Shown here: positions 1 through 64,000 of the stretch, in pieces | Numbering within the stretch: the first letter of the stretch is position 1 | How the letters are laid out: each line of letters begins with the position of its first letter | Origin: Desulfitobacterium chlororespirans DSM 11544 | GTDB taxonomy: Bacteria > Bacillota > Desulfitobacteriia > Desulfitobacteriales > Desulfitobacteriaceae | Direction of reading: 5' to 3' | DNA: 64,000 nucleotides | Assembly: GCF_900143285.1 (NCBI RefSeq) | Contig: NZ_FRDN01000012.1 | Coordinates: 74,819-138,818 of the forward strand | Made by a program: the position numbers and the translations under genes | Notes under the pieces: model-generated | The model's input: only the letters and a program-made list of their open reading frames with translations | What the model was told of the DNA's origin: nothing | The model's database searches: none

Positions 1-259
1 ATTTATTGCGTTAATAATAAGTACGGGTCGGTTGTTTTATAAAGGCCGGAAAAGTTCATCTGGTTGAGCATAATAAAGGCGGAAGAACTCTTCAGTGATA
101 CTGCACTTGACATTCAGCATATAGGCAGTACCGTCATTCATAAGTAATAATGAAAATTTAGTTTGTATTCTTCTTAAAATGCGAAACGGTTATGTATCTT
201 TTTGACGTAACTTTCAAGAAAGTCAACGTGGAACTGGCTAAAGCCAGATAAAAAACAAG

Positions 260-310
260 AGGCCGCTGTCAAACGGACTGTAAAGTTCGTTGAACAGGGG
301 CTTTTTTGTT
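260..310 (+). terminator. Intrinsic-terminator-like hairpin plus T-run; copy 1 of a duplicated 50-bp element
   Basis: aggccgctgtcaaacggactgtaaagttcgttgaacaggggcttttttgtt: stem gccgctg/cagggg(c) and acggac/gttcgt, then T6. It is about 94% identical to 3228-3277. Confidence 0.5.
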
Positions 311-498
311 GTCCAGCGCACTTCCCTACCAGGGTGGGAGAAATTCGGAATCGATTACGAATTTCGGATGCACCCTGATGCTTTTCAGGGATTGTGATTT
401 GAAAAAGGCCTCTCCATACGTTACAATTGGAGAGCTGGTAAGATTAACAGGCATAAGGTATAGCACACTGAGGTATCAATGTCGGCGGTAAAAATATC

Positions 499-999
499 GT
501 GAAGATGACGGAACTAAAAAAGCTGTTTTCCGACCTTGGTTTTCAAAAGGTTCAAACCTATATTCAAAGTGGAAACGTCGTGTTTGATACGGAAGATAAC
601 GCAACTCAAGCGATGCAGAAAATACAAAAGGGCTTTTCTACGGCCTTTGGCTTTGAGTGCGCGGTGATGCTGCGGACCGCCCGGGAAATGGCCGACATGG
701 TAGAGGTCCTGCCCTTTAGCGAGGGAGAAATAAACGAGGCGGTGGCGTCGAACCCTGCCGTGGAGCACCTGTATGTTTATCTGTTGGATGGGGCGGATAT
801 ACGCCAACAATTTGATGGGCTCATCTGCACCTATACCGGACGGGATCGGATGGTGCTGGGGGCAAACGAGATTTATTTGCTGTGTCACGAAAGCATCAGG
901 GACTCAAAGCTCGCAACGTCGCTAGGCAAGCTGAAGGTATCTTTAACAGCACGTAATTGGAAAACAATAAGTAAATTATATGAGATAACGAGGGAATGA
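499..999 (+). CDS. DUF1697 family protein (C-terminal ...TARNWKT motif). The N-terminus appears frameshifted; see finding.
   Basis: Internal GTG start. The in-frame upstream sequence reads TGA-GINVGGKNIVKM, which is the conserved LLRGINVGGKN motif, and the preceding frame (306..491) carries ...IRYSTLR. Confidence 0.55.
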   Translation: MKMTELKKLFSDLGFQKVQTYIQSGNVVFDTEDNATQAMQKIQKGFSTAFGFECAVMLRTAREMADMVEVLPFSEGEINEAVASNPAVEHLYVYLLDGADIRQQFDGLICTYTGRDRMVLGANEIYLLCHESIRDSKLATSLGKLKVSLTARNWKTISKLYEITRE

Positions 1000-1160
1000 A
1001 GATCGGTTTCGTTCCAACACAAAAATCTTCTCAGATAGTTGGGAATCCGAACCTTTGATTTTGGGGGACGGGTTTTGTTTTATTGCTCCTATTAATAGGG
1101 AGGACTATGTGATACACCCGATTGAAAAGTAGTCGAGAATGAAATCAAGGAGAGAACTAA

Positions 1161-1571
1161 ATGAATAATTCAAAACAAAAAATTACTACCTTCTTAATGT
1201 TTCAAGATGGCAATGCTGAAGAGGCAATGAACTTTTATATTTCGCTATTTGATAATTCTAAAATAGTGAATATTACCCGTTATGGAGCGAATGAAGCCGG
1301 TCAAGAGGGTACTGTAATGCATGCTGTATTTTCATTGAACGGGCAAGAGTACATGTGTATAGACAGCTATGTCAAGCATGAATTTACATTTACCCCTGCG
1401 ATATCCTTATATGTAACATGTGATAGTAAAGAAGAGATTGATAAGGTGTTTGAAAAGCTTTCGGAAGGCGGCCAAATCTTGATGCCCCTTGACTCTTATC
1501 CGTTTAGTGCAAGATTCGGTTGGGTAAATGATAAATACGGTGTCTCATGGCAATTAAGTTTTGAGAAGTAA
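1161..1571 (+). CDS. VOC/PhnB-like protein (3-demethylubiquinone-9 3-methyltransferase-like fold, PF06983-type)
   Basis: ITTFLMFQDGNAEEAMNFY...GWVNDKYGVSWQL motif pattern; RBS aaggagag 8 nt upstream. Confidence 0.7.
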   Translation: MNNSKQKITTFLMFQDGNAEEAMNFYISLFDNSKIVNITRYGANEAGQEGTVMHAVFSLNGQEYMCIDSYVKHEFTFTPAISLYVTCDSKEEIDKVFEKLSEGGQILMPLDSYPFSARFGWVNDKYGVSWQLSFEK

Positions 1572-1738
1572 TAATAAAAATAGTTTGGATTCCTCTTTAA
1601 ATGAGAACCCTTTTTTGCATTATAACTCTAAAGAGACAGGGCTGTTTTTTTACGGAAGTGAAAGACAGTCCTGTTTGATTTTCGGCTTGGAGTTCAAAGA
1701 ATCATTTTAGAAGATTGCGAAATACACTTCAAAACATA

Positions 1739-1781
1739 TTGACTTTTTTCGATATGATAGACATAATGAACATATCGAAAA
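1739..1781 (+). promoter_or_regulatory. Sigma-A-type promoter (ttgact-N17-cataat) overlapped by an 11-bp perfect inverted repeat, a candidate ArsR operator
   Basis: -35 ttgact 1739-1744; -10 cataat 1762-1767; IR ttttcgatatg (1746-1756) / catatcgaaaa (1771-1781). Confidence 0.5.
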
Positions 1782-1802
1782 TTTTAGATTGGAGCGTTAT
1801 GT

Positions 1803-2135
1803 ATGAAAACAAACCATTTGGAAAGCGCCAAAGTGTTCAAAGCCTTTTGCGATGAAACCCGGCTTGCCATTTTGGAAATGCTCCAAAGCGGTGAAAAATG
1901 TGCCTGTGTGCTGCTTGAAGAGGTAGAAGTGGGACAGTCCACCCTTTCCCACCATATGAAGATTCTGCTGGAAAGCGGCGTTATTTCTGCACGGAAAGAA
2001 GGCAAATGGACTTACTATTCCATTAGTGAAAATGGCAGAAAGCGTGCCTTAGTGTTGCTGCACGCCATAACTGAAACCCATATGCTCACAGGAGGAGCAA
2101 ATGAAAAGTGTTGTGAAAAGGAGAGTGTCTTATGA
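1803..2135 (+). CDS. arsR: ArsR/SmtB family metalloregulator
   Basis: HTH region with the CAC metal-binding motif (EKCACVLLEEV...TLSHHMKIL); ends 4 bp overlapping arsM. Confidence 0.8.
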   Translation: MKTNHLESAKVFKAFCDETRLAILEMLQSGEKCACVLLEEVEVGQSTLSHHMKILLESGVISARKEGKWTYYSISENGRKRALVLLHAITETHMLTGGANEKCCEKESVL

Positions 2136-3184
2136 ATGAGGTTATCGAAAATGTCAAAGAGTATTACGGCAAAGTTCTGCATAGTACAGCTGATTTGCAA
2201 AGCAAAGCCTGCTGTTGTTCGCCGGACTCAATGCCAAAGGAAGTAAAAAAAGCCCTCACTTTGATAGCAGATGAGGTTATCAACCGCTACTATGGCTGCG
2301 GCTCGCCGTTACCCCCCTTGCTTGAGGGCATGACCGTTCTTGATCTCGGATGTGGCAGTGGACGTGACGTATATGTTGCAGCTCAGCTGGTCGGTGAGTA
2401 TGGGCAGGTGATCGGCGTTGATATGACCCAGGAGCAGCTTGATGTGGCAAGAAAATATGAGGACGAACAGCGCCAGCGCTTCGGCTACGCAAAATCTAAC
2501 GTGAAATTTTTGAACGGTTATATTGAGGACTTACGCACGGTCGGAATTAGTGATTCTTCGGTGGATATAGTAATCTCGAACTGCGTTGTCAATCTTTCTC
2601 CTGATAAGGAAAAGGTCTTTGCAGAAATCTGGCGGGTATTGAAGCCGGGTGGGGAACTTTATTTCTCAGATGTATTTGCTGATCGTCGCATACCCGAATA
2701 TCTTGCGGCTGACCCGGTATTGCGCGGCGAGTGCATCGGCGGTGCATTATATTACGAGGATTTTCGTCGTATTATGCAGCGGGTTGGCTTTACCGATTTT
2801 CGTTATAAATCTATCCGAAATATAGATTTGGATAATGAGGCGATCATAGAAAAAGTGGGATTTGCAAACTTTACAGAGCGGACAGTCAGAGCCTTTAAAT
2901 TAGACGACCTGGAGGATATTTGCGAAGATTATGGACAGATTGCCGTCTATAATGGCAGCATCCCCAGCTCCCCGCATTTTTTTGATCTTGACGACCATCA
3001 CCGCTTTTTTACCGGCAAGCCGCTTTTGGTTTGCGGCAACACAACTGCCATGCTTGCCAAAACCCGCTTCGCTTCCGCATTCAGGGTAACAGGCGAGCGT
3101 TCCACCCATTACGGAGCGTTTGGAGGCTGCGGAGGAAAAAGTGAAACAAATTGTTTTGATACTGGCAGTTCATGTGGGTGCTGA
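2132..3184 (+). CDS. arsM: Arsenite S-adenosylmethionine methyltransferase (ArsM-like class I SAM MTase)
   Basis: VLDLGCGSGRD SAM motif I; conserved Cys pairs (KACCCS, GECIGG, LLVCGN); Cys-rich C-terminus; translationally coupled to arsR. Confidence 0.7.
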   Translation: MNEVIENVKEYYGKVLHSTADLQSKACCCSPDSMPKEVKKALTLIADEVINRYYGCGSPLPPLLEGMTVLDLGCGSGRDVYVAAQLVGEYGQVIGVDMTQEQLDVARKYEDEQRQRFGYAKSNVKFLNGYIEDLRTVGISDSSVDIVISNCVVNLSPDKEKVFAEIWRVLKPGGELYFSDVFADRRIPEYLAADPVLRGECIGGALYYEDFRRIMQRVGFTDFRYKSIRNIDLDNEAIIEKVGFANFTERTVRAFKLDDLEDICEDYGQIAVYNGSIPSSPHFFDLDDHHRFFTGKPLLVCGNTTAMLAKTRFASAFRVTGERSTHYGAFGGCGGKSETNCFDTGSSCGC

Positions 3185-3227
3185 TAAATAGATGTGGCAT
3201 ACATTATCCTCCGCAAAAATAATCAAT

Positions 3228-3277
3228 AGGCCGCTGTCAAACGGACTGTAAAGTCCGTTGAGCAGCGGCTTTTTGTT
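3228..3277 (+). terminator. Intrinsic terminator after arsM; copy 2 of the duplicated 50-bp element
   Basis: gccgctg-tcaa-acggac-tgtaaa-gtccgt-tgag-cagcggc followed by T5. Confidence 0.65.
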
Positions 3278-3618
3278 CCCTGATGCAACTGGCGGTCGCT
3301 AAATTGTCAAGTATCAAAATTAAGGAGGGGAGTATCACGTCAATCCGTTTCCAAGTGGGAAACAAATACCTCGATTCCGGAACTGGACAAATTGGTGTCG
3401 ATGTTCTATAACTGAACTAAGCCCGGATTTTACACAAATGCATTGACAAAAAGTCGGCATGAATGCAAGATTATAATAATAAGTCGCATCCCCTGAAATG
3501 ATGAAAACGAATATAAACGAGCGACATTGCCAAATCTGCCATCAAAGCCTGAATTGTTCTTTTTGGCAGATTTCTCATTTAATCAGGTTATAAAGATATG
3601 AAAGAAGGTTGAAGAACA

Positions 3619-4146
3619 ATGGCAGAGATCATCAAAGTTTATAAAGAACATCTGCCCTCATTGCGTTTCATTGGCAAATGCTATACTAATGCCGATAGAG
3701 TTGGTGGATTTGGTCACAAATGGGCGGAATGGTTTCAAAACGGCTGGTTTGAAGAGCTTGGAAATCTGGGCGGGGCTCCGGATATTGAAAATGGTTACCT
3801 GGGCTTGATGCGCTGCGACAGCAGTAATTTTGAAAACACTTTCGAATACTGGATTGGTCTGTTTTTTTCCTCAGATACATCTGTTCCCAGCGGCTATGAT
3901 TACATAGATTTGGACGATGGCCCCATCGGTGTATGCTGGATTAAAGGCAAAGAGGACGAGGGCGGCATCTATGGCATGCATGAGCAATGCGCTGTTAGAT
4001 TCCAGGAAAATGGTATGGGTAATTTTAAAAACGATCATGAAAACAGGGCTTATTTTTTCGAAAGATATAACTGCCCGCGATTTACCGAGAAGGATGAACA
4101 AGGCAATGTTATTTTGGACTACTGTGTCTACTTGGCAGATCTGTAA
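3619..4146 (+). CDS. GyrI-like/AraC-effector-binding-domain small-molecule-binding protein
   Basis: ~175 aa; LRFIGKCYT..YWIGLFF..GYDYIDL pattern typical of GyrI-like domains. Confidence 0.45.
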   Translation: MAEIIKVYKEHLPSLRFIGKCYTNADRVGGFGHKWAEWFQNGWFEELGNLGGAPDIENGYLGLMRCDSSNFENTFEYWIGLFFSSDTSVPSGYDYIDLDDGPIGVCWIKGKEDEGGIYGMHEQCAVRFQENGMGNFKNDHENRAYFFERYNCPRFTEKDEQGNVILDYCVYLADL

Positions 4147-4181
4147 TCTTTACTTTGATGGCTGCAAGGGAGAGATTGTTT

Positions 4182-5000
4182 GTGAGAATAAAGTGGCTTC
4201 CTATAACTATACTGTTATGCTCGCTTCTGCTGACAGGCTGTTCCAGCCAACCTCTGCAGGAACCCGAAAAATGGGCAATGGTTGAAGAGAAAGTCATGAC
4301 ATTCTCAGACGGGGAGAGCGTCAACTTATGGAGAAGAGGCCCCTTTGGGCATGCTGCCTACAAACTTTCGGATGAAACGACACTATTGCTCGTTCAGGAC
4401 CCAACCGGCCCGGCTAATGTTTATGTAGGTGGAGTGGAGAGTTTCGATGATTTGAGCGAACCTGCCCAGAGAGCTGTTGCTGCATTTTATGAGGAACAGG
4501 GCTTGCTCTACAACATCCCATCTGAACTGGAAAATGCCTATGCTGAATATCTGGCTTGCCAAGACAAGGGGACATTATTCCGTGAGCATTACATCAGTCA
4601 GGATATTGTTCCCACCGCGTCTAACGACAGCATAATATGCTTTCTTACATCGGTCATCCTTCCCATTAATGGGCAAATGGCCCAGGAAGTTCATTTAGGT
4701 GCGGTGTTCAGCCGGGAAACCGGAGAGGTGTTGAATAACTGGGAATTGTTCTCTTTACCGGAGGGCGAAGCACGGCAACGGCTTTTAGACACATTTGATA
4801 TTGGGGCTCCCGCTTTGCGGACTGAAATGCAAGCTGCATTGAAGCCGGAGTACATTATTTTGTTCCCCGATAATTTGGATGTTACATTTCCACGAGGAAC
4901 CCTGCCAAGCCAGGAAGACAGCTATAGTATAGGGATAAGCTATGACGAACTCCAAGGAGTGATTCAGACTTGGGCAATTCCTAATGCGGACGGAACATGA
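4182..5000 (+). CDS. Lipoprotein (signal peptide plus lipobox LLTGC), function unknown
   Basis: GTG start with RBS aagggagag 7 nt upstream; VRIKWLPITILLCSLLLTGCSS. Confidence 0.55.
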   Translation: MRIKWLPITILLCSLLLTGCSSQPLQEPEKWAMVEEKVMTFSDGESVNLWRRGPFGHAAYKLSDETTLLLVQDPTGPANVYVGGVESFDDLSEPAQRAVAAFYEEQGLLYNIPSELENAYAEYLACQDKGTLFREHYISQDIVPTASNDSIICFLTSVILPINGQMAQEVHLGAVFSRETGEVLNNWELFSLPEGEARQRLLDTFDIGAPALRTEMQAALKPEYIILFPDNLDVTFPRGTLPSQEDSYSIGISYDELQGVIQTWAIPNADGT

Positions 5001-5069
5001 GGTGATGAGCATGATCCGTCCTGCATCCAGTGTGATCAATCCCTCTGTTATTTTCTTCTAAATAAAGGA

Positions 5070-5098
5070 TTGACAGGCTTCACGTGCAAAAGTATAAT
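5070..5098 (+). promoter_or_regulatory. Consensus sigma-A promoter of recA (ttgaca-N17-tataat)
   Basis: ttgaca 5070-5075, tataat 5093-5098. Confidence 0.65.
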
Positions 5099-5104
5099 GG
5101 AAAT

Positions 5105-5118
5105 CGAACAAATGTTTG
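5105..5118 (+). promoter_or_regulatory. LexA/DinR SOS box (Cheo box GAAC-N4-GTTC, one mismatch)
   Basis: cgaacaaatgtttg lies immediately downstream of the recA -10. Confidence 0.5.
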
Positions 5119-5166
5119 TCTTTTGTGGTAAAAAATTTAAAAGTATTCGCTTGAGGAGGAAACGAG

Positions 5167-6207
5167 ATGGCCGGTAACGATAAATTAAAAGCCCTGGATG
5201 CGGCTTTAAGTCAGATTGAAAAGCAATTTGGAAAAGGGTCGATTATGAGATTGGGGGAGGCTTCTGCCAAAATGGCAGTGGAAGTGATTCCGACAGGTTG
5301 CCTGGCCATTGATATAGCCCTTGGAGTAGGTGGAGTGCCTCGAGGACGTGTTATAGAAATCTATGGGCCTGAGTCATCCGGTAAGACCACCGTCGCCTTG
5401 CATATTGCGGCAGAAGCCCAGAAGCTGGGCGGTGTAGCCGCTTTTATCGATGCGGAGCATGCTCTCGATCCAGTCTATGCCAAGGCCTTAGGGGTCAACA
5501 TCGACAATCTTCTCGTATCCCAACCGGATACAGGTGAGCAGGCACTGGAGATTTGCGAAGCCTTAGTGCGCAGTGGGGCCATCGACGTCATCATCATTGA
5601 CTCTGTGGCGGCTCTTGTCCCTCGAGCAGAGATTGAAGGGGAAATGGGAGATTCTCATGTGGGCTTACACGCTCGCTTAATGTCTCAAGCCCTGAGAAAA
5701 TTGACAGGTGCCATCAGCAAGAGTCATACATGTGTCATTTTTATTAACCAGATTCGGGAAAAAGTAGGAATTATGTTTGGTAATCCAGAGACCACAACCG
5801 GTGGACGTGCTTTGAAATTCTATGCTTCCGTCCGTCTGGAAGTACGCCGTCAGGATACCTTGAAACAAGGTCAGGATATGATTGGCAACCGTACCAAAGT
5901 CAAGGTTGTTAAGAATAAAGTGGCTCCGCCCTTTAAACAAGCCGAATTTGACATTATGTACGGAGAAGGTATTTCCCGTGAAGGCAGCATGGTGGATGTG
6001 GGCGCTGAGTTAGATATCATTAATAAGTCCGGAGCTTGGTACTCCTATAAAGGTGAGCGCTTAGGTCAGGGAAGAGAGAATGTCAAGGAGTTTTTAAAGA
6101 AGAACCCTGAGATTGCCGCCGAAATCGAACAAGGGATCCGGGCCAGCATTGCTAATGTAAGCGCTCCGGTTGCCGAGGATGTCCAAGAGGAGCCGGAAGA
6201 CGTCTAA
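5167..6207 (+). CDS. recA: Recombinase RecA
   Basis: GSIMRLGE, Walker [18 protein letters not shown]; full-length 346 aa. Confidence 0.97.
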
Positions 6208-6208
6208 G

Positions 6209-6703
6209 ATGAAGGGTGCATTGGATGTCGCCTTAACCTATTTATCGAGAAGGATGCTGACACGCTGCGAGCTCAGCCAAAGGCTGACGAAGAAGGGCTT
6301 TCCAGGTCATGAGATCGAAGCTGCCATCGAGAGGCTTTTAGAATGGGGCTATCTCAGCGATCAGGAGTATGCCCGTGCTTATTGCCTCAGCAAGCAAACG
6401 AATTATGCCAAAAAGAAAATCAGCTATGATTTGAAAGGCCGGGGGATCGAGGAAGCTATCATAGAGCAGGCTTTGCGGGAAACCTATTCACCGGGACAGG
6501 AGGCGGAGCTTTGCCGAAAACATGCTCAAAGGCTTTGGGCTGAAGAATCCCGGCGCTGGGAGAGTACTTACCGGCATAAAAAGAGTTATGAGAAAATCCC
6601 CAGGGAACTTATGTTGAGACAGAAGGTCGGGCAAAAGCTTATGCAAAAAGGCTACCCTCAGGAAATGGTTTTTGAGATCCTTGAAGGGATAGTGAGGGAG
6701 TAA
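6209..6703 (+). CDS. recX: Recombination regulator RecX
   Basis: ATG 2 nt after the recA stop; MKGALDVALTYLSRRMLTRCEL RecX N-terminus. Confidence 0.85.
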   Translation: MKGALDVALTYLSRRMLTRCELSQRLTKKGFPGHEIEAAIERLLEWGYLSDQEYARAYCLSKQTNYAKKKISYDLKGRGIEEAIIEQALRETYSPGQEAELCRKHAQRLWAEESRRWESTYRHKKSYEKIPRELMLRQKVGQKLMQKGYPQEMVFEILEGIVRE

Positions 6704-6731
6704 CAGGAAGGCGAGTCCTTCCTGTTTTTTT
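6704..6731 (+). terminator. Intrinsic terminator after recX
   Basis: caggaaggcgagtccttcctg plus T7. Confidence 0.65.
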
Positions 6732-7191
6732 GCACTTATGCTTAGAAGGTATAAGTGCAACCAGCGACTTCGTCTCATTTGTGAGCATGTGTTTAAGGCA
6801 ACAAGTGCGAAAACAGTGCTTTCGGGGTTTTCTTTATGTGAGGAGCAACGATAAGATGAAGAGGGACATAGTTTCTTAGAATACTTGTATTATACATCTA
6901 TATTGCAGGTGGTTCTTGACAAATTTTTCAAAAGATATTACACTAAAAAGAGCCTGTTTCTTTTAAAGTCAGACCTTTAAGGTTTTCTTATAGATTGCAT
7001 CGTAGTTAGTATTATATATGGAGGTATCGGACTAGCGGCGTGTAGGTTTGTAGGAAAAAGGGGCAATGTATTTTGCCTTTAATTAAAGGTTTCCTTTTAA
7101 AGAACTGGCATGGTCCCAGTTTTTTTGTTTTTATATGGAGAACTAGGAGAATGATAACCAAATAAGTATGTGTTTAGGAGGTGAAAACTAC

Positions 7192-8742
7192 TTGGAACTA
7201 CCAGAATTAATCTTTATAGTTATAGCAGTCGTGGTATCCCTTTTTGTGGGTGGCTTTATAGGTTGGCTTATTCGTAAGAGTGCCGCGGAAAAGCTCATCG
7301 GCTCAGCTGAAGAAGAGGCAAAACGGGTCATCGAGAATGCTCAGGGTGCCGCTGAGGCAAAACGCCGTGAAGCTGTCATTGCCGCTAAAGAAGAAGTCAT
7401 GCATATTCGCAATGAAGTGGAAAAAGAATCACGGGAACGCCGCAACGAGGTTCAGCGGATGGAGAGACGGGTTATTCAAAAAGAAGAGTCTTTAGACCGC
7501 AAAATGGAGTCTTTGGAGCGCAAGGAAGATAATCTTCATCGTAAAGAAGAAGAAGTGGATCAGCTCAAAGAGGTCCTGACGCAAACCGTAGCCAAAGAAA
7601 AACAAGAATTAGAACGGGTCTCTGGTCTATCCACTGAAGAAGCGAAGCAAATTCTTCTGCATAGTGTGGAAGAAGAAGTTCGTTACGAATCCGCTATTAT
7701 GATTAAAGATATTGAAACGAAGGCTAAGGAAGAAGCAGAGAAGCGGGCTAAGAATATTATCTCTTTGGCGATTCAGCGTTGTGCCGCGGATCACGTAGCT
7801 GAGAGCACGGTGTCTGTGGTGGCCCTTCCCAGTGATGAGATGAAGGGACGCATTATCGGACGGGAAGGACGCAATATTCGTACTCTGGAGACCTTAACAG
7901 GTATCGATCTGATTATTGATGATACTCCCGAAGCGGTCATTCTCTCTGGGTTTGACCCCATTCGCAGAGAAGTTGCCCGGGTTGCTCTGGAAAAACTGAT
8001 TGCCGATGGACGGATTCACCCGGCTCGCATCGAAGAAATGGTTGAGAAATCTCAAAAAGAGGTGGATCAGCGTATTCGTGAAGAGGGAGAGCAAGCGACC
8101 TTTGAAACAGGAGTGCATGGTTTACATCCTGAAATCATTCGCCTCTTAGGACGATTGAAGTTTAGAACCAGTTATGGTCAAAATGTCCTCAAGCATTCTA
8201 TGGAGGTATCCCATTTGGCAGGTTTAATGGCCGCCGAACTGGGTGTCGATGTACAGCTGGCCAAGCGGGCAGGTTTACTGCATGACTTAGGAAAAGCCGT
8301 GGATCACGATACTGAAGGGACTCATGTTCAGATCGGTGTCGATCTAGCGAAGAAGTATAAGGAATCTTGGGAAGTTATTCATGCTATTGAAGCTCATCAT
8401 GGTGATGTTGAAGCTAAGACCATCGAAGCAGTCTTAGTGGCTGCTGCCGACGCAGTCTCAGCCGCTCGCCCAGGAGCTCGCCGTGAGACTCTCGAATCCT
8501 ATATTAAGCGCCTGCAGAAGCTGGAAGAGATTGCCGAAACCTATGAAGGTGTGGAAAAATCCTACGCGATTCAAGCAGGACGTGAGATTCGAATCATTGT
8601 AAGACCGGATAAGATCGATGATGTTCTGGCTCCGAAAGTGGCTCGGGAAATCAGCAAACGCATTGAGGATGAATTAGAATATCCAGGTCAAATCAAGGTT
8701 GTCGTCATTCGTGAAACTCGTGCCGTGGATTATGCGAAATAA
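7192..8742 (+). CDS. rny: Ribonuclease Y (N-terminal TM helix, KH domain, HD domain)
   Basis: TTG start 8 nt after aggaggtg; [14 protein letters not shown]; HD LLHDLGK. Confidence 0.9.
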
Positions 8743-8770
8743 TCATGGAATAGTTGAATCTTGAACATTG

Positions 8771-8808
8771 CGGACAGGTGAGAACATCGCCTGTCCTTTA
8801 TTATTTTA
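8771..8808 (+). terminator. Intrinsic terminator after rny
   Basis: ggacagg-tgagaacatcg-cctgtcc followed by tttattatttt. Confidence 0.6.
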
Positions 8809-8934
8809 TAAGTAACAGGAAGGTTGAAATCATCAGGCAGGACTTTATCGGAAATTGACGAATTATTATGGAGTGATGAGAAGCAGTAAATATTCAGAGC
8901 AAATAGTCAGTATGATAAGAAAGAGGATGACACT

Positions 8935-9447
8935 ATGGGACGTTTGAACCTCCATTATCAAGATGGGGGATGTGCACCTGATGGAGTTGGGTTGCTGATA
9001 TCCATTTTAATTCGCTATCCTGAGGTCTGCTCCGTCCGTTACCAACAGCCGGAACATGCCCTGACCTTTCGCTTTACGGTATCGGGCCCCGTGCAGGGAG
9101 AAAAATTCCTGGATACCTTGCAAGAGGCTTTAAGGGCTTATCATAAATTAGAAGGCCATCCTATGCGGATCTGCAAGATAGAACATAAGCTGGAAAGCGG
9201 TGTAACCTTAGTGACCATTACCCGGGATGTTGAGAGTATGAACGAGAGGGAAATTGGTCTGATCGTTGATTTGGTGAGAAACATCGCTCAGAGCATTATC
9301 TATGATGATACGGAGATTCCTGAGGAGGAGCAGATCTTTCAGGAGGAAGTTATTGGACAGATTCTCCAGTCTTTCCGGGACTGCCGTTTAGAAAAAGGAT
9401 TTATTGCGGTTCGGGAGGAAGGAAGGGTTTTAGTCTATAATAGTTAG
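8935..9447 (+). CDS. Hypothetical protein (170 aa), no recognisable domain
   Basis: ORF with RBS gaaagagga; it sits between rny and ymdB, a position that is empty in Bacillus subtilis. Confidence 0.45.
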   Translation: MGRLNLHYQDGGCAPDGVGLLISILIRYPEVCSVRYQQPEHALTFRFTVSGPVQGEKFLDTLQEALRAYHKLEGHPMRICKIEHKLESGVTLVTITRDVESMNEREIGLIVDLVRNIAQSIIYDDTEIPEEEQIFQEEVIGQILQSFRDCRLEKGFIAVREEGRVLVYNS

Positions 9448-9532
9448 ATGTCGAGTGTTTAGGTTTTAGATGGTTCTTTTTTGGACATATCAATACTATA
9501 ATCGGATTGATGGATGATTGGGGATTTATGGA

Positions 9533-10312
9533 GTGAATATACTATTTATTGGCGACATTGTTGGCAATCCTGGCCGTGAGGCGATTAAGGTGTTGCTTAA
9601 ACCGCTTATCAAAGAGTATGGGATTGATTTAACCATAGCCAATGGAGAAAACGCCGCTGGGGGTAAAGGATTAACCAAGGAAATAGCCGAAGAGCTTTAT
9701 GACGATGGCATCGAATTTATCACCATGGGCAATCATGTCTGGGATCAGCGGAGCATCATGAAATTTATTGACCAGGAAGCCCGTTTGATCAGGCCGGCCA
9801 ATTACCCTGTGGGTGCACCGGGAAAAGGGCATGGTTACATAAGGACAAAGGGTAAGAAGGTCGGAGTGCTCAATCTTTCCGGCCGGGTATTTCTCAATAG
9901 TCTTGAAGATCCCTTCAGTGGCGCCATTCGTTGGATCAATGAGATACGGCAGGAAACCCCCCTTATTATTGTCGATTTTCATGCCGAAGCTACTTCAGAG
10001 AAAGTGGCCTTGGGTTGGTTCCTGGATGGCAAAGTTTCCGCTGTTTTGGGGACTCATACCCATATCCAGACGGCAGATGCCCGCTTATTGCACCAAGGGA
10101 CTGCCTATATTACGGATGTGGGGATGACCGGACCCCGGGATTCTGTTTTAGGGGTTAAAAAAGAAACCATCATTAATCGATTTTTGACCCAACTTCCCGC
10201 TAAATTTGAATTAGCGGCAGGCCCCATACAGCTTAATGCCGTTGTGATCGATGTGGATGAGGCCACAGGGAAAGCCCGTTCCATCACGGCTATTCAACGG
10301 GTGAAAGAGTAA
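9533..10312 (+). CDS. ymdB: YmdB-family 2',3'-cyclic-nucleotide phosphodiesterase (metallophosphoesterase)
   Basis: GTG start giving MNILFIGDIVG; GENAAGGKGLT, GNHVWD and DFHAEATSEK motifs match B. subtilis YmdB. Confidence 0.85.
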   Translation: MNILFIGDIVGNPGREAIKVLLKPLIKEYGIDLTIANGENAAGGKGLTKEIAEELYDDGIEFITMGNHVWDQRSIMKFIDQEARLIRPANYPVGAPGKGHGYIRTKGKKVGVLNLSGRVFLNSLEDPFSGAIRWINEIRQETPLIIVDFHAEATSEKVALGWFLDGKVSAVLGTHTHIQTADARLLHQGTAYITDVGMTGPRDSVLGVKKETIINRFLTQLPAKFELAAGPIQLNAVVIDVDEATGKARSITAIQRVKE

Positions 10313-10446
10313 ATTTTGACGATTGGAAAAAATATTTAAAAAAGTCTGAAAGCTCTCGGAAAAAAGAGGATTTTTTCCACCTTCTGGAGAATACAATTAG
10401 TGTGTTAGGAATATCTGTCAGTGATTCGAACAGGAGGTTGTCGTTC

Positions 10447-10707
10447 ATGGATGTGTTAAAAGTCTCAGCAAAATCAAGTCCAAATTCTGTCGCAGGTGCT
10501 TTGGCTGGTGTGCTCCGTGAGAGGGGAGGTGCGGAGTTGCAGGCCATTGGTGCAGGTGCACTCAATCAAGCTGTAAAGGCCGTAGCTATTGCCAGAGGGT
10601 TTGTTGCCCCGAGCGGAGTCGATCTTGTATGTATTCCTGCTTTCACCGACATACAAATTGACGGGGAAGAGCGAACGGCAATAAAGCTCATTGTAGAACC
10701 ACGCTAA
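10447..10707 (+). CDS. spoVS: Stage V sporulation protein S
   Basis: MDVLKVSAKSSPNSVAGALAGVLRERG, 86 aa, near-identical to SpoVS. Confidence 0.9.
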   Translation: MDVLKVSAKSSPNSVAGALAGVLRERGGAELQAIGAGALNQAVKAVAIARGFVAPSGVDLVCIPAFTDIQIDGEERTAIKLIVEPR

Positions 10708-10814
10708 GAAAGGTTCGGTAGGGAAGTTATCTTTTAAGTGTTCATGGTTTTGAAGCAGGACACCTGTTGGCTTAAAGCGGCAGGTGTTTCTGATTGTGTA
10801 AGGGAGGATAAGGT

Positions 10815-11762
10815 ATGAAGGATGTTTGGGTCATCGATGGTCATTGTGACAGTATCCTCGATTTTTTAGAAGGAAAAAGAAGTCTGACCACCCCTCAGGA
10901 GGGCGGGCATTGGGATATCCAAAGAGCCAAAGAAGGCAAAGTCATGCTCCAGTTCATGGCTGCTTTCATTGAGAGCCAATATAAACCGGAGAGAGGCACT
11001 CTGAGAGGATTGGAGCTCATACATGCTGTCCACCGATTTATTCAGATCAATGGGGAGAGTGTGGTTCTGGTCAGACAAGCAGAGGATTTGCGCCGCCTCG
11101 CCCCTTCTCAAGTGGGCTGCTTATTAAGTATTGAAGGGGGAGAGATTCTTGGCAACAGCCTGTTTCTCCTGGATATTATCTATGAATTAGGGGTGCGTGC
11201 CTTAGGTCTGACCTGGAATCAGAGAAATGCCATTGCCGACGGCGCCGGGGAATTGACCCAAAGCGCCCTGACCCAATTCGGTGAGAAAGTCATTCAACGG
11301 ATGAATGAACTGGGAATGCTGATCGATGTATCCCATCTTAATGAAGCGGGGTTTTGGCATGTCCTCAAGCTCAGCACCCAACCTATCCTGGCTTCTCATT
11401 CCTGTGCCTACGCCCTTTGTCCGCACCCCCGCAATCTCACTGATGAACAGCTTAAGGCCCTTGCTCAAAACGGGGGAGTAGTGGGAGTGAATTTTTATCC
11501 GGGATTCTTAACTCAGGAGCCTAAAGCCAGCCTGCAAGATGTGGTGCGCCATATCCAATATATTGCGGAAGTGGCGGGAGTCGACGTGATTGGCTTGGGG
11601 TCGGATTTTGATGGCATCGAGTCTACCCCTGCAGGTCTTGAGGGCGCGGACAAATATGGAGATTTAGCTAAGGCCTTGCATCTCGCCGGGTTTAACGATC
11701 AGGAAATAGAGAAAATAATGTATAAAAACTTTATGCGTTTGCTCTCTACCGTGTTAAAATAG
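10815..11762 (+). CDS. Membrane dipeptidase (peptidase family M19)
   Basis: VIDGHCDSI, LGLTWNQRN, GSDFDG motifs. Confidence 0.85.
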   Translation: MKDVWVIDGHCDSILDFLEGKRSLTTPQEGGHWDIQRAKEGKVMLQFMAAFIESQYKPERGTLRGLELIHAVHRFIQINGESVVLVRQAEDLRRLAPSQVGCLLSIEGGEILGNSLFLLDIIYELGVRALGLTWNQRNAIADGAGELTQSALTQFGEKVIQRMNELGMLIDVSHLNEAGFWHVLKLSTQPILASHSCAYALCPHPRNLTDEQLKALAQNGGVVGVNFYPGFLTQEPKASLQDVVRHIQYIAEVAGVDVIGLGSDFDGIESTPAGLEGADKYGDLAKALHLAGFNDQEIEKIMYKNFMRLLSTVLK

Positions 11763-11795
11763 TCAGTGTATATTCCCTGGAAAGAGGTAAAGGTC

Positions 11796-12656
11796 ATGCC
11801 CGAAGTTAAACTTAGATATCCGGAAGCTGATTTGCATTGCCATACCAGTGCATCCGATGGGGTGCTTACGCCCTGGGAGCTGGTTAAGCAGGCCGCGGAA
11901 TTAGGACTTAAGGCGGTAGGAATAACGGATCACGATACCCTAAGCGGCTGGCAAAAGGCCGGCCAAGCAGGCAAACATTTCAATGTAGACATCCTCAGAG
12001 GAGTCGAGCTCAATACGGAGTGGGCTGGTGTCGAGGTTCATATTCTCGGTTACGAGATGAATCCCCAAGCGACGATCCTTGAAGACAAGCTTTCCGAACT
12101 GAGGGAGGCTCGCTTCAAAAGAGTCTATACGATCATTGAAAAATTGCAGGATTTAGGGATACCTATTCAGAAAGCTGAGGTTGAAAGAATCACCAAGGGG
12201 GAATCTGTGGGGAGACCCCATATTGCTCAGGTTCTTGTTGATAAAGGAATAGTGAACTCTATTGCTGAAGCTTTTGATCGCTATATAGGAACCGGAGGGC
12301 CGGCCTATGTTCCCCGGTTAAAAATAACCCCGGAAGAGGGAATCGTGCTTATCCGCAAAGCCGGTGGTGTTGCCGTATTGGCCCATCCCGGCATCTGTAA
12401 ACTGGAAAAAGGAATTGAGCAATGGGTCAAAGCAGGGCTGCAAGGAGTTGAGGTAAGCCACTCTGAACACACCCTTGAAGATGAAAAGAAATACCGGGCA
12501 CTAGCCAAAGAATACGGATTGCTGATGACAGGTGGTTCAGATTTTCATGGGGAAAAGCGCAAGCCAGGTGTTCGCTTAGGCGGCTGGGGAACTTCCTATG
12601 GGACCGTGGAACAAATCCGCAATTTGGCCAATCTGGCCTGTTCGCATCATATCTAA
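11796..12656 (+). CDS. PHP-domain phosphoesterase (TrpH/YciV-like)
   Basis: ATG after agaggtaaagg; LHCHTSASDG...GITDHDT. Confidence 0.8.
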   Translation: MPEVKLRYPEADLHCHTSASDGVLTPWELVKQAAELGLKAVGITDHDTLSGWQKAGQAGKHFNVDILRGVELNTEWAGVEVHILGYEMNPQATILEDKLSELREARFKRVYTIIEKLQDLGIPIQKAEVERITKGESVGRPHIAQVLVDKGIVNSIAEAFDRYIGTGGPAYVPRLKITPEEGIVLIRKAGGVAVLAHPGICKLEKGIEQWVKAGLQGVEVSHSEHTLEDEKKYRALAKEYGLLMTGGSDFHGEKRKPGVRLGGWGTSYGTVEQIRNLANLACSHHI

Positions 12657-12695
12657 ATCACTGGAAAGAGGCAATGAGTGGGAGGTAAGGTATTG

Positions 12696-13859
12696 AAAGC
12701 GCGGCGTTTAAGCAGTTTAGGAGCATCTGTATTTACAGAAATGGATGATTTAAGAAAAGAGTTGGAGAAGGCTGGAAAACAGCTGATTAATCTTAGCATC
12801 GGCAGCCCTGACCGCTCCCCCTCCGCAGAGATTCGCAAGGTCTTGGCGGAAGGGGTCCTTGACGGCGGGAGTTATGGCTACACTCTGACCCGGGGGACAG
12901 AGAGTTTTCGGTCAGGATGTGCCCGGTGGTACAAAGAGCGCTTTGGCGTAAATTTGGACCCGGAAAAAGAAGTTCTGCCTTTAATGGGCTCTCAGGACGG
13001 GCTCGCCCATATCTTTTTAGCCCTGTGCGATCCCGGAGATGTGGCTTTAATACCTGATCCGGGATATCCCATCTACACGGCGGGATTAGTCCTGGCCGGA
13101 GGAGAAAAGGTTGCCCTGCCTTTAAGGGAGGAAAACGGCTTTTTGCCGGATCTGTCGGCCATTGAGGATGGGGTGGCACAGGCAGCTAAGATTATGTTTC
13201 TTAATTATCCTAACAACCCCACTGCGGCGGTGGCCCCCTTGTCCTTTTTCGAAGAGGTCGTTGATTTTGCCCGCAAGAACAGGATTGTGGTGTGTCATGA
13301 TGCTGCTTACTCGGAGTTGGCCTTTGACGGTTACCGTCCTGTGAGCTTCCTTCAGGTTCCGGGTGCCAAAGCAATAGGGATCGAATTTCACTCCGTCTCC
13401 AAAACCTACAATTTGGCAGGGGTCAGACTGGGATTTGCAGTGGGCAATGCGGAAATCATCGGGGCCTTGGCTGAGTTGAAATCGAATATCGATTATGGGG
13501 TATTTGAACCTGCCCTGCAGGCCGGTGCTTATGCCCTCAGTGCCTCTCAGGAAAATGTTGAAAAAAACCGCCGGACTTATGAGGAACGGAGAGATATCTG
13601 GGTTAAAGGGTGTGCTCAGGCAGGATGGTTCATGCCCTCGCCCCAAGGCTCCATGTTTATTTGGGCTCCGGTACCCACAGCACAGGATTCCCGCAGCTTT
13701 GCCTTTGCCTTAGCCCGGGAGGCCGGAGTCATTGTCGTCCCCGGTATTGCCTTTGGAGAATACGGGGAAGGATATGTGCGGATCGGCATGGTTCAGGATC
13801 AGGAGGTCCTGAAAGAGGCGGTGCGGCGGGTTCAAGAGTTTCTGGCTGCCCAGGGTTAA
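12696..13859 (+). CDS. PLP-dependent class I aminotransferase (LL-diaminopimelate aminotransferase-like)
   Basis: TTG start 7 nt after gggagg; SIGSPD, SKTYNLAGVR (Lys in SKT). Confidence 0.75.
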   Translation, partial: KARRLSSLGASVFTEMDDLRKELEKAGKQLINLSIGSPDRSPSAEIRKVLAEGVLDGGSYGYTLTRGTESFRSGCARWYKERFGVNLDPEKEVLPLMGSQDGLAHIFLALCDPGDVALIPDPGYPIYTAGLVLAGGEKVALPLREENGFLPDLSAIEDGVAQAAKIMFLNYPNNPTAAVAPLSFFEEVVDFARKNRIVVCHDAAYSELAFDGYRPVSFLQVPGAKAIGIEFHSVSKTYNLAGVRLGFAVGNAEIIGALAELKSNIDYGVFEPALQAGAYALSASQENVEKNRRTYEERRDIWVKGCAQAGWFMPSPQGSMFIWAPVPTAQDSRSFAFALAREAGVIVVPGIAFGEYGEGYVRIGMVQDQEVLKEAVRRVQEFLAAQG

Positions 13860-13895
13860 AAAGTTCAACCTTGGCATAGAATACCTATGTAGACT

Positions 13896-14204
13896 ATGGC
13901 TAGGGGGGACAGAGACTTGGAGATTCATGAAGAAGTCAAAAATCTTCGCGAAGAACTCAGGGCTGCCAAAGGACGAATCGGGGAATTGGAACAGCGGGTG
14001 GAGCATCTAAGAGTCAGCCGCAGAGTCCTTATGAATCTGCTGGAAAAAGTAGAGAGGGAAAAAGTCGCTCTCATTCATAAGCTGGAAAAGGAAAATATCC
14101 GTTTGCAACGGGACAATACACGGTTTGCCAAATGGATTTTCTCCAAGAATCGGGAGATCGTTCAGTTGCAGGAAAAAATTGAGGAATACAAAGAGAAGGC
14201 TTAA
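13896..14204 (+). CDS. Coiled-coil hypothetical protein; possible TTG start at 13917 after aggggggac
   Basis: Heptad-rich charged sequence; terminator hairpin 14192-14222 overlaps the stop codon. Confidence 0.4.
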   Translation: MARGDRDLEIHEEVKNLREELRAAKGRIGELEQRVEHLRVSRRVLMNLLEKVEREKVALIHKLEKENIRLQRDNTRFAKWIFSKNREIVQLQEKIEEYKEKA

Positions 14205-14230
14205 ATACTAAGAAGCCTTCTCTTTATCTA

Positions 14231-14716
14231 TTAATGCCGGTTATCCGCCTGGTAAAGCAAATATCCTTCCTGGCTGTGAGGCGTGTGATGTTCCCTGATC
14301 AGATCGACGATGCGGGGATCTAAGCTGAGGTGTGACACCATTTCGGCCCCCCAAAGCGGATGCGCTTCAGCCGCCTGCAAGGAGGCGGCAAGTGGGAGGG
14401 AGGAGTGGCTTAAAGTATGCCAAATTTTACGGGGTGCCTTTTGCAGCAAAACAATAGCAACCCGCTCCCATAGTTTGAGCGGATATCTTGTCTTGCCACA
14501 ATCATGAAGAAGAGCGGCGATGAGAAGATGTGAATCCCGAATCCCGGAATTCCATAAGTCCTGTGCCACATCCAGTGCATGACGCTGTTCCGGAAGGGGC
14601 TGACCTTGGAACAGAGGAAGGCAAGGGGCAGGCAGCAGGGATATGGCCCAGGCCAATTCATCTTCTGTGATGATAGGGTGGGTGGCTTGCCAAAATTGGT
14701 GGACGCGGTAAAACAT
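14231..14716 (-). CDS. HD-domain phosphohydrolase
   Basis: ALLHDCGK HD motif; RBS aggggg 5 nt upstream. Confidence 0.65.
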   Translation of the reverse strand: MFYRVHQFWQATHPIITEDELAWAISLLPAPCLPLFQGQPLPEQRHALDVAQDLWNSGIRDSHLLIAALLHDCGKTRYPLKLWERVAIVLLQKAPRKIWHTLSHSSLPLAASLQAAEAHPLWGAEMVSHLSLDPRIVDLIREHHTPHSQEGYLLYQADNRH

Positions 14717-14938
14717 GGAGACCCCCTGAAATTCAGTATTTGCTAATATCCTTTATACCATTTTACAACGGACCCTGCTGATTGTACATTAACCGGTGTT
14801 AGAACCGGTGTTAACAACATCTGGGGCAGGACGCTGGAAAATATGCCGGACATGGCCTTCTTTAGAAGGAAAATAATGGAATGTGACGAATAAAGAAAGA
14901 GGTGCTATTTTCCTGGATTTGTAAAAGGAGGATTGAGT

Positions 14939-15517
14939 ATGTCTGAGTTATCTCGCCGGGAGAGAAAGAAACTGGAGACGTATACCCGACTTTATGAGTG
15001 TGCCATGGAGCTTTTTCGTCAACAAGGCTATGAACAAACTTCAGTAGAGCAGATTACCCAACTGGCTGACGTAGGCAAGGGTACCTTTTATAATTACTTT
15101 CAGTCCAAGGAGGCCGTTGTTTTGGAATATTCCCGGCGCAACTATCAGGAGCTGATCGCTTCAGGCCGGGAGGCTGGGTACTCTCTTCAGGAACGCTTGG
15201 CTCATGTGCTGAGGAATTGGTCTCAATTTATGATCCGAGAAAGGGAATTGGCCTGGGTAGCGCTTAAAAACAGGGAAGAAGCTGAGCTGGATAAAGGATT
15301 GCACTATGGAATTATCGGTATTATCAGCCATGGCCAGCGCATTGGTGAAATCAATAAACGCTATGATCCGGTCTTTTTGGCAGAAAGTCTGCAGGGTATG
15401 GTGCTGCAGCATTTTTTGCATTGGTTTGTTACAGGAGAAGGAGATTTAGAGAAAGAGATGGAGGATATCCTTAATCTTTTTTTTGAAGGACTGAGTGAAC
15501 GGAAGCTCAGAGCCTAA
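14939..15517 (+). CDS. TetR/AcrR family transcriptional regulator
   Basis: ATG 7 nt after aaggagg; HTH SVEQITQLADVGKGTFYNYF. Confidence 0.85.
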   Translation: MSELSRRERKKLETYTRLYECAMELFRQQGYEQTSVEQITQLADVGKGTFYNYFQSKEAVVLEYSRRNYQELIASGREAGYSLQERLAHVLRNWSQFMIRERELAWVALKNREEAELDKGLHYGIIGIISHGQRIGEINKRYDPVFLAESLQGMVLQHFLHWFVTGEGDLEKEMEDILNLFFEGLSERKLRA

Positions 15518-15576
15518 GTTAAGAGACTGTTCTGATCTATCCCCCAGGGCGCATAAAGTGTCAGGGGGTGGTATAA

Positions 15577-16635
15577 ATGGAACGGCGAAGTGCCCGGTCC
15601 TGCGGCTTATGGATGGGGGAGCTGGCACCTGGATTACATAACGATATCACGGATGTGCCCGGAGTCTTGGTGGGTCATGTTTCCTTAATCAAAGGTTACG
15701 GTCCCCTCATTCCCGGGGTGGGTCCTGTCCGCACCGGCATTACAGCCATACGTCCTCACCCGGGAAATATCTATCGTGAGCCCTGCCAGGCGGGGATTCA
15801 CGTCATGAATGGCTTTGGCAAGTCTCTGGGTGTGCCTTATATCCAGGAGACCGGTTTGCTGAATTCTCCCATTTTCTTAACCAATACCTTAAGTGTCTAT
15901 GACGCGGCCCAAGGAATGCTGACTTATTTGCTGCAGGAAAATCCGGAGATCGGCCATGATGCCCGAACCCCTAATTTGGTGGTTTTTGAATGCGATGACT
16001 CCTATCTGAATGATATCCGTGGCCGTCATGTGAAGCCTTGGGATGGAATTTTAGCTCTGAACCGTGCATCAACGGGGCCGATAGTTCAAGGGAGTGTGGG
16101 GGCCGGAGTAGGGATGTGCTTATTCCAGCTGAAAGGCGGGATTGGCAGTGCTTCACGTATTGTTCCCAGCCAGGGCAAAGAATATAGAATGGGTATGTTG
16201 GCCTTGACCAATTTTGGACATTTAGAGGAGATGCTTATCAACGGTGTTCCGATAGGTTTAATGATGAAGAGGGCTAACCAGCAAAAAATGCTTTGCCAGG
16301 TTCCGGGCTCTCTTATTTTAGTGGGTATGACGGACGCCCCCCTCAGCTGCCGGCAATTGCATATGCTGGCGGTAAGGGCCCCTTTGGGATTAGGCCGGAC
16401 GGGGGGGATATCGCGGATGGGGAGCGGAGAGTTTTGCTTGATGGTCAGCAACACCGGCTTGGAATTTGCAGCTCCGCTCAGTGATTGGGACCTGGACCCC
16501 TTTTTTCAGGCAGCAGTGGAAATAACGGCTGAAAGTATCTGGAATTCTCTGTTCTATGCTACATCGATGGCAGGGCGGGACGGACATCTATGCCAAGCGC
16601 TTCCCATTGACGAAGTATTATCCTGGATGGGCTAA
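15577..16635 (+). CDS. DmpA/OAT-type L-aminopeptidase (peptidase S58 / P1 family)
   Basis: ITDVPGVLVGH signature near the N-terminus; RBS gggggtgg. Confidence 0.75.
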   Translation: MERRSARSCGLWMGELAPGLHNDITDVPGVLVGHVSLIKGYGPLIPGVGPVRTGITAIRPHPGNIYREPCQAGIHVMNGFGKSLGVPYIQETGLLNSPIFLTNTLSVYDAAQGMLTYLLQENPEIGHDARTPNLVVFECDDSYLNDIRGRHVKPWDGILALNRASTGPIVQGSVGAGVGMCLFQLKGGIGSASRIVPSQGKEYRMGMLALTNFGHLEEMLINGVPIGLMMKRANQQKMLCQVPGSLILVGMTDAPLSCRQLHMLAVRAPLGLGRTGGISRMGSGEFCLMVSNTGLEFAAPLSDWDLDPFFQAAVEITAESIWNSLFYATSMAGRDGHLCQALPIDEVLSWMG

Positions 16636-16711
16636 TTTCTCCTGAAGATGGCATGATATTCCTGGTTTGCGCGTAAATATGTAGTGTGACAAAAGTTAAG
16701 GGAGGATCATT

Positions 16712-17947
16712 GTGAATAATTGGCTTGAAATCTGGGAGCAGCATCCGGATGTTTTTATTGCCCAAAACTGGCAGGAGTGCCCTGCTGAAAAAAGAAAAGA
16801 TTTGCGTCTGCCACAGCAGTACAGTTATTTCTTTGGTGGGGAGACTGCATTGCGGGTTGGCATCGTGGCCAGCCAAATTCTGCCGAAAGAAGAGGAGTTT
16901 TTATTAGCCGGCATGCTTTGGGCGAACCGTTTGAGCAATGGGGCACGAACGGTTATCTATTTTATTGCACCTGATTTTTCACCTTTTCTATTGCATGCTT
17001 TAGCAAAAATGGGAGGGCTCATCAATGCCAAGGCTGTGTATTGGCGGGAGCGCTTATCGCCCAGTCTCTATTTGATACCTGAAGCACCTTCAGGTGGTCA
17101 GAAGCGGATTGCGGTTGGTGAACGCCGGCCCAACTGGCTGAAATGGAGGCAGGAATTAAACCCGGTAGCCCAGCACCAACTCTTTGTGGTGAAAGGATTT
17201 TTTGATAAACTTGCCCAACGGGGGGTGCGATGTGAGCTGAAACCCCTGACTATTTCCTATCTGCGGGGGAACATCGAGATTGCTGAGATTAAACGCAAGG
17301 GGAAGAAATTTGAACTGACAACCAAGCTCAAGGGATTGAAACATGATGAAAAGGCTCAGTCCCTTCTGCGTCAAGGCTGGGTGGATGCTTCAGGAGAATT
17401 GAACAGCGAATTCTGTACAGCAATCCTGACAATTTTAGACGATTTAGAGGAGAAGGAGCGCAAAGGGCAGCTCAAGCCGAAAGATCAACTGTCTTTATGG
17501 CTTTATCAAGGGGGCGGGATACTTTCCTCCTTATGGGGGGCGCCCAAAGATTGGCCATGGCTGCCTAAGGATCGAAGTGAATCCTGGATAGCGGAATTGG
17601 GCCAATGGCATTATTTCGAAGGAAACGGCCAAATCAGTGTCATTTGTCCCATCCTGGATAAACCGTTGACACAGGCCAGTCAAGCGATTCTGCTCTCCAG
17701 CGTTTTGGAAAAGAGCACCTTGCTTCATCCTGATAAAACCAAAACCAACACGGCCTGGGATATGCAAATTCATTGGCTTACCTTAAAGGACTTTGAAGAA
17801 GAACTGAGATTGTGGCTTTCCTGGCTAAAGTATCCGGAGAGATATCAGGTGTGGATTTTGCCCAATGATTGGCAAGCAGAAGGCCTTAACGAGCTGGTTT
17901 GCCGGAGTGCCCCCTACCGGGAGAGAATCATTGATGAGTATTCTTAG
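16712..17947 (+). CDS. Hypothetical 411-aa Trp-rich protein, no recognisable domain
   Basis: GTG start after aagggagga; the long ORF has a strong RBS and no homology that I recognise. Confidence 0.5.
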   Translation: MNNWLEIWEQHPDVFIAQNWQECPAEKRKDLRLPQQYSYFFGGETALRVGIVASQILPKEEEFLLAGMLWANRLSNGARTVIYFIAPDFSPFLLHALAKMGGLINAKAVYWRERLSPSLYLIPEAPSGGQKRIAVGERRPNWLKWRQELNPVAQHQLFVVKGFFDKLAQRGVRCELKPLTISYLRGNIEIAEIKRKGKKFELTTKLKGLKHDEKAQSLLRQGWVDASGELNSEFCTAILTILDDLEEKERKGQLKPKDQLSLWLYQGGGILSSLWGAPKDWPWLPKDRSESWIAELGQWHYFEGNGQISVICPILDKPLTQASQAILLSSVLEKSTLLHPDKTKTNTAWDMQIHWLTLKDFEEELRLWLSWLKYPERYQVWILPNDWQAEGLNELVCRSAPYRERIIDEYS

Positions 17948-18138
17948 GCGTTCGGAGAACTCTGACAGCTATAATAACAGTGCAGAACCCCCTGTATACC
18001 GATGAACATCAGGGGGTTCTGCACTGCTTATTCCATGGCGAAGCCATTTGGGATAGTTTTGCTGAACTCAATTAAAAAGTTCTGTAATAAATATTGAATG
18101 TGTTGTATAATTATACAAATTGTATGGAGGAACACACT

Positions 18139-18591
18139 ATGAACTTAAGAAGAGCAAAATTACCGGACGTAGAAGCGATGATGTCGCTTGTTAATCATTT
18201 TGCCGACCAGGGGCTGATGCTGCCGCGGTCACGTAACTCACTCTATGAAGGCCTCAGAGAATTCTTGGTGGTCGAAGAACAGGACAGGATCATCGGCATA
18301 GGCGCTCTGCATATTATCTGGGATGATTTGGCTGAGATACGAACTCTTGCCGTGTTGGAAGGGTATCAGGGGCAAGGGGTAGGCAGAAGCCTCGTTAATG
18401 CTTTATTGACTGATGCCCGAACCATTCTTTGCCCCAGAGTGTTTACTCTGACTTATCAACCTGGTTTTTTTGAACGCTGTGGTTTTATTATGATCAATAA
18501 AGAAGACATGCCCCATAAGGTATGGAAAGACTGCATTCATTGTGTAAAATTTCCTAATTGTGATGAAAACGCCATGATGCTGAACCTGTAA
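18139..18591 (+). CDS. GNAT N-acetyltransferase (ArgA-C-terminal-like)
   Basis: ATG after ggagga; IGIGALHIIWDDLAEIRTLAV..QGQGVGRSL acetyl-CoA binding motif. Confidence 0.8.
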   Translation: MNLRRAKLPDVEAMMSLVNHFADQGLMLPRSRNSLYEGLREFLVVEEQDRIIGIGALHIIWDDLAEIRTLAVLEGYQGQGVGRSLVNALLTDARTILCPRVFTLTYQPGFFERCGFIMINKEDMPHKVWKDCIHCVKFPNCDENAMMLNL

Positions 18592-18810
18592 TCAGGCAAT
18601 CGAAGAGGATTTGCTATGGCAGATTCCCCGGGCAGAGCGGTGTGACAAGGTTCCACTGTCGTCGAGTATCATGCGCAGAAATTTCCATTGTAACTCAAGG
18701 TAAGCAGTGGCTAAATCATGTTCACTTGTACCCTGAGCAATTAAAACCTCTCGGCAAGAAGACTCAAATTCACGAATAAATTCTAGGGCATCCTCATGAG
18801 ATGACAACAT
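18592..18810 (-). CDS. Small hypothetical protein (72-76 aa), convergent and abutting the GNAT gene
   Basis: ORF with possible RBS ggaaggtg; no homology that I recognise. Confidence 0.25.
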   Translation of the reverse strand: MLSSHEDALEFIREFESSCREVLIAQGTSEHDLATAYLELQWKFLRMILDDSGTLSHRSARGICHSKSSSIA

Positions 18811-18991
18811 AACCCATTTCACCTTCCTATTACTTATTCTATTGACAAAGAAAAAATATTTTAGAGAAATCTGTATTATCTTAAGTTGTCTCTATTATAA
18901 AAAATTCTTTCCGTGAAAAGTGTTGTAATTAGGAGAGAACAAGCCGTTTAAATAGATAAAGAATGATGAAAAATAGTGTTTTTGCGTAAAT

Positions 18992-19750
18992 TTATGCCGG
19001 ATGAGTCGTGGGGACCTTGCCGGTTCGCCAAAGAGAAATATCAAAGATACGAATATTCCCCAATAAGTAATGCTTTTTCGCTTGGGAGTAATTCTTCAAC
19101 ATGGCATAACAATCGCCGAGGGCATGGTGAATCGTGGCAGTGTAGCTTAAGGTGAGCAGAAACTGAGTGAACCGATTAGCGCCATTGCAGGGAAACCCGG
19201 ATTTTCTGGATAAAGCCAGGCTTAGTTCGTAAATCCTGATGGCAGCCTGCCATTCATTCATCTGCCGCAGTATATGGCCCAGTACACAAAGCAGAAGCGG
19301 GTCTGAAGTATGGTGAGGGTTATCGTGAACTATCCTTAAGGCATGCCGGGGGCGGCCCTCACGCAGGAGAATGTCGGCAAGGGTTGCACACAAAAGTGGA
19401 TCATGGGTGTTTTGATATTTTTCCAATAAAGCGATAGCCTGTTTCTTTTCATTGAAATAAAAATAAAGCTGACTGGAAAAATGGGAAATTGCTAAGGGTG
19501 TGGAGTCCTGAGTGATTTCCTTTGCCATTTTGCGGGCGGTGATCTTTTTGTCCGGGGTGGGAAAGCTTTTTTTGTGCATCATTAAAAAATAGGCAAGAAG
19601 AAAACCGAGGATAAAGAGCAAGAGCCCGAGCATTGGGCCAAAGCGCCAGCCTAAGATGAGACTGGTCGGGCAAATGAAGATAAGCAAAGAGAAGAAGTAA
19701 TAAAGTTTATAGACATAGATGATTTCCAAATCATATTGGATTTGACGCAT
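18992..19750 (-). CDS. Membrane protein with two N-terminal TM helices and a TPR-like C-terminal domain
   Basis: Hydrophobic N-terminus (FFSLLIFICPTSLILG, LLLFILGFLLAYFLM) followed by helical repeats. Confidence 0.5.
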   Translation of the reverse strand: MRQIQYDLEIIYVYKLYYFFSLLIFICPTSLILGWRFGPMLGLLLFILGFLLAYFLMMHKKSFPTPDKKITARKMAKEITQDSTPLAISHFSSQLYFYFNEKKQAIALLEKYQNTHDPLLCATLADILLREGRPRHALRIVHDNPHHTSDPLLLCVLGHILRQMNEWQAAIRIYELSLALSRKSGFPCNGANRFTQFLLTLSYTATIHHALGDCYAMLKNYSQAKKHYLLGNIRIFDISLWRTGKVPTTHPA

Positions 19751-20068
19751 GCATAACCTCCTGATCTAAGACAATCTATGGTGAATTATATGAGCCTGGT
19801 TCAGGCAATATGATACTTGGAATGATGATCCGGGAGAGACTCTTAATCCTTAACGGCAAAAAGGCTTTCCCTTCTATTGGTCTGACCTTCAGGAGGTATA
19901 ATAATTTTTGAATTCTTTGCAGGATTTTGGTAGAGAATATAGAAGTTAATAACTAATGTTTTGAATGGTAAAACGTAGTTTTATTAAAATGAAAAACACA
20001 ACTCATTAGGAAAAAAGAGTTCCAAATATTCGCAATAGATTATCTTATCTAATTTATGCACAAAAAGG

Positions 20069-20097
20069 TTGACTAAAAGACCTGTTCCATAGATAAT
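20069..20097 (+). promoter_or_regulatory. Sigma-A-like promoter (ttgact-N17-gataat) with a ~190-nt leader to the sucC-like gene
   Basis: ttgact 20069-20074; gataat 20092-20097. Confidence 0.4.
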
Positions 20098-20289
20098 AAG
20101 ATTATACAAAGAATAATGAAACTGAGTTTCGATGAGTGAAACAACAACCTTTGTATTCCTTATCCTATCCATGGTGCTCAAACTAAAATCATTGATTTAA
20201 AGTAGAGTCAAGGGAAGGGGTGAGAGACTTCTTTAGTCAGGTAAAAAAAGTCTCTGGTCAAGAAAAAACAGTATGGAAGGGATTTATGC

Positions 20290-21567
20290 ATGGCAAGATT
20301 TCTAGAGTATCAAGGTAAAGAATGGCTTGCAAAAGCAGGAATGCCGGTACCTAAGGGTCGTCCGGCATCGACCCCCGAAGAAGCAAGAGAAGCCGCTGAA
20401 TGGATTGGCGGTCCTGTTGCGGTAAAAGGTCAGGTACAAGCGGGTGGTCGTGGTAAAGCTGGGATTGTTAAACTGGTTAACACTCCCGATGAGGCAGCAG
20501 CAGCTGCTGCTGAAATTCTCTCCAAAACAGTAAAAGGCTTACCGGTGCGCAAAGTTCTTGTAGAAGAGAAATTGGATATCAAAAAAGAGTTCTATTGCTC
20601 TTTTGTCGTTAATGGAGCAAGGGAAGCCCGTTCACCAATGCTTATGTTCAGCATTGAAGGCGGTATGGATATCGAAAGTGTTCCGGAAGAGAAATTACTG
20701 AAGATCAATGTGGACCCGATCAATGGACTGCAGACTTATGATGCAGTGGATTTGGCTGCTAAAGCAGGAATAGCTCCGGAAGAATTAACGAAGTTTGCTA
20801 AATTTTTGACGAAACTTTCTCAAACTTATAAGAAATACGACTGTATGACTCTTGAGATCAACCCCTTCGTGATGACAGGGAATGGCAATCTCATCTGTGC
20901 CGACTGCAAGATGGAAATCGACAACAGTTCCGTAGGCCGTCATCCCGAGTTTGGCTTTGACATCGCCCGTGACCTGCCTGGTGAGCCCACAGAGTTGGAC
21001 TACATCGGTTGGAGCATTGAGGAAACGGATGCCCGTGGCACAGGCTTCCTCATGAATATGGGATACGATGAAGTCAGCCCCGGCTATGTTGGCTATCATC
21101 CCATCGGCGGCGGTTCGGCCATGATGGGCTTGGATGCTCTCAATCAAGTGGGTCTGAAGCCGGCCAACTATGCCGACACCAGCGGCAACCCCGTAGCTTC
21201 CAAAATTTATCGTGTTGCCAAATCGGTGCTTTCCCAGCCTAATATCGACGGCTACCTCCTTGGGGGCTTTATGATGGCCAACCAAGAACAATGGCATCAT
21301 GCTCATGCTATAGTCAAAGTGCTTCGTGAAATCCTCCCCACCCAAAAACCAGGATTGCCTTGTGTGCTCCTTCTTTGTGGTAACCGGGAAGATGAGTCTC
21401 TGGAAATTCTCAAAACCGGACTGGCTGATCTGATGACCAGTGATGGACCGGGGAAAAGAATCGAGATTTACGGAAAAGAATATGTAACCGATACGAAGTT
21501 CATTGGTGAAAGACTCTTAGCTCTGAGCAAAGACTATCGGGCTGAGAAAGAAGCTCAAGGAAAGTAG
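20290..21567 (+). CDS. ADP-forming acyl-CoA synthetase beta subunit (SucC/MtkA-like, ATP-grasp)
   Basis: MARFLEYQGKEWLAKAGMPVP N-terminus typical of the SucC ATP-grasp domain; C-terminal ligase-CoA domain. Confidence 0.8.
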   Translation: MARFLEYQGKEWLAKAGMPVPKGRPASTPEEAREAAEWIGGPVAVKGQVQAGGRGKAGIVKLVNTPDEAAAAAAEILSKTVKGLPVRKVLVEEKLDIKKEFYCSFVVNGAREARSPMLMFSIEGGMDIESVPEEKLLKINVDPINGLQTYDAVDLAAKAGIAPEELTKFAKFLTKLSQTYKKYDCMTLEINPFVMTGNGNLICADCKMEIDNSSVGRHPEFGFDIARDLPGEPTELDYIGWSIEETDARGTGFLMNMGYDEVSPGYVGYHPIGGGSAMMGLDALNQVGLKPANYADTSGNPVASKIYRVAKSVLSQPNIDGYLLGGFMMANQEQWHHAHAIVKVLREILPTQKPGLPCVLLLCGNREDESLEILKTGLADLMTSDGPGKRIEIYGKEYVTDTKFIGERLLALSKDYRAEKEAQGK

Positions 21568-21576
21568 GGAAATAAC

Positions 21577-21864
21577 GTGCTGGAATTCGCTGAAAAAAGT
21601 TGCAAAATCACAATCGATACCAGCAAGTGTGATGCGTGCGAAACAAAAGCATGTGCAGACGCCTGCAAAAAGTATGCGAGAGGTTTGCTGGGCATAGATG
21701 ATCAAGGCAGAGCTTCAGTGGCTCACCGGACTGAGGAAGAAGTTCTTCGTCTCGGCACAGAATGTCTGGCCTGTGAATTTGCCTGTAAATTCCGCGGCAA
21801 GGATGCTATCTCGATTGAAGTTCCTGTAGCCGGTCTGGACGCATACTTGGCAAAACGCGCATAA
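21577..21864 (+). CDS. Cys-rich 95-aa protein (C-x2-C-x4-C-x3-C ... C-x2-C-x3-C), putative Fe-S or metal-binding mini-protein
   Basis: Eight Cys in two clusters; 10 nt after the sucC-like stop. Confidence 0.5.
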   Translation: MLEFAEKSCKITIDTSKCDACETKACADACKKYARGLLGIDDQGRASVAHRTEEEVLRLGTECLACEFACKFRGKDAISIEVPVAGLDAYLAKRA

Positions 21865-21944
21865 TCACAGGATCGATTGAAAGACTAACTCTATAGATAG
21901 GTTACACTGGGTAAACCAGCAATTTGTTTAAATGAGGGATAAGA

Positions 21945-22841
21945 ATGGGCATTTTGATCAACAAAGAGACCAAAGTGGTTGTCCAGGGAATTACCGGACG
22001 AGAAGGCTCGGTGCGGACAAAATATATGAAAGACTATGGTACGAATCTGATCGGCGGCACAAGTCCCGGAAAAATGGGGCAGGAGATTTACGGTGTTCCG
22101 GTGTTCAATACCGTCAAGGAGATTGTCCGCGAACAAGGTGACATTGATTTCAGTGTTATCTTCGTACCGGGAAGTGCTTTAAAGACAGCTGTCATGGAAG
22201 CTGCCGATGCAGGAGTTAAAAACATTATTCCTTGCGTAGAAGGTACTCCTATTCATGACATTATGGAAATGATCGCCTATGCGAAAGGGAAAGGTTCAAG
22301 ATTGATTGGACCGGGTTCCATTGGTATTCTCACACCGGGAGAAGCTGTCGTCGGCTGGCTGGGCGGCAACGTGGAGTGGGCTAATAAGTTTTTCCAAAAA
22401 GGCCATATCGGTGTATTTTCACGCAGTGGCGGTCAATCAGGTACCATTCCTTGGGTGCTTAGAGAAGGCGGCTTCGGGGTCAGCACCGTTATTCATACCG
22501 GAACAGAGCCGGTGCTTGGCACCTCCATGGCCGATCTGTTACCCTTCTTCGAGGAAGATCCCGATACTCATGGCGTAGCTGTCTACGCAGAAATCGGCGG
22601 CACCCAGGAAGAAGAATGTGCGGAAGTTATTGCCGCCGGCAAGTTTACAAAGCCTTTTGTCATCTATGTGGCTGGTGCTTGGGCACCTGAAGGTCAACGC
22701 TTCTCTCATGCCTCCAATATCGTTGAGCGTGGACGCGGTTCGGCCAAGAGCAAGATGGAAGCAATCACCAAGGCTGGTGGCTTTGTAGCGGAAAGACCGA
22801 CAGATATTCCGTTGATCCTTAAGGAAAAGCTGGGTAAATAA
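21945..22841 (+). CDS. ADP-forming acyl-CoA synthetase alpha subunit (SucD/MtkB-like, CoA-binding, phosphohistidine)
   Basis: KVVVQGITGREG CoA-binding motif; SHASNIVERG equals the GHAGAI His loop. Confidence 0.8.
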   Translation: MGILINKETKVVVQGITGREGSVRTKYMKDYGTNLIGGTSPGKMGQEIYGVPVFNTVKEIVREQGDIDFSVIFVPGSALKTAVMEAADAGVKNIIPCVEGTPIHDIMEMIAYAKGKGSRLIGPGSIGILTPGEAVVGWLGGNVEWANKFFQKGHIGVFSRSGGQSGTIPWVLREGGFGVSTVIHTGTEPVLGTSMADLLPFFEEDPDTHGVAVYAEIGGTQEEECAEVIAAGKFTKPFVIYVAGAWAPEGQRFSHASNIVERGRGSAKSKMEAITKAGGFVAERPTDIPLILKEKLGK

Positions 22842-22862
22842 GTTCGAATTATTCACCGCAAA

Positions 22863-22905
22863 CCATTCCGGTATAGACGGTATAGCCCCGTCTATACCGG
22901 AATGG
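22863..22905. repeat. Perfect 18-bp-stem palindrome (ccattccggtatagacgg / ccgtctataccggaatgg) with no T-run
   Basis: Read directly from the sequence; a second 12-bp palindrome pair lies at 22919-22930 / 22974-22985. Confidence 0.6.
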
Positions 22906-23078
22906 GGAACATAAAGTCGGTTATTCGATGACTTAGCGTCACTGAGTGGCGTTCAGATTCAGTGGCGGTCAGCCATCGAATAACCATCAAATAACTGGCG
23001 GGCATCCGCTGATTCACTTCGCAACTAGGAGCAAATGCTCTTAGAAATATTATTAAATTATTAGGGGGTATATCTACC

Positions 23079-23966
23079 ATGGCTGTTATGAGATCCGTTA
23101 TGTACATTCCCGGAAACAATCCTAAAATGGTGGCTAAAGCACCTGAAATTCCTGCCGACATCATTACCTTCGATTTAGAGGATGCTGTACCACCCGCGGA
23201 AAAAGAAGCAGCTCGTCAGATCGTAAGAGAGAATTTAGAATATGGTGCCAAAGGCGGCGCCCAAGTATTTGTTCGTCTCAATAACTGGGAAACCGGTTTA
23301 ACCAATGATGACCTGGAAGCCGTCGTTTGGCCCGGTCTCCATGGCGTTACCCTGGCAAAAACCGGTTGTGCCGCAGACGTACAACGTCTGGAGTGGAAAC
23401 TGGAAGAGCTGGAAATGCGCCGCGGAATTCCTGTGGGAACCGTTAAAATCTCCATGCTTCTGGAAACCGCTAAAGGTATTGCCAATGCTGAAGAATGCTG
23501 CTTAGCCAGCAAGCGCAATGTCAATGCTATCTTTGGTGCTGTAGACTATTGCCGTGACATGCGCGTTAAAATCACCAATGAAGCTGTTGAACAGCAATAT
23601 GGCCGTGCTAAAGTGGGCGTAGCCTGCCGCGCTGCCGGAATCGTTGCTATCGATGCTCCTTTCGTTGATTATGCCAATATCCCTGCCTTCGAAAAGAATG
23701 TTGCCGAAGGTAAGCAAATGGGTTATGAAGGCCGCATGATCATTCATCCAGGACAAGTTGAACCTTCCAACAGAATGTATGCTCCGGATCCTGCCGATGT
23801 TAAATGGGCAAATGACGTCGTAAAAGTCTTTGAAGAAGAAGGTCTGGCCAAAGGCAAAGCTGCCGTTTCCTTAAATGGAAAAATGGTCGACACCCCTGTT
23901 TATCTCAATGCCAAAGATATCTTAGCTTCTCAAGCTGAAATTGATGCTAAAAACGCCGGCAAATAA
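23079..23966 (+). CDS. HpcH/HpaI-CitE family acyl-CoA lyase (malyl-CoA/citramalyl-CoA/citryl-CoA lyase-like)
   Basis: VMYIPGNNPKM..ITFDLEDAV N-terminal motif of the CitE/Mcl family. Confidence 0.8.
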   Translation: MAVMRSVMYIPGNNPKMVAKAPEIPADIITFDLEDAVPPAEKEAARQIVRENLEYGAKGGAQVFVRLNNWETGLTNDDLEAVVWPGLHGVTLAKTGCAADVQRLEWKLEELEMRRGIPVGTVKISMLLETAKGIANAEECCLASKRNVNAIFGAVDYCRDMRVKITNEAVEQQYGRAKVGVACRAAGIVAIDAPFVDYANIPAFEKNVAEGKQMGYEGRMIIHPGQVEPSNRMYAPDPADVKWANDVVKVFEEEGLAKGKAAVSLNGKMVDTPVYLNAKDILASQAEIDAKNAGK

Positions 23967-24150
23967 ACCGTCATAAACATGCTGTTTCAAGCGTAGATTT
24001 GAATAGGGCGGGTCGCTTCTTAGGAAGCGGCCGCCCATATTGAAGAACTGCGAAACACTGTTTCATTATATGTAAGCGTTGCTGATTTGTCATACATTTT
24101 CAGGTAGAACATATACTATCCTTTAATCGAAAATGAGAGGGGATGTCACG

Positions 24151-25407
24151 ATGACTCGTATTAAAAACCTGCGTGAAGAAGCTTTAGAATTTCACAAAGT
24201 GCAGCCGGGTAAGCTGGAAGTTCGTGTTACCGTTCCGGCCCAAGACCGGGATGACCTCACACTTGCTTATTCTCCCGGCGTTGCGGAACCTGTCAAGGAA
24301 ATTGCCGCCGATCTGGAAAACCTCGATATCTACACCAATCACGCCAACTATGTCAGCATCGTTTCCAACGGAACAGCTATTCTAGGTCTCGGTGACCTGG
24401 GCGCAGCGGCTTCCATGCCGGTTATGGAAGGTAAATCACTCCTCTTCAAAGCATTTGGGGATGTTGACGCCTTTCCTCTTTGCGTAAACACAACCGATGT
24501 GGATAAAATTGTCGAGATTGTTGAATTAACCTCACCTACCTTTGGTGGTGTTAACTTAGAAGATATCAAAGCTCCCGAATGCTTTGAAATCGAAGAAAAA
24601 CTTAAAGCACGCGGTATTTTCAAAGGACCGATTTTCCATGATGACCAACATGGTACAGCTGTTGTTACCTTGGCCGGCTTAGTCAATGCCCTTAAAGTCG
24701 TAGGCAAGAAAATCGAAGACATTAAAGTCGTTGCCAATGGTGCGGGTGCAGCCGGTATCGCGATCATTAAGCTTCTCATGAGCATGGGCTTGAAAAACGT
24801 GATCATGTGCGATACTAAAGGAGCGATTTACGAAGGTCGTACAGCAGGTATGAATCCTTGGAAAGAAGAAATCGCTAAAGCAACCAACCCTGAGAAATTC
24901 AGCGGCGATCTTGCCGGTGCTTTGGTTGGTGCCGATGCCTTCATCGGAATTTCCGCGGCTAATGTTCTCAATGAAGACATGATCCGTTCCATGGCTAAAG
25001 ATCCTATCGTCTTCTGCCAGGCTAATCCCATACCGGAAATCTGGCCGATCGAAAGAGCGTTTGAGGCCGGTGCCAAAGTTATTTCCACCGGACGCTCTGA
25101 CGTGATCAACCAGATCAATAACGTGCTGGCCTTCCCGGGAATGTTTCGCGGAGCGATTGATGTGCGGGCCACCGATATCAACGATGCTATGAAAGTTGCT
25201 GCTGCCTATGCTATCGCCGGTATTGTCAAGGATGAAGAACTCAGTGCCGATTATATCATTCCCAGCACCTTCAATCCGGAAGTTGCTCCTGCCGTAGCGG
25301 CCGCAGTCGCTAAAGCAGCCATAGATTCCGGCATTGCCAGACGCCCCATGGATCCTCAGGAAGTTGCTGATGGACTTAAAAAGAGATTGGCAAACCAATA
25401 TAAATAA
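24151..25407 (+). CDS. NAD(P)-dependent malic enzyme (malate dehydrogenase, oxaloacetate-decarboxylating)
   Basis: ATG after gagagggga; TLAYSPGVAEP, GNHANYVSIVSNGTAILGLGDLG motifs. Confidence 0.9.
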   Translation: MTRIKNLREEALEFHKVQPGKLEVRVTVPAQDRDDLTLAYSPGVAEPVKEIAADLENLDIYTNHANYVSIVSNGTAILGLGDLGAAASMPVMEGKSLLFKAFGDVDAFPLCVNTTDVDKIVEIVELTSPTFGGVNLEDIKAPECFEIEEKLKARGIFKGPIFHDDQHGTAVVTLAGLVNALKVVGKKIEDIKVVANGAGAAGIAIIKLLMSMGLKNVIMCDTKGAIYEGRTAGMNPWKEEIAKATNPEKFSGDLAGALVGADAFIGISAANVLNEDMIRSMAKDPIVFCQANPIPEIWPIERAFEAGAKVISTGRSDVINQINNVLAFPGMFRGAIDVRATDINDAMKVAAAYAIAGIVKDEELSADYIIPSTFNPEVAPAVAAAVAKAAIDSGIARRPMDPQEVADGLKKRLANQYK

Positions 25408-25457
25408 GAGAATATTTCTTGATTTTTTCATAAACCACCATAACCTAAAACCTTTGA

Positions 25458-25499
25458 GCAAGGAAGAGATGGGTTCACACCATCTTTTCCTTGCTTTTT
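25458..25499 (+). terminator. Intrinsic terminator after the malic enzyme gene
   Basis: gcaaggaagagatgg / ccatcttttccttgc 15-bp stem plus T5. Confidence 0.65.
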
Positions 25500-25651
25500 C
25501 CTATCCAAAGACAATTTATGTTGAATAAATTTTAGAAAGACATTGAAATTTTCTGTATTTTGAGGTAACCTATTGGCATGGTGGCCTGACCAAAAATACT
25601 GTATGTAGGGCCCCGAGTTTTTAGAGAGAGAATGAAGAAGGGGTGTGCCTG

Positions 25652-26227
25652 ATGGAAGACTTGAATCTCTTATATGAGCGTTTTCAGACGAAGCTCCAAG
25701 CTGTGTCTGGCGAGAGTCATCGTGTAAAAACTCTCAAAGAGGCTGAGGAGCTTATTGCTCAAATCATGAAAGAAAAGGGAATTGAAAGCGTAGCAATGGT
25801 GAATTCTCCCATGGCTGAAGCGATGAACTTGCCAGAGAAGCTTTCAGCTCACGGGGTAACAGTATATATGGAGCGCTATCCGGAAGTTACTCCTACGGTC
25901 GGTGCGGGGATCACAGAGGTGAAATGGGCTGTTGCTGAATTAGGGACCTTGGTTCAATATGCGGAAGATGTGAATGAACGCCTATGTTCCTCATTTACTC
26001 CCATACATATAGCCTTAGTTCAAACATCGGCTCTGTTGCCGAATCTTATGACTGCTCTGGCTACTGTTCATAACGAACCCAGAATTCCGGGATTTGTTGG
26101 TTTTATCACAGGTCCCAGCCGGACTTCGGATATTGAACGGGTCCTGACCATCGGCGTTCACGGCCCTGAGCAGCTGGTGGCCGTATTTGTGGATGAACAG
26201 GCAGGGGAGGGTGTAGCCAATGGCTAA
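25652..26227 (+). CDS. lutC: LUD-domain protein (LutC/YkgG-like)
   Basis: ATG 8 nt after gaagaagggg; LUD-domain length and pattern; overlaps the next gene by 8 nt. Confidence 0.65.
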   Translation: MEDLNLLYERFQTKLQAVSGESHRVKTLKEAEELIAQIMKEKGIESVAMVNSPMAEAMNLPEKLSAHGVTVYMERYPEVTPTVGAGITEVKWAVAELGTLVQYAEDVNERLCSSFTPIHIALVQTSALLPNLMTALATVHNEPRIPGFVGFITGPSRTSDIERVLTIGVHGPEQLVAVFVDEQAGEGVANG

Positions 26228-28373
26228 TGCGCATTTTAAACAAGAAATTGAGAATGCACTGGAGAATGATATCCTTAGAGGGGCATTAGGCCGTTTCGGG
26301 GATGTCTATGGGAAAAACCGGGAACAAGCTTACCAAGGGTATGATTTTCCGGCCCTGCGGGAAAAGGTTGTTGAAGTAAAATCCTATGCCGCCGAGCATC
26401 TGGATGAGATGATTGAGCAATTCGAAAAGGCTGCCACTGCGCGGGGGGCTAAGGTTTTTCATGCCGCAACAGGTGATGATGCCAAGCAATATATTATCGA
26501 GCTGGCCAAACAGCAGAAAGTTAAAAATATTGTCAAATCCAAATCCATGGCTTCCGAAGAAATTCATCTCAATGCTGCTCTGCTTAAAGAAGGCTTTGAT
26601 GTCCAGGAAACGGATTTAGGGGAATGGATCGTCCAGTTAGCAGGGCAGAGACCTTCCCACATGGTTATGCCGGCTATCCATATGACCAAAGAGCAGGTTG
26701 CGGACACCTTTAATAATAATCTGAGCTATACCAGCGATCCGGTGATTGCTAAATTGGTGAAGACGGCCCGCCAGGAAATGCGCAAAAAGTTCGTGGAGGC
26801 GGATATGGGCATTTCGGGGGCCAACATTGCGGTAGCTGAAACCGGCACCTTGATGATGATGACCAATGAAGGAAATGCCCGCTTAACGTCTACCTGGCCC
26901 CGTGTCCATGTTTTCCTGGTCGGCTTAGAGAAATTTGTCCCGAACTTTGAAGATGCGGGATATATTCTGCAGACCCTGCCCCGGAATGGCACAGCTCAGC
27001 AGCTTACCAGTTATGTAACCATGATCACCGGTCCTAATCCCACTTATTATCCCGACGGTTCCATAGAAGATAAAGAATTTCATATTATTCTTATGGATAA
27101 TGGCCGGCGCAAAATGTATGCCGATGAGCAGTTCAAACAAGTGTTCCAATGTATCCGCTGTGCTGCCTGCTTAAATGTTTGCCCGGCTTTCCAACTGGTG
27201 GGCGGACATGTTTACGGACATATTTATACCGGGGGTATCGGCACCATTTTGACCGCTTTCCTTAATTCGGAAAAGGATGCCGAGAATCCGCAAAACCTCT
27301 GTCTCCAATGCGGCAAATGTACGGAAGTATGTGCCGGTAAACTGGACATTCCGGGAATGATCCTGGAGATTCGCAATCGCATCGGTGATCAAAAGGGCTT
27401 GCCCATGACTCCGAAATTCATCCTGGATGTGGTCTCTAACCGACGCCTCTTCCACTCTTTATTGCGTGTGGCATCGAAAGCCCAGCTGCCTTTTTCCAAA
27501 GGTCAGCCCACCATTCGTCATTTGCCTTTCTTCTTGTCAGGACTGACGGAGAAGAGAAGCCTGCCGACGATTGCCGATGTTCCTTTCCGGGATGTGATCA
27601 GAAAGATGAACCAGGATGTTAAGAACCCTAAAGGCACCATTGCCTTTTTTGGCGGTTGTCTGGTGGACTTTGTCTATCCCAAAATCGGTGAAGGGGTGGT
27701 CAGGGTTTTAAATGAAAAAGGTTATAAGGTTACCTTCCCGGAAGGTCAGTCCTGCTGTGGAGCTCCCGCATCTTACATGGGCGACCGCAAAAATGCCCGC
27801 AAATCGGCAATTATGAACATCGAAGCCATGGATGCCGAAAAGGTGGATTATGTGGTTTCGGCTTGCCCCACCTGTACTCATGCCCTGATTGATAGTTTCA
27901 AAGAGCTCCTGGCCGACGATCCGGCTCTGCTCAAACGCGCTGAAGAACTCAGTAAGAAATCCATGGACTTCGCCAAGCTTCTGACGGTCTTAGGCGGCCT
28001 TGAGGAAGGGGGAGACGGAGTACCCTTAAAAGTTACTTATCATGATTCCTGCCACTTAAGACGGAAAATGGGGGTCATTGAGGAGCCACGGAATATACTC
28101 TCCAATATTAAAGGCGTGGATCTGGTGGAGATGAATGAGTCAGATCGTTGCTGTGGGTTTGCAGGCTCTTATTCCATCAAATTCCCGGAAATGTCCGGAC
28201 CGATTCTGGAAAGAAAACTTCGCAATATTGAAGCCACTGGGGCGGATGTTGTGGCTGTGGATTGCCCAGGCTGCCTGATGCAGATTAATGGAGGATTGGA
28301 TCAAACAGACCTGAAGGTCAAGGTAAAGCACACCGCAGAGTTGCTCCTGGAAAAACGCCAAAAGCAAAAATAA
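26220..28373 (+). CDS. Fused LutB-LutA-like iron-sulfur oxidoreductase (LUD domain, 2x[4Fe-4S], 2x CCG Cys-rich domains)
   Basis: CIRCAACLNVCP and CLQCGKCTEVC ferredoxin motifs, then GGCLVDF..SCCGAP and HDSCHLRR..CCGFAGSYS CCG domains (GlcF/HdrD-like). Confidence 0.75.
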   Translation: MANAHFKQEIENALENDILRGALGRFGDVYGKNREQAYQGYDFPALREKVVEVKSYAAEHLDEMIEQFEKAATARGAKVFHAATGDDAKQYIIELAKQQKVKNIVKSKSMASEEIHLNAALLKEGFDVQETDLGEWIVQLAGQRPSHMVMPAIHMTKEQVADTFNNNLSYTSDPVIAKLVKTARQEMRKKFVEADMGISGANIAVAETGTLMMMTNEGNARLTSTWPRVHVFLVGLEKFVPNFEDAGYILQTLPRNGTAQQLTSYVTMITGPNPTYYPDGSIEDKEFHIILMDNGRRKMYADEQFKQVFQCIRCAACLNVCPAFQLVGGHVYGHIYTGGIGTILTAFLNSEKDAENPQNLCLQCGKCTEVCAGKLDIPGMILEIRNRIGDQKGLPMTPKFILDVVSNRRLFHSLLRVASKAQLPFSKGQPTIRHLPFFLSGLTEKRSLPTIADVPFRDVIRKMNQDVKNPKGTIAFFGGCLVDFVYPKIGEGVVRVLNEKGYKVTFPEGQSCCGAPASYMGDRKNARKSAIMNIEAMDAEKVDYVVSACPTCTHALIDSFKELLADDPALLKRAEELSKKSMDFAKLLTVLGGLEEGGDGVPLKVTYHDSCHLRRKMGVIEEPRNILSNIKGVDLVEMNESDRCCGFAGSYSIKFPEMSGPILERKLRNIEATGADVVAVDCPGCLMQINGGLDQTDLKVKVKHTAELLLEKRQKQK

Positions 28374-28520
28374 TTTTAAATAACCGGTGGAAAAGGGAAA
28401 GATAAAAGGAAGCACTGCTCTCGTAGCCGTGCTTCCCTTAATTATTTAAGTAATATTTCCTAGAAATGCAGATTTTGTGGTAAAATAAAACTATCGATAA
28501 ACAGGGAGCTGGGAGAAACA

Positions 28521-29216
28521 ATGATTAAAGCTATTCTTTTTGACTTAGATGGAACCTTAACCTTAATGGATCAGGAAGAATTCATGAAAAACTACATAGG
28601 ACTTTTGGCTCCGCGATTTAAACAGTATATTTTCCCTGATAAATTCGCCAAGCAGCTCAACCGTTCTACTGAGGTGATGATCAAACAACCTCAGGAGGGT
28701 AAAACCAACCTGCAAACTTTTTTTGCTGATTTTACCAAAGCGACCGGGTTGACTTATCATACATTATGGCCGGTTTTTGAAGCCTTCTACACCACCGACT
28801 TTCCGGCTTTACGTCTTTTAGTCAAGTTAAATCCCCATGGCAAAGAGGCTGTAGAAACTGCTTTACAAAAGGGGTATACGGTAGCTATTGCGGCCAACCC
28901 GGTTATGCCGTTGCTGGCCATAGAAGAGCGGATTCGTTGGGCAGAGTTGTCTCCCCAAATCTTTTCTGTCATTCCGTCTATAGAATCCTTTCATTACTGC
29001 AAACCTCACACGGGCTTCTATGCCGAGTTAGCCGAGAATCTTGGCCTGCAGCCCAGTGAATGCCTCATGGTTGGCAATCATCCCGTAGAGGATGTGGCTG
29101 CTCAGGAGATTGGCATGCAGACATTTTATGTAGGTGAGCCAGTGGAGGGGATTCAGACAACCTACCAAGGGGATATTTCTGATCTGACCGGCAAGATTCG
29201 GGAAGGAAGTCTCTAG
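28521..29216 (+). CDS. HAD-superfamily hydrolase
   Basis: MIKAILFDLDGTL motif I. Confidence 0.8.
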   Translation: MIKAILFDLDGTLTLMDQEEFMKNYIGLLAPRFKQYIFPDKFAKQLNRSTEVMIKQPQEGKTNLQTFFADFTKATGLTYHTLWPVFEAFYTTDFPALRLLVKLNPHGKEAVETALQKGYTVAIAANPVMPLLAIEERIRWAELSPQIFSVIPSIESFHYCKPHTGFYAELAENLGLQPSECLMVGNHPVEDVAAQEIGMQTFYVGEPVEGIQTTYQGDISDLTGKIREGSL

Positions 29217-29241
29217 TACTAGCCAAAGTGAGGGAGCTGGA

Positions 29242-29694
29242 ATGGGAGTATTTGTTCAGCAGGTGCCGTCAAGGGTCTTGAATACTGCAGAATCAAATCA
29301 TGTGCCTAAACATATCCGGGGTGTCCTTGAAGAGTTTTTAAGGAGATATAGCGAGTTGCAGAGAGTAAGGCATCGGGAAATCGCCTTCTTGATGGCTGTT
29401 ATTGTGTTCGGTTTTCTCAGCCTTTGGGGCATGCTCTTTCCCAAGTACCCGGCGATTTCTTTCTGGCTCAACAGCCTGCTGCTGGTGGGATTTATTCTGA
29501 CCCTCGTGCAGTATGTTAAAGTGCGCAGGGTATCACAGCATGTTTATATCAATGTTCATATCCTCTATCATCATCTGTTAGGGAAGCTGGAAGTTGGCTT
29601 TTGTGAGCATGAGTCTCCTTGTCAATGTGCTGAGACTTTCCGCAAATACATGTGGAACCGGTACGGGATTTCATTTTATGGGAATTCCATCTAG
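29242..29694 (+). CDS. Hypothetical membrane protein (two central TM helices)
   Basis: ORF with RBS gtgagggag; hydrophobic core FLMAVIVFGFLSLWGMLF. Confidence 0.4.
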   Translation: MGVFVQQVPSRVLNTAESNHVPKHIRGVLEEFLRRYSELQRVRHREIAFLMAVIVFGFLSLWGMLFPKYPAISFWLNSLLLVGFILTLVQYVKVRRVSQHVYINVHILYHHLLGKLEVGFCEHESPCQCAETFRKYMWNRYGISFYGNSI

Positions 29695-29808
29695 TCTTAC
29701 TTATTAATGGAATGATGAAAAAGGGAATGGACATAATATAAAAGATATTCTCTCAGAGGATAAAAATCAAAAGTTAATCTAATGAAACCATGAAAGGGAG
29801 GAATTATG

Positions 29809-29973
29809 ATGCAAAAGTATGTATGCACCATCTGTCAGTATGTCTATGATCCTGAAGTAGGAGATCCGGATTCCGGAGTAGCTCCTGGCACAGCTTTTGA
29901 GAATATCCCCGAGGATTGGGTATGTCCTACTTGCGGTGTAAGCAAAGATCAATTTGAAGTATACGAAGGATAA
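29809..29973 (+). CDS. Rubredoxin (54 aa), absent from the ORF track
   Basis: [20 protein letters not shown]...[16 protein letters not shown]: two CxxC knuckles; RBS gggagg 7 nt upstream. Confidence 0.85.
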
Positions 29974-29990
29974 TGTCCCCGTATAAAAAA

Positions 29991-30015
29991 ACCTGTCAAA
30001 TGTGACAGGTTTTTT
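29991..30015 (+). terminator. Terminator after the rubredoxin gene (palindrome acctgtcacatttgacaggt plus T6; A-run upstream, possibly bidirectional)
   Basis: Read directly from the sequence. Confidence 0.7.
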
Positions 30016-30242
30016 GCAATTTTATTGGATAAACTTTACAGAACCCAGACTGGGAGTAAGGCAAAATCTTCATCGATGAAGATTTTGAATTCTTTTCGTC
30101 CAAGGCGATGCCCGTCACCAGTCCGTACTTCCTGGTGAATTTTATTTATTTTCCCGGACATCTACTATAGTCTATGCGGTTGGATTATGGATGTGACAGC
30201 GTATACACATTTCTCCAGATCATTCGGGATATTTTAATATGC

Positions 30243-31319
30243 TCATTCTCCGTTCAAATAAGACTCGATGACCCGCCAGGAAATTGAGTCATTATTTATA
30301 GTATATTCCAGCAGCATATAGCCACTGATATGGCCATCTTCAAAATAAGCAAAGACCCATTTATCCGTAAGGACATGAATATCCTCCGGAAAGTAGAAGC
30401 CCATCGTTCCACCCAGAACCCCGTCATAGGGAATCAGTTCGGGATGCTGGATTAGATCGTCCGTAATATCTTTAAGCTTTCCGTTAAAACCCTTTCTTTT
30501 CAAGCTGTTTATGATGTGGGAACCATTCACCGAACTCAAACTATCCGGCTCCCATAGGCCAAGGCTTATACAGTGATGATCGGTATTGAGAATAAGCTTG
30601 CCGACGATGTCCTCTATCTCGTCTTTAGTGAAATCCGTCGTGTTCATTTGATAGACCGCCAGGCAGGTCAGGTTGGGAATCCCCGCCAGCCTTAAATTGA
30701 TAGAGTCGATGCTGTCGCTCGCCGCGTCAAGATTATAGATCTCGCTTTCCGGCCTGTTTTTGTTTAGCCTATTGGTATCATTATCAAATACCGTGAAATA
30801 AGTATGGGCATTGCCGGTCAATTCTTTATTTTTCCAGACGTACAGCTCCGCGCTTTTCTCCGGGTAGGGATTCTCAAGGTCTACAAGAGGTACGCCACCC
30901 AAACCTTGGCCGTAACTCGCTATGATCCAGGGTCTTTCTGTATTCTCCCTGACCAGCGTAAAGCCGATATATTGGTTCTCTCCGCTGTTGTAAGGAACCT
31001 TAGTCCCGTCATACTGAGCATTAAGATAAGCGCCCACCAAAGCGATCTTTTCTTCAGTCAAGCCCATTGTGACGGCAGCTTCACTGCTTAAGATCGTTTG
31101 AATATGCTGATCGTTCCGAACGGCCTGGAGGCTGTTTATCTCAAGACTGATGACGCCGAAATCGTTTTTCATGCCTTCCAGATACTGCCTTACAACTTCT
31201 ACCGCCGCATCCTGATCAGCCTGACTGAGTACGGCAGTATTACCTATCTGCGGGTTGCTGCAGCCCGCGCATAAGAATAATGTCAAGAACAGGGTTAGCC
31301 ATACTCTCACATCACTCAC
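30243..31319 (-). CDS. Lipoprotein (lipobox LCAGCS), 358 aa, function unknown
   Basis: MSDVRVWLTLFLTLFLCAGCSN signal peptide. Confidence 0.5.
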   Translation of the reverse strand: MSDVRVWLTLFLTLFLCAGCSNPQIGNTAVLSQADQDAAVEVVRQYLEGMKNDFGVISLEINSLQAVRNDQHIQTILSSEAAVTMGLTEEKIALVGAYLNAQYDGTKVPYNSGENQYIGFTLVRENTERPWIIASYGQGLGGVPLVDLENPYPEKSAELYVWKNKELTGNAHTYFTVFDNDTNRLNKNRPESEIYNLDAASDSIDSINLRLAGIPNLTCLAVYQMNTTDFTKDEIEDIVGKLILNTDHHCISLGLWEPDSLSSVNGSHIINSLKRKGFNGKLKDITDDLIQHPELIPYDGVLGGTMGFYFPEDIHVLTDKWVFAYFEDGHISGYMLLEYTINNDSISWRVIESYLNGE

Positions 31320-31504
31320 CTCCTTGGGGAAATTAATCCTTCAATGTCGTATCCCTTCAAGATTCGACACTATTCTAAGGACGAAAAGTAATTGATGATC
31401 GCTATATAAAGCGGATAACCTATTGCAGCAGCAATCATGAGAAGGCCTGTTATTGGAGCAGACTTATCTCCGCCGAAGGTTATCGGAAACAGCTTCCAAT
31501 GTGT

Positions 31505-32497
31505 TCAAACCAGCTTCTGACCGCAGTTGGAGCAAAAGTTGGCGCCCTCGGTCTTCTGTCCGCAGTTGGGGCAGAAATTAGGCTTTATTAAACCGGGTTC
31601 GCTGCCACCCTGGGGTGCGTGGCTGCCTCTCCCTTGCGTCTGTTCCTTCTGGGGACTGTTCATGCCCTTGATCATTTCATTGGCCATCTGCATCCCGATA
31701 GCCATACCGGCCATATCGGCTGCAGCACTGCCGCCCTGTCCTTTGCCGCCGGCGATCCCGTCCAGTACGGATACCTGCTGATAGCGGCCCATATCACCAA
31801 TCATGGTGTGGGAGGCAGCTTTGGCAATCATTTGCTGGATTTCTTCCGGATAGGTGAAGCTCATAATGGTAAGCTGGCTTACCGTGATGCCCAGATCATA
31901 AATCTGCATATCCAGATCCGTTTTCAGGCCGTCAGCGATAGCGAAGGAGTTGGACTGCAGATTGAACATATCCCTGCCTTCCTGGACGATCCATTTCATC
32001 AGAAGTTGGTCCAGCACCGCCATGATGCGCAGCCTGACATCCTCCACCAGGAACGAATCCTTTACACCCGCAATTCTGTCAATCAATTTAACGTAATCAT
32101 TGACTTTAAAAGTAAATGTTCCGTTAGCACGGATGGGAATACCACCGGGAAGCTGGGGTGTCGGAATGTTGATGGCACTTTTGGTCCCCCATTTTGCCAT
32201 AAATTCCTTGGTGTTGACAAACAGCACTTCGGCGCGCATCCCCGAATTGAACCCGAATTTAAAGCCCTGGAGGGTGGACAGAAAGGGGATAATCTGGGAC
32301 TCGATGTCATAATCGCCCTCGTCTTTAAAAATTCCCTCTATCCTGCCGTTAAAAAGGAAAATAGCATCCTGCCCTGGGCGGATTATCAGCTTACTGCCTC
32401 TTTTGATTTCGCGGTTGTGCCATTTCCAGAAGATCATGTCCTCGCGAAATTCTTCCCACTCTACGACATTGGAAAACTGCCCTGAAAAAAATCCCAT
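31505..32497 (-). CDS. ydjI: SPFH/Band-7 family protein with C-terminal double CxxC zinc ribbon (YdjI-like)
   Basis: MGFFSGQF N-terminus and SPFH core; CPNCGQ..CSNCGQ tail; synteny with pspA-ydjGH. Confidence 0.75.
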   Translation of the reverse strand: MGFFSGQFSNVVEWEEFREDMIFWKWHNREIKRGSKLIIRPGQDAIFLFNGRIEGIFKDEGDYDIESQIIPFLSTLQGFKFGFNSGMRAEVLFVNTKEFMAKWGTKSAINIPTPQLPGGIPIRANGTFTFKVNDYVKLIDRIAGVKDSFLVEDVRLRIMAVLDQLLMKWIVQEGRDMFNLQSNSFAIADGLKTDLDMQIYDLGITVSQLTIMSFTYPEEIQQMIAKAASHTMIGDMGRYQQVSVLDGIAGGKGQGGSAAADMAGMAIGMQMANEMIKGMNSPQKEQTQGRGSHAPQGGSEPGLIKPNFCPNCGQKTEGANFCSNCGQKLV

Positions 32498-32543
32498 GTA
32501 TTTTCCATCCTTTCTATGCTAAAATCGCGTCTTTAATTCAGTG

Positions 32544-33422
32544 TTAGAAGCTTCGACCGCCGCCACTGTGGGAATGACCTCCGGGAGAAACTCCGCCGCC
32601 CCCGCCTCTGCCACCACCAAAGCCGCTGTTGTTGTGCTCGTCCTTTTTCGGTCGTCTTACTTTGGTCACGGTGGTTCGGATATACTGGTCACTGTGGTCA
32701 AGAAGACGGGAATGTGCCGGATCGAGATAGGTACGATTATTGGTCGTGATCCTGCCCCCGGAGCGGGCCGCCATAATGCTCACCGCTGCGGCACCGATCA
32801 CCGCCGCCAGGCCAAGCTGGAAAAAGGTATTGAAAAAGATGGAGTCTTCCTGCTTGCTGTATCCGGCACCGTTGCTTTGGGGCGGGTTATAGTGGGGGGA
32901 GCTGCCAGGGTTTACTCCGGGGGAACCTTGAACCTCCTGCTGCATATAAGAAGCAGTCTGTTCAGCATATCCGAGCATGGCATCATAATAATTTCCGTCA
33001 GCCAGCTGCGGCGTAATATCATCCAGGATGTATTCGATCCGTTGATTGTTCAGATAGGTTTGCAACCTGCCATAGCCTTGGATTTCCACACTGCGCGCAC
33101 CGGGTGTCATATTTAGCAGCAGCAGCGCTGCTGAACGGTACACGCCGTCTCCATCGGCTCCTTTGGCATCATAGAATTCCTCCAAATAGAGCTGCGGGGT
33201 TTTTCCGTCCAGATCACTGGTTGTCACGATAACAATATCGATGTCGCTTTCCGAGCCATATTGCTGGCAGGTTTCCTCCAGCGATGCGCGCTCGTCTTCA
33301 GTGAACAGCTGTGCGCCATCAAAAATATGTTGATCCTGCAACGCTGCCGTCACACTGCTTGGATAGACGGCATACAGCATGATCACCAAAAGCAGAGCAA
33401 GCTTTGCCGCTCTTTTGCCCAT
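32544..33422 (-). CDS. ydjH: TPM-domain protein (TLP18.3/Psb32 phosphatase-like) with signal peptide, C-terminal TM and Gly-rich tail (YdjH-like)
   Basis: HIFDGAQLFTEDERASLEE..IDIVIVTTSDL. Confidence 0.75.
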   Translation of the reverse strand: MGKRAAKLALLLVIMLYAVYPSSVTAALQDQHIFDGAQLFTEDERASLEETCQQYGSESDIDIVIVTTSDLDGKTPQLYLEEFYDAKGADGDGVYRSAALLLLNMTPGARSVEIQGYGRLQTYLNNQRIEYILDDITPQLADGNYYDAMLGYAEQTASYMQQEVQGSPGVNPGSSPHYNPPQSNGAGYSKQEDSIFFNTFFQLGLAAVIGAAAVSIMAARSGGRITTNNRTYLDPAHSRLLDHSDQYIRTTVTKVRRPKKDEHNNSGFGGGRGGGGGVSPGGHSHSGGGRSF

Positions 33423-34483
33423 TATAAAACCCCTCCCCCCGCCAACATGGCAATGATTTTGATGATGACAAAGGATGTTGTGCTGATACCGGCGAACCAG
33501 GCCGCAATTTTTCCCGGACTGAGGGGGGGCTTGCCGACGATTTTGCCGGTCTGGCCGTTCATAGCAAAAATGTATTCCTTCCGGCCATAGTCATAACGAA
33601 CCATCCACACGGGAAAAAGGGCGTAATCGGCCTTTTTTTCATTAATGTTGATATTCTTGCTGATGAAGTTGGTGGTGGTATAGCCGCTGATGGTGGAGTT
33701 GATATAATCGGATACATAGCCCTCCACTCGGGCGCGCACCCGGGGGAACAGCTCCCGGTTGTCATAGTCATACTTTTCAGCCAGAAAACCGGCCAGATAG
33801 GGCATCATGAAATCCTTTAAGCTGCCATAATCATAGGGTTCCAGTTTATCCATCAGGGCATCGTCCATCTTCTGTGAGGCGTCCACAGGCACTTGCAGAT
33901 AATTCAGGTCAACAGTGCGGTGCACATGAAAAAAGCTGGTTTCTGTGTAGTTATAGTCGGCGTCTGAGTAAGCCCTTACCTTAGTGCATTCCGCCGTGGC
34001 TTCTCCCCAGCCATTAAGATCATACAGCCAGAAGGGCACATAGATGCCGGTGATGCCCTTGATGCGGTTGGCGGACATCAGTTCCTTAGGGGTAAGCAAA
34101 CCCTTACGGCACCATCTTTTAAAGGCCTCCTGGGCCTGCTGACGGTCGATGGCGAAGGGAATAACCTTGGCGGGGGCAAAACTGCCTTTAAGGCGGTCGT
34201 TCAAAACAACTGCCGCACCGCAAAAGCTGCAGGAAGTTGCCACAGTGTCTTTGTCAGTGATCAGTACCGCACCGCAATTCTGGCAGTGGTATTGATTGAC
34301 TGCGCCCTCGGCCCAAGGGGTGTGCTCCTCAGAAGTCGCAGTTCCTGGGTTTTGGGCATCACCCTGCTTGGGTATATCTTCGATGCTCTGATCTGTACCG
34401 CAGCTGTCGCAATGCAGCATGCCGCTGGTACTGTTAAATGCCATATCGGCTCCGCAATTCGGGCACTTATAATGTACCACCAT
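33422..34483 (-). CDS. ydjG: Multi-zinc-ribbon protein (YdjG-like); start placed at the ATG after AAGGAG
   Basis: MVVHYKCPNCGA..CDSCG..CQNCGA..CSFCGA; its stop overlaps the ydjH start (TAATG). Confidence 0.7.
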   Translation of the reverse strand: MVVHYKCPNCGADMAFNSTSGMLHCDSCGTDQSIEDIPKQGDAQNPGTATSEEHTPWAEGAVNQYHCQNCGAVLITDKDTVATSCSFCGAAVVLNDRLKGSFAPAKVIPFAIDRQQAQEAFKRWCRKGLLTPKELMSANRIKGITGIYVPFWLYDLNGWGEATAECTKVRAYSDADYNYTETSFFHVHRTVDLNYLQVPVDASQKMDDALMDKLEPYDYGSLKDFMMPYLAGFLAEKYDYDNRELFPRVRARVEGYVSDYINSTISGYTTTNFISKNININEKKADYALFPVWMVRYDYGRKEYIFAMNGQTGKIVGKPPLSPGKIAAWFAGISTTSFVIIKIIAMLAGGGVL

Positions 34484-34602
34484 GGATTCGTCTGCTCCTT
34501 TCAGCGCTGCTTCTTTTCCTGGAACATAGTTCAAGTCTTTGAGGTATGATGCAAAAAAGAAGCTGCCTCGGATGATTTCTTCTCAGGCAGCTTCCCCCAT
34601 AA

Positions 34603-35280
34603 TTACTTATTTAAGCTGGCTTTTAAGGCGGCAAGCTCATCATCAATGCTGGTATCAGGCTCTGTATCGTATTTGGCTGCCAGATCCTTAATGGAAGACT
34701 GGGACGACTTGTTCAGCTCAGCCATGGCTTTGGCTTGGTACAGGGCCTTATCCGCCAGCGCTTCATACCGCTCAAAACTGGCCATGGAATCGTTGGCACC
34801 TGAAACCGAGGACATCATTTTGTTCATGCGGTCCTGGGTCTTCGCTGCGGCTAGTTTGCCCTTAATCATATCCTTGCGGGATTCCAGTCCACCGATATCT
34901 GAAACCAGCTTATCATGCATTTGCCGCATGTGGGCAGCGTTGGCCTGGGCAAGATCGTAGGCTTCCTGCAGTCCGACCAGCTTGGCTTGCAAAGAGGCTT
35001 TATGGGTCAGAAACTTTCTGGCATCCGCTTCATTGCCAGCTTCCAGCGCTTTGAGCGCGTAAGACTGCATTTTTTCAATGTCGGCCTGGCATTCATCCAG
35101 CTCTCGTTGGGCGCGCTGTACTTCCGCCATAATGGTGGCGGTTTCCGACTTGACCTTGCCCAGATCGCTGTTCAGGTTCCGCAGGCACTGCTCGATCATC
35201 TTTTCCGGATCTTCCACTTTATCAAGCAAGGCGTTGATATTGCTTGACATGATCTCTTTGAATCTCCCCAGTATACTCAT
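34603..35280 (-). CDS. pspA: Phage-shock protein A / IM30 family (PspA/LiaH)
   Basis: MSILGRFKEIMSSNINALLDKVEDPEKMIEQ, coiled-coil, 225 aa. Confidence 0.85.
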   Translation of the reverse strand: MSILGRFKEIMSSNINALLDKVEDPEKMIEQCLRNLNSDLGKVKSETATIMAEVQRAQRELDECQADIEKMQSYALKALEAGNEADARKFLTHKASLQAKLVGLQEAYDLAQANAAHMRQMHDKLVSDIGGLESRKDMIKGKLAAAKTQDRMNKMMSSVSGANDSMASFERYEALADKALYQAKAMAELNKSSQSSIKDLAAKYDTEPDTSIDDELAALKASLNK

Positions 35281-35448
35281 GCGTTATTCCTCCATCATCC
35301 TATGATTTATTGTATTGGGGGCCCGAAAACCCCATTCAGCATCGTCTATAGTGCTATATTATGTTTATGTTAGTTCACAAATATTATATCACGGGCAGAG
35401 TAAGGCATCAATCAGGGGGAATTATTTGCAATTTATCAATAGACATAG

Positions 35449-35495
35449 AAAAAAGCCGCTTCGCTGAGTTTCGGTCAGCAGGGCGGCTTTCTGTC
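35449..35495 (-). terminator. Intrinsic terminator after the 35510..35869 gene (minus strand)
   Basis: Minus-strand agaaagccgccctgctgaccgaaactcagcgaagcggctttttt. Confidence 0.55.
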
Positions 35496-35509
35496 TGTGT
35501 TAAAGCAAG

Positions 35510-35869
35510 TCAGCTTATGGTATCGGAAGGAAGTTCATAGTCAGATCCTGGCTCGCCGGTGTCCCGATAGATGGACATATCCCTGTCGGTTTGGACCGGC
35601 TCAAATTCACCATTATCCGTCACGGCGGCCCGGGCGGAGCTCGGTTCTGCCGTATTGCTTTCGGCACCGGGCATGGACATTGGATAGCCAAGTGCTGCGC
35701 TATCTTGATCTTGACCGGCCATTGCAGCGGAGGTCATCTCGGAGGTCGTATCGGCTATCCTATCGCGGTCAGGATTTTGACTATTTGGCACAGGTGTTGG
35801 AGTCTCTCTGAAAACGTCTTGATCTTTCAAATTTATCACCTCAAGACCATTATGAGCTTTTCCCGGCAT
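35510..35869 (-). CDS. Low-complexity acidic/Pro-Ser-rich hypothetical protein (119 aa)
   Basis: ORF with its own terminator; no domain. Confidence 0.35.
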   Translation of the reverse strand: MPGKAHNGLEVINLKDQDVFRETPTPVPNSQNPDRDRIADTTSEMTSAAMAGQDQDSAALGYPMSMPGAESNTAEPSSARAAVTDNGEFEPVQTDRDMSIYRDTGEPGSDYELPSDTIS

Positions 35870-35880
35870 GATTATGCATT

Positions 35881-38169
35881 CTATAAAGCAAGGACGGCAG
35901 CTTCATCCCGATCCAGCTTATCCATGCAAAGCTTTAAGCGCTGAAGCAAAGCCGGCTCCCTAACCGCATCCCTCATCTGCCGCAGCAGGTCAATGGTGCG
36001 GCGAATGACAGAGATAATATCCCCTTCATCCAGATTGGACAAACGCTGAACTTCGGCAAAGGAAAGCCCTTGGCTCCAGGAATAGACGATGACCGCTACC
36101 CGGGGATCATAACGGACGGATTCCGGGCCGCAGACACTCTGAATGTAACGGGCTAAATCCTGCAGCGGAGTCCAGTCCAGAACGGGGAGCCTTTGAAAGT
36201 AATCGTTCTTGCGGGCCTCAAAATCAATGGCCGATAATAAGGCATTCAACTGGTCATCATCCATAGTTTCCAAAAGTCCTGAAAAAATCAGCTCCGTGAC
36301 CAATAATTCCTGAACATAAATATGACGGGCACATTCACCGCGGGGAAGCAGCTCGTCCTCCCGTATGTACCCCATTTGGATTAATTGATTCTTTTTAAAC
36401 TGGAATTCATTGAAAAAGAAGTTCTGATCCGGCAGAGTTTTCAGATCTTTACGGATTTCAATCATCCTTTGCTGCAGCTTTCGCCGTTGTTTGCTTTCCT
36501 CCTCGCAAAGAGCCAGCTTGGCGCCGGGGCATTTTTGCGGGGGTGTGGCCAGGAGCCTTTCCCAGTTTTTAATCTTGCGCGCCATTTCCCGGCCATAGAC
36601 CCGGTTTTGGCGGCGGGGGCCCAAGGCTTGATAGGATCGTTTGAGACGATCAAGCTCTTTCTTTTTCGGCAGATATTTCACAGGGCAGGCAAAGGAGTCG
36701 GTGTGCCGGCACACATGCTCCCCTTTGCCGTTGAATTGTTCCTCCAGTTGAGCCAGCTCAGCAATCAACTGACCGTGAGTTTGCAGATTGCTATGGGCTG
36801 CAAAGCTCTTTTGAAAGTAAATCTGGATTTGCTCATAGGAAAGGGTGGCCTGAAGATTGAGGACCGTGTTATAACTTAATTTAAATTGGCTGGTGAGCGG
36901 TTCCAGGCGATTGATGTTAAAGCGCGGAGGTGGGTTCTTTTCCATGTAATTCAGATCGACTAAAGCAAAGGAGTAACCCCGCTCATCCAATCCCCGGCGT
37001 CCGGCCCGTCCGGACATTTGGAAGAATTCATGATTGGCCAGGGGGCGAAAGTTGCGGCCGTCGAATTTATTCAGGGTATCAAAGCAGACGGAGCGAACGG
37101 GATAGTTAATGCCAACGCTGAAAGTTTCGGTGCAGTAGAGAACATGAATGAGGCGTTTGAGGAAAAGCTCCTCCACCAACACTTTTTGCGAGGGCATCAG
37201 ACCGGCATGGTGAAAGGCGATCCCTTTGACGGCTAAGCGTCGCAAAAGCCTGGTGGAGGGGTACCAATCGCTTTCCGGTCCGAAATGTTCCAGGAAGGCG
37301 TCCTCTACTTGTCTTTTTTCCTGGGGTTTCAAATAATTGGCGATCAAAGCTAGCTCAGAAGCCTTATCAGCACATTGCTTGCGGCTGAAAACAAAATAAA
37401 GGGCAGGCAGATAGTGTTTTTGGATCACTTTAATTAAATCCAGATGATGGGTGGGGGCAAAGATACTGCCTTCTGTAGGCTGGGCAGATTGGATCCGTTG
37501 GCGGTAATACTTCCAGAGCTTCTCGTAATTGACCAGACCGGTATCCTTGGCGAAATAATAGTATTCCAAGGGTACGATACGATGGTTTTCCTGGATCAGG
37601 GCAACCTCTTCCTGACGTATGCTGCCGATCCAATCCACCAATTGCCGGGCATTGGCCACGGTAGCACTAAGGCCTAACAGTTTCATATGGGGAGGGGCTA
37701 AGATGATCGACTCCTCCCAGACTGTGCCCCGTTCTTCATCGTTAAGCCAATGAATCTCATCAAAGATGATGTAGGATACCGATTCTAAAGCGGGATCGCC
37801 GGTGATCACTTGATTGCGGAAAATCTCGGTGGTCATGATCAGCAAAGGAGCTTCCGAGTTCAGCACCACGTCTCCCGTTAAAATTCCGACCTTATCTACG
37901 CCGAAAAGCTGCTTATAGTCCTTAAACTTTTGGTTGCTTAAGGCTTTAATCGGGGCGGTATAAATAATCCGGCGTCCTTCGGACATGACTTTTTCCACGA
38001 GGTAATCGGCGACAAGGGTCTTTCCCGTACCGGTGGGAGCTGCAACAATGACAGATTGCCCCTCGTCAATAGCATCTAAGGCTTCTTCTTGAAACCGATC
38101 CAAAACTAAGCCGTGGTATGTGCGCTCAGACACGAAAATCAACTCATTTCTTCCAGGAGTTCTTCTCAT
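35881..38169 (-). CDS. Ski2/HelY-like DExH-box superfamily-2 helicase
   Basis: Walker A AAPTGTGKT, DEIH box, SAT, helicase C motifs (QMSGRAGRRG). Confidence 0.85.
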   Translation of the reverse strand: MRRTPGRNELIFVSERTYHGLVLDRFQEEALDAIDEGQSVIVAAPTGTGKTLVADYLVEKVMSEGRRIIYTAPIKALSNQKFKDYKQLFGVDKVGILTGDVVLNSEAPLLIMTTEIFRNQVITGDPALESVSYIIFDEIHWLNDEERGTVWEESIILAPPHMKLLGLSATVANARQLVDWIGSIRQEEVALIQENHRIVPLEYYYFAKDTGLVNYEKLWKYYRQRIQSAQPTEGSIFAPTHHLDLIKVIQKHYLPALYFVFSRKQCADKASELALIANYLKPQEKRQVEDAFLEHFGPESDWYPSTRLLRRLAVKGIAFHHAGLMPSQKVLVEELFLKRLIHVLYCTETFSVGINYPVRSVCFDTLNKFDGRNFRPLANHEFFQMSGRAGRRGLDERGYSFALVDLNYMEKNPPPRFNINRLEPLTSQFKLSYNTVLNLQATLSYEQIQIYFQKSFAAHSNLQTHGQLIAELAQLEEQFNGKGEHVCRHTDSFACPVKYLPKKKELDRLKRSYQALGPRRQNRVYGREMARKIKNWERLLATPPQKCPGAKLALCEEESKQRRKLQQRMIEIRKDLKTLPDQNFFFNEFQFKKNQLIQMGYIREDELLPRGECARHIYVQELLVTELIFSGLLETMDDDQLNALLSAIDFEARKNDYFQRLPVLDWTPLQDLARYIQSVCGPESVRYDPRVAVIVYSWSQGLSFAEVQRLSNLDEGDIISVIRRTIDLLRQMRDAVREPALLQRLKLCMDKLDRDEAAVLAL

Positions 38170-38284
38170 TTTAGCAAACCCTTATTCCAGGGTCAAATTA
38201 TGGCAGGATTTCCTGCAAAAAATGGCATGAGGAAGGCGATAAGCCCATATGATGAAACAAGAACTGGCCAAGGGGGGAGTCTGA

Positions 38285-39154
38285 ATGTCATTGCGCCTAG
38301 AGGCCGAACAAGCTATGGGGCTTCGCTTCCCAGAGAGAAATGGTGAGGCGGTCATTCGTTTTGAGGAAACGATGGAGGTGCCCCATGGAGCTGAAGTGCT
38401 TATGCGGGGTCTTTATCGTGATCCCGACGATATCAAAAAAGGATTTAAGAACCTCCACCAGGAGACAGCCACCCTGCTGGAGATCCTCATGCCCCGTCGC
38501 GCCCGCCTGAAAGAATGGTTGGAAGAACTGCCTGAGCAACCTAAAGAAGCTGAGTCTTTTTTACGCGAAACATCGGAAAAGATTCAGCATCAGGATCGCA
38601 AAGTTTCCCAACTGGAACATGAATTGATATCTAAATTAGTGGAATCCGGCTTAGAGGATTTATTCCCGCTGCCGCTATCGGCCTTTGCCACACTCTCTTA
38701 TACTGATCCTTGCGCCAAAATCTTCCTGAGGCCTTTGGGAAGACTTGCCGAGATACTTAAATTAAGCCCCGAGATTTTGCGGCAAGTGGTGCGGGTCCAT
38801 TTTCTGTACAGCTTGCTTATTCTGGCAGGTCAGGATTTGGATGGCCAATCCTGCCAACGGGGCAATGAGGATGCCGTTCTCATCGGCATTGCTTCCTTTT
38901 TTACCCTCAAGCATCTGAAGAAGCATCCTCCCGAATTTCAGCATTGTTATGGGGAATGGGTGAAAGCTTGGGGCGGAAAAAGTTTTTTGCGTTTAATTGC
39001 CCAGGAAAGCAGTGTAGAAAAAGTAAGAGCCGCCATGATCTTTTGGCGGCGCAATCCCGAATTATCCTGGGATGGTATTTGGAATGGTCTCCAGTCCTTT
39101 GAGATGGAAAAGATCACAAGCCCGCGGCCTCTTTCCTCATGGCCAGTCCGCTAG
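38285..39154 (+). CDS. Hypothetical protein (289 aa)
   Basis: RBS aaggggggag; no domain recognised. Confidence 0.45.
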   Translation: MSLRLEAEQAMGLRFPERNGEAVIRFEETMEVPHGAEVLMRGLYRDPDDIKKGFKNLHQETATLLEILMPRRARLKEWLEELPEQPKEAESFLRETSEKIQHQDRKVSQLEHELISKLVESGLEDLFPLPLSAFATLSYTDPCAKIFLRPLGRLAEILKLSPEILRQVVRVHFLYSLLILAGQDLDGQSCQRGNEDAVLIGIASFFTLKHLKKHPPEFQHCYGEWVKAWGGKSFLRLIAQESSVEKVRAAMIFWRRNPELSWDGIWNGLQSFEMEKITSPRPLSSWPVR

Positions 39155-39811
39155 TTCATGGGGGCGAAGGATTTCCATGCGATCTTCATTAAGACGAAGG
39201 ACGCCTGATTTTTTCCACTGATTGAGGGTGCGGTTGACCAATTCCCGTGAAGTACCGATCATACTGGCTAAGTCCTTATTGGTCAGGGTGGCATCGTAGT
39301 AAATGGGCTCACCGGGTGATGAGGCCGGCTTAGCCATGCGCAGCAGCAGCATAGCCAAAATCCCCGCAGTGGACCGGCTGGTTAAGATCCGGATAAACTC
39401 TTGATTCATCCGCAAACGCATATTGAGTTTACGAATGAGAGCAACGGCCAGGCGGGGGTGATTTTCGAGAATCTTAACCATGCCCTGATTGGAAAGCACA
39501 AGGAGCGTGCTTTCTTTAAGTACTTCCGCCGTGGCCGGATAGGAACCCGGTTCCACCAGAAGAATTTCGGCAAGGCTGTCCCTGGGGCCGCACCAATCGA
39601 GGATTTGTTCATCCCCATTGGGCAAGGTCTTGCTGAGCTTGACTTGGCCTTCTAAGATAAAATAGACCTGGGAGCCGATCTCCCCTTCAATAAAAAGGAT
39701 CTGGCCTTTTCTGTATTTGCGGGTTTTAAATTGAGGCAGCAGCGGAAGCAAATCCTCATCCGCCAGAGACGAAAACAAAGTAAACTGCCTGAGAGTTCGT
39801 GGGTCAAGCAA
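39137..39811 (-). CDS. Crp/Fnr family transcriptional regulator
   Basis: cNMP-binding fold plus C-terminal HTH ...SRELVNRTLNQWKKSGVL. Confidence 0.85.
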   Translation of the reverse strand: MLDPRTLRQFTLFSSLADEDLLPLLPQFKTRKYRKGQILFIEGEIGSQVYFILEGQVKLSKTLPNGDEQILDWCGPRDSLAEILLVEPGSYPATAEVLKESTLLVLSNQGMVKILENHPRLAVALIRKLNMRLRMNQEFIRILTSRSTAGILAMLLLRMAKPASSPGEPIYYDATLTNKDLASMIGTSRELVNRTLNQWKKSGVLRLNEDRMEILRPHELADWP

Positions 39812-39963
39812 AGCGGATACCTCACTTTTGATTCAAATAAGATCTTCACATGATATCGCGACATCGAATACTAATAGTAGTAGATAGTTTCGTTAGTATT
39901 AGATAGCTTTGTTTAAAAAGCGGGGAAGGGATCTATAGCAAAAATTTTTAAAGGAGAGTTGAG

Positions 39964-40086
39964 ATGGAAAAATCAGAGAGCGTTCCCATCGAGGTTCAGT
40001 TTACGGCTAACTCACCTTTTAAAATCACCGCGTTGATCATTCAATTCCTGGTCATCGTCTTGATTATGGCATGTGGCAGTGTGTAA
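39964..40086 (+). CDS. Candidate 40-aa single-TM micro-protein
   Basis: RBS aaaggagag 5 nt before ATG; MEKSESVPIEVQFTANSPFKITALIIQFLVIVLIMACGSV. Confidence 0.35.
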   Translation: MEKSESVPIEVQFTANSPFKITALIIQFLVIVLIMACGSV

Positions 40087-40115
40087 GACTCTATCCGGAG
40101 GAAGGATAAGTAAGA

Positions 40116-40382
40116 TTAATGTGAAGGCGTATCCGCCACCTGCTTGGCAGCCAGAACAATAGCGGAAAGAACCCGGGTTTTGTCCGGCAAGGAATCCAAT
40201 TCCAAATGGGTAAGTATTTCCCCCCGGAGGGAAACACAGTACCTGCTCGGCAATTGATTTAAAGTAAGGGCTTTGATATCGGCCTGGCAGCGTTCACAAT
40301 CACAAGGTAGTTTGAATTTTTGCATATACTCTTTGAGGACATGCTGCACCACATCTTCGGTGTGGTTTTTTAATTCGTACAT
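40116..40382 (-). CDS. ComFB-family protein (late competence development protein ComFB-like)
   Basis: ~88 aa with a CDCERCQ Cys cluster and ..ALTLNQLPSRY motif. Confidence 0.6.
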   Translation of the reverse strand: MYELKNHTEDVVQHVLKEYMQKFKLPCDCERCQADIKALTLNQLPSRYCVSLRGEILTHLELDSLPDKTRVLSAIVLAAKQVADTPSH

Positions 40383-40590
40383 CTTTCTACCTCCCTAGTC
40401 AATGGTTCTATTCACTCTTATAATAGATGGAATTGAGTTTAGGCACAAGAGAATTTGCAAAATTCTTCTCAATCCATCCTGAGCCATTGCCAACACTATT
40501 TATTAATGAGAAAAATAAGGAAAAATGTACACCTGGAGAACAGTTTGGGGTAAAATACCACTGGGCCACATTGTGAAATGAGGGAAAGAT

Positions 40591-41574
40591 ATGCAAAAGG
40601 TTAAACTCATTGCCACCGGGGGGACGATTGCTATGCGCAAAGACTCCCAGGGCAAGACCGTGCCGGCGGTTACCGGACATGATCTTTTAGAAAGTATACC
40701 GGAATTGCGGGAATCAGCCTTTTGGGATGTGGAGGAATTCAGCAATCTTGCCAGTTGCAATTTTAATCCGGAGCGGATGCTGCAATTGGCACAGCGTGTG
40801 GAAGAGGCTTTCGCCGATCCCGACTGCCTGGGGATCATCATCACTCACGGAACGGATACCTTGGAGGAAACAGCTTATTTTCTGGAGCTTACAGTCAAAG
40901 ACAGCCGGCCGGTCATATTGACAGCCTCCCAAAGAGATGCTTCAGAGAGAGATTCCGATGGCCCCCGCAATTTACATAACTCCATGCGCATTGCCATGGA
41001 TCCCCACGCTAAGGAACGAGGGGTATTGATCGCTCTCAATGAAGAGATTCATGCCGCCAGGGATGTGCGGAAATTACACACCAGCCACGTGGATGCTTTT
41101 AGTTCCGGCGAAGTAGGTTCATTAGGAAGCATTGATCATGATGAGGTGTTATGGCATCGCAAACCTGAGCCCTCGGTAAAATTTGACCTCCCTGAAAAAC
41201 TGGCCAGGGTTACGATCTGCAAAGGCTATACCGGCATGGACGGAAGAATGCTGGAATGTATGGTGGATGCTCAAGTGGAGGGTATCGTCATCGAGGCCTT
41301 TGGCCGGGGAAATCTCCCTCCGGAGGTTATTCCTTCTATAGGGAGGATTACGGCAGAAAATATACCTGTGGTCATTACGTCACGTTGTTTATTTGGACGA
41401 ACTGCTCCTATCTACGGCTATCCCGGCGGCGGAGCAGAGCTTCAACGCCATGGGGCACTTTTTGCCGGAGATCTTTCCACAGAGAAGGTTCGTTTGCTTC
41501 TGAGTATAGCCCTGGGGCAGAACGTTTCCCAAACCCGGCTTAAAGAGATTTTGAGCCGCGGCGGGGTAAAGTAG
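40591..41574 (+). CDS. L-asparaginase
   Basis: KVKLIATGGTIAM threonine-triad N-terminus; HGTDTLEETA. Confidence 0.9.
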   Translation: MQKVKLIATGGTIAMRKDSQGKTVPAVTGHDLLESIPELRESAFWDVEEFSNLASCNFNPERMLQLAQRVEEAFADPDCLGIIITHGTDTLEETAYFLELTVKDSRPVILTASQRDASERDSDGPRNLHNSMRIAMDPHAKERGVLIALNEEIHAARDVRKLHTSHVDAFSSGEVGSLGSIDHDEVLWHRKPEPSVKFDLPEKLARVTICKGYTGMDGRMLECMVDAQVEGIVIEAFGRGNLPPEVIPSIGRITAENIPVVITSRCLFGRTAPIYGYPGGGAELQRHGALFAGDLSTEKVRLLLSIALGQNVSQTRLKEILSRGGVK

Positions 41575-41646
41575 ACAAGCCAAAGATAATCCATTACAAT
41601 CCTAATGAAGGATTGCGATAGAGGCTATGAAAGCGAGGAATTACTC

Positions 41647-42375
41647 ATGGATTTTTCCGGTAAAGATAAAGCTGCTTATGTACAGGATACATTTAATTCT
41701 ATTGCCAAACGCTATGATGTTATGAATACTCTCATGAGTTTCGGATTAGACAAGGGCTGGCGCAAAAAGGCCGTTCAGACTGTCGAAGCAAAACCTGGCA
41801 TGACTATGGTGGATATATGCTGCGGCACAGCTCAGCTCTCTTTGGAACTGGCTATGACTGTGGGAGAGCAAGGGCATATAACCGGCTTGGATTTCTCTGA
41901 AAATATGCTGGAAAAAGCTCAGGAGAATTTAGCGGATTCCCCTTATCGTTCTATCATTGAATTGCGGCAAGGCGATGCCATGAATCTGCCCTTTGCGGAT
42001 AACTCTTTCGACGGAGCTACGGTAGGCTGGGGGCTGCGCAATCTGCCTGATTTGGAAAAAGGGGTTCAGGAGATGATCCGCGTGGTCAAACCGGGCGGTA
42101 TGGTGGTTTCCTTGGATATGGCCAAGCCAACCATGCCGGGATTTAAGCAGGGGTATTGGCTCTATTTCAATAAACTCGTTCCCCTGATGGGAAAAATCTG
42201 GGCTGGAAAAGCCAAAGCCTATCAATACCTCCATGATTCTGCCGTAGAATTCCCGGCACAACAGGAGTTAGCCAATATCTTTGCTCGCTGCGGGTTGACA
42301 GAAACCCGCTATCAAAACCTTGCCGGTGGGGTAGTGGCTATTGTCAGTGGCCGAAAGCCCAAGTTTCCTGCATAA
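41647..42375 (+). CDS. ubiE: Demethylmenaquinone/ubiquinone C-methyltransferase
   Basis: YDVMNTLMSFGLDKGWRK, VDICCGT SAM motif. Confidence 0.85.
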   Translation: MDFSGKDKAAYVQDTFNSIAKRYDVMNTLMSFGLDKGWRKKAVQTVEAKPGMTMVDICCGTAQLSLELAMTVGEQGHITGLDFSENMLEKAQENLADSPYRSIIELRQGDAMNLPFADNSFDGATVGWGLRNLPDLEKGVQEMIRVVKPGGMVVSLDMAKPTMPGFKQGYWLYFNKLVPLMGKIWAGKAKAYQYLHDSAVEFPAQQELANIFARCGLTETRYQNLAGGVVAIVSGRKPKFPA

Positions 42376-42419
42376 AATTATGGTAAAATAGTAGTGATAA
42401 AATTGACGAGGTGATCAAG

Positions 42420-42815
42420 ATGGCGGAGTTAACAATAGGTGTCAAGGGAAGAGCGGAAAAAATCGTGGATCAAACCAATACGGCAAAAACTATGGGAAGC
42501 GGGTCATTGGATGTCTTCGCTACTCCGGCTTTAGTAGCGATGATGGAAGAAGCAGCAGTGAGTGCGCTGACATTGTCAGAAGAGCAAAGCAGCGTCGGTG
42601 TGTCTCTGGATATTAAACATACGGCAGCCACTCCTCTGGGCATGAAAGTGTGGGCTAATGCCGAACTAATAGAAGTCGATCGTCGTCGTTTGGTCTTTAA
42701 ACTGGAAGCATACGATGATCAAGAACTTATCGGTTCCGGAACCCATGAGCGTTTTATCATCGAGGTGGAAAAATTCATGACCAAGACCCAAGCCAAAAGC
42801 GGAGAACGGGAGTAA
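42420..42815 (+). CDS. Hotdog-fold thioesterase-like protein
   Basis: ATG 5 nt after gaggtga; 4HBT-like length and pattern. Confidence 0.5.
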   Translation: MAELTIGVKGRAEKIVDQTNTAKTMGSGSLDVFATPALVAMMEEAAVSALTLSEEQSSVGVSLDIKHTAATPLGMKVWANAELIEVDRRRLVFKLEAYDDQELIGSGTHERFIIEVEKFMTKTQAKSGERE

Positions 42816-42820
42816 TTGCT

Positions 42821-43450
42821 GTGGAAAGCTATGTTACAGTCTTCGAAAGTTCAACATGGGAGCAAGTCATTGAGAAATCCCGTTTTATTGGAGTTGTTCA
42901 CCCTGTGAAGAACGTAGAAGAGGTGGAGCAAAGACTTCATGATATCCGTCAAAATTACCCTAATGCCCGGCACTATGTTTATGCCTATCGTTTGTATCAA
43001 GGAAAACTGGAAAAATCCACCGACGACGGAGAGCCCCAGGGCACCGGTGGCCGACCGGTGCTTGACGTTTTGCAATATCGTCAGATCTGGGATGTACTCA
43101 TTGTGGTCATTCGGTATTTTGGAGGCGTTCTCCTTGGCGCGGGAGGATTGACACGAGCCTATGGAGGGACAGCACGCCAACTGATGGATAAGGCCTCCAT
43201 AGGGCGGTTGGTACCCCATCTTATCTATGAGATTGAAGCAGGCTATGATTGGTATGAACCGTTGAAATATTGGTTTAAACAGTTTTCCTGGGCCACCGGC
43301 GAGGAGGAATTTCTGGCTACGGTCAAGCTTCAAGTGTATATTCCCTGGGAGGAGAATCAGCGCTTTAGAGAGTGGCTGGCTGATTTTGCCGATCAGAAAA
43401 TTGTTCCCAGGGAAATAGGGAATACCTTGTGCCCGGAGCAATCAAATTAA
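42821..43450 (+). CDS. yigZ: IMPACT/YigZ family protein (UPF0029)
   Basis: DDGEPQGTGGRPVL signature. Confidence 0.85.
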   Translation: MESYVTVFESSTWEQVIEKSRFIGVVHPVKNVEEVEQRLHDIRQNYPNARHYVYAYRLYQGKLEKSTDDGEPQGTGGRPVLDVLQYRQIWDVLIVVIRYFGGVLLGAGGLTRAYGGTARQLMDKASIGRLVPHLIYEIEAGYDWYEPLKYWFKQFSWATGEEEFLATVKLQVYIPWEENQRFREWLADFADQKIVPREIGNTLCPEQSN

Positions 43451-43708
43451 TATTTGAGAGAAGGGGCCGCAGCTCAATGAACTTTAATATTCATGGGGCT
43501 GCGGTCTTTTTCCTCAAATTCCCAAACGTTTGGGAATTTGAGTCTGTACGAATCGTCAGACTATTTTTAATATAAGAAAAAAATAACTTTCACTTGTCAA
43601 TGCATTTGTTTTCACATATAATATAACTAAAGCTAGTGCATTAAATAACGAAGTTTAGATAGAACACCTTGTCACTACTTAAATAACCAAGTGGAGGAGG
43701 CTGAAATT

Positions 43709-43864
43709 ATGTTAGGTTGGATTGCGATGTTCATTCTGGGTGCGTTTTTATTAAGTTGCGGAGTGGCTGTTTTTGCATCTTGTCGTCAGATTTTTAATGT
43801 GACTTTTAATTCCTTTAATACCCCAAAAGGAACCAAAAAGTTTGTTAAGCCCGCACAAGCTTAA
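43709..43864 (+). CDS. Candidate 51-aa membrane micro-protein
   Basis: Strong RBS gtggaggagg; MLGWIAMFILGAFLLSCGVAVFASC...; followed by a terminator. Confidence 0.4.
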   Translation: MLGWIAMFILGAFLLSCGVAVFASCRQIFNVTFNSFNTPKGTKKFVKPAQA

Positions 43865-43886
43865 CTATCAATTGAAAAGATAGGCA

Positions 43887-43920
43887 TAGGCCGTCCCCCC
43901 CAAGGGACGGTCTATTTTTG
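43887..43920 (+). terminator. Intrinsic terminator (ggccgtccc-ccccaa-gggacggtc plus T5)
   Basis: Read directly from the sequence. Confidence 0.65.
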
Positions 43921-43993
43921 TTGCGCGCTCTCTGTCCTTGGGCGCATACTTCCTTTAACCTAGTGGTACATTAAGAGGATAAGGAGGAGAGCC

Positions 43994-45388
43994 ATGCTTA
44001 CTTTAGCTCATTGGGTATTCTTTTTCTTTATTCTCATGATTATCGTAACCTTATTCTTTCGTAAGCCCCCGATTCTTCCGGCAGCCATCGGCTTATTTGG
44101 AGTGGGACTGGCGGAAAGCCGCAATGGGATCGAGGCGGTTCAGATATCTTTTCGAGCCCTTATCCTGGCCACAAGCAATCTCCTCGGGGTCATTGTATTG
44201 ATTGGGCTGGTGGTCGCCCTTACCCAATTATTGCAAAAAACCAAAGCAGATCAAATTTTAGTGCGTCCTCTGCTGAAGATAAAATCCATGAGTTTGGCCT
44301 ATTGGGCGGTAGGGGTCACTATGTGGGTGTTAACCCTCTTGATCTGGCCGACTCCGGCCCTAACCCTTTTAGGTGCAGTTGTGGTGCCGATTCTGGGGAG
44401 AATTGGCATTCATCCTCTGGTGCTGGCAGCAAGCTTAGCCATCTTCGGCAAAGGTATAGGGCTGTCCGGTGATTTTATCATTCAAGGGGCCCCTTCCTTA
44501 GTGAGCAAAGCCACGGGAATTCCCGTAACGGTTCTGCTTTCAGCATCTTTTCCAGTGGTCATCTTGAGCGGAATCTGCGGAGCGGGTTTTGGCTATATCG
44601 CTTTAAGGTTTTTTTTAAGTGGGGAACAAGGGGCGGCAGATTACCCAAGGTCCGAACCCGGTTCTGAACCCTTAGAAAAGAAGGGCAAGGGTGGGGCAGA
44701 AGGACAGCAGGCTCCCCATGAACGTGGCCGGCTCTTGGCTGGAATAATGGCTTTAGGATATATAGGAACTGTCTTCATGATTCTAACATTTAAGATTCAT
44801 GGTGATGAAGCCAGCGGGTTAATTGGTGGGGTTACTCTGCTTATTTTATGCATTTGCACTGTGCTTACGGAGGGAAAGGACGCTTTCAGTCAATTTATTA
44901 ATTACATTAAGGACGGCTTGCGTTATGCTATGGGAGTATTTACTCCGATTGTGATGATGGCCGGTTTCTTTTTTATGGGAACAGCCGCGGGGAGTGAACA
45001 GATTTTTCTTAAAGAAGGAGCGGGTTTCTTTTATGATTATACGATCCTGCTTGCTGAATGGATCCCGCTCACTAAGTGGACGGTGGTTGGGCTGGTCACC
45101 TTTACTGCGGTCCTTGCTTCCTTGGATGGGTCCGGCTTTTCCTGTTTGCCTTTAGTGGGGGGAATGGCGATTGCCCTGAGTCAGGTTTCGCAAATACCTG
45201 CTGTTCCTTTAGCCGTTCTGGGCCAAGTGGTCGGGATCTGGACCGGTGCGGCATTAATACCCTGGGGATTTGCGGCGGTGACATCCGCAGTCGCAGGTGT
45301 GGATGTCCAACGGCTCATGAAATATATCCTGCCGGCTTATCTTGCCGCAATCCTCACGGCTCTGGGGTGGACTCTGTTTCAACTATGA
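43994..45388 (+). CDS. Polytopic membrane permease (ion-transporter superfamily, NhaC/YuiF-like?) with a central hydrophilic loop
   Basis: About 12 predicted TM segments; family assignment is tentative. Confidence 0.45.
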   Translation: MLTLAHWVFFFFILMIIVTLFFRKPPILPAAIGLFGVGLAESRNGIEAVQISFRALILATSNLLGVIVLIGLVVALTQLLQKTKADQILVRPLLKIKSMSLAYWAVGVTMWVLTLLIWPTPALTLLGAVVVPILGRIGIHPLVLAASLAIFGKGIGLSGDFIIQGAPSLVSKATGIPVTVLLSASFPVVILSGICGAGFGYIALRFFLSGEQGAADYPRSEPGSEPLEKKGKGGAEGQQAPHERGRLLAGIMALGYIGTVFMILTFKIHGDEASGLIGGVTLLILCICTVLTEGKDAFSQFINYIKDGLRYAMGVFTPIVMMAGFFFMGTAAGSEQIFLKEGAGFFYDYTILLAEWIPLTKWTVVGLVTFTAVLASLDGSGFSCLPLVGGMAIALSQVSQIPAVPLAVLGQVVGIWTGAALIPWGFAAVTSAVAGVDVQRLMKYILPAYLAAILTALGWTLFQL

Positions 45389-45455
45389 TTTAGGAACTGT
45401 ACAAAAGAGAAGGAGAAACTAGGTTTATGTCGAATATACGAGATAGTATAAGATA

Positions 45456-46466
45456 ATGAGGGGGGAGCAGAAGATTTCGTTATATTGGATAACAGTAATA
45501 CTTGTCAGTGCTCCCTTTATCCTAATCATGACTCGGATGGCCTATCGATTCAATTTAAAAAAATGGGAAGCTGCCTTGGTGTCTTTTTTGATGATCACCT
45601 TTGCTCTGGTTTTTCCCACTGTTCTTCGTTGTGAAAAAGTTCTTCATTGGCTCCTTGGCGTTTGCGGCCTTCTTTTGTTCACCGTGGGGATAACAGCCAT
45701 CAGAAACCGCTCACAACCTCCGCCTGAAAGCAGCATCGCTGTGGATGAACCGAAAGAAGAAGACGATGTATTCTGTCCGGACGAAGCTGCCATATCTCAC
45801 CAGGAGGAAGCTGCCATATCCTATCAGGAAGAAGATACGGTATCCCTTCCTTCGGAAGACGGCCCATCTGATCCGGTGGAAGAAAAGAGAGCCGACACAC
45901 CTGAGGTTCTGCTGCCGGAGCACGAGCAGGAAGCTGCTGAAGAAGCTGTTAAAGAAGAAGCCGGTGATGCTGAGCCTATGGAAATTCTCGATGAAGATGA
46001 ATCTGTGGAAACAGAGGCGAACTTATGCGAAGAGGCGAACTTACTTGAAGAAGTCACCAAGCTTGAAGAAATAAGGCCTGAGGAAAAGAGCATAAACGAT
46101 GAAATTCTCTCGGCCTCCGAGCCGGTTGAAGAAACTGAGCCCCCGCTTATACATATGAAGGAATTCAGCCTGCAAGAGTTAATTGAAAAAGGGTTTCAGG
46201 CCAAAGAACAGGAGCGTTTCCACCTGGCGGCGGAATGGTTTATGCTGGCCTTAGACCAAAAGCCATCCTATGATATCGCTTTTTACCTCATTGTGGAGAC
46301 CTGTGGGCATTGGAAGAATGGCTCCTCTATTTATGATGCGTTGGATAAGGTTACCCCTTATATCAATGAGTATATTCAAAATGCACCCCCGGAGTGGAGA
46401 ACCCAACTGTTGGAATGGCTGGACAATGAAAATCTACCTGTTCCAGGGGAATTTAGGAAGGATTGA
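45456..46466 (+). CDS. Membrane-anchored acidic protein with in-frame tandem repeats (EAAISHQE/EAAISYQE; EANLCE/EANLLE)
   Basis: Two N-terminal TM helices, then a Glu-rich low-complexity region; DNA tandem repeats 45783-45830 (2x24 bp) and 46015-46050 (2x18 bp). Confidence 0.5.
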   Translation: MRGEQKISLYWITVILVSAPFILIMTRMAYRFNLKKWEAALVSFLMITFALVFPTVLRCEKVLHWLLGVCGLLLFTVGITAIRNRSQPPPESSIAVDEPKEEDDVFCPDEAAISHQEEAAISYQEEDTVSLPSEDGPSDPVEEKRADTPEVLLPEHEQEAAEEAVKEEAGDAEPMEILDEDESVETEANLCEEANLLEEVTKLEEIRPEEKSINDEILSASEPVEETEPPLIHMKEFSLQELIEKGFQAKEQERFHLAAEWFMLALDQKPSYDIAFYLIVETCGHWKNGSSIYDALDKVTPYINEYIQNAPPEWRTQLLEWLDNENLPVPGEFRKD

Positions 46467-46474
46467 TTAAGTAG

Positions 46475-47281
46475 ATGAAGGCAAGTGTTGAAATCAAAGG
46501 TTTACGAATTATTAGTATATCAGAGGGAACACAAGTGGGGACGGTTAAGGATTTCATTTTAAACCCTCAAAAGGGAAGCTTGGATTTTTTTGTAGTGGAT
46601 CAGCCCTCTGATTATTTTGGAGCGAAAGTCATTGCTTATGCTGATATTGTTGGTTTAGGAGAATTTGCTTTGACTGTTCCTAATCCCGATGTGATTCAAA
46701 GTGTGGCAGGCAATAATGTGGCTCAGGAACTGATTAAACAAGGTGTAGAAGTCATCGGAACGAAAGTGCTGACCAAAAAAGGAGCATTGAGCGGCGAGGT
46801 TAAAGAGATCCTCATCGATGAAGAGACCGGAAAAATTGCCCAATGCCTGTTTACTGATAATCAAGGTGAAGAGCATCAGGTAGCCGGAGAGCAAATCATC
46901 ACTTACGGTAAGGAACTTTTAATTATCGAAGGAACCCCTGGTGAAATAAAGGCAGAAGTGGTAAGCGAACCTGTAAGCACTGTAAATGTTGTAAGTCCTG
47001 TAAGCTCTATAAGTGCTGATCCCGTGGAAGAGCAAGTGCCTCAGGCAATCGCTGCTCCAGTTGAAGAAACTGCGGCGGAACAACAAAATGAAGTAACGGA
47101 GTTTAACCTTTTTGAGCAGCGTCAATTACAGTATTTTGTGGGTAAAGCCGTAGTTCAGGATATTGTTTTAGATAATGGTGAACTTTTGCGCGCCGGTGAG
47201 CCTATGACTGAAGAGACGATCCGTCAGATTACCACGCGGAACAAATTAATGGAAATTACCTCATTACTCCATAAAAACTAA
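46475..47281 (+). CDS. Protein with two PRC-barrel domains
   Basis: GLRIISISEGTQVGTVKDFILNP.. and GKAVVQDIVLDNGELL.. PRC-barrel patterns. Confidence 0.6.
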   Translation: MKASVEIKGLRIISISEGTQVGTVKDFILNPQKGSLDFFVVDQPSDYFGAKVIAYADIVGLGEFALTVPNPDVIQSVAGNNVAQELIKQGVEVIGTKVLTKKGALSGEVKEILIDEETGKIAQCLFTDNQGEEHQVAGEQIITYGKELLIIEGTPGEIKAEVVSEPVSTVNVVSPVSSISADPVEEQVPQAIAAPVEETAAEQQNEVTEFNLFEQRQLQYFVGKAVVQDIVLDNGELLRAGEPMTEETIRQITTRNKLMEITSLLHKN

Positions 47282-47295
47282 GTTGTGGTTATGCT

Positions 47296-48417
47296 ATGTT
47301 AAGAAGGAAACCATGGGTCTTTCTTTTGGTAATTTTATTTAGTCAGCTTAGCTTGTCCGTACTTTTGGGAGCTACGGTAACCTACGGCGCGGGCTATGCC
47401 AAAGCGCCCGAGGGGCTGACGGTTTGGGAAAAAGATCTGAGTGGCATGACCAAGGAAGAGGCCTATGCAGTCCTTGCCGAAGTAATCCCCAAGGCAGTCG
47501 TCTATGACCGGACGGTTTATTCCTTGGAGCTAAACCAAACCGATCAAGATCTAAAGGACTATCTGGCAAGTCAATACATCATTTCCACCGGAAATGTCAT
47601 TACGGATGCCTTTGAGTACCTGCACAGAATGTCAAGGACTATCCCGTCTCCTGAGCTACTCAATCAAGAGGAGATTCTTGTTCAGCTCCGCAAGTTCGCC
47701 CTGGATATCGATCAGCCGGGTAAGGCGGCTGAAGCCTATTATGAGAATGGCGAGATCGTCATCGAAGAGGGCAGTTTGGGAGTCAGACTTGATGTGGACA
47801 AATCATGGGAACAACTGCAGCAAAGCAAAGGCATGGAGACTGTGCCGCTTGTTACTGAGGTCATAGTGGTTCACCCTACTACGGCCGAATTAGAGAAGGT
47901 CAAAGATCCTTTGGGGGATTACACCACCTATTTTAACCCTTCCTTTCATGAACGGGTTACCAATGTACGGCTTGCTGCTGAAGCGATCAATGGACTTATT
48001 CTTCCGCCGGGTGGTGAATTTTCCTTTAATGATACGGTGGGAAAACGTGAGCCTGAAAGAGGGTATTTACCGGCTTTAATGTATATGGGCAATAGGGTTG
48101 TCACAGATGATGGCGGAGGAATTTGCCAGGATTCGACCACTCTTTATCAAGCGACCAAACAGGCCAAGCTGGAAGTACTGGAAAGATACAGCCATTCTCT
48201 GCCGGTTTCCTATGTTCCGGTGGGGCAGGATGCTACGGTTGCTTATGGAGCGCTGGATTTCCGCTTTCGGAACACGACTCAGGGTTATCTGCTGCTTAAT
48301 GCGGCCACAGGGGGCAATTGGATTCGGGTGAGAATTTTCGGTGTGGCCGATTCTGAACACCCTGCCCTTGACGAACCGGACGGTTATCCTGTAAAACCCA
48401 GAGAATGGTTAAAGTAA
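47296..48417 (+). CDS. VanW-family protein (signal/TM anchor)
   Basis: VanW core GGGICQDSTTLYQA. Confidence 0.8.
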   Translation: MLRRKPWVFLLVILFSQLSLSVLLGATVTYGAGYAKAPEGLTVWEKDLSGMTKEEAYAVLAEVIPKAVVYDRTVYSLELNQTDQDLKDYLASQYIISTGNVITDAFEYLHRMSRTIPSPELLNQEEILVQLRKFALDIDQPGKAAEAYYENGEIVIEEGSLGVRLDVDKSWEQLQQSKGMETVPLVTEVIVVHPTTAELEKVKDPLGDYTTYFNPSFHERVTNVRLAAEAINGLILPPGGEFSFNDTVGKREPERGYLPALMYMGNRVVTDDGGGICQDSTTLYQATKQAKLEVLERYSHSLPVSYVPVGQDATVAYGALDFRFRNTTQGYLLLNAATGGNWIRVRIFGVADSEHPALDEPDGYPVKPREWLK

Positions 48418-48483
48418 TAAGCAATATAAAAGTTAATGATACAAAAGCCGCCCATTGTGAGCGGCTTTCATGTTTAGGTTCAA

Positions 48484-49239
48484 TTACCTGTAGTTTTCAA
48501 TCATGAGTTTCAGGGCAACCAGCAGAGACATGGTGATAAAGATGGGTTTAATCAGGGCGCTGCCTTTACGAATGGCCAGAGTGGTACCGATTCGGGAACC
48601 CAAAAACATGGATAAAGCCATCGGGATTCCGTAGGTATAAATGATCTTGCCGCTTAAAGCAAAGAGAATAAGCGAAACAAGGTTGCTCACGAAATTGAGG
48701 ACTTTGGCATTGGCTGAAGAGACGATAAAATTAAAGCCATAAAGGGTGATAAAGCCAAAGATTAGAAAAGAGCCGGTTCCCGGACCGAAAAATCCATCAT
48801 AAAAGCCCAGAGCAAAAGCAAATAGGAAGCCCAAAAACCGCTTTAAGGGCGTTACTCCTTGAAATCTATCCTCAAGCCCTAGATTCTTTTGCAATAAAGT
48901 GTAAAAACCTACTAAAAGAATCAAAACAGGAACGGCTTTGGTTAATAAATCAGCAGAAAGGTGCAGGACAGACCATACCCCAAAACAGGTTCCCATCAAC
49001 GTAAAAGGAATCTGCCATTTAACCACGGAAAAAAATACTTTTCCAGAGCGGGCATAAGTCATTGAGCTGGTCAAAGATCCTATGGTGGAGGCAAATTTAT
49101 TGGTTCCTAAGGCATGATGAGGAGGAACACCAACCAGCAGCAAAGCGGGGAGGCTGATTAATCCTCCGCCTCCGGCAATGGCGTCGATCAGGGCGGCTAT
49201 AAATCCGAGGATACAGAGCAGGATAATGTCGTCCAACAT
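48484..49239 (-). CDS. TauE/SafE family sulfite/anion exporter (DUF81)
   Basis: ATG after aagagg; ILGFIAALIDAIAGGGGLISLPALL. Confidence 0.8.
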   Translation of the reverse strand: MLDDIILLCILGFIAALIDAIAGGGGLISLPALLLVGVPPHHALGTNKFASTIGSLTSSMTYARSGKVFFSVVKWQIPFTLMGTCFGVWSVLHLSADLLTKAVPVLILLVGFYTLLQKNLGLEDRFQGVTPLKRFLGFLFAFALGFYDGFFGPGTGSFLIFGFITLYGFNFIVSSANAKVLNFVSNLVSLILFALSGKIIYTYGIPMALSMFLGSRIGTTLAIRKGSALIKPIFITMSLLVALKLMIENYR

Positions 49240-49356
49240 AATAATCCTCTTTCTCATGAGAAAATTTTGTTCTGATATACGGCTTAAGGCGATTTAAAAA
49301 AACCTGCTAATAGTGTAGGATGAATAATAAGAAGGTGTTCAAAAGGGGGAGACTTA

Positions 49357-50415
49357 GTGCGTCAGGTCAGTGTGAATTCCCTAAAAATCGGTGACGTTTT
49401 GGGTAAAACCATTTATTCAAGCAATGGACGGGTCTTATTGGGAAAAGGGGTTAAACTTACACCACTTTATATCAGTAAGATGAGAGATATGGGGATCACC
49501 ATTGTTTATATTGAGGACGATCGGTTTGAGGATGTTATTCCCGAAGATGTTATTGATGAAGAGAACCGCCGGGAGGCTATGGCAATCATTGAGCAAGCTT
49601 CTCAAGGGGTGCGGCTGGGAAAAAATCTGGATGATTTTCATTTGCGCAATATCGTCAGCAAGATTGTCGAAGAGATTCTGTTTAAAAAAGATATCCTGGT
49701 GAGCATGATGGACATCCGCAGCAAAGACAATTACACCTTTGCTCATTCTGTCAACGTCTGTGTCTTGGCCACAGTTCTGGGCAAGGTGATGCATCTGGAT
49801 AAAGAAAAGCTGGAAACCCTGGCTATCGGCGCTTTACTTCATGACATTGGTATGGTTCACCTGCCCCAGAATATACTGGAGAATCACGAACAACGTACAG
49901 AAGAAGAGGAAGAAGAATACAGGACCCATACCACCTTGGGATTTGAAGAATTGAGGAAGCGCAAAGAGCTTAACCTTGTGGTTGCCCATATAGCCTTTCA
50001 GCACCATGAGTATATTGATGGAACCGGTTATCCCCGTCAGCTTAAAGGCGATGAAATTCATCCTTTGGCTCAAATCGTGGCCATCGCCGATCTTTATGAT
50101 AAGCTGACCTCCGATAACAGCGGGATGAAACGAGTTATGCCTCATGAAGCTTGTGAAATCCTCATGGGTCTTGTGGGTAAACAGTTTCCCTTGGAACCGG
50201 TCCGCCTGTTCCTGCGCAATATCGCCGCTTATCCTACCGGGAGCACCGTTCGGCTTAATACGGGAGAAATCGGTGTAGTGGTGGATCAGAATCCCAGCAT
50301 CCCTACCCGGCCGGTGGTCCGTGTTTATGATGAGATGAATTATGAAGCCGGGCAAGGCAAAGAATATAATATGGTTGAAAACCGAACCGTCTTCATTAAT
50401 GAGGTTCTGGTTTAA
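49357..50415 (+). CDS. HD-GYP domain phosphodiesterase (c-di-GMP)
   Basis: GTG after aaaggggga; HD (LLHDIGM) and HHEYIDGTGYP. Confidence 0.85.
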   Translation: MRQVSVNSLKIGDVLGKTIYSSNGRVLLGKGVKLTPLYISKMRDMGITIVYIEDDRFEDVIPEDVIDEENRREAMAIIEQASQGVRLGKNLDDFHLRNIVSKIVEEILFKKDILVSMMDIRSKDNYTFAHSVNVCVLATVLGKVMHLDKEKLETLAIGALLHDIGMVHLPQNILENHEQRTEEEEEEYRTHTTLGFEELRKRKELNLVVAHIAFQHHEYIDGTGYPRQLKGDEIHPLAQIVAIADLYDKLTSDNSGMKRVMPHEACEILMGLVGKQFPLEPVRLFLRNIAAYPTGSTVRLNTGEIGVVVDQNPSIPTRPVVRVYDEMNYEAGQGKEYNMVENRTVFINEVLV

Positions 50416-50451
50416 ACTGAGGTTCTGGTTTATTCCTGAAGGAAGTTCCGT

Positions 50452-51078
50452 TCAAGCCGGCAATAATCTGCTGGGGCATAGTGGTGACAGGGGGCATTCC
50501 GGACATTTGGGGTTGCGGGCGGCACAGATTCTCCGTCCGTGCCAAATGAGCCAATGATGAGCTTGAATCCATTGGGAACGGGGAATACAGCTCATCAACT
50601 GCTTCTCGATCAGATCAGGATTCGTCCCTGAGGCCAGCCCTAACCGGTTGGAGACTCGTAAAACATGAGTGTCTACGGCCATTGCGGGGATATGAAAAGC
50701 ATTGCTGAGTACCACATTGGCTGTTTTTCTTCCCACACCGGGGAGTTGAGTCAGAGCTTCCATGGAGCCGGGGACTTCTCCGCCATAGTTTTCAACTAAG
50801 ATATGGCAGGTAGCTAAAATATTTTTGGCTTTATTATGATAAAGCCCCAGCTCTTTGATAGCCTGTTCCATTTCCGCTAAAGACATGGTTAAGAACTGTT
50901 CAGGGGTTTTGTAATCTCTAAACAGTCTTTCCGTGACTTGATTTACTTTTTTATCCGTAGCCTGAGCGCTCAACATCGTGGCAATCAGCAGCTCAAATGG
51001 GGTGGAGAAGTTGAGTTCACAATGGGCCTCGGGGTAGGTCGCCGCCAAGATGCTCAGAATAGAATTTACGTTGCTCAT
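50452..51078 (-). CDS. nth: Endonuclease III
   Basis: HhH-GPD; C-x6-C-x2-C-x5-C [4Fe-4S] at the C-terminus. Confidence 0.9.
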   Translation of the reverse strand: MSNVNSILSILAATYPEAHCELNFSTPFELLIATMLSAQATDKKVNQVTERLFRDYKTPEQFLTMSLAEMEQAIKELGLYHNKAKNILATCHILVENYGGEVPGSMEALTQLPGVGRKTANVVLSNAFHIPAMAVDTHVLRVSNRLGLASGTNPDLIEKQLMSCIPRSQWIQAHHWLIWHGRRICAARNPKCPECPLSPLCPSRLLPA

Positions 51079-51102
51079 GTTAGCCTCCTAATAGATAGTT
51101 GA

Positions 51103-51158
51103 TGATCAAGAGATGGTTTGTGATCAAAAGATAGTTTGCGATCAAGATTAGATCATGA
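51103..51158. repeat. Tandem imperfect 18-bp repeats (tgatcaaRagatRgtttg, 2.9 copies) in the nth/FAH divergent promoter region
   Basis: Read directly from the sequence. Confidence 0.5.
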
Positions 51159-51176
51159 AGAAAGGAAAACGGTGCG

Positions 51177-51932
51177 ATGCAGTACATTAGATTTTCATAT
51201 GAGGATAGAATTTGCTTTGGTCAGCTTCAAGGGGAAGCCATTGCTCTTCTTGACCGCTCTTATTTGGAAGCAGGCTGCCAAAAAACGGGTCAGATCCTCC
51301 GGGCAGATCAGGTTCGCTTGCTGGCACCTGTTGAGCCGACCAAGATCGTGTGTATTGGCTTGAATTATGCCAAACATATTGAAGAATTGGGCCATGATTT
51401 TCATGATGACCCTGTCATCTTTCTGAAGCCTGTCACTTCCTTAGTGGGGCCGGAGGATGAAATTATCCTGCCGGCGATGAGTCAGCAGGTCGACTATGAA
51501 GCAGAGCTTGTGGTGGTTATAGGTAAAACAGCTAAGGATCTCGCTGAAGATCAGGCTGAAGACTATATTTTCGGCTTCACCTGCGGCAATGATGTTACAG
51601 CCAGGGATCTGCAAAAGAAAGATGGGCAATGGACCCGCAGTAAGGGGTTTGATACCTTTTGCCCCATTGGGCCCTGGATCGTCAGAGACCTGGACTATAG
51701 AAATGTGAAGATCAGCTCAGTGTTGAATGGGGAGGTAAGGCAGTCTTCCCAAACCAGCCATTTAATCCATTCTGTTCCTAAATTGGTAAGCTATATTTCC
51801 CAGATTATGACCTTAAATCCTGGAGATTTGATCATGACTGGGACTCCCGAAGGCATAGGGCCCATGAAAACCGGTGATGCAATTGCTATTGAAATCGAAG
51901 GCATTGGCCGGCTGCACAACCTTGTCCGTTAG
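51177..51932 (+). CDS. Fumarylacetoacetate hydrolase (FAH) family hydratase/decarboxylase
   Basis: IVCIGLNYAKH, EAELVVVIGK, GTPEG motifs. Confidence 0.8.
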   Translation: MQYIRFSYEDRICFGQLQGEAIALLDRSYLEAGCQKTGQILRADQVRLLAPVEPTKIVCIGLNYAKHIEELGHDFHDDPVIFLKPVTSLVGPEDEIILPAMSQQVDYEAELVVVIGKTAKDLAEDQAEDYIFGFTCGNDVTARDLQKKDGQWTRSKGFDTFCPIGPWIVRDLDYRNVKISSVLNGEVRQSSQTSHLIHSVPKLVSYISQIMTLNPGDLIMTGTPEGIGPMKTGDAIAIEIEGIGRLHNLVR

Positions 51933-51939
51933 GAACGCC

Positions 51940-52257
51940 ATGTACTGGGTTTATATTCTTCACTGTGCCGATAATACACTCTACACCGGATCGACGCCAA
52001 GGCTGGAACGCCGAATTCAAGAACATAATCAAGGCAGCGGAGCGAAATACACCCGGGGACGGCGGCCGGTATCCCTTAGGCAGGCCTGGATTGTGGAGAA
52101 CCGGAGCCAGGCACTGCGGCTGGAAGCTTTTATAAAAAAGGCAGCACGCAAGGAAAAGGAACGCTTTATCGATAATCCCCAGTATCTTTTGAGCCTGGCC
52201 AAGGAGAAGGGCTATGACTTTGCCATAGGGATCGGAGATAAAACCGATTGTGGATAG
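51940..52257 (+). CDS. GIY-YIG nuclease-family protein (UPF0213)
   Basis: MYWVYILHCADNTLYTGST GIY-YIG motif. Confidence 0.8.
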   Translation: MYWVYILHCADNTLYTGSTPRLERRIQEHNQGSGAKYTRGRRPVSLRQAWIVENRSQALRLEAFIKKAARKEKERFIDNPQYLLSLAKEKGYDFAIGIGDKTDCG

Positions 52258-52336
52258 AATCCATTTACATATTACTATAATACAATTCCAGGTGTTTTGG
52301 AATGCGCAGATAGTATCCATTACTAAATTAAAACGG

Positions 52337-52389
52337 TAAAAGAACCGTGGGGCCTGCACAAAAAGAGTGCAAGCCCCACGGTTCTTTTA
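52337..52389. terminator. Bidirectional terminator hairpin between the GIY-YIG (+) and udk-like (-) genes
   Basis: aaaagaaccgtggggc...gccccacggttctttt. Confidence 0.6.
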
Positions 52390-52499
52390 CAATATCCTAA
52401 ATTATGTTAGTTACAGAAAGGAATGCTTAGGGAACTGGTCATATTTTCAAGGGCGGCGGTCAGCTTCTTAATACTCTGCCGACACCGGTGCCGGCAGGC

Positions 52500-53888
52500 C
52501 TAATAGATCCCGCCGCCGATAAACTCCCTCAAGATGGAATTAAAGGGGACTTTGGCTATATCCAGGATTTCAAAGTGGTAAAGCACTCTTAAGAGATGGG
52601 AGGCGGTGGCGTAATAGGGATGATCCTTAGGAATGCTGATTAAAAGCGGTTCGGCATAAGCCTTAAGAGCGTTCAATTCATAGAGCAGACTGGAATTGAA
52701 CATAACGTCCGCCTCTTCCTGGTAGGGGAATATATTGTTATTTTCTCCCCGCCGTACGCTGGACCATTGATTGAGGGTTTTCTCCGGGTTGATGCCACGA
52801 TATTTGTCATCACGAACCAAGCGGCGAATCAGGCGTACATCCGTTGTGGAGATACGATTATGGGTATCGATATTGGGTTGAAAAAGAGCGCTGATATAGA
52901 TTTTGAAGAGATGGGAGCGTTCCAGGGAAGGCAAAAGCCGGGGGTTGAGGGCATGAATCCCCTCCATGACCAATATTTCATCAGGTTCTAATTTCATGCG
53001 TATACCCTCGGGTTGACGACGGCCTGCCACAAAGTCGAAAATAGGGCACTCAATCTCCTCGCCATGGATTAAGGCGTTGACATGCTGGTTCAGCAAGGGG
53101 AGATCAAGAGCCTCGAGAGCTTCAAAGTCATATTGTCCATACTCATCAAGAGGTGTGTGTTCCCGATCGCAGAAATAATTATCCAACGACAAAGCAATGG
53201 GGCGGATGCCATTAACCTGAAGCTGTGTGGATAGACGTTGGGCAAAGGTAGTTTTCCCAGAGGAAGAGGGACCGGAAATGAGAATAATGCGGAGGTTCCT
53301 GCGCTGCTCCAGAATGCGATCAGCGATTAAGGAAATTTTTTTCTCATGCAAGGCTTCGGCTAAAGAGATGAGTTCCGTGGTCTTGCCTTTCTGGATATTA
53401 AGGTTAATAGAACCCACCTTATCCAAATGGAGGTTTTCCACCCAACGCTGGGACTCCAGGAAAGTAGCGGTTAATTTTTCCGGTGGTACAAAATTGGGCA
53501 GCTCGCAGGGATGCTCAGGATTAGAAAAGAGCAAAATAAAGCCGGGATGATAGAAGATGAGGATAAAAGGATAATAGGTATCTGCCGGGTGCATAGCGGG
53601 ATAAAGAGACTTGACGAAGATATGATTGACCTTCGTGTGAAAGAAGCCGTCTTCTTCCGCACAGGACATGATCTTCGGCTTAGAGTCCAACCAGTGATGG
53701 AGTTTTTCCTCGATTTGCGCTACTTCCCGAGGCGAAAGAGGTGAGTTCTCTAACTCGCAATAAATACCATCTAAAATGGAGTATTGAATCTTTATTTCCT
53801 CCTGAGGAAAAAGCTCCTCCACAATCCTAATTAAGCCAAAAATAAGGGTCTGACGATATTGACGATGGGTCGTTTCCATGACACTCAT
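52500..53888 (-). CDS. Uridine-kinase/PRK-family nucleoside kinase with ~200-aa N-terminal extension
   Basis: Start re-placed at the ATG after aagaggtg; P-loop ILISGPSSSGKTT. Confidence 0.7.
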   Translation of the reverse strand: MSVMETTHRQYRQTLIFGLIRIVEELFPQEEIKIQYSILDGIYCELENSPLSPREVAQIEEKLHHWLDSKPKIMSCAEEDGFFHTKVNHIFVKSLYPAMHPADTYYPFILIFYHPGFILLFSNPEHPCELPNFVPPEKLTATFLESQRWVENLHLDKVGSINLNIQKGKTTELISLAEALHEKKISLIADRILEQRRNLRIILISGPSSSGKTTFAQRLSTQLQVNGIRPIALSLDNYFCDREHTPLDEYGQYDFEALEALDLPLLNQHVNALIHGEEIECPIFDFVAGRRQPEGIRMKLEPDEILVMEGIHALNPRLLPSLERSHLFKIYISALFQPNIDTHNRISTTDVRLIRRLVRDDKYRGINPEKTLNQWSSVRRGENNNIFPYQEEADVMFNSSLLYELNALKAYAEPLLISIPKDHPYYATASHLLRVLYHFEILDIAKVPFNSILREFIGGGIY

Positions 53889-54054
53889 TGAGGCACCTCT
53901 TTTCTTTAGAGTCTGTCTTAAGCTTAATTCTACAGAGGAATCCTTCCTTCCTGTTACTTTTGAGAATGATTTTAAAAAGATATGGTATACTGGAGAAGGA
54001 AAAATATCCATCTCTGGCGAATACAATTCGGATAATGTCTTGGGGAGTGAATGC

Positions 54055-55539
54055 ATGTTGTATGAAAGCACGAGAGGGAATTTCCCTGATCAAACTGGAA
54101 AAGAAGCGATTGCCTTGGGCATGGTTCCGGTAGGGGGGTTATTTGTTCCGAAAGAACTTCCGCAAATCCACTGGGAGGAAGTTCGCGGCATTTCCTATCC
54201 TGAACTGGCCCAATTGATTTTTAAACGCTATCTACCCGATTTTCCGGAGGAGAAATGTGTTGAGACTTCAAAAATATACACGGATGGAGTTTTCGATTCG
54301 GATAATCCGGCTCCCCTGGTGAATGTGGGAGATCTGGGAGTACTGGAGCTATGGCATGGCCCTACTGCCGCCTTTAAAGATATGGCCTTGCAGGCTTTGC
54401 CCCATCTTTTGGGAGAAAGCATGCAGGTTCTCACCCACACCGACAAGGTGCTGATTTTGGTCGCTACATCAGGAGACACCGGAAAGGCCGCCCTGGAGGG
54501 GTTTAAGAATGTTGAGGGTACAGAGATCATGGTCTTTTATCCTGAACATGGGGTGAGCACTGTTCAGGAGCGGCAAATGACCACAACTGATGGGGTCAAC
54601 ACTAAAGTAGTTCCCGTTGCCGGTAATTTCGATCAGTGTCAATCCGCCGTGAAAGAGATTTTTGGCAATCCTGACTTAAGAGAAAAATTTAAGGAACAAG
54701 GCATTGCCTTTTCTTCGGCAAATTCGATTAACTGGGGAAGGCTCTTGCCGCAAATCATCTATTACTATTGGGCTTATTTGCAAGGGGTGGAATCGCAAAA
54801 AATCCGTCCCGGGGAAAAGATGAATGTGGTGATACCCACAGGGAACTTCGGCAACATTCTTGCCGCTTATTATGCCAAGGAAATGGGACTGCCTATTCAT
54901 CAACTCATTTGTGCCTCCAATGAGAATAATGTGCTGACAGATTTCTTCAGCCAAGGAGTGTATAACCGCAAGCGTCCCTTTTTCGTGACATCTTCACCTT
55001 CGATGGATATTTTAATATCCAGTAATTTTGAGCGCTTCCTCTACGAAGTTTCCGGAAGGGATGGCTCTAAAGTAGGGAAGTGGTATGATGATCTTCAGGC
55101 ACTTGGTGAATTTACTGTGGATACAGATACTTTAACCAGAGCCAGAGAAGCAGTCGTTGCCGGATGGGCCGGTGAGGCGGATGTTCTGGCGGTCATCCAA
55201 TCCGTATATAAAGAACATGCCTATGTTCTGGATCCTCATACTGCTGTAGCGGTGAAAGTATATCAAGATTATCTTCGGGAATCAGGAGACAACACATTTA
55301 CCGTGATTGCCTCAACAGCCAGTCCTTTCAAATTTGCCAAAACCGTCTTAGCGGGCATTGATGCCGATGCCTTAGCGGATGATGAATGGACAAATTTACG
55401 GAGGCTGAGGGAGATTACCGGCTGGTGCATACCCAAAGGGCTGCAAGGGTTAGAGGATCAAGAGACCTTTGGTTTGGAGCCGGTGCAACCTGAGGAGATT
55501 CCGGAACTCATCCAGAAGGTTTACATTCCCAATAGATAA
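54055..55539 (+). CDS. thrC: Threonine synthase (long form)
   Basis: Start re-placed at MLYESTRG after ggggag; PLP Lys in AFKDMALQ. Confidence 0.9.
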   Translation: MLYESTRGNFPDQTGKEAIALGMVPVGGLFVPKELPQIHWEEVRGISYPELAQLIFKRYLPDFPEEKCVETSKIYTDGVFDSDNPAPLVNVGDLGVLELWHGPTAAFKDMALQALPHLLGESMQVLTHTDKVLILVATSGDTGKAALEGFKNVEGTEIMVFYPEHGVSTVQERQMTTTDGVNTKVVPVAGNFDQCQSAVKEIFGNPDLREKFKEQGIAFSSANSINWGRLLPQIIYYYWAYLQGVESQKIRPGEKMNVVIPTGNFGNILAAYYAKEMGLPIHQLICASNENNVLTDFFSQGVYNRKRPFFVTSSPSMDILISSNFERFLYEVSGRDGSKVGKWYDDLQALGEFTVDTDTLTRAREAVVAGWAGEADVLAVIQSVYKEHAYVLDPHTAVAVKVYQDYLRESGDNTFTVIASTASPFKFAKTVLAGIDADALADDEWTNLRRLREITGWCIPKGLQGLEDQETFGLEPVQPEEIPELIQKVYIPNR

Positions 55540-55584
55540 GCTATTGCACAGATAGGATATATCTGACAGCTTGTTGGCATCTTC

Positions 55585-55618
55585 GGGGTTTATCACCAGA
55601 TAAGCCCTTTTTTCTTTT
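55585..55618 (+). terminator. Intrinsic terminator after thrC
   Basis: ggggtttatc-acca-gataagccc plus T-run. Confidence 0.6.
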
Positions 55619-55725
55619 CCCTTAAGAAGAAAAACTTTTCAGAAAAAAGGAGATAATCTATTCATGCCGAACAATGAGATTTGACATAAGAGAAAAATCT
55701 TGACAAGGGAGAAAGTGGTGATAGC

Positions 55726-56250
55726 ATGGGTTCAATTCTACAGTTTGTTTTAATTATCATTGCTATTAATATAACTTATGTGACCTTAACGACCATCCGC
55801 TTTATTTTAATGATTAAAGGCATGCGGGTCTATGCTTCGCTTTTGTCTGTGCTGGAAGTCTTCATCTATATCATGGGGCTTTCCATTATCCTGGACAACC
55901 TCGACAGCTATTGGAATATTGCGGCTTATTGCTGTGGTTATGGAGTGGGGGTCTATCTGGGCAGCCGAATCGAAGAACGGCTGGCCCTCGGCTATATTAT
56001 GGCCCAGGTCATCGTAGAATGCGAATATCAGGGGCTGGCAGGGGAACTGAGGGACGCCGGCTTTGGCGTGACGAGCTGGCTGGGAGAAGGGAAAACCGGG
56101 CCGCGTATGGTCATGATGGTGTTGGCCAAGCGCAACCGCCAGAAAGAGCTGTTAAACAGGATCGACAGCCTGTGTTCAAATGCCTTTGTCATTTTTGAGG
56201 AACCGAAGAATTTCCGCGGGGGATTCTGGGCGAAGAAGGTTCTACACTAA
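55726..56250 (+). CDS. UPF0316/DUF2179 membrane protein
   Basis: YVTLTTIRFILMIKGMR..VLEVFIYIMGL..KIEERLALGY family pattern. Confidence 0.7.
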   Translation: MGSILQFVLIIIAINITYVTLTTIRFILMIKGMRVYASLLSVLEVFIYIMGLSIILDNLDSYWNIAAYCCGYGVGVYLGSRIEERLALGYIMAQVIVECEYQGLAGELRDAGFGVTSWLGEGKTGPRMVMMVLAKRNRQKELLNRIDSLCSNAFVIFEEPKNFRGGFWAKKVLH

Positions 56251-56310
56251 GGAAGTTCAGCACTAAGAAAGCACCAACGGCGTATGTCGTTGGTGCTTAA
56301 AGTTAACTGG

Positions 56311-57168
56311 TTATTCCTTGGCCGAAAGCTTTTCCTTAGGATAGGAGCCTAATAGTTTAGTGCTGACCCCTTTGTCTTTGAGAGCCCATAAAGCCTCCTG
56401 GATCGATGGGGAGAAGACATAGCCGTCAATGTCCACAAAGAACACATACTCGCCCAGCTTTTTCTTGGAAGGGCGGGACTCAATACGGCTTAAGTTAATA
56501 TTGCGCAGGGCAAATTCCTGAAGGGCATGGGCTAAGGCTCCGGGGGTATCTCCGGTAATGATTAAAAGGGATGTTTTATCCTCCTCATTCATCTCCGCAA
56601 GATGATGTCCTACAAAAATAAAACGGGTGGCATTGAGCATAGAGTCCTGAATTTTTTCTGATTTACAGTGTAAATTATAGATTTCCGCGGCGCGCCGGGG
56701 TCCGATAGCAGCCCAAGGCTGAGCGGGATTCTGGGCTATTTTCGTAACGGCTTCAGCGGTGCTAGGGCAAGATAATTGCTCGGCCTGAGCCAGATGAGTT
56801 TCCAGAAAATCACGGCACTGTCCCAAGGCTTGTTCATGGGAATAGACCTGCTCTATTTGAGCTAAATGAAGGGGCTGAGCGGTGATCAGGCATTGGTCCA
56901 CAGGGAATATAAATTCTCTCATGATATACAGACTTTCCGTCTGGCCTAACATATCCATGGTCACTCCCACCTGGCCCTCGGTGGAATTCTCCAGAGGGAC
57001 AAAGGCCCCTTCGATCTCCAGGTTTTGGCAGGCTATTAATAGTTTGGGAATGGTCGTAAAGGGCATAAGGTTCAGCGGCGGTTCCAATAGATCGGATTGA
57101 GTCGCTAAAAAGAGTTGAAGCGCTTCTTCAGAAAAGCTGCCTTTCGGCCCTAAATAGCCAATGTTCAT
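56311..57168 (-). CDS. pheA: Prephenate dehydratase (PDT plus ACT domain)
   Basis: MNIGYLGPKGSFSEEA; ESRP motif; C-terminal ACT domain. Confidence 0.9.
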   Translation of the reverse strand: MNIGYLGPKGSFSEEALQLFLATQSDLLEPPLNLMPFTTIPKLLIACQNLEIEGAFVPLENSTEGQVGVTMDMLGQTESLYIMREFIFPVDQCLITAQPLHLAQIEQVYSHEQALGQCRDFLETHLAQAEQLSCPSTAEAVTKIAQNPAQPWAAIGPRRAAEIYNLHCKSEKIQDSMLNATRFIFVGHHLAEMNEEDKTSLLIITGDTPGALAHALQEFALRNINLSRIESRPSKKKLGEYVFFVDIDGYVFSPSIQEALWALKDKGVSTKLLGSYPKEKLSAKE

Positions 57169-57184
57169 CGTCTTATCCTCCTCG

Positions 57185-57490
57185 TCTTGCTCTCATTAGT
57201 AAATAAAAAAAGACTTACCTCACCCCTGAATAAGGGACGAGTTAAGTCACGCGGTACCACCCTTTTTGCTGTATGTACAACAGCCTCTCACATGATCCTG
57301 GAACGAATCAAGGCTCTTAACGGAAGCGGCCGGCATTCCCTACTTTAAGTTCAGGAACGCAACTCCGGAGTGAATATCTGTTACCAGCAACCACTAAAGC
57401 TTTCAGTCTCCGGCTTTAGTTCCCTGAAGGTCTGGGCTAACAGATGCTCTCTTTCATCGTTGTTGTTGATTTGGAAATTCGATTTTAACA
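57185..57490 (-). promoter_or_regulatory. T-box riboswitch leader controlling pheA (Phe specifier UUC)
   Basis: Minus-strand T-box AAAAAGGGUGGUACCGCG (plus 57250-57267), followed by terminator hairpin plus U7; AGAGAG stem-I box; CUUCA specifier context (plus 57426-57428). Confidence 0.75.
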
Positions 57491-57767
57491 ATTATATCAA
57501 GAACTGGTGCAATTGAAAAGCAAAACTTAGTAAATTCTTGATTTTTAGATATTTGTACACTTTAAACTTGCAGAAACCTTACAAGCACGTTAAAATAATG
57601 TTTGGAAGGTTGGGGAACCTTCCTGGGAGATAAGGTGGACGAGGTGGCAGAAACAGGCAGTGGAACGTACGCTGCCTGTTTCACTTTTTATTGACAATAA
57701 TTTTGCTAAATTTTCCCCATCCTGTGTATAATAAGCATTAGGGTAAGTCAATAAGGAGGGAATGCTT

Positions 57768-59567
57768 ATGGAACAAGCTAAACTAAAAACACGTTCAGAA
57801 ATCTCTGAGCAATATAAATGGCATCTTGAGGATATTTTCCCTAGTGATCAAGCTTGGGAAGAGGAATTTCTTAAAGCTGAAAAGCTTTTGCAACGAGCTG
57901 AATCATTCCAAGGGCATTTGGGGGATAGTGCCGAAGCTTTGTTAACCTGCTTTGACTGGATGGATGAAGTGGGGCAAAGTGTAGGTGAAATCTACACCTA
58001 TGCACGGATGCGCCGGGATGAAGACAACCGGAATGCTTATTATCAGGCTTTGACGGATCGGGCCGGTGCTCTATCTGTCCGGGTGGGGAGTGCTTTAGCT
58101 TTTATAGTTCCGGAAATTCTCGCTTTGCCGGAAGGAAGACTCCGGGAATTCCGCAAAGCGAATGAAAAGATGGCCCTTTATGACCACGCCTTAGAAGATA
58201 TTTTGCGTAAACGTGAACATGTATTAAGTTCTCAAGAGGAAAAGTTACTGGCTGAAATGGGCGAGATAGCTGAAGGTCCCAGCACCATTTTTGGTATGGC
58301 CAATAACGCCGATCTTAAATTTCCCAGTATTAAGAATGAGCAGGATGAGGAAGTCGAGCTCACCAAAGGAAACTATATTCAGTTCATGGAAAGCGAAGAC
58401 CGGCGGGTGCGGCAAGAGGCTTTCGAAACCCTCTATGGCACCTACCAAAAACAAATTAATACCTGGGCGGCCATCCTTAACTCCAATATTAAAGGGGACG
58501 TTTTTTTCGCCAAGGCCAGGCGTTACCCTTCGGCCATTGAGGCTTCCTTAGATGATGATAAAGTTCCTTTAGGGGTCTATGATGCCTTGATCGATACCGT
58601 CCGTGAGTTTTTGCCGGAGATGCATCGCTATGTAAAGCTGAGAAAGAAGGCCTTGGGGCTGGACGAACTACATATGTATGATATTTATGTTCCCATTGTC
58701 TCAGAGGTCAAGATGACGATTCCTTATCAGGAAGCCGTGGCGATGTGCCGGGAGGGGCTCAAACCCTTAGGCTCAGACTATGGCAAGGTCTTGGAAGAAG
58801 GGTTCACTTCCCACTGGATTGATGTCTATGAAAACCAGGGGAAAACCAGCGGTGCCTATTCTTGGGGGACCTACCGTTCCCACCCTTATGTGCTGCTCAA
58901 TCATCAGGATACGTTAGATTCGATGTTTACGATTGCCCATGAGATGGGGCATTCCCTCCATACCTATTTTTCCAATCGCACTCAGCCTCATATCTATGCC
59001 GGTTACAAGATTTTCGTGGCTGAAGTGGCCTCTACTCTCAATGAAGCTCTGGTGATGGACCATTTGCTCAAAACCACGGAAGATCCCAAGTTATTGGCCT
59101 ATTTGCTGAACCATTATCTGGAGCAGTTCAGAGGCACTGTTTTCCGTCAGACCATGTTTGCGGAATTTGAAAAGAAAACCCATGCTCTGGTGGAACAAGG
59201 TGAAGCTCTCACCGCAGAATTGTTATCCAGCACCTATCTTAAGCTTAATGAGGATTACTATGGACCGGATGTGGTGATGGACCCGCAAATTGCTATTGAA
59301 TGGGCCAGAATCCCTCATTTTTACAATGCTTTTTATGTTTATAAATATGCCACAGGGTTCTCGGCAGCTACGGCTTTAGCGAGGAAGATTCTTGATGAAG
59401 GGGAGCCGGCTGTGGAGCGCTATCTCGAATTCCTGTCCAGCGGCAGCTCCGATTATCCGATCGAATTGCTGCGCAAGGCTGGTGTGGATATGGAGACGCC
59501 GGTGCCGGTAAGGGAGGCTTTGCAGGTCTTTACGAGCCTGTTGGATCGGTTGGAGGGGCTGCTTTAA
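57768..59567 (+). CDS. pepF: Oligoendopeptidase F (M3B)
   Basis: ATG 7 nt after aaggaggg; HEMGH zinc motif. Confidence 0.9.
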   Translation: MEQAKLKTRSEISEQYKWHLEDIFPSDQAWEEEFLKAEKLLQRAESFQGHLGDSAEALLTCFDWMDEVGQSVGEIYTYARMRRDEDNRNAYYQALTDRAGALSVRVGSALAFIVPEILALPEGRLREFRKANEKMALYDHALEDILRKREHVLSSQEEKLLAEMGEIAEGPSTIFGMANNADLKFPSIKNEQDEEVELTKGNYIQFMESEDRRVRQEAFETLYGTYQKQINTWAAILNSNIKGDVFFAKARRYPSAIEASLDDDKVPLGVYDALIDTVREFLPEMHRYVKLRKKALGLDELHMYDIYVPIVSEVKMTIPYQEAVAMCREGLKPLGSDYGKVLEEGFTSHWIDVYENQGKTSGAYSWGTYRSHPYVLLNHQDTLDSMFTIAHEMGHSLHTYFSNRTQPHIYAGYKIFVAEVASTLNEALVMDHLLKTTEDPKLLAYLLNHYLEQFRGTVFRQTMFAEFEKKTHALVEQGEALTAELLSSTYLKLNEDYYGPDVVMDPQIAIEWARIPHFYNAFYVYKYATGFSAATALARKILDEGEPAVERYLEFLSSGSSDYPIELLRKAGVDMETPVPVREALQVFTSLLDRLEGLL

Positions 59568-59669
59568 GCTGAGTCTCCGGAGGTATCCGGAAGTCTTCAG
59601 GATTGCCCGGAAGCCGATTCTTCAGGATTGCCCGGAAGTTGAGTCTCCAGAATTTTGCTTTACACCGGT

Positions 59670-60440
59670 CGCTCCATAAGCTGCGCGGACAAAACTAACG
59701 CGAAAAGCCCGCCGCTCCGTCGGGTGCACCTGCGCCGCTAAGCAGCTTTCTGTGGCGTGGCGGCTTGGGCGAAACCCTCGTCCGGGTTTCGTGGCCAAAT
59801 CGCTCCTGCTCAATGGCCGGTTGGAAACGTCCTGTTTCCAACCCGACTCCGCAGCGGGCTTTTCGCGAAGTTTTGTTTCCGCTCGCTTAAATTCGCTTCC
59901 CTAGTGTAAATCAAAATCCTTGGGCCGTTTTTCGGGTCTGGGTGAGCAGAGCGTTGTAGGAAGTGCGGAGTAAATTGCCCTGCTCTAGCCGCCTTTTCCG
60001 TCTTTACCGACGCCGCTATAGCGGCGGGGTCGGCGATCAAGCAAGGCTCTGAAGGAGGGATGAACTGACCCGACCCCCGGAAATGCCTTGCAAAAAACGT
60101 CAGGCCTCGGGCTTCCCAAACCTCTAGACCCCAGGGGAAGGCTGAAAGAAACCCGCAAGCAGTAGCTTTGCGCACAAAAGCGAAACGGATTTAGCGGAGG
60201 GGCGGTCAGATCAACGAAGCTTTCTTAACTTAGCGGAGCCACGGTTCACATCAGGTATTACCCTGAGGTTTGGCGTAGCTGTTAAGAAAGCGAGTTGACC
60301 AGCCCTGGAGCTATGGAGTGAGCGTTGTGCGTAAAGCTACGCGACCCGGACAATCGGACAACTCGGACAACCAAGCGCGCCCTCCGCCGATGCGCCCCCA
60401 TAGGCACAAACACCCGCCCCAAAATCTATGCTATAAAAGA
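59670..60440. other. GC-rich ORF-free island with nested long-range complementarity; candidate structured ncRNA or cryptic element, strand unknown
   Basis: See finding; perfect complementary segments 59699-59712 / 59854-59867 and 60219-60229 / 60281-60291 enclose perfect local hairpins. Confidence 0.3.
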
Positions 60441-60486
60441 ACTCAGCTCTACACGCTGACTCGCAGAAAGAAAGGAAGAAAAGATC

Positions 60487-61332
60487 ATGAGTGACGCCTG
60501 CGGCTCCTGCCCATCGGCAAGTTCCTGTACTACGGGAAGCTGCCCTTCTACACAACCGGAGAAAACCAAAGCACAACAAGCCAGCAATATCAAAAATGTC
60601 ATCGCGGTCATGAGCGGCAAAGGGGGAGTAGGGAAATCCTCCGTTACCTCCATGCTGGCGGTGAGTTTAATGCGTCAAGGCTTTAAAGTGGGGATTTTAG
60701 ATGCGGATATAACCGGACCCAGCATTCCGAGAATTTTCGGACTGAGGGATAAGGCCAATATGAATGAAGTGGGGGTTATTCCCGGTGAAACCCCCCATGG
60801 AATTAAGGTGATGTCCCTCAATCTCATGATTCCTAACGAAGATGATCCGGTGATCTGGCGTGGTTCCATCATTACCCAGCTGGTGCAGCAGTTCTGGACG
60901 GATGTCGTTTGGGGAGAGCTGGATTATCTGCTCATTGATTTGCCGCCAGGAACAGGAGATGTCCCCATTACCGTCATGCAATCCTTGCCCGTATCCGGTG
61001 TGGTCATCGTAACCAGCCCTCAACAACTGGCGGGGATGATTGTGCGTAAGGCTATCAATATGGTCAAGAAATACGATGCAACGATCTATGGCTTGGTAGA
61101 AAATATGGCCTATGTCGCCTGCCCTCAGTGTGAGGAGCGGATTGAGATATTCGGAAAACCCCATGGGGAAGCAGAAGCTGCTCAAAATGAGATTCCCTAT
61201 CTGGGCCAATTGCCCATTGATCCGGTCTTGGCCACCATGTCGGATCTGGGCAAGATAGAGGATTATGAATCCGCTGACTTTACGCAAATTGCCAAAAATT
61301 TGGCTGAAGTTATACAGGAAAAGCAAAAGTAA
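60487..61332 (+). CDS. apbC: Mrp/NBP35 family Fe-S cluster carrier ATPase (ApbC) with Cys-rich N-terminal extension
   Basis: MSGKGGVGKSS deviant Walker A; C-terminal CPQC; N-terminus CGSCPSASSCTTGSC. Confidence 0.85.
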   Translation: MSDACGSCPSASSCTTGSCPSTQPEKTKAQQASNIKNVIAVMSGKGGVGKSSVTSMLAVSLMRQGFKVGILDADITGPSIPRIFGLRDKANMNEVGVIPGETPHGIKVMSLNLMIPNEDDPVIWRGSIITQLVQQFWTDVVWGELDYLLIDLPPGTGDVPITVMQSLPVSGVVIVTSPQQLAGMIVRKAINMVKKYDATIYGLVENMAYVACPQCEERIEIFGKPHGEAEAAQNEIPYLGQLPIDPVLATMSDLGKIEDYESADFTQIAKNLAEVIQEKQK

Positions 61333-61394
61333 AAGCAGAAAAAGAAAAGCAAAACCCAAAAAAGCAAAACTAAAAAGAAGAGGTAAAATTAAAA

Positions 61395-62681
61395 TTGAAA
61401 GAGGGGGTGACCTGGCTTAGCCAGGACAATATGGAATCAACGATTCGGGACATCGGATTGGCACCGCAAGGACAATTAAAAATCGATTGGGTGCAAGCCC
61501 ATATGCCGGTTCTCAACACCTTAAGAGAAGAGTTTGAGAAAACCCTGCCTTTTCAAGGCAAAAAAGTCACCATTTGCCTGCATTTGGAAGCCAAGACGGC
61601 TTATCTGGCCAAAGTGATTCAAGCCGGGGGAGCAGAAGTGACCGTGGCAGCCAGCAACCCTTTATCCACCCAGGATGATGTGGTGGCTGCGTTGGTAGCC
61701 GGCGGTGTCCAAGCCCACGCCTGGTATGGCGCTACCGATGAAGAGTACCACCAGCATCTGCACAAGGCTTTGGATTTTGAGCCGGATTATATTATTGATG
61801 ATGGGGGAGATTTGGTATCCACCCTGCACAAGGAGCGCCGGGAGCTGCTGCCTAAGGTCCTGGGCGGTGCTGAAGAGACCACGACAGGCATCCTCAGACT
61901 GCGCGCCATGGAGAAAAACGGGGAATTGGCCTTCCCCATGATGGCGGTCAATGATGCTGAGATGAAATACCTTTTTGACAATCGCTATGGCACAGGCCAA
62001 TCGGTCTGGGATGGGATCATGCGCACTACTAATCTGGTGGTGGCCGGCAAGACCGTTTGTGTAGTAGGCTATGGCTGGTGTGGCAAAGGTGTGGCTCTGC
62101 GTGCCAAAGGCTTAGGTGCCCGGGTAATTATCTGTGAAGTCAATCCTATTAAAGCCAATGAAGCTTGGATGGACGGCTTCGAAGTAATGCCCATGCTGGC
62201 TGCCGCTCCTTTAGGCGATTTCTTCGTCACAGTAACAGGAAATAAGAATGTCATCTCAAGTGAGCACTTCCAGGTCATGAAGGATGGAGCAATCCTCGCC
62301 AATGCCGGTCACTTCGATGTGGAGGTCAATAAAGTTCAGTTGGCGGCCATGGCCCAAAGTTGTCGTGAGGTCCGCCGCAATATTGAAGAATATCTGCTTC
62401 AGGATGGGCGCAAGATCTATCTCCTGGCAGAAGGACGCTTGGTCAATTTGGCGGCAGGAGACGGTCATCCCGCCGAAGTGATGGACATGACCTTCGCTTT
62501 GCAGGCCTTGGCCCTGCATTATCTTGCTACAGTAAAAGCCCCCCTGGAGCCAAAAGTTTACTCTGTCCCGACGGAGATGGATAGGAGAGTGGCTGAGTTA
62601 AAATTAAAAACCTTAGGTTTAAGCATCGATCAATTGTCTGAGGAGCAAGAACGCTACCTCGCCAGTTGGCAGCATAGTTAA
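61395..62681 (+). CDS. ahcY: Adenosylhomocysteinase (start codon uncertain: TTG 61395 or ATG 61431)
   Basis: NAD-binding GYGWCGKG; GHFDVE. Confidence 0.9.
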
Positions 62682-62872
62682 GAAAGAGCCCTTTAAAAAC
62701 AATTCAGTATTCAGGTCCTGATGATCAACAGTCATGAGGGCCTTTTTGTCGTTTAAAAACATTGTAAAAGAGTGAAAAATATCTTTTGTTCTATTCTGTT
62801 GTAGTATACAATAGAAACAATACATTGTATTAGTATCAGATAAGTCTTGGGTGATTGTAGGGGGGGATAGAT

Positions 62873-63772
62873 ATGCCGATGTTTCTCGTTAGTTCCTTGA
62901 GCCAGGATATCATCGGAGAGAGCAAAGGGCTGCGACAGGCCGTTGAGGGATGTCGAAAAGCTGCTAAAGAAAGTGACCCGGTTATGTTTCAGGGTGAGGT
63001 CAGCACGGGTAAACTACTTTTAGCCGGCTTTCTGCATAAAGAGAGTAAACACTCCCGGCAGCCCTTGCTTGTGGTGGATTGCATTAAGGACGAGGACATG
63101 ATTCGCGAAATACTTGCTCCCGGTTCTGAGTGCAAGCAGCTGGACCGTTATGAGGGAGGCAGTATTTATTTTCGTGAAGTGGCAACCCTCAGCCTTGAGA
63201 AACAGAATCAGCTCTATAGAGCTCTTGAAAAAATAGAAAAGAGAAAAATCAGAGCATTTCTGAGCTCATCTCAAAATATTCATTTAATGAGAATGGAAAA
63301 GGCCTTTGATCCCGATCTCTATGATTATGCCAGTCAAGGGGAGATTGCTGTTCCACCCCTACGGCAAAGAAAAGAAGATATTCTTCCCTTAGTCCAGCAC
63401 TATATCGGAGTATTTAATTTGAAATTAAGAAAGTCTATTCAGGGGCTAACTCCACAAGCAGAAGAAATTCTCTTAGCATATCGTTGGCCGGGGAATGTGG
63501 ATGAACTAAAGCAGATTATCAACAGAGCCATGCACCTGTCCAACGAATCCCATATCTCCCAGCGTCATCTTAGCGACAATTTGGGAATATCCAAAGAAGA
63601 TGGCTTCAGCCACGGGGTAATGCCTTTGGAGCGAATGGAGGAAATCCTTTTACGAAGTGCTTTGGAGCGCTATGGATTTACACTGGAAGGAAAGAAAAGA
63701 GCGGCAAGAGCTCTTAACATTTCCTTAGCAACACTGTACAATAAGCTTAAGCGGTATAATCTTAATCCATAA
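62873..63772 (+). CDS. Sigma-54-activator-like regulator with degenerate AAA+ domain and C-terminal Fis-type HTH; no receiver domain
   Basis: GEVSTGKL replaces GESGTGKE; no GAFTGA; C-terminal ARALNISLATLYNKLKRY. Confidence 0.55.
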   Translation: MPMFLVSSLSQDIIGESKGLRQAVEGCRKAAKESDPVMFQGEVSTGKLLLAGFLHKESKHSRQPLLVVDCIKDEDMIREILAPGSECKQLDRYEGGSIYFREVATLSLEKQNQLYRALEKIEKRKIRAFLSSSQNIHLMRMEKAFDPDLYDYASQGEIAVPPLRQRKEDILPLVQHYIGVFNLKLRKSIQGLTPQAEEILLAYRWPGNVDELKQIINRAMHLSNESHISQRHLSDNLGISKEDGFSHGVMPLERMEEILLRSALERYGFTLEGKKRAARALNISLATLYNKLKRYNLNP

Positions 63773-63807
63773 CCAACCATACCAAGGTTGCGTAAGGAGG
63801 ATACAGG

Positions 63808-64000
63808 GTGAAACAGACCTTTCCGACCCACAAGGGGGAGCTTATTGTTGAAGGGCCGGTTACGGCAGAGAGCTTAAGTCTATTGAGTTTTGACGATGAT
63901 TTGAGGGCATTCCGCCCTCCGAAGCGCCAAAAAGAAGCCTTGATTGAAATCAGTGAAATTCCTGATGGCCGCATTATTATTGCCCGAATCGAGAATGATA
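63808..64000 (+). CDS. Hypothetical protein, partial (runs off the window end)
   Basis: GTG 6 nt after aaggagg; open to the window end. Confidence 0.35.
   Translation, partial: MKQTFPTHKGELIVEGPVTAESLSLLSFDDDLRAFRPPKRQKEALIEISEIPDGRIIIARIEND

Follow-up and report, generated by a model that had tools for sequence, protein, structure and literature searches.

A ∼50-nt hairpin element, here called T, stands in direct orientation at both edges of a block of accessory genes that includes an arsR-arsM pair, and the block lies between sequences of a cshA-like DEAD-box helicase gene (H) and of a gene for an XRE-type regulator (X). The reading we favor, at a probability of roughly 0.6, is that T was duplicated as the block entered the helicase/X junction, was kept by selection, and later served as a recombination anchor. 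Two strong copies are present in the window (the whole 64-kb stretch of Desulfitobacterium chlororespirans DNA that was analyzed), at 260–310 and 3228–3277, both on the + strand. Judged from the comparison with relatives, the arrangement is apparently an old, fixed duplication scar of the species group, not a recent mobile cassette.

A degenerate 41-mer derived from T matched the window exactly twice, at 261–301 and 3229–3269 on the + strand, and none of 100 dinucleotide shuffles. A repeat finder extended the pair to 57 nt (250–306 vs. 3218–3274) with 89% identity, and the core 50 nt of the two copies differed by 3 substitutions and one T. The preliminary description had reported two near-identical copies at these sites, with three differences and one T between them, each folding as a two-step hairpin followed by a T-run, and all of this was confirmed. 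In the pairwise alignment the similarity ended at the repeat limits, with nothing beyond ∼57 nt, and local alignments of the flanks of T-left and T-right scored no better than shuffles. On these alignments two proposals were rejected: that a helicase end has decayed into the 43-nt spacer 5′ of T-right, and that the sequences 3′ of T-left and T-right are related. The data support T-left and T-right as genuine paralogues derived from a single element, as against two unrelated terminators.

T-left (250–310, + strand) has an A-rich lead before its two-step hairpin and a T-run after it, and T-right (3218–3277, + strand) is the same element. In the predicted fold of both, an outer stem of ∼10 bp is separated by a 2 × 2 internal loop from an 8-bp inner stem capped with a GUAA loop, and U5–6 comes after the hairpin. 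The folding energy of the + strand RNA was −28.1 kcal/mol for T-left (z −5.9) and −33.8 kcal/mol for T-right (z −8.3), and the − strand folds were weaker (−16.7 and −27.2 kcal/mol, respectively). All eight T alleles folded at −27 to −45 kcal/mol (z −5 to −12) with a U-run 3′ of the stem, and T5–6 and then GTT directly followed the last stem base in each. No shuffle among 200 folded as stably. Across the alleles 95.8% of the pair cells were paired. The six variable stem positions involve G-U wobble only, with pairing kept solely on the + strand RNA. Double (compensatory) changes were absent from the stems, and six transitions preserved pairing when compared with one that broke it (p ∼0.06), so that the case for structural selection is carried by the wobble-only changes.

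From this fold, T is probably a Rho-independent (intrinsic) terminator. As in intrinsic terminators, including bidirectional ones, a GC-rich stem closed by a GNRA-type loop is followed by U5–6, and as in the bidirectional ones an upstream A-rich stretch is complementary to the U-run. T also lies 9–43 nt past stop codons, in gene orientation, with a fold kept across alleles. In contrast to known intrinsic terminators, its stem is unusually long (two steps, ∼18 bp; one allele is a perfect palindrome of 20 bp), and it occurs as near-identical paralogues after unrelated genes. T-right lies 43 nt past the arsM stop codon. In relatives T-left lies 9–12 nt past the helicase stop codon, as the predicted terminator of that gene, and the same distance was found for T0, a third copy described below. 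Each copy had been placed right after the end of a + strand gene; this holds for T-right, but in the window T-left is preceded by a 33-nt helicase remnant only. An Rfam search with T returned merely sub-threshold eukaryotic families.

The bracketed block begins with a leader (311–410, + strand) that is conserved downstream of T-left in all hafniense-group loci, and a promoter-like site lies at 399–427. The leader is followed by the 5′ remnant of a merR-family gene (411–469, + strand; Pfam MerR, E = 9e-4; 91.5% match to L002 827–885), which is intact in D. hafniense DCB-2 and Y51 (86–87 aa). A 260-bp deletion (the missing segment is L009 8083–8342) with 2-nt microhomology at its junction, 469/470, fuses the merR fragment to a DUF1697 gene (470–999, + strand; 183 aa in L009) that has lost its first 7 codons and whose longest remaining ORF is 499–999. 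The gene just inside the left copy is disrupted, as had been proposed, but by this separate deletion, which is unrelated to the T boundary. A PhnB-like VOC-fold protein (PF06983) is encoded at 1161–1571 (+ strand) by an AT-rich gene. A promoter-like site, TTGACT-17-CATAAT, was read directly from the sequence at 1739–1779 (+ strand) upstream of the ars genes; it is overlapped by a 9-nt inverted repeat, TTCGATATG / CATATCGAA, which is likely the ArsR operator.

The ArsR/SmtB metalloregulator gene arsR (1803–2135, + strand; Pfam HTH_5, 4.7e-14; NCBIfam NF033788, 85.8 bits, above the cut-off) overlaps by 4 nt an arsM-like gene for a SAM-dependent arsenite methyltransferase (2132–3184, + strand; Methyltransf_31, 5.7e-33, and related Pfam matches), and the pair qualifies as an arsR-arsM arsenic methylation module. 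The best NCBIfam match of arsM, arsenite methyltransferase NF008823, scored 205.6 bits, below the cut-off of 263, and D. hafniense homologues of arsM were 94–97% identical. The cysteines at 27–29, 56, 151 and 201 have a spacing that we take to be that of the conserved ArsM cysteines. A shift in base composition, suggested as a check on the segment, was found for phnB only (36% GC), whereas arsRM has ∼47% GC, like the genome. The arsR-arsM pair occurs alone elsewhere, and the cargo of the block is composite. At two unrelated loci the similarity to arsRM (nucleotide identity of 81% and 77%) ended exactly at the arsM stop codon, and the proposal that T travelled with arsRM was therefore rejected. 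Searches for a plasmid or phage copy of the block or the element yielded distant phnB and arsR matches only.

Every retrieved D. hafniense-group genome with the helicase beside the block had the same two T copies bracketing the same block, in the order cshA-like helicase, T-left, merR, DUF1697, phnB-like gene, arsR, arsM, T-right and X, with recA further downstream. This H-T-block-T arrangement was present in D. hafniense DCB-2, Y51, DP7, LOCK01 and GCA_000378805, and in two ENA contigs. More distant Desulfitobacteriaceae (loci L003/L004, L019/L020 and L021) had neither T nor the block, and at five Desulfitobacteriaceae loci outside the D. hafniense group H was followed by its own unrelated hairpins, with no block. 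Because close relatives share the bracketing and distant ones lack both T and block, the block with its T pair appears to be a lineage-specific duplication older than the strain divergence. The copies had been taken to mark a duplication or insertion boundary, and they do bracket a block that distant relatives lack; the boundary is, however, neither recent nor strain-specific, since DCB-2, Y51, DP7, GCA_000378805 and several metagenome contigs have the same arrangement. The synteny comparison that had been called for showed the ars genes to be syntenic in all close relatives, with the block absent in the more distant ones. Within Desulfitobacteriaceae the stretch between the helicase gene and recA is a variable slot. 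A further locus type (L017) has arsRM-T-X with no H nearby, and given this locus T could originally have belonged to the arsM-X junction.

In D. chlororespirans the third copy, T0, lies ∼0.7 kb before window position 1 (L005 8796–8836; window 1–1220 is identical to L005 9503–10722). T0 joins an intact helicase gene directly to an intact X with no block between, so that left flank, T and right flank form one continuous site where the block is missing. The gene order is H-T0-X-...-H′-TL-block-TR-X′ (TL, T-left; TR, T-right), and the flanks are shared accordingly: T0 is flanked by H (left) and X (right), TL is preceded by 33 nt of H, and TR is followed by the X leader. No genome with an H-T-X site and no block anywhere was found, all retrieved D. 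hafniense genomes being occupied, and the only known H-T0-X junction has an occupied copy next to it in its own genome. We therefore infer insertion from the logic of the flanks rather than from a presence/absence polymorphism.

The window opens in the 3′ end of X (1–67, + strand), which encodes an XRE-type HTH regulator of 207 aa with a membrane domain (Pfam HTH_3 and HTH_19); X as a whole is L005 8946–9569, its remainder falling before window position 1. The interval from X to the helicase remnant is tentatively read as a patchwork of fragments (66–218, + strand). Of these, 66–141 weakly resembles an internal part of GrpB (Pfam GrpB, E = 0.13 only), and 142–187 is, tentatively, ∼85% similar to the phnB 3′ flank (BLAST vs. 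L009 9439–9482). H′ (219–251, + strand; 33 nt) was recognized by sequence match as the last 10 codons and stop codon of the cshA-like helicase gene. Window 219–307 matched the intact helicase end and T0 (L005 8754–8842) at 91% over 89 nt, and the helicase end and T-left at 97% in DCB-2 and 94% in L009. The junction before H′, g|H′ at 218/219, is a patchwork join with little or no homology. The extra T0-associated segment spans ∼0.9 kb, with one regulator gene and fragments.

Three other origins of this segment were considered and set aside. A recent tandem duplication of X was rejected: T0-X is ∼88% identical to TR-X′, and the deletions of X′ are common to L009-type strains. Import via a crossover inside the helicase gene would predict a drop in identity along the gene, and none was seen, H of D. 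chlororespirans being 91–99% identical to that of D. hafniense along its whole length. T0 as the visible product of a TL × TR crossover is not demonstrable, because its 3′-arm allele combination is also found in Y51 T-left and in L017.

At the right edge, the start of the X leader (3278–3311, + strand) is the same sequence that follows T0 and every T-right. The leader contains an inverted repeat, GCAACTGNNGGTTGC, which is mutated in the window at 3285–3299. X′ (3312–3410, + strand) is the remnant of a second X gene, with two internal deletions common to L009-type strains. Conserved right-hand neighbors follow (3619–6207, + strand): a GyrI-like gene (3619–4146), a lipoprotein gene (4155–5000) and recA (5167–6207). 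An X homologue with 69% identity, located at a ppdK locus, has retained the X leader and lacks T. T-X as a unit conserved beyond the lineage was rejected, because this homologue has another terminator upstream.

We propose that in an ancestor of the D. hafniense/D. chlororespirans lineage T would have lain between H and the X leader. The merR-DUF1697-phnB-arsR-arsM block would then have been placed at the H/X junction by recombination, leaving one ∼57-nt T on each side. The likeliest mechanism would be recombination anchored on T or T-X together with one illegitimate join, such as Campbell-type or homology-facilitated illegitimate recombination of DNA already carrying T; a dedicated site-specific recombinase is considered less likely. 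As in such events, one side is homologous (T, H-T or T-X) and the other is a patchwork, and the X allele, ∼12% divergent, is taken as imported; unlike in those systems, the mechanism is deduced here from end products only. T-left would end the helicase transcript before the block and T-right would end an arsenic-inducible arsRM transcript before X, and selection would keep both copies because each is needed. The direct T repeats would also provide homology for later rearrangements, and in a later event in D. chlororespirans T0 and an intact divergent X allele would have been inserted between H and the 33-nt helicase remnant. As to the order of events, TL or TR could be older, or T could have been duplicated first.

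Other readings of the repeat were weighed against duplication with the block. An unlikely one is that T is the attL/attR core of a decayed integrative element that targeted the helicase 3′ end via a tyrosine or serine recombinase, so that the block would be a CIME-like remnant and D. chlororespirans a case of tandem accretion. Like attL/attR islets and CIME remnants, the locus has direct repeats of ∼57–89 nt (57 nt at 89%; T0/TL with the helicase end, 89 nt at 91%) that bracket accessory genes at the 3′ end of a conserved housekeeping gene, and the H-recA interval varies in the family and among related genera. In D. chlororespirans, T0 and the repeated 33-nt helicase 3′ end also look like products of tandem accretion in which the 3′ end is replaced. 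However, Pfam annotation of all genes called across six locus variants gave no integrase, resolvase, transposase or excisionase match (no Phage_integrase, Resolvase, rve or DDE), no close relative retrieved had an empty site, and the block is fixed. The extra segment in D. chlororespirans is short and gene-poor, its right junction is a patchwork typical of illegitimate joining, T flanks nothing else in the viral or metagenome collections, and the repeated sequence is the terminator, rather than part of a tRNA or coding region. It is much less probable again that T, as a long and almost perfect palindrome, is a recombination site for a hairpin-recognizing recombinase encoded elsewhere in Desulfitobacterium genomes, which would capture promoter-bearing gene blocks and shuffle them at the helicase/recA slot; if true, this would amount to a cassette platform of the integron kind in Firmicutes without an adjacent integrase, with the three swapped-flank copies in D. 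chlororespirans as its footprint. Slightly more remote still is the reading in which the two hairpins are the ends of an IS200/IS605-type PATE or an integron-like cassette site at which the block moves by recombination. Similar sub-terminal hairpins do stand in direct orientation at both cargo ends with no target-site duplication, and the L017 allele is a perfect palindrome with GTTCAAC...GTTGAAC, which fits the attC core motifs (RYYYAAC ... GTTRRRY); but GTCAAAC stands in its place in the other seven alleles, and the T palindrome (∼42 nt) is too short for attC (at least 57 nt). The hairpin persists at the block-free H-T0-X junction, where a transposon end would not, no TnpA, RAYT or IntI gene was found nearby, and in all strains the block occupies a single, fixed site.

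T might instead belong to a dispersed family of REP-like or terminator-borne palindromes, with the two ars copies close together by chance or local spread, which we consider improbable, and more so than the att reading. Like REP and BIME elements, T is an imperfect palindrome that lies outside genes, next to their ends; it is terminator-like and a possible recombination substrate. A look-alike hairpin at 43465–43513 shares the 5′-arm pattern GGCCGCWG(N)TCAA and scored 25 bits with a covariance model of T; this weakly similar terminator may leave room for a loose T family. The same model gave 77–87 bits to the locus-linked copies and ≤25 bits to all else in ∼350 kb of related Desulfitobacteriaceae loci, in which strong T copies occurred at this locus only. 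An exact 20-mer of T had no match in viral contigs and one in metagenome contigs, at the same locus; it was also absent from a set of species-representative genomes, which is uninformative on dispersal there, as the set evidently lacks DCB-2 and Y51, both of which contain the 20-mer. Unlike REP or BIME, T is limited in the available sequence to two or three copies, all at one locus, with no RAYT gene seen, and the flanks shared by T0, TL and TR fit a single split site, not independent dispersal. A common dispersed terminator repeat, one of the two findings that by the preliminary description would together have overturned its proposal, is not what we observed (two strong copies in the 64-kb window; none off-locus in ∼350 kb), and T is, on present sequence comparisons, more probably than not confined to the D. 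hafniense/D. chlororespirans lineage. An assembly artefact or chance similarity is effectively refuted. Short-read assemblies do break inside T (L007 and L008 end within it), but both copies are present in finished DCB-2 (CP001336) and Y51 (AP008230), several drafts and independent metagenome assemblies, the window and a Logan contig agree base for base over 1–1220, and zero 41-mer matches are expected by chance.

Read as a duplication that accompanied the block, the locus would be a clean example of a terminator hairpin duplicated at the edge of an acquired block, kept on both sides as insulators and later used as a homology anchor; it reveals neither a new mobile element nor a new mechanism. 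The T repeat explains the breaks of short-read D. hafniense assemblies at this locus. The remnants in D. chlororespirans (the helicase end, X′, merR′ and the truncated DUF1697) should not be annotated as genes.

A degenerate 41-mer describing T, a terminator-like hairpin element of ~50 nt, matched the 64-kb window exactly twice (261–301 and 3229–3269, both on the + strand) and matched none of 100 dinucleotide-preserving shuffles of the window. The repeat finder returned the same pair as 57 nt with 89% identity (250–306 vs. 3218–3274), the sole long repeat family that it found in the window. By pairwise alignment, the similarity between the left copy (TL, 260–310) and the right copy (TR, 3228–3277) was confined to these 57-nt limits; local alignments of their flanks, left with left and right with right, scored no better than shuffled sequence. 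When folded as + strand RNA, both copies formed a ~10-bp outer stem, a 2 × 2 internal loop, an 8-bp inner stem and a GUAA loop followed by U5–6, with folding energies of −28.1 kcal/mol for TL (z −5.9) and −33.8 kcal/mol for TR (z −8.3); the − strand folds were weaker. The two exact pattern matches, the repeat-finder pair and the hairpin with its U-run in each copy bear out the paired ~50-bp element of the preliminary description. That each copy sits after a gene end is true of TR, with arsM upstream, but at TL the upstream gene is vestigial only, a 33-nt helicase remnant.

The region to the left of the window was recovered in L005, a Logan contig of the same sequencing run, retrieved through an exact match to the DUF1697 ORF protein. 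L005 overlaps window positions 1–1220 with 100% identity, reaches 9.5 kb further left, and carries rimO, pgsA, an ftsH-like gene, yjbR, cinA, an intact cshA-like DEAD-box helicase gene (H) and X, a gene for an XRE-type regulator with a membrane domain, the final 67 nt of which form the start of the window. The X protein is 100% identical to one that NCBI assigns to Desulfitobacterium chlororespirans. T0, a third copy (L005 8796–8836, two pattern mismatches), lies directly 3′ of the H stop codon, about 0.7 kb ahead of the window start, with intact H on its left and the X leader (GATGCAACTGCCGGTTGCTAAATTGTCAAG...) and then intact X on its right. At TL, the left flank (H′, 219–251) is a 33-nt duplicate of the final ten H codons and the stop codon; the T0/TL repeat, H end included, spans 89 nt with 91% identity, and the right flank of TL is unrelated sequence running into merR. 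TR has arsM on its left, and on its right the same X leader as T0 followed by a deleted X remnant (X′, 3312–3410). Since H is shared to the left of T0 and TL, and the X leader to the right of T0 and TR, left flank, T and right flank read as one continuous site at T0 and as a split site around the merR-DUF1697-phnB-arsR-arsM block. With T0 after intact H and the 33-nt H duplicate before TL, the genome thus combines an H-T-X junction free of the block with the split site. The X leader contains an inverted repeat, GCAACTGNNGGTTGC (window 3285–3299, L005 ~8852–8866, contig L023 ~4905–4920), a candidate X operator; an X homologue of 69% identity from another genus-level context still has it, and it is mutated to GTCGC ahead of the X remnant of the window.

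Loci for comparison were gathered from ArsM and X homologues (DCB-2, Y51, DP7, LOCK01, GCA_000378805, ENA metagenome contigs and VSSQ01000079); the ArsM homologues with 94–97% identity are those of D. hafniense. The common order was cinA, helicase, T-left, (GPP34), merR, DUF1697, phnB, arsR, arsM, T-right, X or its remnant, (orf131, PadR/DUF4180, hydrolase), GyrI-like, lipoprotein and recA, and both T copies were present in every retrieved locus having the helicase and the block. Strain differences inside the block are deletions and small insertions. In Y51-type loci phnB and most of DUF1697 are absent and a GPP34-family gene, missing from the window, is present; DCB-2 has a small deletion where DUF1697 meets phnB, and L009-type loci carry the same X remnant as the window. 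The L017/L018 variant has no nearby helicase gene; a truncated histidine-kinase gene stands ahead of arsRM, T and X, and the GyrI-like, lipoprotein and recA genes follow. Just 3′ of T-left, beside the GPP34-family gene, Y51-type loci carry ~12 tandem 7-nt units (GTAAGTA or GTAAATA; L002 1–85).

In distant Desulfitobacteriaceae, cinA and the helicase gene are followed by three different hairpins unrelated to T, and then by recA directly (L003/L004), by terC and recA (L019/L020) or by other genes (L021). Since these relatives have neither T nor the block and the hafniense-group loci share both, T and the block are confined to the hafniense/chlororespirans lineage and predate its diversification. 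On these comparisons, the helicase-recA interval of Desulfitobacteriaceae behaves as a variable slot, empty in some members and occupied by terC in others, with 5–9 kb of accessory genes filling it in the hafniense group; each lineage has a different hairpin as its helicase terminator.

A covariance model of eight T alleles gave 77–87 bits for the T copies of the locus; elsewhere in about 350 kb of Desulfitobacteriaceae sequence no match exceeded 25 bits. Only the locus copies exceed that score, so T is not widespread as a repeat in the sequence searched. An exact 20-mer of T was found in no viral contig and in one metagenome contig, which represents the same locus. It gave zero matches in species-representative genomes; DCB-2 and Y51 carry the 20-mer yet are not exposed there, so that this count says nothing on dispersal inside them. 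The 25-bit score (E about 3e-4) belongs to a look-alike terminator at window 43465–43513 (+ strand, −37.9 kcal/mol), 3′ of a gene ending at 43450. It has the start GGCCGCWG(N)TCAA in common with T, and its 5′ arm GGCCGCAGCTCAATGAACT resembles GGCCGCTGTCAAACGGACT of T; there is a small chance that a loose terminator family would include both.

T is a real, well-defined and lineage-specific duplicated feature, best read as a terminator at an old acquisition boundary. We favor, with a probability of roughly 60%, the reading that T is an intrinsic terminator duplicated as the merR-to-arsM block was placed at the helicase/X junction in an ancestor of the species group. One T copy would end the helicase transcript and the other the arsenite-inducible arsRM transcript ahead of X, each would now be functionally needed, and the repeats may later have been used as recombination anchors. 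It is unlikely that T is instead the site of a decayed site-specific element (CIME-like): T does flank the block on both sides, but recombinase or transposase domains were found in no gene of any locus variant, and the block was found on no plasmid or phage. T lacks defining features of transposon ends and of attC sites. Arrival of T with arsRM was rejected: two unrelated contexts, def...priA and scpB...GH25, share 81% and 77% nucleotide identity with the window from just upstream of arsR up to the arsM stop codon, and the homology goes no further. T as part of a deeper T-X unit was likewise rejected, as the 69%-identical X homologue beside ppdK has a different terminator upstream; this homologue retains the X leader and, within it, the inverted repeat GCAAC...GTTGC. 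The duplication or insertion boundary of the preliminary description was therefore right in kind, with paralogous T copies and shared flanks, but the data do not support a recent or mobile cassette. That description had counted synteny of the ars genes in all relatives against itself, and they are syntenic in all close relatives retrieved. The T locus adds a new case to a known class of genome scars and does not represent a new system.

T0 appears to document later recombination. T0-X and TR-X′ share about 88% identity, no closer than T0-X to the DCB-2, Y51 or L017 alleles. The two internal deletions of X′ are shared with L009-type strains and match those of D. hafniense GCA_000378805 and of two contigs from metagenomes, which indicates that the X′ pseudogene predates the split of those lineages; intact X as a recent copy of X′ was rejected on this and on the ~88% identity. 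H is 91–99% identical to D. hafniense over its whole length. The right end of the extra X segment is a patchwork ahead of the H′ start at 219, with a weak GrpB-like internal fragment (66–141; DIQHIGST; Pfam E = 0.13) and 46 nt (142–187) about 85% similar to the phnB 3′ flank. On the simplest reading, the extra segment would be a divergent H-T-X-type allele acquired via a homologous anchor (H end or T) and an illegitimate join; alternatively, it could be an older tandem duplication that was then lost in other strains.

The T stem was 95.8% paired across the eight distinct alleles. Half of its pairs (9/18) are invariant, six vary one-sidedly, always as G-U wobble, and three are broken in some alleles; no double changes occur among the eight. 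Stem transitions, counted by hand as events, preserve + strand pairing in six cases vs. one that breaks it (about p = 0.06), which hints at, but does not prove, selection for the hairpin in + strand RNA; such selection would be expected if T terminates transcripts of + strand genes. The L009 T has an additional C in the 5′ arm that turns the G-G mismatch of TL into a bulge, and that of L017/L018 is a perfect 42-nt palindrome. The short-read Logan contigs L007 and L008 of D. hafniense stop inside T after ~30 nt, in a stretch that does not differ between the two copies. In the Logan assembly of D. chlororespirans (L001/L005 ends) the break falls inside phnB (1202–1220), not inside T.

Pfam and NCBIfam confirmed the gene calls made earlier: DUF1697 (499–999), a PhnB-like VOC protein (1161–1571), ArsR (1803–2135) and an ArsM-like SAM methyltransferase (2132–3184), followed in order by the GyrI-like, lipoprotein and recA genes. 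Positions 411–469 hold a fragment of a merR-type HTH gene. GC content is genome-like (47%) in arsRM and DUF1697, and phnB alone is AT-rich (36%). The disruption of DUF1697 just inside the left copy, noted earlier, has no relation to the repeat and is due to a deletion of 260 bp relative to L009 (L009 8083–8342), comprising the merR 3′ part and the first DUF1697 codons. Its junction (469/470; 2-nt microhomology, CA) fuses the merR fragment to 5′-truncated DUF1697; the L009 merR is broken independently by a 2-nt insertion.

An inverted repeat of 9 nt, TTCGATATG (1748–1756) and CATATCGAA (1771–1779), overlaps an ars promoter-like site (TTGACT-17-CATAAT, 1739–1779) and is a likely ArsR operator; the promoter region is also kept where arsRM modules occur in unrelated contexts, from about 1731–1777 onward. 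The recA promoter (5070–5118) has a perfect TTGACA-17-TATAAT and then a Cheo/LexA-type box, CGAACAAATGTTTG (5105–5118), which is also kept in the distant Desulfitobacterium loci L003/L004.

Follow-up and report, generated by a model that had tools for sequence, protein, structure and literature searches.

The window, a stretch of 64,000 nucleotides from Desulfitobacterium chlororespirans DSM 11544, contains seven consecutive open reading frames on the + strand (20290-21567, 21577-21864, 21945-22841, 23079-23966, 24133-25407, 25643-26227 and 26220-28373), and these frames, the promoter-like site and the terminator past the malic enzyme gene all lie where the original prediction had placed them. 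The proposal that all seven genes depend on a single promoter holds for the gene set and the promoter, but the terminator splits lutC-ldhH off from the genes before it, and since it stands directly after the malic enzyme gene, a five-gene operon followed by a separate lutC-ldhH unit is the better reading. The conserved unit consists of five genes, encoding a SucC-like beta subunit, a 95-residue ferredoxin-like protein with seven cysteines, a SucD-like alpha subunit, a CitE/HpcH-type lyase and malic enzyme, whereas the LutC/LdhH pair behind the terminator is a variable add-on.

A consensus scan places a sigma-70-type promoter-like site for the five-gene operon at 20069-20097 (+ strand; TTGACT-17-GATAAT, 10 of 12 positions), and neither hexamer varies when the site is aligned with four related loci of the Desulfitobacterium clade. 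The leader between this site and the SucC-like gene is 192 nt long and has no match in Rfam. Immediately 3' of the -10 box an exact pattern match reveals the palindrome TGAAAC-N3-GTTTC (20117-20131, unstranded), a candidate operator that is kept in the leader alignment of the related loci, and another 21 loci of Desulfitobacteriaceae have GAAAC-N3-GTTTC 5' of their SucC-like gene, compared with a background of 0.03 per kb. Sequence inspection and pattern search located a second copy (24051-24065) behind a GC-rich intergenic hairpin (24007-24037), both unstranded and 5' of the malic enzyme gene; this palindrome before the malic enzyme gene is also present in three close relatives. The operon is closed by a predicted intrinsic terminator (25456-25496, + strand) with a 17-bp stem, a T-run and a folding energy of -27.9 kcal/mol. 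Seven of eight related loci (L007-L010, L039, L045, L075) carry at the same position a strong hairpin of different sequence (-18.6 to -30 kcal/mol) that runs into a T-rich tail, while the best hairpin of the remaining one, L012, is far weaker (-13.6 kcal/mol). Downstream of lutC-ldhH, co-directional genes of uncertain membership (28521-29973, + strand) encode a HAD-family hydrolase (28521-29216), a 150-residue protein without assigned family (29242-29694) and a rubredoxin (29806-29973), past which lies a bidirectional terminator (29986-30015). Co-occurrence of the hydrolase and the 150-residue protein is limited to the closest relatives (L007-L010).

The ligase and its small cysteine-rich protein

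The first gene (20290-21567, + strand) encodes the ATP-grasp beta subunit of an ADP-forming acid-CoA ligase (PF08442, ATP-grasp_2, 177 bits), proposed here to be the beta subunit of a malyl-CoA/malate ligase, and its product is 86-87% identical to the Syntrophobotulus glycolicus protein. It scores below the cut-offs of both the SucC model (245 against 370) and the MtkA model (178 against 604), the higher score with SucC counting against the malyl-CoA reading, and the SucD-like alpha subunit (21945-22841, + strand; CoA_binding and Ligase_CoA, PF02629/PF00549), which carries the phosphohistidine, likewise remains below the cut-off of the SucD equivalog (267 against 336). In a neighbour-joining tree the pair falls outside housekeeping SucC, a grouping that the original prediction had named as fatal to its reading, and the beta subunit belongs to a clade separate from SucC plus MtkA (96-98% bootstrap). 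Moreover, the phosphohistidine loop, GHAGAI in SucD and MtkB, has the form RFSHAS[NAS]I in 71 of 74 alpha subunits of the clade examined, the other three lacking a match to the motif; the catalytic histidine is kept. On sequence criteria the ligase appears as a lineage of its own, neither SucCD nor serine-cycle MtkAB, and defined by an iron-sulfur-type module. The suggestion that it is an MtkAB-type malate-CoA ligase consequently fails as a family assignment, yet the chemistry is probably the same.

Between the two ligase genes lies the reading frame for the 95-residue protein (21577-21864, + strand), which has seven invariant cysteines (C18, C21, C26, C30, C63, C66 and C70). No Pfam family matches it above threshold, but sub-threshold Fer4 matches are found in 25 of 28 members of its family, and an AF2 model (pLDDT 90) has small ferredoxins as its best fold matches in the PDB. 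The small protein occurs in about 300 species-level genomes, among them those of Syntrophobotulus glycolicus and Moorella, classical anaerobic users of glycolate and glyoxylate. Its conservation is 64-91%, and in a survey of 85 loci its gene lies between the beta and alpha genes in every locus that could be scored (76/76 and 83/83). The frame is a real gene: it is conserved, always situated between the ligase genes, and mass spectrometry has found its product in a relative. At least 10 distant representatives have it naturally fused to the beta subunit, which, together with the abundance and co-regulation of an orthologue (see below), indicates that the small protein belongs with the ligase. 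The ligase is very probably a three-part enzyme of an unusual kind, its small subunit being of iron-sulfur type. This proposed third subunit would bind an iron-sulfur cluster, which may have a role in the ligase.

Lyase, malic enzyme and the adjoining dehydrogenase

The fourth gene (23079-23966, + strand) encodes a CoA-ester lyase of the CitE/HpcH family (PF03328, HpcH_HpaI, 154 bits), proposed to be a malyl-CoA lyase, which in 67 of 75 loci is encoded next to the ligase. Its best PDB match is the malyl-CoA lyase of M. extorquens (5ugr), although by sequence it is slightly nearer to E. coli CitE (36% identity) than to serine-cycle Mcl (30-31%). That it could be a citrate lyase beta subunit had been recognized from the outset, but it misses the cut-off of the CitE equivalog (203 against 443), and neither citD nor citF was found among its neighbours. 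The fifth gene encodes a small-type malic enzyme, converting malate to pyruvate and CO2 (24133-25407, + strand; PF00390 and PF03949; NADP-dependent subfamily model, 403 bits), with a likely start at 24151, which is the choice of the gene caller and is preceded by a good ribosome-binding site. Malic enzyme is present in 36 of the 48 loci that are fully covered.

Behind the terminator follow a LUD-domain, LutC-like small subunit of a Lut/Ldh-type 2-hydroxyacid dehydrogenase (25643-26227, + strand; PF02589) and an LdhH-type large subunit (26220-28373, + strand), a LutB-LutA fusion with LUD, 4Fe-4S (Fer4) and two CCG domains that clears the cut-off of the LdhH equivalog NF045670 (1106 against 800 bits). 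The original prediction counted both among the module; the genes are present as described but are outside the conserved core, and such a pair adjoins the module in 11 loci from two lineages. The annotated family of LdhH is quinone-linked L-lactate dehydrogenase. Its place beside the module is that taken by GlcDEF-like genes in Desulfosporosinus (IclR-GlcF-GlcE-GlcD-cupin-module) and Desulfobacterota, and a GlcD-like or LdhH dehydrogenase is adjacent in 21 of the 48 fully covered loci. The pair is a quinone-linked 2-hydroxyacid dehydrogenase that may either oxidize L-lactate to pyruvate or act as the glycolate dehydrogenase of the module, feeding it with glyoxylate.

A proposed route from glyoxylate to pyruvate

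What could such a set of enzymes accomplish? The genes at 20290-25407 are likely one operon for a catabolic, ATP-yielding malyl-CoA pathway of anaerobic glyoxylate oxidation, whereby comparative and published experimental evidence together point to the substrates of lyase and ligase and to the direction of flux. The lyase would condense glyoxylate and acetyl-CoA to (S)-malyl-CoA, which the three-component ligase, running in the thioester-cleaving direction, would convert with ADP and Pi to malate, CoA and ATP, a substrate-level phosphorylation via the conserved phosphohistidine. Malic enzyme would oxidatively decarboxylate malate to pyruvate, from which a pyruvate:ferredoxin oxidoreductase encoded elsewhere would regenerate acetyl-CoA, so that one glyoxylate would yield 2 CO2, 4[H] and 1 ATP. 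Genes for pyruvate:ferredoxin oxidoreductase adjoin the module in four loci (L005, L025, L052, L076).

The pathway as such is not new: its biochemistry goes back to the 1990s, and its operation with ATP formation was reported from enzymatic work on S. glycolicus and Moorella sp. HUC22-1. In the literature searched, no paper was found that assigns genes to it, and the cluster very probably represents the previously unassigned gene set by which strict anaerobes oxidize glyoxylate and glycolate. The five-gene cluster is strongly conserved: the core is syntenic in S. glycolicus, which grows on glyoxylate and glycolate only, and in Moorella thermoacetica, and the module is also found in a Desulfofustis metagenome-assembled genome (L070) and in Acididesulfobacillus acetoxydans (L033), for which glycolate and malate, but not citrate, support growth.

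Expression data are available for Ca. Dichloromethanomonas elyunquensis strain RM, which converts dichloroacetate to glyoxylate (PMC8092247). In its published proteome (PMC8092247, Table S2) all five proteins of the module (L040; PROKKA_18948-18952) are significantly more abundant in dichloroacetate-grown than in dichloromethane-grown cells, with log2 fold changes of 3.74, 3.55, 3.06, 3.50 and 2.75 (7-13-fold); the orthologue of the beta subunit is up 13-fold, that of the small protein (PROKKA_18949, 13 peptides) 11.7-fold, that of the lyase, which is among the most abundant proteins, 11-fold and that of malic enzyme 6.7-fold. The module is thus induced in a relative on a substrate that yields glyoxylate, and its log2 intensities of 20.9-23.8 equal or exceed the 20.65 of glyoxylate carboligase. 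However, the authors hold the glyoxylate carboligase route responsible for glyoxylate catabolism in strain RM and do not discuss the five-protein induction (PMC8092247), and the 272-fold increase of that route, far above the fold change of the module, counts against the malyl-CoA pathway. Of the two directions originally envisaged, hosts, neighbours and induction support the first, from glycolate via glyoxylate, malyl-CoA and malate with ATP formation to pyruvate.

Alternative directions and substrates

The second direction, activation of malate to malyl-CoA and cleavage to glyoxylate and acetyl-CoA in the manner of the serine cycle, for assimilation or supply of glycine and C2 units, is improbable. 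Ligase and lyase reactions are both reversible, MtkAB and Mcl run this way in methylotroph clusters with a class-V aminotransferase, and such an aminotransferase lies in some loci of the ligase trio. Yet the malic enzyme of the same operon draws malate to pyruvate, the adjoining glycolate-oxidase-like genes produce glyoxylate rather than use it, the module is up when glyoxylate is the substrate, and the pathway measured in module-bearing organisms makes ATP from glyoxylate and acetyl-CoA.

Highly improbable is ATP-dependent citrate cleavage by a citryl-CoA synthetase and a CitE-type citryl-CoA lyase, an alternative "split ACL" with malic enzyme decarboxylating oxaloacetate. CitE is the best curated-model match of the lyase, the beta subunit has weak Citrate_bind and Citrate_synth_N matches and hits citryl-CoA synthetase (6hxq) at 139 bits, and a distant fused relative adjoins a short citrate-synthase-like gene and aconitase. 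Against it stand the wide shortfall from the CitE cut-off in a locus without citD and citF, the linkage to GlcDEF-like dehydrogenases, the induction on a glyoxylate-yielding substrate and the growth ranges of S. glycolicus and A. acetoxydans. Known citryl-CoA lyases are, to our knowledge, citrate-synthase-like and none is CitE-like, which also counts against citrate cleavage.

We give hardly any credence to an itaconate- or citramalate-type route in which (S)-citramalyl-CoA, beta-methylmalyl-CoA or another 3-hydroxyacyl-CoA is the substrate of the pair. Lyases of the CitE superfamily such as CLYBL and Mcl, which are among the PDB matches, are promiscuous (PMC3832036), but the RipC/Ccl match of 138 bits is under the cut-off of 375, itaconate CoA-transferase or hydratase genes were not found nearby, and host range and induction indicate glyoxylate. 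Furthermore, since cleavage of citramalyl-CoA already gives pyruvate, malic enzyme would be left without a role. Practically negligible, finally, is a divergent housekeeping succinyl-CoA synthetase with lyase, malic enzyme and Lut genes as unrelated neighbours: public annotations and the best curated-model and PDB matches suggest it, but scores under the SucC/SucD cut-offs, the position outside the SucC plus MtkA clade, the altered phosphohistidine loop, the obligatory extra subunit, the tight linkage to the lyase, the co-induction with lyase and malic enzyme and the absence of TCA-cycle genes near the module argue against it.

Counting against the malyl-CoA reading, the wider ligase family uses more than one acid, since the trio is also found without the lyase, beside a sigma-54 PrpR-type activator or beside a GntP permease and a class-V aminotransferase, and distant fused relatives lie in a PrpD/aconitase cluster. 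In methylotroph clusters such as L087-L089, MtkAB and Mcl are paired with a class-V aminotransferase.

Gene order and conservation of the module

Seven consecutive genes on the + strand follow a promoter-like site (20069-20097, + strand) whose hexamers are invariant in four related loci. According to Pfam and NCBIfam they encode a SucC-like ATP-grasp beta subunit of 425 aa (20290-21567), a small protein of 95 aa to which these databases give no family (21577-21864), a SucD-like CoA-binding alpha subunit of 298 aa (21945-22841), an HpcH/CitE-type lyase of 295 aa (23079-23966), a small-type malic enzyme of about 420 aa (24133/24151-25407), a LutC-like LUD-domain protein of 194 aa (25643-26227) and an LdhH-type LutB-LutA fusion of 717 aa (26220-28373; model NF045670, 1106 bits vs a cut-off of 800). 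The malic enzyme gene is followed by a hairpin terminator on the same strand (25456-25496). Eight related loci were compared at this position: seven have a strong hairpin there, of different sequence and with a T-rich tail, and the eighth (L012) has a weak hairpin only; this positional conservation argues that the terminator is real. It sets the first five genes, as an operon, apart from a lutC-ldhH unit.

How far is this arrangement conserved? Scanning one genome per species with a profile of the small protein detected relatives in about 300 genomes, from which 80 loci were retrieved; the hosts belong to Bacillota, Desulfobacterota, Chloroflexota and Actinomycetota. Co-occurrence was counted by tblastn across 85 loci, each denominator comprising the loci with room to show the feature, because calling the longest open reading frames lost the small gene to antisense frames in high-GC loci. 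A SucC-like gene precedes the small gene in 76/76 loci and a SucD-like gene follows it in 83/83, the lyase gene is present in 67/75 and the malic enzyme gene in 36/48, and a gene for a GlcD-like or LdhH-type dehydrogenase in 21/48. The conserved module is the five-gene core, and the Lut genes are outside it. The original prediction had described the seven reading frames with their promoter-like site and terminator, all of which are present, and had treated the seven genes as one carbon module; conservation of the neighbourhood bears this out for the first five genes, while the Lut genes, behind the terminator, do not belong to the set. The closest kin of the window's module are found in Desulfitobacterium species (beta subunit 94% identical in Desulfitobacterium sp. 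THU1), and its chromosomal position is syntenic across Desulfitobacteriaceae.

The ligase and its proposed ferredoxin-like partner

The ligase pair stands apart from housekeeping succinyl-CoA synthetase (SCS). The beta subunit fails the SucC equivalog model NF001913 (245, cut-off 370) and the MtkA model NF010647 (178, cut-off 604), being 29-32% identical to annotated MtkA, and the alpha subunit fails the SucD model NF004230 (267, cut-off 336). In a neighbor-joining tree of beta subunits (380 columns, 100 bootstraps), SucC and annotated MtkA references from public records form one clade with 100% support and the window's beta subunit falls outside, in a separate clade supported by 98%; it joins the nearest fused forms, described below, with 96% and all ferredoxin-associated forms with 78%. 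The tree includes one unrelated reading frame (clade_L076) on a long basal branch, of which these clade supports are independent. The catalytic phosphohistidine is kept in the alpha subunit, in a loop that reads RFSHASNI in the window; RFSHAS[N/A/S]I occurs in 71 of 74 alpha subunits of the clade, the motif search giving no match in the other three, whereas all SucD and MtkB references have GHAGAI.

Two known systems resemble this arrangement. In the serine cycle, MtkAB and Mcl likewise combine a two-subunit ADP-forming ligase of the SucCD superfamily with a CoA-ester lyase of the CitE superfamily encoded beside it, and malate, malyl-CoA, glyoxylate and acetyl-CoA are probably shared intermediates. 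However, MtkA groups with SucC and the window's beta subunit does not, mtkA and mtkB abut in serine-cycle clusters with no gene between them, the phosphohistidine loop is GHAGA instead of SHAS[NAS], the lyases share only 30-31% identity, and the serine cycle uses ATP for assimilation whereas an ATP-yielding catabolism is proposed here. Citryl-CoA synthetase/citryl-CoA lyase (CCS/CCL) and ATP-citrate lyase (ACL) also pair a SucCD-superfamily ligase with a carbon-carbon lyase acting on a hydroxy-acyl-CoA, and the window's ligase has weak Citrate_bind similarity. Yet the window's lyase is of the CitE/HpcH type and not of the citrate-synthase type, the ligase is no closer to CcsAB than to SCS (best PDB matches 139/161 vs 209/257 bits), and the ferredoxin-like module is absent from CCS and ACL. 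Judged by its sequence, the ligase would represent a separate Fe-S-module-bearing lineage of the SucCD superfamily, which is new in the literature searched.

The small protein is 64-91% identical across phyla and has seven invariant cysteines. Its AlphaFold2 model (pLDDT 90) has a beta-alpha-beta-beta-alpha-beta layout, and the best fold matches in the PDB are small ferredoxins (1vjw, 4id8, 1siz), though weak ones (E about 0.03, TM 0.45-0.5); every Pfam Fer4 match is sub-threshold. The first cysteine motif is C-x2-C-x4-C-x3-C. In the second, which is a canonical CxxCxxCxxxC in 21 of 32 members of the wider family, the first cysteine is replaced by Gly60 in the window's clade, so that one site retains all four Cys and the other three. 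An HMM search of 1.84 billion representatives returned only 134 relatives at E<=0.001, at least ten of which are fusions of 470-541 aa consisting of a full-length beta subunit, 21-42% identical to that of the window, and this domain at the C-terminus. Such a 'Rosetta-stone' fusion argues for the small protein being a ligase subunit. In the AlphaFold2 model of one fusion protein, P0313 (pTM 0.60), both domains are confident and are joined by a low-confidence, disordered linker of about 25 residues, so that the model holds no docking information on the ferredoxin-like module.

A tentative reading is that the small protein is an obligatory, predicted Fe-S subunit, with a four-Cys and a three-Cys site in this clade, of an unrecognized lineage of ADP-forming acid-CoA ligases. 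It could make substrate-level phosphorylation responsive to redox state or oxygen, bind a 2-hydroxy-dicarboxylate at the open iron of the three-Cys cluster, or dock the CitE-type lyase. Aconitase binds its substrate by the open iron of its cluster; to our knowledge such roles are known for no SucCD-type enzyme. If the lyase docks, the labile malyl-CoA would be channelled within an 'ATP-forming malate synthase' complex, analogous to a reversed ATP-citrate lyase.

The ligase also occurs outside the module. In some genomes the three ligase genes are found without the lyase and malic enzyme genes, in two settings, which is a second use of the same three-subunit ligase. In the first, in Desulfosporosinus acididurans and relatives (L030, L034, L037), the trio of L030 adjoins genes for a sigma-54 PrpR-type activator and an SSF symporter, and L034 and L037 have cluster homologues of both. 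In the second (L042, L056, L061), the trio of L042 adjoins genes for a GntP permease and a class-V aminotransferase, with homologues of both in L056 and of the aminotransferase in L061. The genomic context of four fusions of beta subunit and ferredoxin-like domain was inspected, mostly on contigs of 2-6 kb, and was informative only in L097 (4613-9829), where a distant fusion and an alpha subunit are encoded between genes for PrpD, a short citrate-synthase-like protein (270 aa), aconitase subunits and PrpF. Such neighbours hint at a related system of ligase and lyase that would act on citrate, methylcitrate or similar acids, and because of them the wider family probably handles other hydroxy-polycarboxylates.

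Probable role of the module in glyoxylate catabolism

The lyase has an HpcH_HpaI TIM-barrel domain (PF03328) over its full length (154 bits). R66, E129 and D156, read from the sequence as candidate metal and oxyanion residues, we take to be the conserved Arg, Glu and Asp that have these roles in the CitE/HpcH superfamily. The protein stays below the cut-offs of the CitE equivalog TIGR01588 (203 bits, cut-off 443) and of the RipC/Ccl model (138 bits, cut-off 375). Its best PDB match, malyl-CoA lyase of M. extorquens (5ugr, 126 bits), is barely higher than D. radiodurans 'CitE' (124 bits) and human CLYBL (117 bits), and it is 36% identical to E. coli CitE and 30-31% to serine-cycle Mcl. Sequence alone does not settle the substrate of the lyase. 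Neither citD nor citF is among the gene families that recur as neighbours in the 85 loci; in E. coli, for comparison, citE sits between the two.

Several hosts of the module have a known glyoxylate or glycolate metabolism. Synteny of the module extends to Syntrophobotulus glycolicus DSM 8271 (L002), which grows on glyoxylate only, or on glycolate in syntrophy (S. glycolicus genome paper), and for which glyoxylate metabolism via malyl-CoA was proposed on enzymatic grounds; the genome paper did not assign the genes of the pathway. Six Moorella/Neomoorella species, M. thermoacetica among them, also carry the module (L003, L041, L044, L046, L049, L054), and Moorella sp. HUC22-1 is reported to break down glyoxylate by way of malyl-CoA, with formation of ATP. 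Further hosts are a Desulfofustis MAG (L070), D. glycolicus being described as a strict anaerobe growing on glycolate, and Acididesulfobacillus acetoxydans (L033), for which glycolate and malate, but not citrate, are growth substrates. The anaerobic malyl-CoA pathway of S. glycolicus and Moorella sp. HUC22-1 comprises malyl-CoA lyase, ATP-forming malyl-CoA cleavage, malic enzyme and pyruvate oxidation, as is proposed here; the work on it (Friedrich & Schink; Sakai et al., 2008) is reported to have defined enzyme activities and not genes. No gene assignment was found in the full-text literature searched, subscription journals lying outside its coverage. The pathway itself is already known; its gene assignment is new as far as this literature shows.

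Moreover, a published proteome already shows induction of the module, which is likewise new in the literature searched. Ca. Dichloromethanomonas elyunquensis RM, which carries the complete module (L040, contig000006, 8717-13690), converts dichloroacetate to glyoxylate (PMC8092247). Five consecutive genes, PROKKA_18948-18952, gave 6.7-13.4-fold higher protein levels on dichloroacetate than on dichloromethane, each with p<0.05 (PMC8092247 Table S2). They were annotated as succinyl-CoA ligase beta (log2 fold change 3.74, log2 intensity on dichloroacetate 20.9), a hypothetical protein with no database hit (3.55, 23.2), succinyl-CoA ligase alpha (3.06, 22.1), citrate lyase beta (3.50, 23.8) and malic enzyme (2.75, 22.6), compared with a log2 intensity of 20.65 for glyoxylate carboligase; the hypothetical PROKKA_18949 was covered to 77% by 13 peptides (PMC8092247). 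These genes were equated with the L040 module by identical gene order and by the position of NikO, as the seventh gene after the L040 malic enzyme gene encodes an ABC ATPase that matches PROKKA_18959 NikO. The study stated that canonical malyl-CoA lyase genes are absent and assigned glyoxylate catabolism to the glyoxylate carboligase route (PMC8092247), a statement that conflicts with the L040 module and with the paper's own Table S2.

The absence of citD and citF, the tight linkage to the ligase and malic enzyme genes, the physiology of the hosts and the induction argue for glyoxylate as substrate of the lyase. From genomic context, host physiology and proteomics we infer that the ligase catalyzes malate + CoA + ATP <-> malyl-CoA + ADP + Pi. 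The lyase would condense glyoxylate and acetyl-CoA to (S)-malyl-CoA, the three-subunit ligase would turn malyl-CoA, ADP and Pi into malate, CoA and ATP through its phosphohistidine, and malic enzyme would convert malate and NAD(P)+ to pyruvate and CO2; these three steps, here attributed to the gene products, are known as enzyme activities from organisms with the module. Pyruvate would then yield acetyl-CoA and CO2 by pyruvate:ferredoxin oxidoreductase, encoded elsewhere; in L005, L025, L052 and L076 genes for this enzyme adjoin the module. The direction from glyoxylate via malyl-CoA to malate, ATP and pyruvate, the first of those considered in the original prediction, gains support from the pathway organisms among the hosts and from the glyoxylate-linked induction, and the CitE-like protein is set apart from citrate-lyase beta subunits by its failure at the CitE cut-off and its neighbours in the 85 loci.

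Other readings fare less well. Operation in the reverse, assimilatory direction, from malate to glyoxylate and acetyl-CoA, is improbable, as the operon includes malic enzyme, ATP formation was measured in organisms with the pathway, and the module is induced on a glyoxylate source. Cleavage of citrate by ligase and lyase is more improbable still, since citrate does not support growth of A. acetoxydans, S. glycolicus is confined to glyoxylate and glycolate, and cit genes are absent nearby. Slightly less credible again is a citramalyl-CoA route, which would leave malic enzyme without a role. A housekeeping succinyl-CoA synthetase, the least probable of all, is contradicted by tree, motifs and context.

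Glycolate is among the largest dissolved organic carbon fluxes released by phototrophs, and haloacetate dehalogenation yields glyoxylate. For about 30 years it has been known from enzyme studies how strict anaerobes derive ATP from these C2 acids. Assignment of the glyoxylate pathway to these genes makes it recognizable in genomes and metagenomes, allows widespread misannotations as 'succinyl-CoA synthetase' and 'citrate lyase beta' to be corrected, and means that the published conclusion on a missing malyl-CoA route in Ca. Dichloromethanomonas elyunquensis should be revisited. The cluster also reveals a SucCD-superfamily lineage with a predicted Fe-S-type third subunit. Furthermore, synthetic C1/C2 and photorespiration-bypass pathways at present rely on borrowed MtkAB/Mcl, and their designers may take an interest in a substitute for malate synthase that yields ATP.

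Possible glycolate oxidation, control elements and flanking genes

The LdhH-type protein has the Pfam architecture LUD, Fer4_8 and two CCG domains and passes the model for quinone-dependent L-lactate dehydrogenase (NF045670). Like the Desulfovibrio-type LdhGH and LutABC systems it is paired with a LUD-domain small subunit, but the pair lies beside the glyoxylate module and not beside lactate permease, pta, ack or por genes. Only two groups have LutC and LdhH next to the module, the window's own clade and one Peptococcaceae/Gracilibacter group. Sister lineages carry GlcDEF-like genes at the module instead of LdhH: the order in Desulfosporosinus is IclR-GlcF-GlcE-GlcD-cupin-module, MAGs of Desulfatiglandaceae and Desulfobacteraceae have GlcD/GlcD/GlcF-like genes 3' of the lyase gene, and GlcD- and GlcF-like genes are also present in the Desulfofustis MAG. 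Since these genes hold the same position, glycolate may be the substrate of LdhH, and it is roughly an even call whether LdhH/LutC would be a glycolate dehydrogenase feeding the module.

The E. coli glc operon likewise couples glycolate dehydrogenase to a condensation of glyoxylate and acetyl-CoA that gives malate, and the GlcD/E/F-like genes directly 5' of the Desulfosporosinus module recall it. Malate synthase G, however, hydrolyses the thioester and wastes its energy, whereas division of this step between lyase and ligase is proposed to regain it as ATP. Directly downstream of the module in S. glycolicus (CP002547), from 16028-19639 of L002 onward, lie genes for [FeFe]-hydrogenase large subunits, a multi-4Fe-4S protein and an NrfD-type membrane subunit, which could encode the membrane-bound hydrogenase belonging to the reversed electron transport system that has been described for glycolate oxidation.

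The palindrome GAAAC-N3-GTTTC occurs twice in the window, directly after the -10 box of the operon (20117-20131) and upstream of the malic enzyme gene (24051-24065). It also precedes the SucC-like gene in 21 further loci of the Desulfitobacterium/Desulfosporosinus type, and the malic enzyme gene in three close relatives, against a background rate of 0.03 per kb. It is a likely operator of some regulator; an IclR-type gene adjoins the module in Desulfosporosinus. The 192-nt leader was searched for riboswitches and other known RNAs, and nothing in Rfam matched at E<=1. A GC-rich hairpin without a T-tract, GGGCGGGTCGCTTC-TTAG-GAAGCGGCCGCCC, lies in the gap between the genes for lyase and malic enzyme (24007-24037); it may serve in processing or stabilizing the mRNA, or as a partial attenuator. 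In L010 and L012 the SucC-like gene is preceded, at a distance of about 600 bp, by a tRNA-like sequence (GGGGGTATAGCTCAGCTGGGAGAGCGC...) that is absent from the window.

Directly after the LdhH gene lies a gene for a HAD-family hydrolase (28521-29216), which co-occurs only in the four closest relatives (L007-L010). It was not assigned as phosphoglycolate phosphatase or type II haloacid dehalogenase, both matches being weak and sub-threshold; glycolate or glyoxylate would be the product of either activity. It is followed, in the closest relatives as well, by the gene of a conserved 150-aa protein (29242-29694) without Pfam or NCBIfam family. Upstream of the module, a conserved protein of 411 aa, likewise without family in these databases, is encoded at 16712-17947 and is syntenic in 18 loci.

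Follow-up and report, generated by a model that had tools for sequence, protein, structure and literature searches.

The pepF–apbC spacer of Desulfitobacterium chlororespirans raises the question of what a GC-rich stretch of 919 nt without an evident gene (positions 59568-60486, hereafter the island) is doing between these two genes. An earlier note on the same DNA, a 64-kb stretch here called the window, had proposed "a large structured ncRNA or a cryptic inserted element". The island consists of two to three piled-up copies, on opposite strands, of a single dispersed repeat that is non-coding and ~200-300 nt long. The structure and, closely, the inserted-element alternative of that proposal were thus borne out, and the single large ncRNA was not.

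Composition and complementarity of the island

The island has a GC content of 55.7%, compared with 46.9% for the window, and holds no plus-strand ORF of 60 aa or more, as the earlier note had described; ORFs of 63 and 121 aa (the latter at 59810-60175) lie antisense. All the repeats and hairpins reported in that note were found where it had placed them. The exact complement 59699-59712 / 59854-59867 extends into 27-nt arms (59699-59725 / 59841-59867) that are 85% complementary, and a further outer pair, missing from the note, was located at 59649-59665 / 59904-59920. The local hairpin 59819-59828 / 59834-59843 is perfect, and that at 59770-59791 (cgaaaccc/gggtttcg) is likewise present. The distant pair 60219-60229 / 60281-60291, also perfect, is enclosed by a 16-nt pair of 94% complementarity (60162-60177 / 60325-60340) that had previously escaped notice. 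Direct repeats comprise a 25-nt unit occurring twice at 59594-59643 and three occurrences of CGGACAA at 60347-60370. When folded as a whole, the 919 nt yielded z = -6.5 for the plus strand and z = -7.3 for the minus strand against dinucleotide shuffles, with 0 of 20 shuffles folding as well. Since the features were confirmed at their coordinates and the folding surpassed that of the shuffles, the complementarity is real and not due to chance. The pairs that had been read as closing nested multi-hairpin domains do exist; each is no more than the long imperfect hairpin of one unit, together with its optional hairpin modules.

Units and copies of the repeat family

Each unit consists of a short leader and a rod of ~180 nt, which is an imperfect hairpin with purine-rich, near-symmetrical internal loops, five sites for optional hairpin modules and the invariant apex GGUUCACAU-N9-10-CCCWGAGGUU. 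Across the family, rods are 180-400 nt long; their arms vary and the apex is conserved. The order within the island is an inverted copy (59640-59945), leader modules together with what is probably a truncated third copy, and an intact copy (60145-60354); by a covariance model, both halves belong to the family. The parts are as follows.

59568-59648, minus strand: variable tail past the 3' end of the inverted copy, with a 25-nt tandem repeat (59594-59618 and 59619-59643)
59566-59581 and 59636-59651: 16-nt repeat in or at the variable tail, from the repeat search
59640-59945, minus strand: inverted copy with a degenerate apex, from the covariance model match of its D. hafniense orthologue
59649-59920, minus strand: rod of the inverted copy, with arms 59649-59665 / 59904-59920 and 59699-59725 / 59841-59867
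59731-59793, minus strand: optional 63-nt hairpin module inside the inverted copy, holding cgaaaccc/gggtttcg and seen as an alignment indel
59921-59945, minus strand: 5' leader of the inverted copy (reverse complement CCCAGACCCGAAAAACGGCCCAA, with the leader motif AGACCCGAAA)
59946-60002, plus strand: candidate 3'-arm remnant of a truncated copy, with GAGCGTTGT at 59949-59957, a 9-mer that recurs at 60320-60328
60003-60060, plus strand: "hp2"-like leader module, consisting of TTTTCC, the hairpin CCGACGCCGC-TATA-GCGGCGGGGTCGG (60007-60033) and then GGCTCTGAAGG
60061-60144, plus strand: fast-evolving linker and leader, with CTGACCCGACCCCC (60065-60078) and AGACCCC (60126-60132)
60145-60354, plus strand: intact class A copy, with leader (GAAACCCGCAAG), 180-nt rod and tail
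60162-60177 / 60325-60340 (P1) and 60219-60229 / 60281-60291 (inner), plus strand: helices of the intact copy, by complementarity
60243-60274, plus strand: invariant apex of the intact copy (GGTTCACATCAGGTATTACCCTGAGGTTTGGC)
60355-60415, plus strand: 3' tail, with CGGACAA(C/T) three times (within 60347-60370) and then a degenerate hp2-like C-rich CCCTCCGCCGATGCGCCCCCATAGGCAC
60416-60486, plus strand: apbC promoter-like sequence and ribosome-binding region (AAAATCTATGCTATAAAAG; GAAAGGAAG), outside the repeat

The intact copy scored 204.8 bits (E ~1e-48) with covariance model R1, being itself among the 13 sequences used to build that model, and its minimum free energy is -85.1 kcal/mol (z = -7.6) for the plus strand, compared with -73.7 kcal/mol for the minus strand. 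In the inverted copy, the hairpin GGTTGGAAAC...GTTTCCAACC (59819-59843) takes the place of the universal apex motif. Its D. hafniense orthologue (L001 5857-6089, minus strand) was matched by R1 with 31-33 bits (E 3e-6 to 1e-8), and the leader corresponds to model positions 1-14 in that alignment; the window's own inverted copy reached a mere 6.8 bits because of its 63-nt insert. This module is present in the window and in strain PCE1, missing from D. hafniense, and homologous to an optional insert found after ...GAGGTTTGGC in further family copies, among them L045, L005, L017, L021 and L025. The outer stem of the inverted copy differs between the window and PCE1 by compensatory changes (ACAAAACT/AGTTTTGT to GCAATCT/AGATTGC).

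Among the flanking parts, the leader consensus of class A copies is AGACCCGAAAG, and the hp2-like module of the island, which includes a perfect 16-nt palindrome (60011-60026), matches their TTTTCA-hairpin-CTACYCNGAAAA module, with the CTAC motif degenerate here. In 11 of 19 motif occurrences across 1.17 Mb, that module preceded a class A rod on the same strand by 26-90 nt. Class A rods are flanked by GACCC motifs, which belong to the element rather than to the target, since they are conserved between copies. The 3' tail resembles the GACCCGAAC-GACCCC-TTTTCATCCTCTGATGGCGC..GCGGCAT tail of other class A copies. By its resemblance to the P1 3' strand and tail of intact copies, the segment 59946-60002, which is weakly conserved (63% identity to PCE1), is probably the remnant of a truncated plus-strand copy.

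The PepF encoded in the window is 100% identical to that of D. chlororespirans, and an exact look-up of its ApbC returned no record. The island occurs only in the hafniense/chlororespirans/PCE1 clade, with homologues of 840-900 nt in D. hafniense and PCE1. The corresponding spacer is only 55-157 nt long in D. dichloroeliminans and four metagenomic relatives, whose PepF proteins are 79-92% identical, and the island is a clade-specific insertion into an ancestrally short pepF–apbC spacer. The insertion boundaries are not definable from the empty spacers L007 and L152 because the flanks are too diverged; at L151, the contig stops 88 nt past pepF. In the comparison with PCE1, the rods of the intact and inverted copies are 92% and 81.5% identical, respectively, and evolve more slowly than synonymous sites (63-74% at 4-fold degenerate positions). 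The linkers change as fast as neutral sequence or faster, and carry large indels: the segment 60061-60144 is 48% identical to PCE1, with large deletions, and 68-88% identical to D. hafniense, and the variable tail at 59568-59648 is among the least conserved parts (70-74% identity to both, large indels). The 3' tail (60355-60415) shows 72-84% identity to the relatives. The apbC promoter-like and ribosome-binding region is conserved in D. hafniense and PCE1; its reading as a candidate extended -10 promoter comes from sequence inspection.

A 20-mer from the most conserved block of the island (CACATCAGGTATTACCCTGA) was found at 16 genome loci, all from Desulfosporosinus or Desulfitobacterium and with at most three per genome, and a looser apex pattern at 120 or more metagenome loci. 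When the first 80 of these apex-pattern loci were searched with model R1, 64 matches were confirmed (E <= 1e-3); 94 matches at E < 1e-6 came from 100 mixed genome, metagenome and window sources. One copy adjoins glmS, whose product is 100% identical to GlmS of a Dethiobacter MAG. Contigs of one sample held at least about 13 copies, and 98% identical paralogues were found on separate contigs of one sample. Truncation is frequent among the copies, as are tandem or divergent pile-ups; among adjacent copies, ten are divergent, six tandem and none convergent. The family is present in many copies per genome, as single, tandem or divergent units in intergenic spacers of Desulfitobacterium, Desulfosporosinus and Dethiobacter. 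No second copy was found elsewhere within the 64-kb window.

The family appears to be uncatalogued. The earlier note had proposed a scan against Rfam, which returned no relevant family: with Rfam 15 at gathering thresholds, the only hit in the window was a T-box (57230-57466); at E <= 10, the segment 59450-60600 yielded only chance matches to eukaryotic lncRNAs and miRNAs of at most 17 bits; and nothing was detected at the copies in the 16 genome loci. The families scanned included OLE, GOLLD, ROOL, raiA, HEARO, 6S, group II intron domains, riboswitches and self-cleaving ribozymes. A blastn search (word size 11) of 72,556 plasmid and 50,697 phage records gave no match to the island, the 20-mer was missing from IMG/VR, and the looser pattern occurred in two viral contigs, where the model matched none of the pattern sites. 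No repeat or ncRNA of such kind from Desulfitobacterium or Desulfosporosinus was found in the literature searched.

The helices that the earlier note had drawn from one sequence proved to covary strongly in sets of 13, 94 and 36 copies. In the 13 sequences, 25 of 55 pairs showed compensatory changes. Among the 94 copies, double changes occurred at 50 of the 55 pairs, 90.3% of cells were paired (61.3% in shuffles), and the covariation score was 0.614, compared with 0.18 for shuffled and 0.05-0.08 for slid alignments. A model-free MAFFT alignment of 36 non-redundant copies recovered the inner helices, in which compensation was seen at 19 of 24 pairs. The fold is kept by compensatory mutations beyond relatedness, as is characteristic of a structured RNA or single-stranded DNA element.

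Several motif assignments were tried and dropped by inspection. For a hairpin ribozyme loop B (GUAUAUUAC, compared with the apex GGUAUUACC), the topology is wrong and the apex hairpin lacks conservation. A hammerhead core, a tRNA T-arm mimic, 6S RNA, an integron attC site, sigma-54 or ECF promoters in the leader, a pT181-type nick site (GGCTACTCT) in hp2 and an ssoA CS-6 (TAGCGT) were set aside for lack of fit, and a rod-plus-U-tract terminator on the minus strand fitted only class A leaders.

Mobile repeat, RNA gene family or inert palindromes

We favour, with a probability of roughly 0.55, the reading of the island as a clade-specific pile-up of structured interspersed repeats belonging to a candidate mobile or repeat family. 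Such a family would act like a mobile or repeat element of the ERIC/BOX/bcr1 kind, whose units would duplicate into intergenic spacers, often beside existing copies. The units would act single-stranded, as RNA or ssDNA, with the GGTTCACAT strand as the putative structured strand; the apex would be a likely docking site for a trans-acting factor, and selection would keep the rod foldable locus by locus. At pepF–apbC, the copies may merely have lengthened the spacer, and no role in apbC control need be assumed because the apbC promoter-like sequence and ribosome-binding site lie downstream of them. A published category of "mobile-repeat sequence candidates" is defined by multiple copies per genome, inconsistent orientation relative to the neighbours, and frequent transposase, integrase, nuclease or helicase genes nearby (PMC11109978). 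The family shares the copy number and the inconsistent orientation but not the gene association: beside the copies, 275 neighbouring ORFs included no recurrent transposase, integrase, reverse transcriptase, nuclease or helicase gene, no recurrent Y1-transposase-like neighbour and no RAYT gene. Their clustering revealed only housekeeping families of orthologous loci. Repeat-like traits are the lack of a conserved neighbouring protein, the occurrence of both orientations, the divergent or tandem placement of adjacent copies, the scarcity of attached sigma-70-like promoters and simple terminators, and the empty Rfam searches; the covariation, the excess of G.U over A.C, the tandem G.A pairs and the better folding of the plus strand also speak for this reading. 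Against it, besides the missing mobility genes, the unit ends lack terminal inverted repeats, the conserved 5' leader (25-70 nt) having no inverted 3' counterpart, and no target-site duplication was found; mobility and transcription are both putative. Moreover, the conserved part is the apex and not the termini, the reverse of MITEs and REPINs. A host-useful RNA would account for the slow rods, and for an apex that does not vary between two Bacillota classes, no less well than selfish DNA would.

These last points lead to the foremost alternative, which we regard as a serious possibility albeit a doubtful one: a family of trans-acting or ribozyme-like ncRNA genes that offer the apex to a conserved partner, with one functional gene in the island (60145-60354) and decayed paralogues around it. 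The very strong covariation, the invariance of the apex from Desulfitobacteriaceae to Dethiobacter, and the optional modules at fixed sites, as in many functional RNAs, all argue for it. The same applies to the purine-rich loops, the tandem G.A pairs and the excess of G.U over A.C on one strand (about 2:1 in well-paired helices), to the better folding of the plus strand (63 of 89 copies), and to orthologous copies that are more conserved than 4-fold sites. Some insertion sites are, in addition, kept across species, for example in the dnaK–dnaJ spacer. Its weakness lies in expression. Of 81 copies, two had a sigma-70-like promoter upstream, and none had a simple terminator (hairpin plus T-run) downstream; a strict sigma-70 scan of the island gave no site with both hexamers, and neither any of the 81 copies nor the island combined its own sigma-70-like promoter with a simple terminator, as an independent sRNA or ncRNA gene should. 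The 62 copies with both neighbours called comprised 37 antisense to a co-directional pair, 11 sense, 11 convergent and 3 divergent; since in 37 of the 48 co-directional contexts the structured strand runs antisense to its neighbouring genes, read-through would mostly make the other strand. Finally, the copy number within one sample, the truncations and the pile-ups are unusual for bacterial ncRNA genes.

A broader proposal, put forward more tentatively still, is that the family constitutes a new, widespread, multi-copy class of structured nucleic acid in spore-forming anaerobic Bacillota (Desulfitobacteriia and Dethiobacteria), either a functional RNA or a hairpin-dependent mobile element. If so, the rod would display the invariant apex, and an RNA version might be protein-sequestering or self-processing, made from tandem or divergent arrays; a mobile version would represent a new hairpin-dependent kind, with a mobilising enzyme not yet known.

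It is unlikely that the units are DNA-level quasi-palindromes devoid of single-stranded function, that is, inert MITE-like debris whose arms are matched by template-switch correction in replication. Both strands do fold far better than shuffles, transcription signals are lacking, units lie in either orientation, and over all modelled pairs G.U (130) about equals A.C (123). Leaving out two pseudo-pairs of the apex and two pairs at the termini, however, changes the counts to 86 G.U and 42 A.C, and a tally of the inner helices only gives about 79 and 23. Template switching would, furthermore, erase the strand-asymmetric, conserved internal loops with their purines and tandem G.A pairs. Also against this reading are a non-palindromic apex of 25-30 nt that is invariant across classes and rods that are more constrained than synonymous sites.

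The reading of the whole 0.9 kb as one large structured ncRNA of the OLE/GOLLD/ROOL type, or as a long 5' leader of apbC, is contradicted and retains very little probability. The whole-region fold and the conservation of the block in D. hafniense and PCE1 speak for it, but Rfam is empty even at E <= 10, the island splits into units on opposite strands, and the linkers drift as described above. The earlier note had itself held that dispersed copies, or absence of the spacer from close relatives, would count against a single ncRNA, and both were found: the unit is a dispersed multi-copy repeat, and relatives that retain pepF–apbC synteny have spacers of 55-157 nt instead. The riboswitch-like apbC leader that the note also suggested fails likewise, given those relatives without the island, the unrelated genes that adjoin copies elsewhere, the varied orientation of those copies, and the promoter-like box downstream of the units. 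As to a decayed or cryptic small protein gene, such as one in the 63- or 121-aa antisense ORF, we give it practically no credence: Pfam gave no match (E <= 1) for any island ORF tested, the 121-aa ORF is interrupted in D. hafniense, leaving 58-59 aa, and missing from PCE1, no reading frame is conserved among the three genomes, the indels are not multiples of three, and covarying hairpins explain the sequence.

The pile-up of repeats explains a conspicuous GC-rich "orphan" island and indicates that long GC-rich spacers in such genomes can be piles of one repeat, a point that bears on pipelines for ncRNA discovery in which intergenic regions are ranked on their length and GC content. The family is unusually well supported, with 50 of 55 pairs covarying, at least 120 loci and two Bacillota classes. 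It combines an invariant apex, variable arms, optional modules, constraint above that of synonymous sites, mostly antisense placement and divergent pairing, and this odd combination makes it a good test case for asking whether such repeats are domesticated RNA, selfish DNA or both at once. The covariance model and the apex pattern provide a direct handle for annotating Desulfitobacterium, Desulfosporosinus and Dethiobacter genomes and for experiments.

Comparison with known systems

OLE, GOLLD, ROOL and raiA, with HEARO as an exception, are typically limited to one or a few copies per genome and have characteristic gene neighbours. The island shares with OLE, GOLLD, ROOL and raiA/HEARO a long GC-rich intergenic region with many covarying helices in an anaerobic Firmicute, but it has no covariance-model match to them and consists of simple multi-copy rods of ~200 nt on both strands, not of a multi-domain RNA of 500-800 nt. 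Like MITEs, the units are non-coding, multi-copy, intergenic and variable among relatives, form single-strand hairpins, and include nested and truncated copies; unlike in MITEs, their ends are not mutual inverted repeats, no target-site duplication or related autonomous IS was found, and the copies are old, divergent and constrained.

REPs span 20-40 nt and REPINs roughly 100 nt, whereas the rods described here span 180-400 nt. Shared with the REP/REPIN-RAYT system are dispersed GC-rich palindromes with frequent head-to-head dimers that are thought to act as single-stranded hairpins (PMC3733652). Within the family, only the small hp2 leader hairpin precedes a CTAC, which is complementary to the GTAG tag; a survey of GTAG/CGTC REPs reported none from Firmicutes, a phylum that it did not cover (PMC3733652). 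Conservation in REPINs falls on the arms, which are the REPs, and leaves the apex free; here the reverse holds.

Closer parallels, drawn by description only, are found in the Firmicutes and the Enterobacteriaceae. BOX of Streptococcus pneumoniae and bcr1 of the Bacillus cereus group are modular Firmicute repeats with tens of intergenic copies, for which the mobilising enzyme is unknown. They share with the family the modular build, the optional modules or tandem sub-units, and a stable predicted single-strand structure. BOX is assembled from boxA, boxB and boxC modules, in contrast to the single long rod found here, and bcr1 has a TTTAT target duplication, of which no counterpart was found. 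ERIC/IRU elements are intergenic imperfect palindromes of ~130-200 bp that lie in either orientation, carry fixed-site inserts in some copies and encode no transposase of their own. They belong to another phylum, and a relation in sequence is not to be expected; the rods of the family are longer, with a conserved 5' leader and no TA-type target duplication seen, and it is the apex rather than the whole element that is invariant. Nevertheless, ERIC/IRU and the family have in common cross-genus conservation, hairpin-preserving substitutions, and enlarged copies that arise through inserts at fixed sites.

Composition and anatomy of the pepF–apbC island

The 919-nt spacer between pepF and apbC (59568–60486; hereafter the island) was inspected for composition, complementarity and folding, and what had been observed from its sequence is confirmed. 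The island contains 55.7% GC compared with 46.9% for the window, has no ORF of 60 aa or more on the plus strand, and has, on either strand, a far more stable fold than its dinucleotide shuffles (z = −6.5 and −7.3). The exact 14-nt complement between 59699–59712 and 59854–59867 belongs to 27-nt arms of 85% complementarity, with an additional outer pair at 59649–59665/59904–59920, and the local hairpins at 59770–59791 and 59819–59843 were both found. The 11-nt pair 60219–60229/60281–60291 is perfect and is enclosed by a 16-nt pair (60162–60177/60325–60340, 94%) missing from the earlier note. The direct repeats are likewise present (25 nt ×2 at 59594–59643; CGGACAA ×3 at 60347–60370). Such short tandem repeats gather at unit edges, and others were observed in the upstream flanks of related copies among the genome and metagenome loci fetched for comparison (L001–L151), comprising CTCTA ×5 (L140), heptamer arrays (L145), a run of ~22 C (L065) and 17-mers (L013).

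The long-range pairs, read earlier as nested within one RNA, are real stems, but they form two separate rods with optional modules. Each rod is a ~180-nt imperfect hairpin of a repeat unit with an invariant tip (the apex), a 5′ leader and a 3′ tail. Copies were scored with R1, a covariance model built from 13 of them.

Features of the island, in window coordinates
Left half of the island, minus strand: second copy, whose D. hafniense orthologue matches R1
59731–59793: optional 63-nt module in the inverted copy, homologous to an insert directly after ...GAGGTTTGGC, at the same position, in other copies
59819–59843: hairpin replacing the universal apex in the inverted copy
59921–59945: leader of the inverted copy
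59946–60002, plus strand: putative 3′ arm of a truncated copy, with GAGCGTTGT in common with 60320–60328
60003–60060: hp2 leader module, degenerate here
60145–60354, plus strand: intact copy, R1 204.8 bits (the copy belongs to the set from which R1 was built)
3′ of the intact rod: CGGACAA repeats, then a degenerate hp2-like segment
3′ of that segment: conserved AAAATCTATGCTATAAAAG box and the apbC RBS

The inverted copy escapes R1 in the window only because of its 63-nt module; the D. hafniense orthologue (L001 5857–6089, minus strand) scores 31–33 bits, with rough E-values of 3e-6 to 1e-8. By resemblance, 59946–60002 may be the remnant of a truncated plus-strand copy. The hp2 module (TTTTCA-hairpin-CTACYCNGAAAA) was located 26–90 nt upstream of rods of class A, the subfamily of the intact copy, in 11 of its 19 occurrences in 1.17 Mb. 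Repeated CGTTCC-N-AGCC motifs are contained in the leader.

The Rfam scan advised in the earlier note, here against Rfam 15, returned nothing credible for the island even at E ≤ 10. The only match in the whole window was a T-box leader (RF00230, 114 bits, 57230–57466, minus strand), upstream of a prephenate dehydratase-like gene (56311–57168, minus strand) divergent from pepF. Island ORFs had no match in Pfam, plasmid and phage collections held no DNA similar to the island, and no second island copy was found in the window. A 121-aa antisense ORF was rejected as a real gene, being interrupted in D. hafniense and missing in Desulfitobacterium sp. PCE1. Of note, a TwoAYGGAY RNA (RF01731, 46 bits) on a Desulfosporosinus MAG contig (L015 5264–5421) is unrelated to the repeat.

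A dispersed family of covarying rods

A 20-mer from the island's best-conserved block (60243–60274) was used as the query in a scan covering one genome per species, which yielded 16 loci, all from Desulfosporosinus or Desulfitobacterium, with at most three per genome. D. hafniense, D. chlororespirans and D. dehalogenans were all missing from its output, although the D. hafniense and PCE1 loci retrieved by protein look-up contain the exact 20-mer; masking or the choice of representative genomes may be the cause. About 180 nt around the 20-mer could be aligned between loci, with obvious compensatory changes (GTAGCTTTGCGCACA/TGTGCGTAAAGCTAC versus GGAGCTTCACCCACA/TGTGGGCGAAGCTCC, and GCTTTCTTAAC/GTTAAGAAAGC versus GTTTGCGTAGGA/TCCCACGCAAAC), and R1 detected extra copies lacking the exact 20-mer within the same loci. 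A degenerate apex pattern, GGTTCACATN{9,10}CCNGAGGTT, matched at least 120 metagenome contigs; in IMG/VR it matched two contigs only, neither with an R1 match at the pattern site. The first 80 metagenome loci gave 64 R1 matches, and a mixed set of 100 sources gave 94 at E < 1e-6, these E-values being rough as the model was calibrated quickly. Dispersal on this scale, at 16 genome loci and at least 120 metagenome contigs, is what the earlier note had held would speak against its proposal. Paralogues of 98% identity sit on separate contigs of one sample. One copy (L062) adjoins glmS, and the encoded GlmS matches that of a Dethiobacter MAG at 100% identity; the family therefore extends past the Desulfitobacteriaceae.

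From the 13 copies, RNAalifold returned a single rod of 55 pairs, with double changes in 25. In the 94 copies, aligned by fitting to R1 itself, standard pairs occupy 90.3% of pair cells (61.3% when shuffled), both-sided changes occur at 50 of the 55 pairs, and the covariation score is 0.614, compared with 0.18 for shuffled and 0.05–0.08 for slid partners. In a model-free MAFFT alignment of 36 copies, with mutual identities below 88%, the inner helices reappeared, and 19 of 24 pairs were compensated. The helices proposed earlier thus covary. Compensatory evolution maintains the structure of the repeat, which constitutes a family without a matching Rfam model.

The apex consensus is GGUUCACAU-N9-10-CCCWGAGGUU, in which the flanking motifs were imposed by the search pattern, leaving the third C and the fixed spacing as the sole independent observations. 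Read on the minus strand (window 60274–60243), it becomes AACCUCWGGG-N8-9-AUGUGAACC, with GGG placed 8–9 nt ahead of an invariant AUG-UGA start-stop, which is probably a coincidence. Conservation of the window copy's small apical hairpin does not extend to other subfamilies. Optional hairpin modules occur at five positions and are common to copies of different genera. The unit shared by paralogues reaches 25–70 nt 5′ and 25–55 nt 3′ of the rod, and no terminal inverted repeats were found in it.

Insertion, constraint and strand

PepF of the window shares 100% identity with the protein of D. chlororespirans. A homologous island of 840–900 nt separates the same genes in D. hafniense strains and PCE1, whole-hairpin indels being the main difference between these islands and that of the window. 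In other relatives the spacer is AT-rich and measures 106 nt (D. dichloroeliminans), 55–118 nt (three metagenomic Desulfitobacterium relatives) or 157 nt (a relative with 92% identical PepF), and in strain AusDCA an unrelated gene occupies the interval. The short spacer is therefore ancestral, and the island is a clade-specific insertion in D. chlororespirans, D. hafniense and PCE1; its absence from relatives with spacers of 55–157 nt again runs counter to the earlier proposal. The AusDCA gene (L009 5922–7433) encodes 503 aa on the opposite strand with a weak Spermine_synth match, and its presence makes the spacer a recurrent insertion site. A metagenomic contig of a relative with 87% identical PepF (L151) ends at 4888, 88 nt past pepF, an assembly break of the kind expected if a repeat comes next.

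Between the window and PCE1, identity at 4-fold degenerate positions in pepF and apbC is 63–74%, compared with 92% for the intact rod, 81.5% for the inverted rod and 48–63% for the linkers. Against D. hafniense, the values are 84–87% for 4-fold sites, 93–96% for the rods and 68–88% for the linkers. Constraint in place therefore acts on both rods but not on the linkers.

Over all modelled pairs, G.U (130) and A.C (123) are about equally frequent, the A.C cells coming mostly from two apex "pairs", unreal in most subfamilies, and two terminal pairs; well-paired helices hold 86 G.U versus 42 A.C, and inner helices, by our own tally, ~79 versus ~23. Tandem G.A/A.G occurs in about half of the copies, and unpaired columns are 59% purine. 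Of 89 copies, 63 fold better as the GGTTCACAT strand, with a mean gain of 4 kcal/mol (−85.1 versus −73.7 kcal/mol for the intact window copy). This suggests that the strand acts single-stranded, as RNA or ssDNA, although the bias is modest.

Genomic setting and interpretation

Genes adjoining the copies are ordinary housekeeping genes, and no transposase, reverse transcriptase or nuclease gene recurred beside them. In a single case, a 419-aa ORF ~2.2 kb from a copy (L103 1132–2391) carries a CGIDVHK motif, as is typical of IS110-family transposases. Among the 62 copies with both neighbours called, from the 94 of L013–L150, 37 have their better-folding strand antisense to two co-directional neighbours and 11 have it sense, while another 11 follow the same-strand gene of a convergent pair and three lie in divergent pairs; adjacent copies are divergent in 10 cases, tandem in six and convergent in none. 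Orientation and pairing counts both include uncollapsed orthologous loci, which enter the orientation figures more than once. The antisense excess could reflect selection against the better-folding strand in mRNAs or a replication-related bias. Divergent neighbours have their 5′ ends facing, 118–457 nt apart. Copy pairs were observed at window 59640–60354 and in L022, L023, L017, L035, L044, L081, L095 and L108, several joining different subfamilies (class A and a GC-rich "E" type). A sigma-70-like promoter was present upstream of two of 81 copies, without enrichment, and a simple terminator downstream of none of the 81; neither signal was found within the island. In Desulfosporosinus dnaK–dnaJ spacers, the stop codon of dnaK comes before the family copies, and a clear terminator on the gene strand, a hairpin with a T-run, comes after them (for example, L026 ~5400–5445, minus strand). 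At these loci the dnaK 3′ UTR would include the structured strand's reverse complement.

The island is a pile-up, specific to this lineage, of copies of a structured non-coding repeat with a dispersed distribution. We favour, with a probability of roughly 0.55, a mobile or repeat element of the ERIC/BOX/bcr1 type, whose way of working we infer: new copies would arise in intergenic spacers, often next to existing ones, and the element would act as a single-stranded rod with an apex bound by a trans-acting factor. A true multi-copy ncRNA family, the main rival, is distinctly less probable: the deeply conserved apex and a rod constraint exceeding that of synonymous sites favour it, whereas transcription signals are missing, placement is mostly antisense and the clusters resemble debris. 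A purely DNA-level quasi-palindrome would agree with the lack of signals, but strand-asymmetric loops and an invariant, non-palindromic apex render it improbable. The single large RNA proposed earlier, or an apbC leader, is contradicted by separate rods of a dispersed repeat on opposite strands and is very improbable, and a decayed gene, also contradicted, is even less credible.

The conserved bulge (G)GCTACTCT of hp2 adjoins the hairpin (for example, L005 ~6190–6230, L095 ~1330–1412, L063 ~5790–5862), an arrangement resembling the nick site of pT181-type Rep, and hp2 also contains CTAC, which complements the GTAG tag of REP elements. This is a hint, not evidence, that hp2 might be the substrate of an HUH enzyme.
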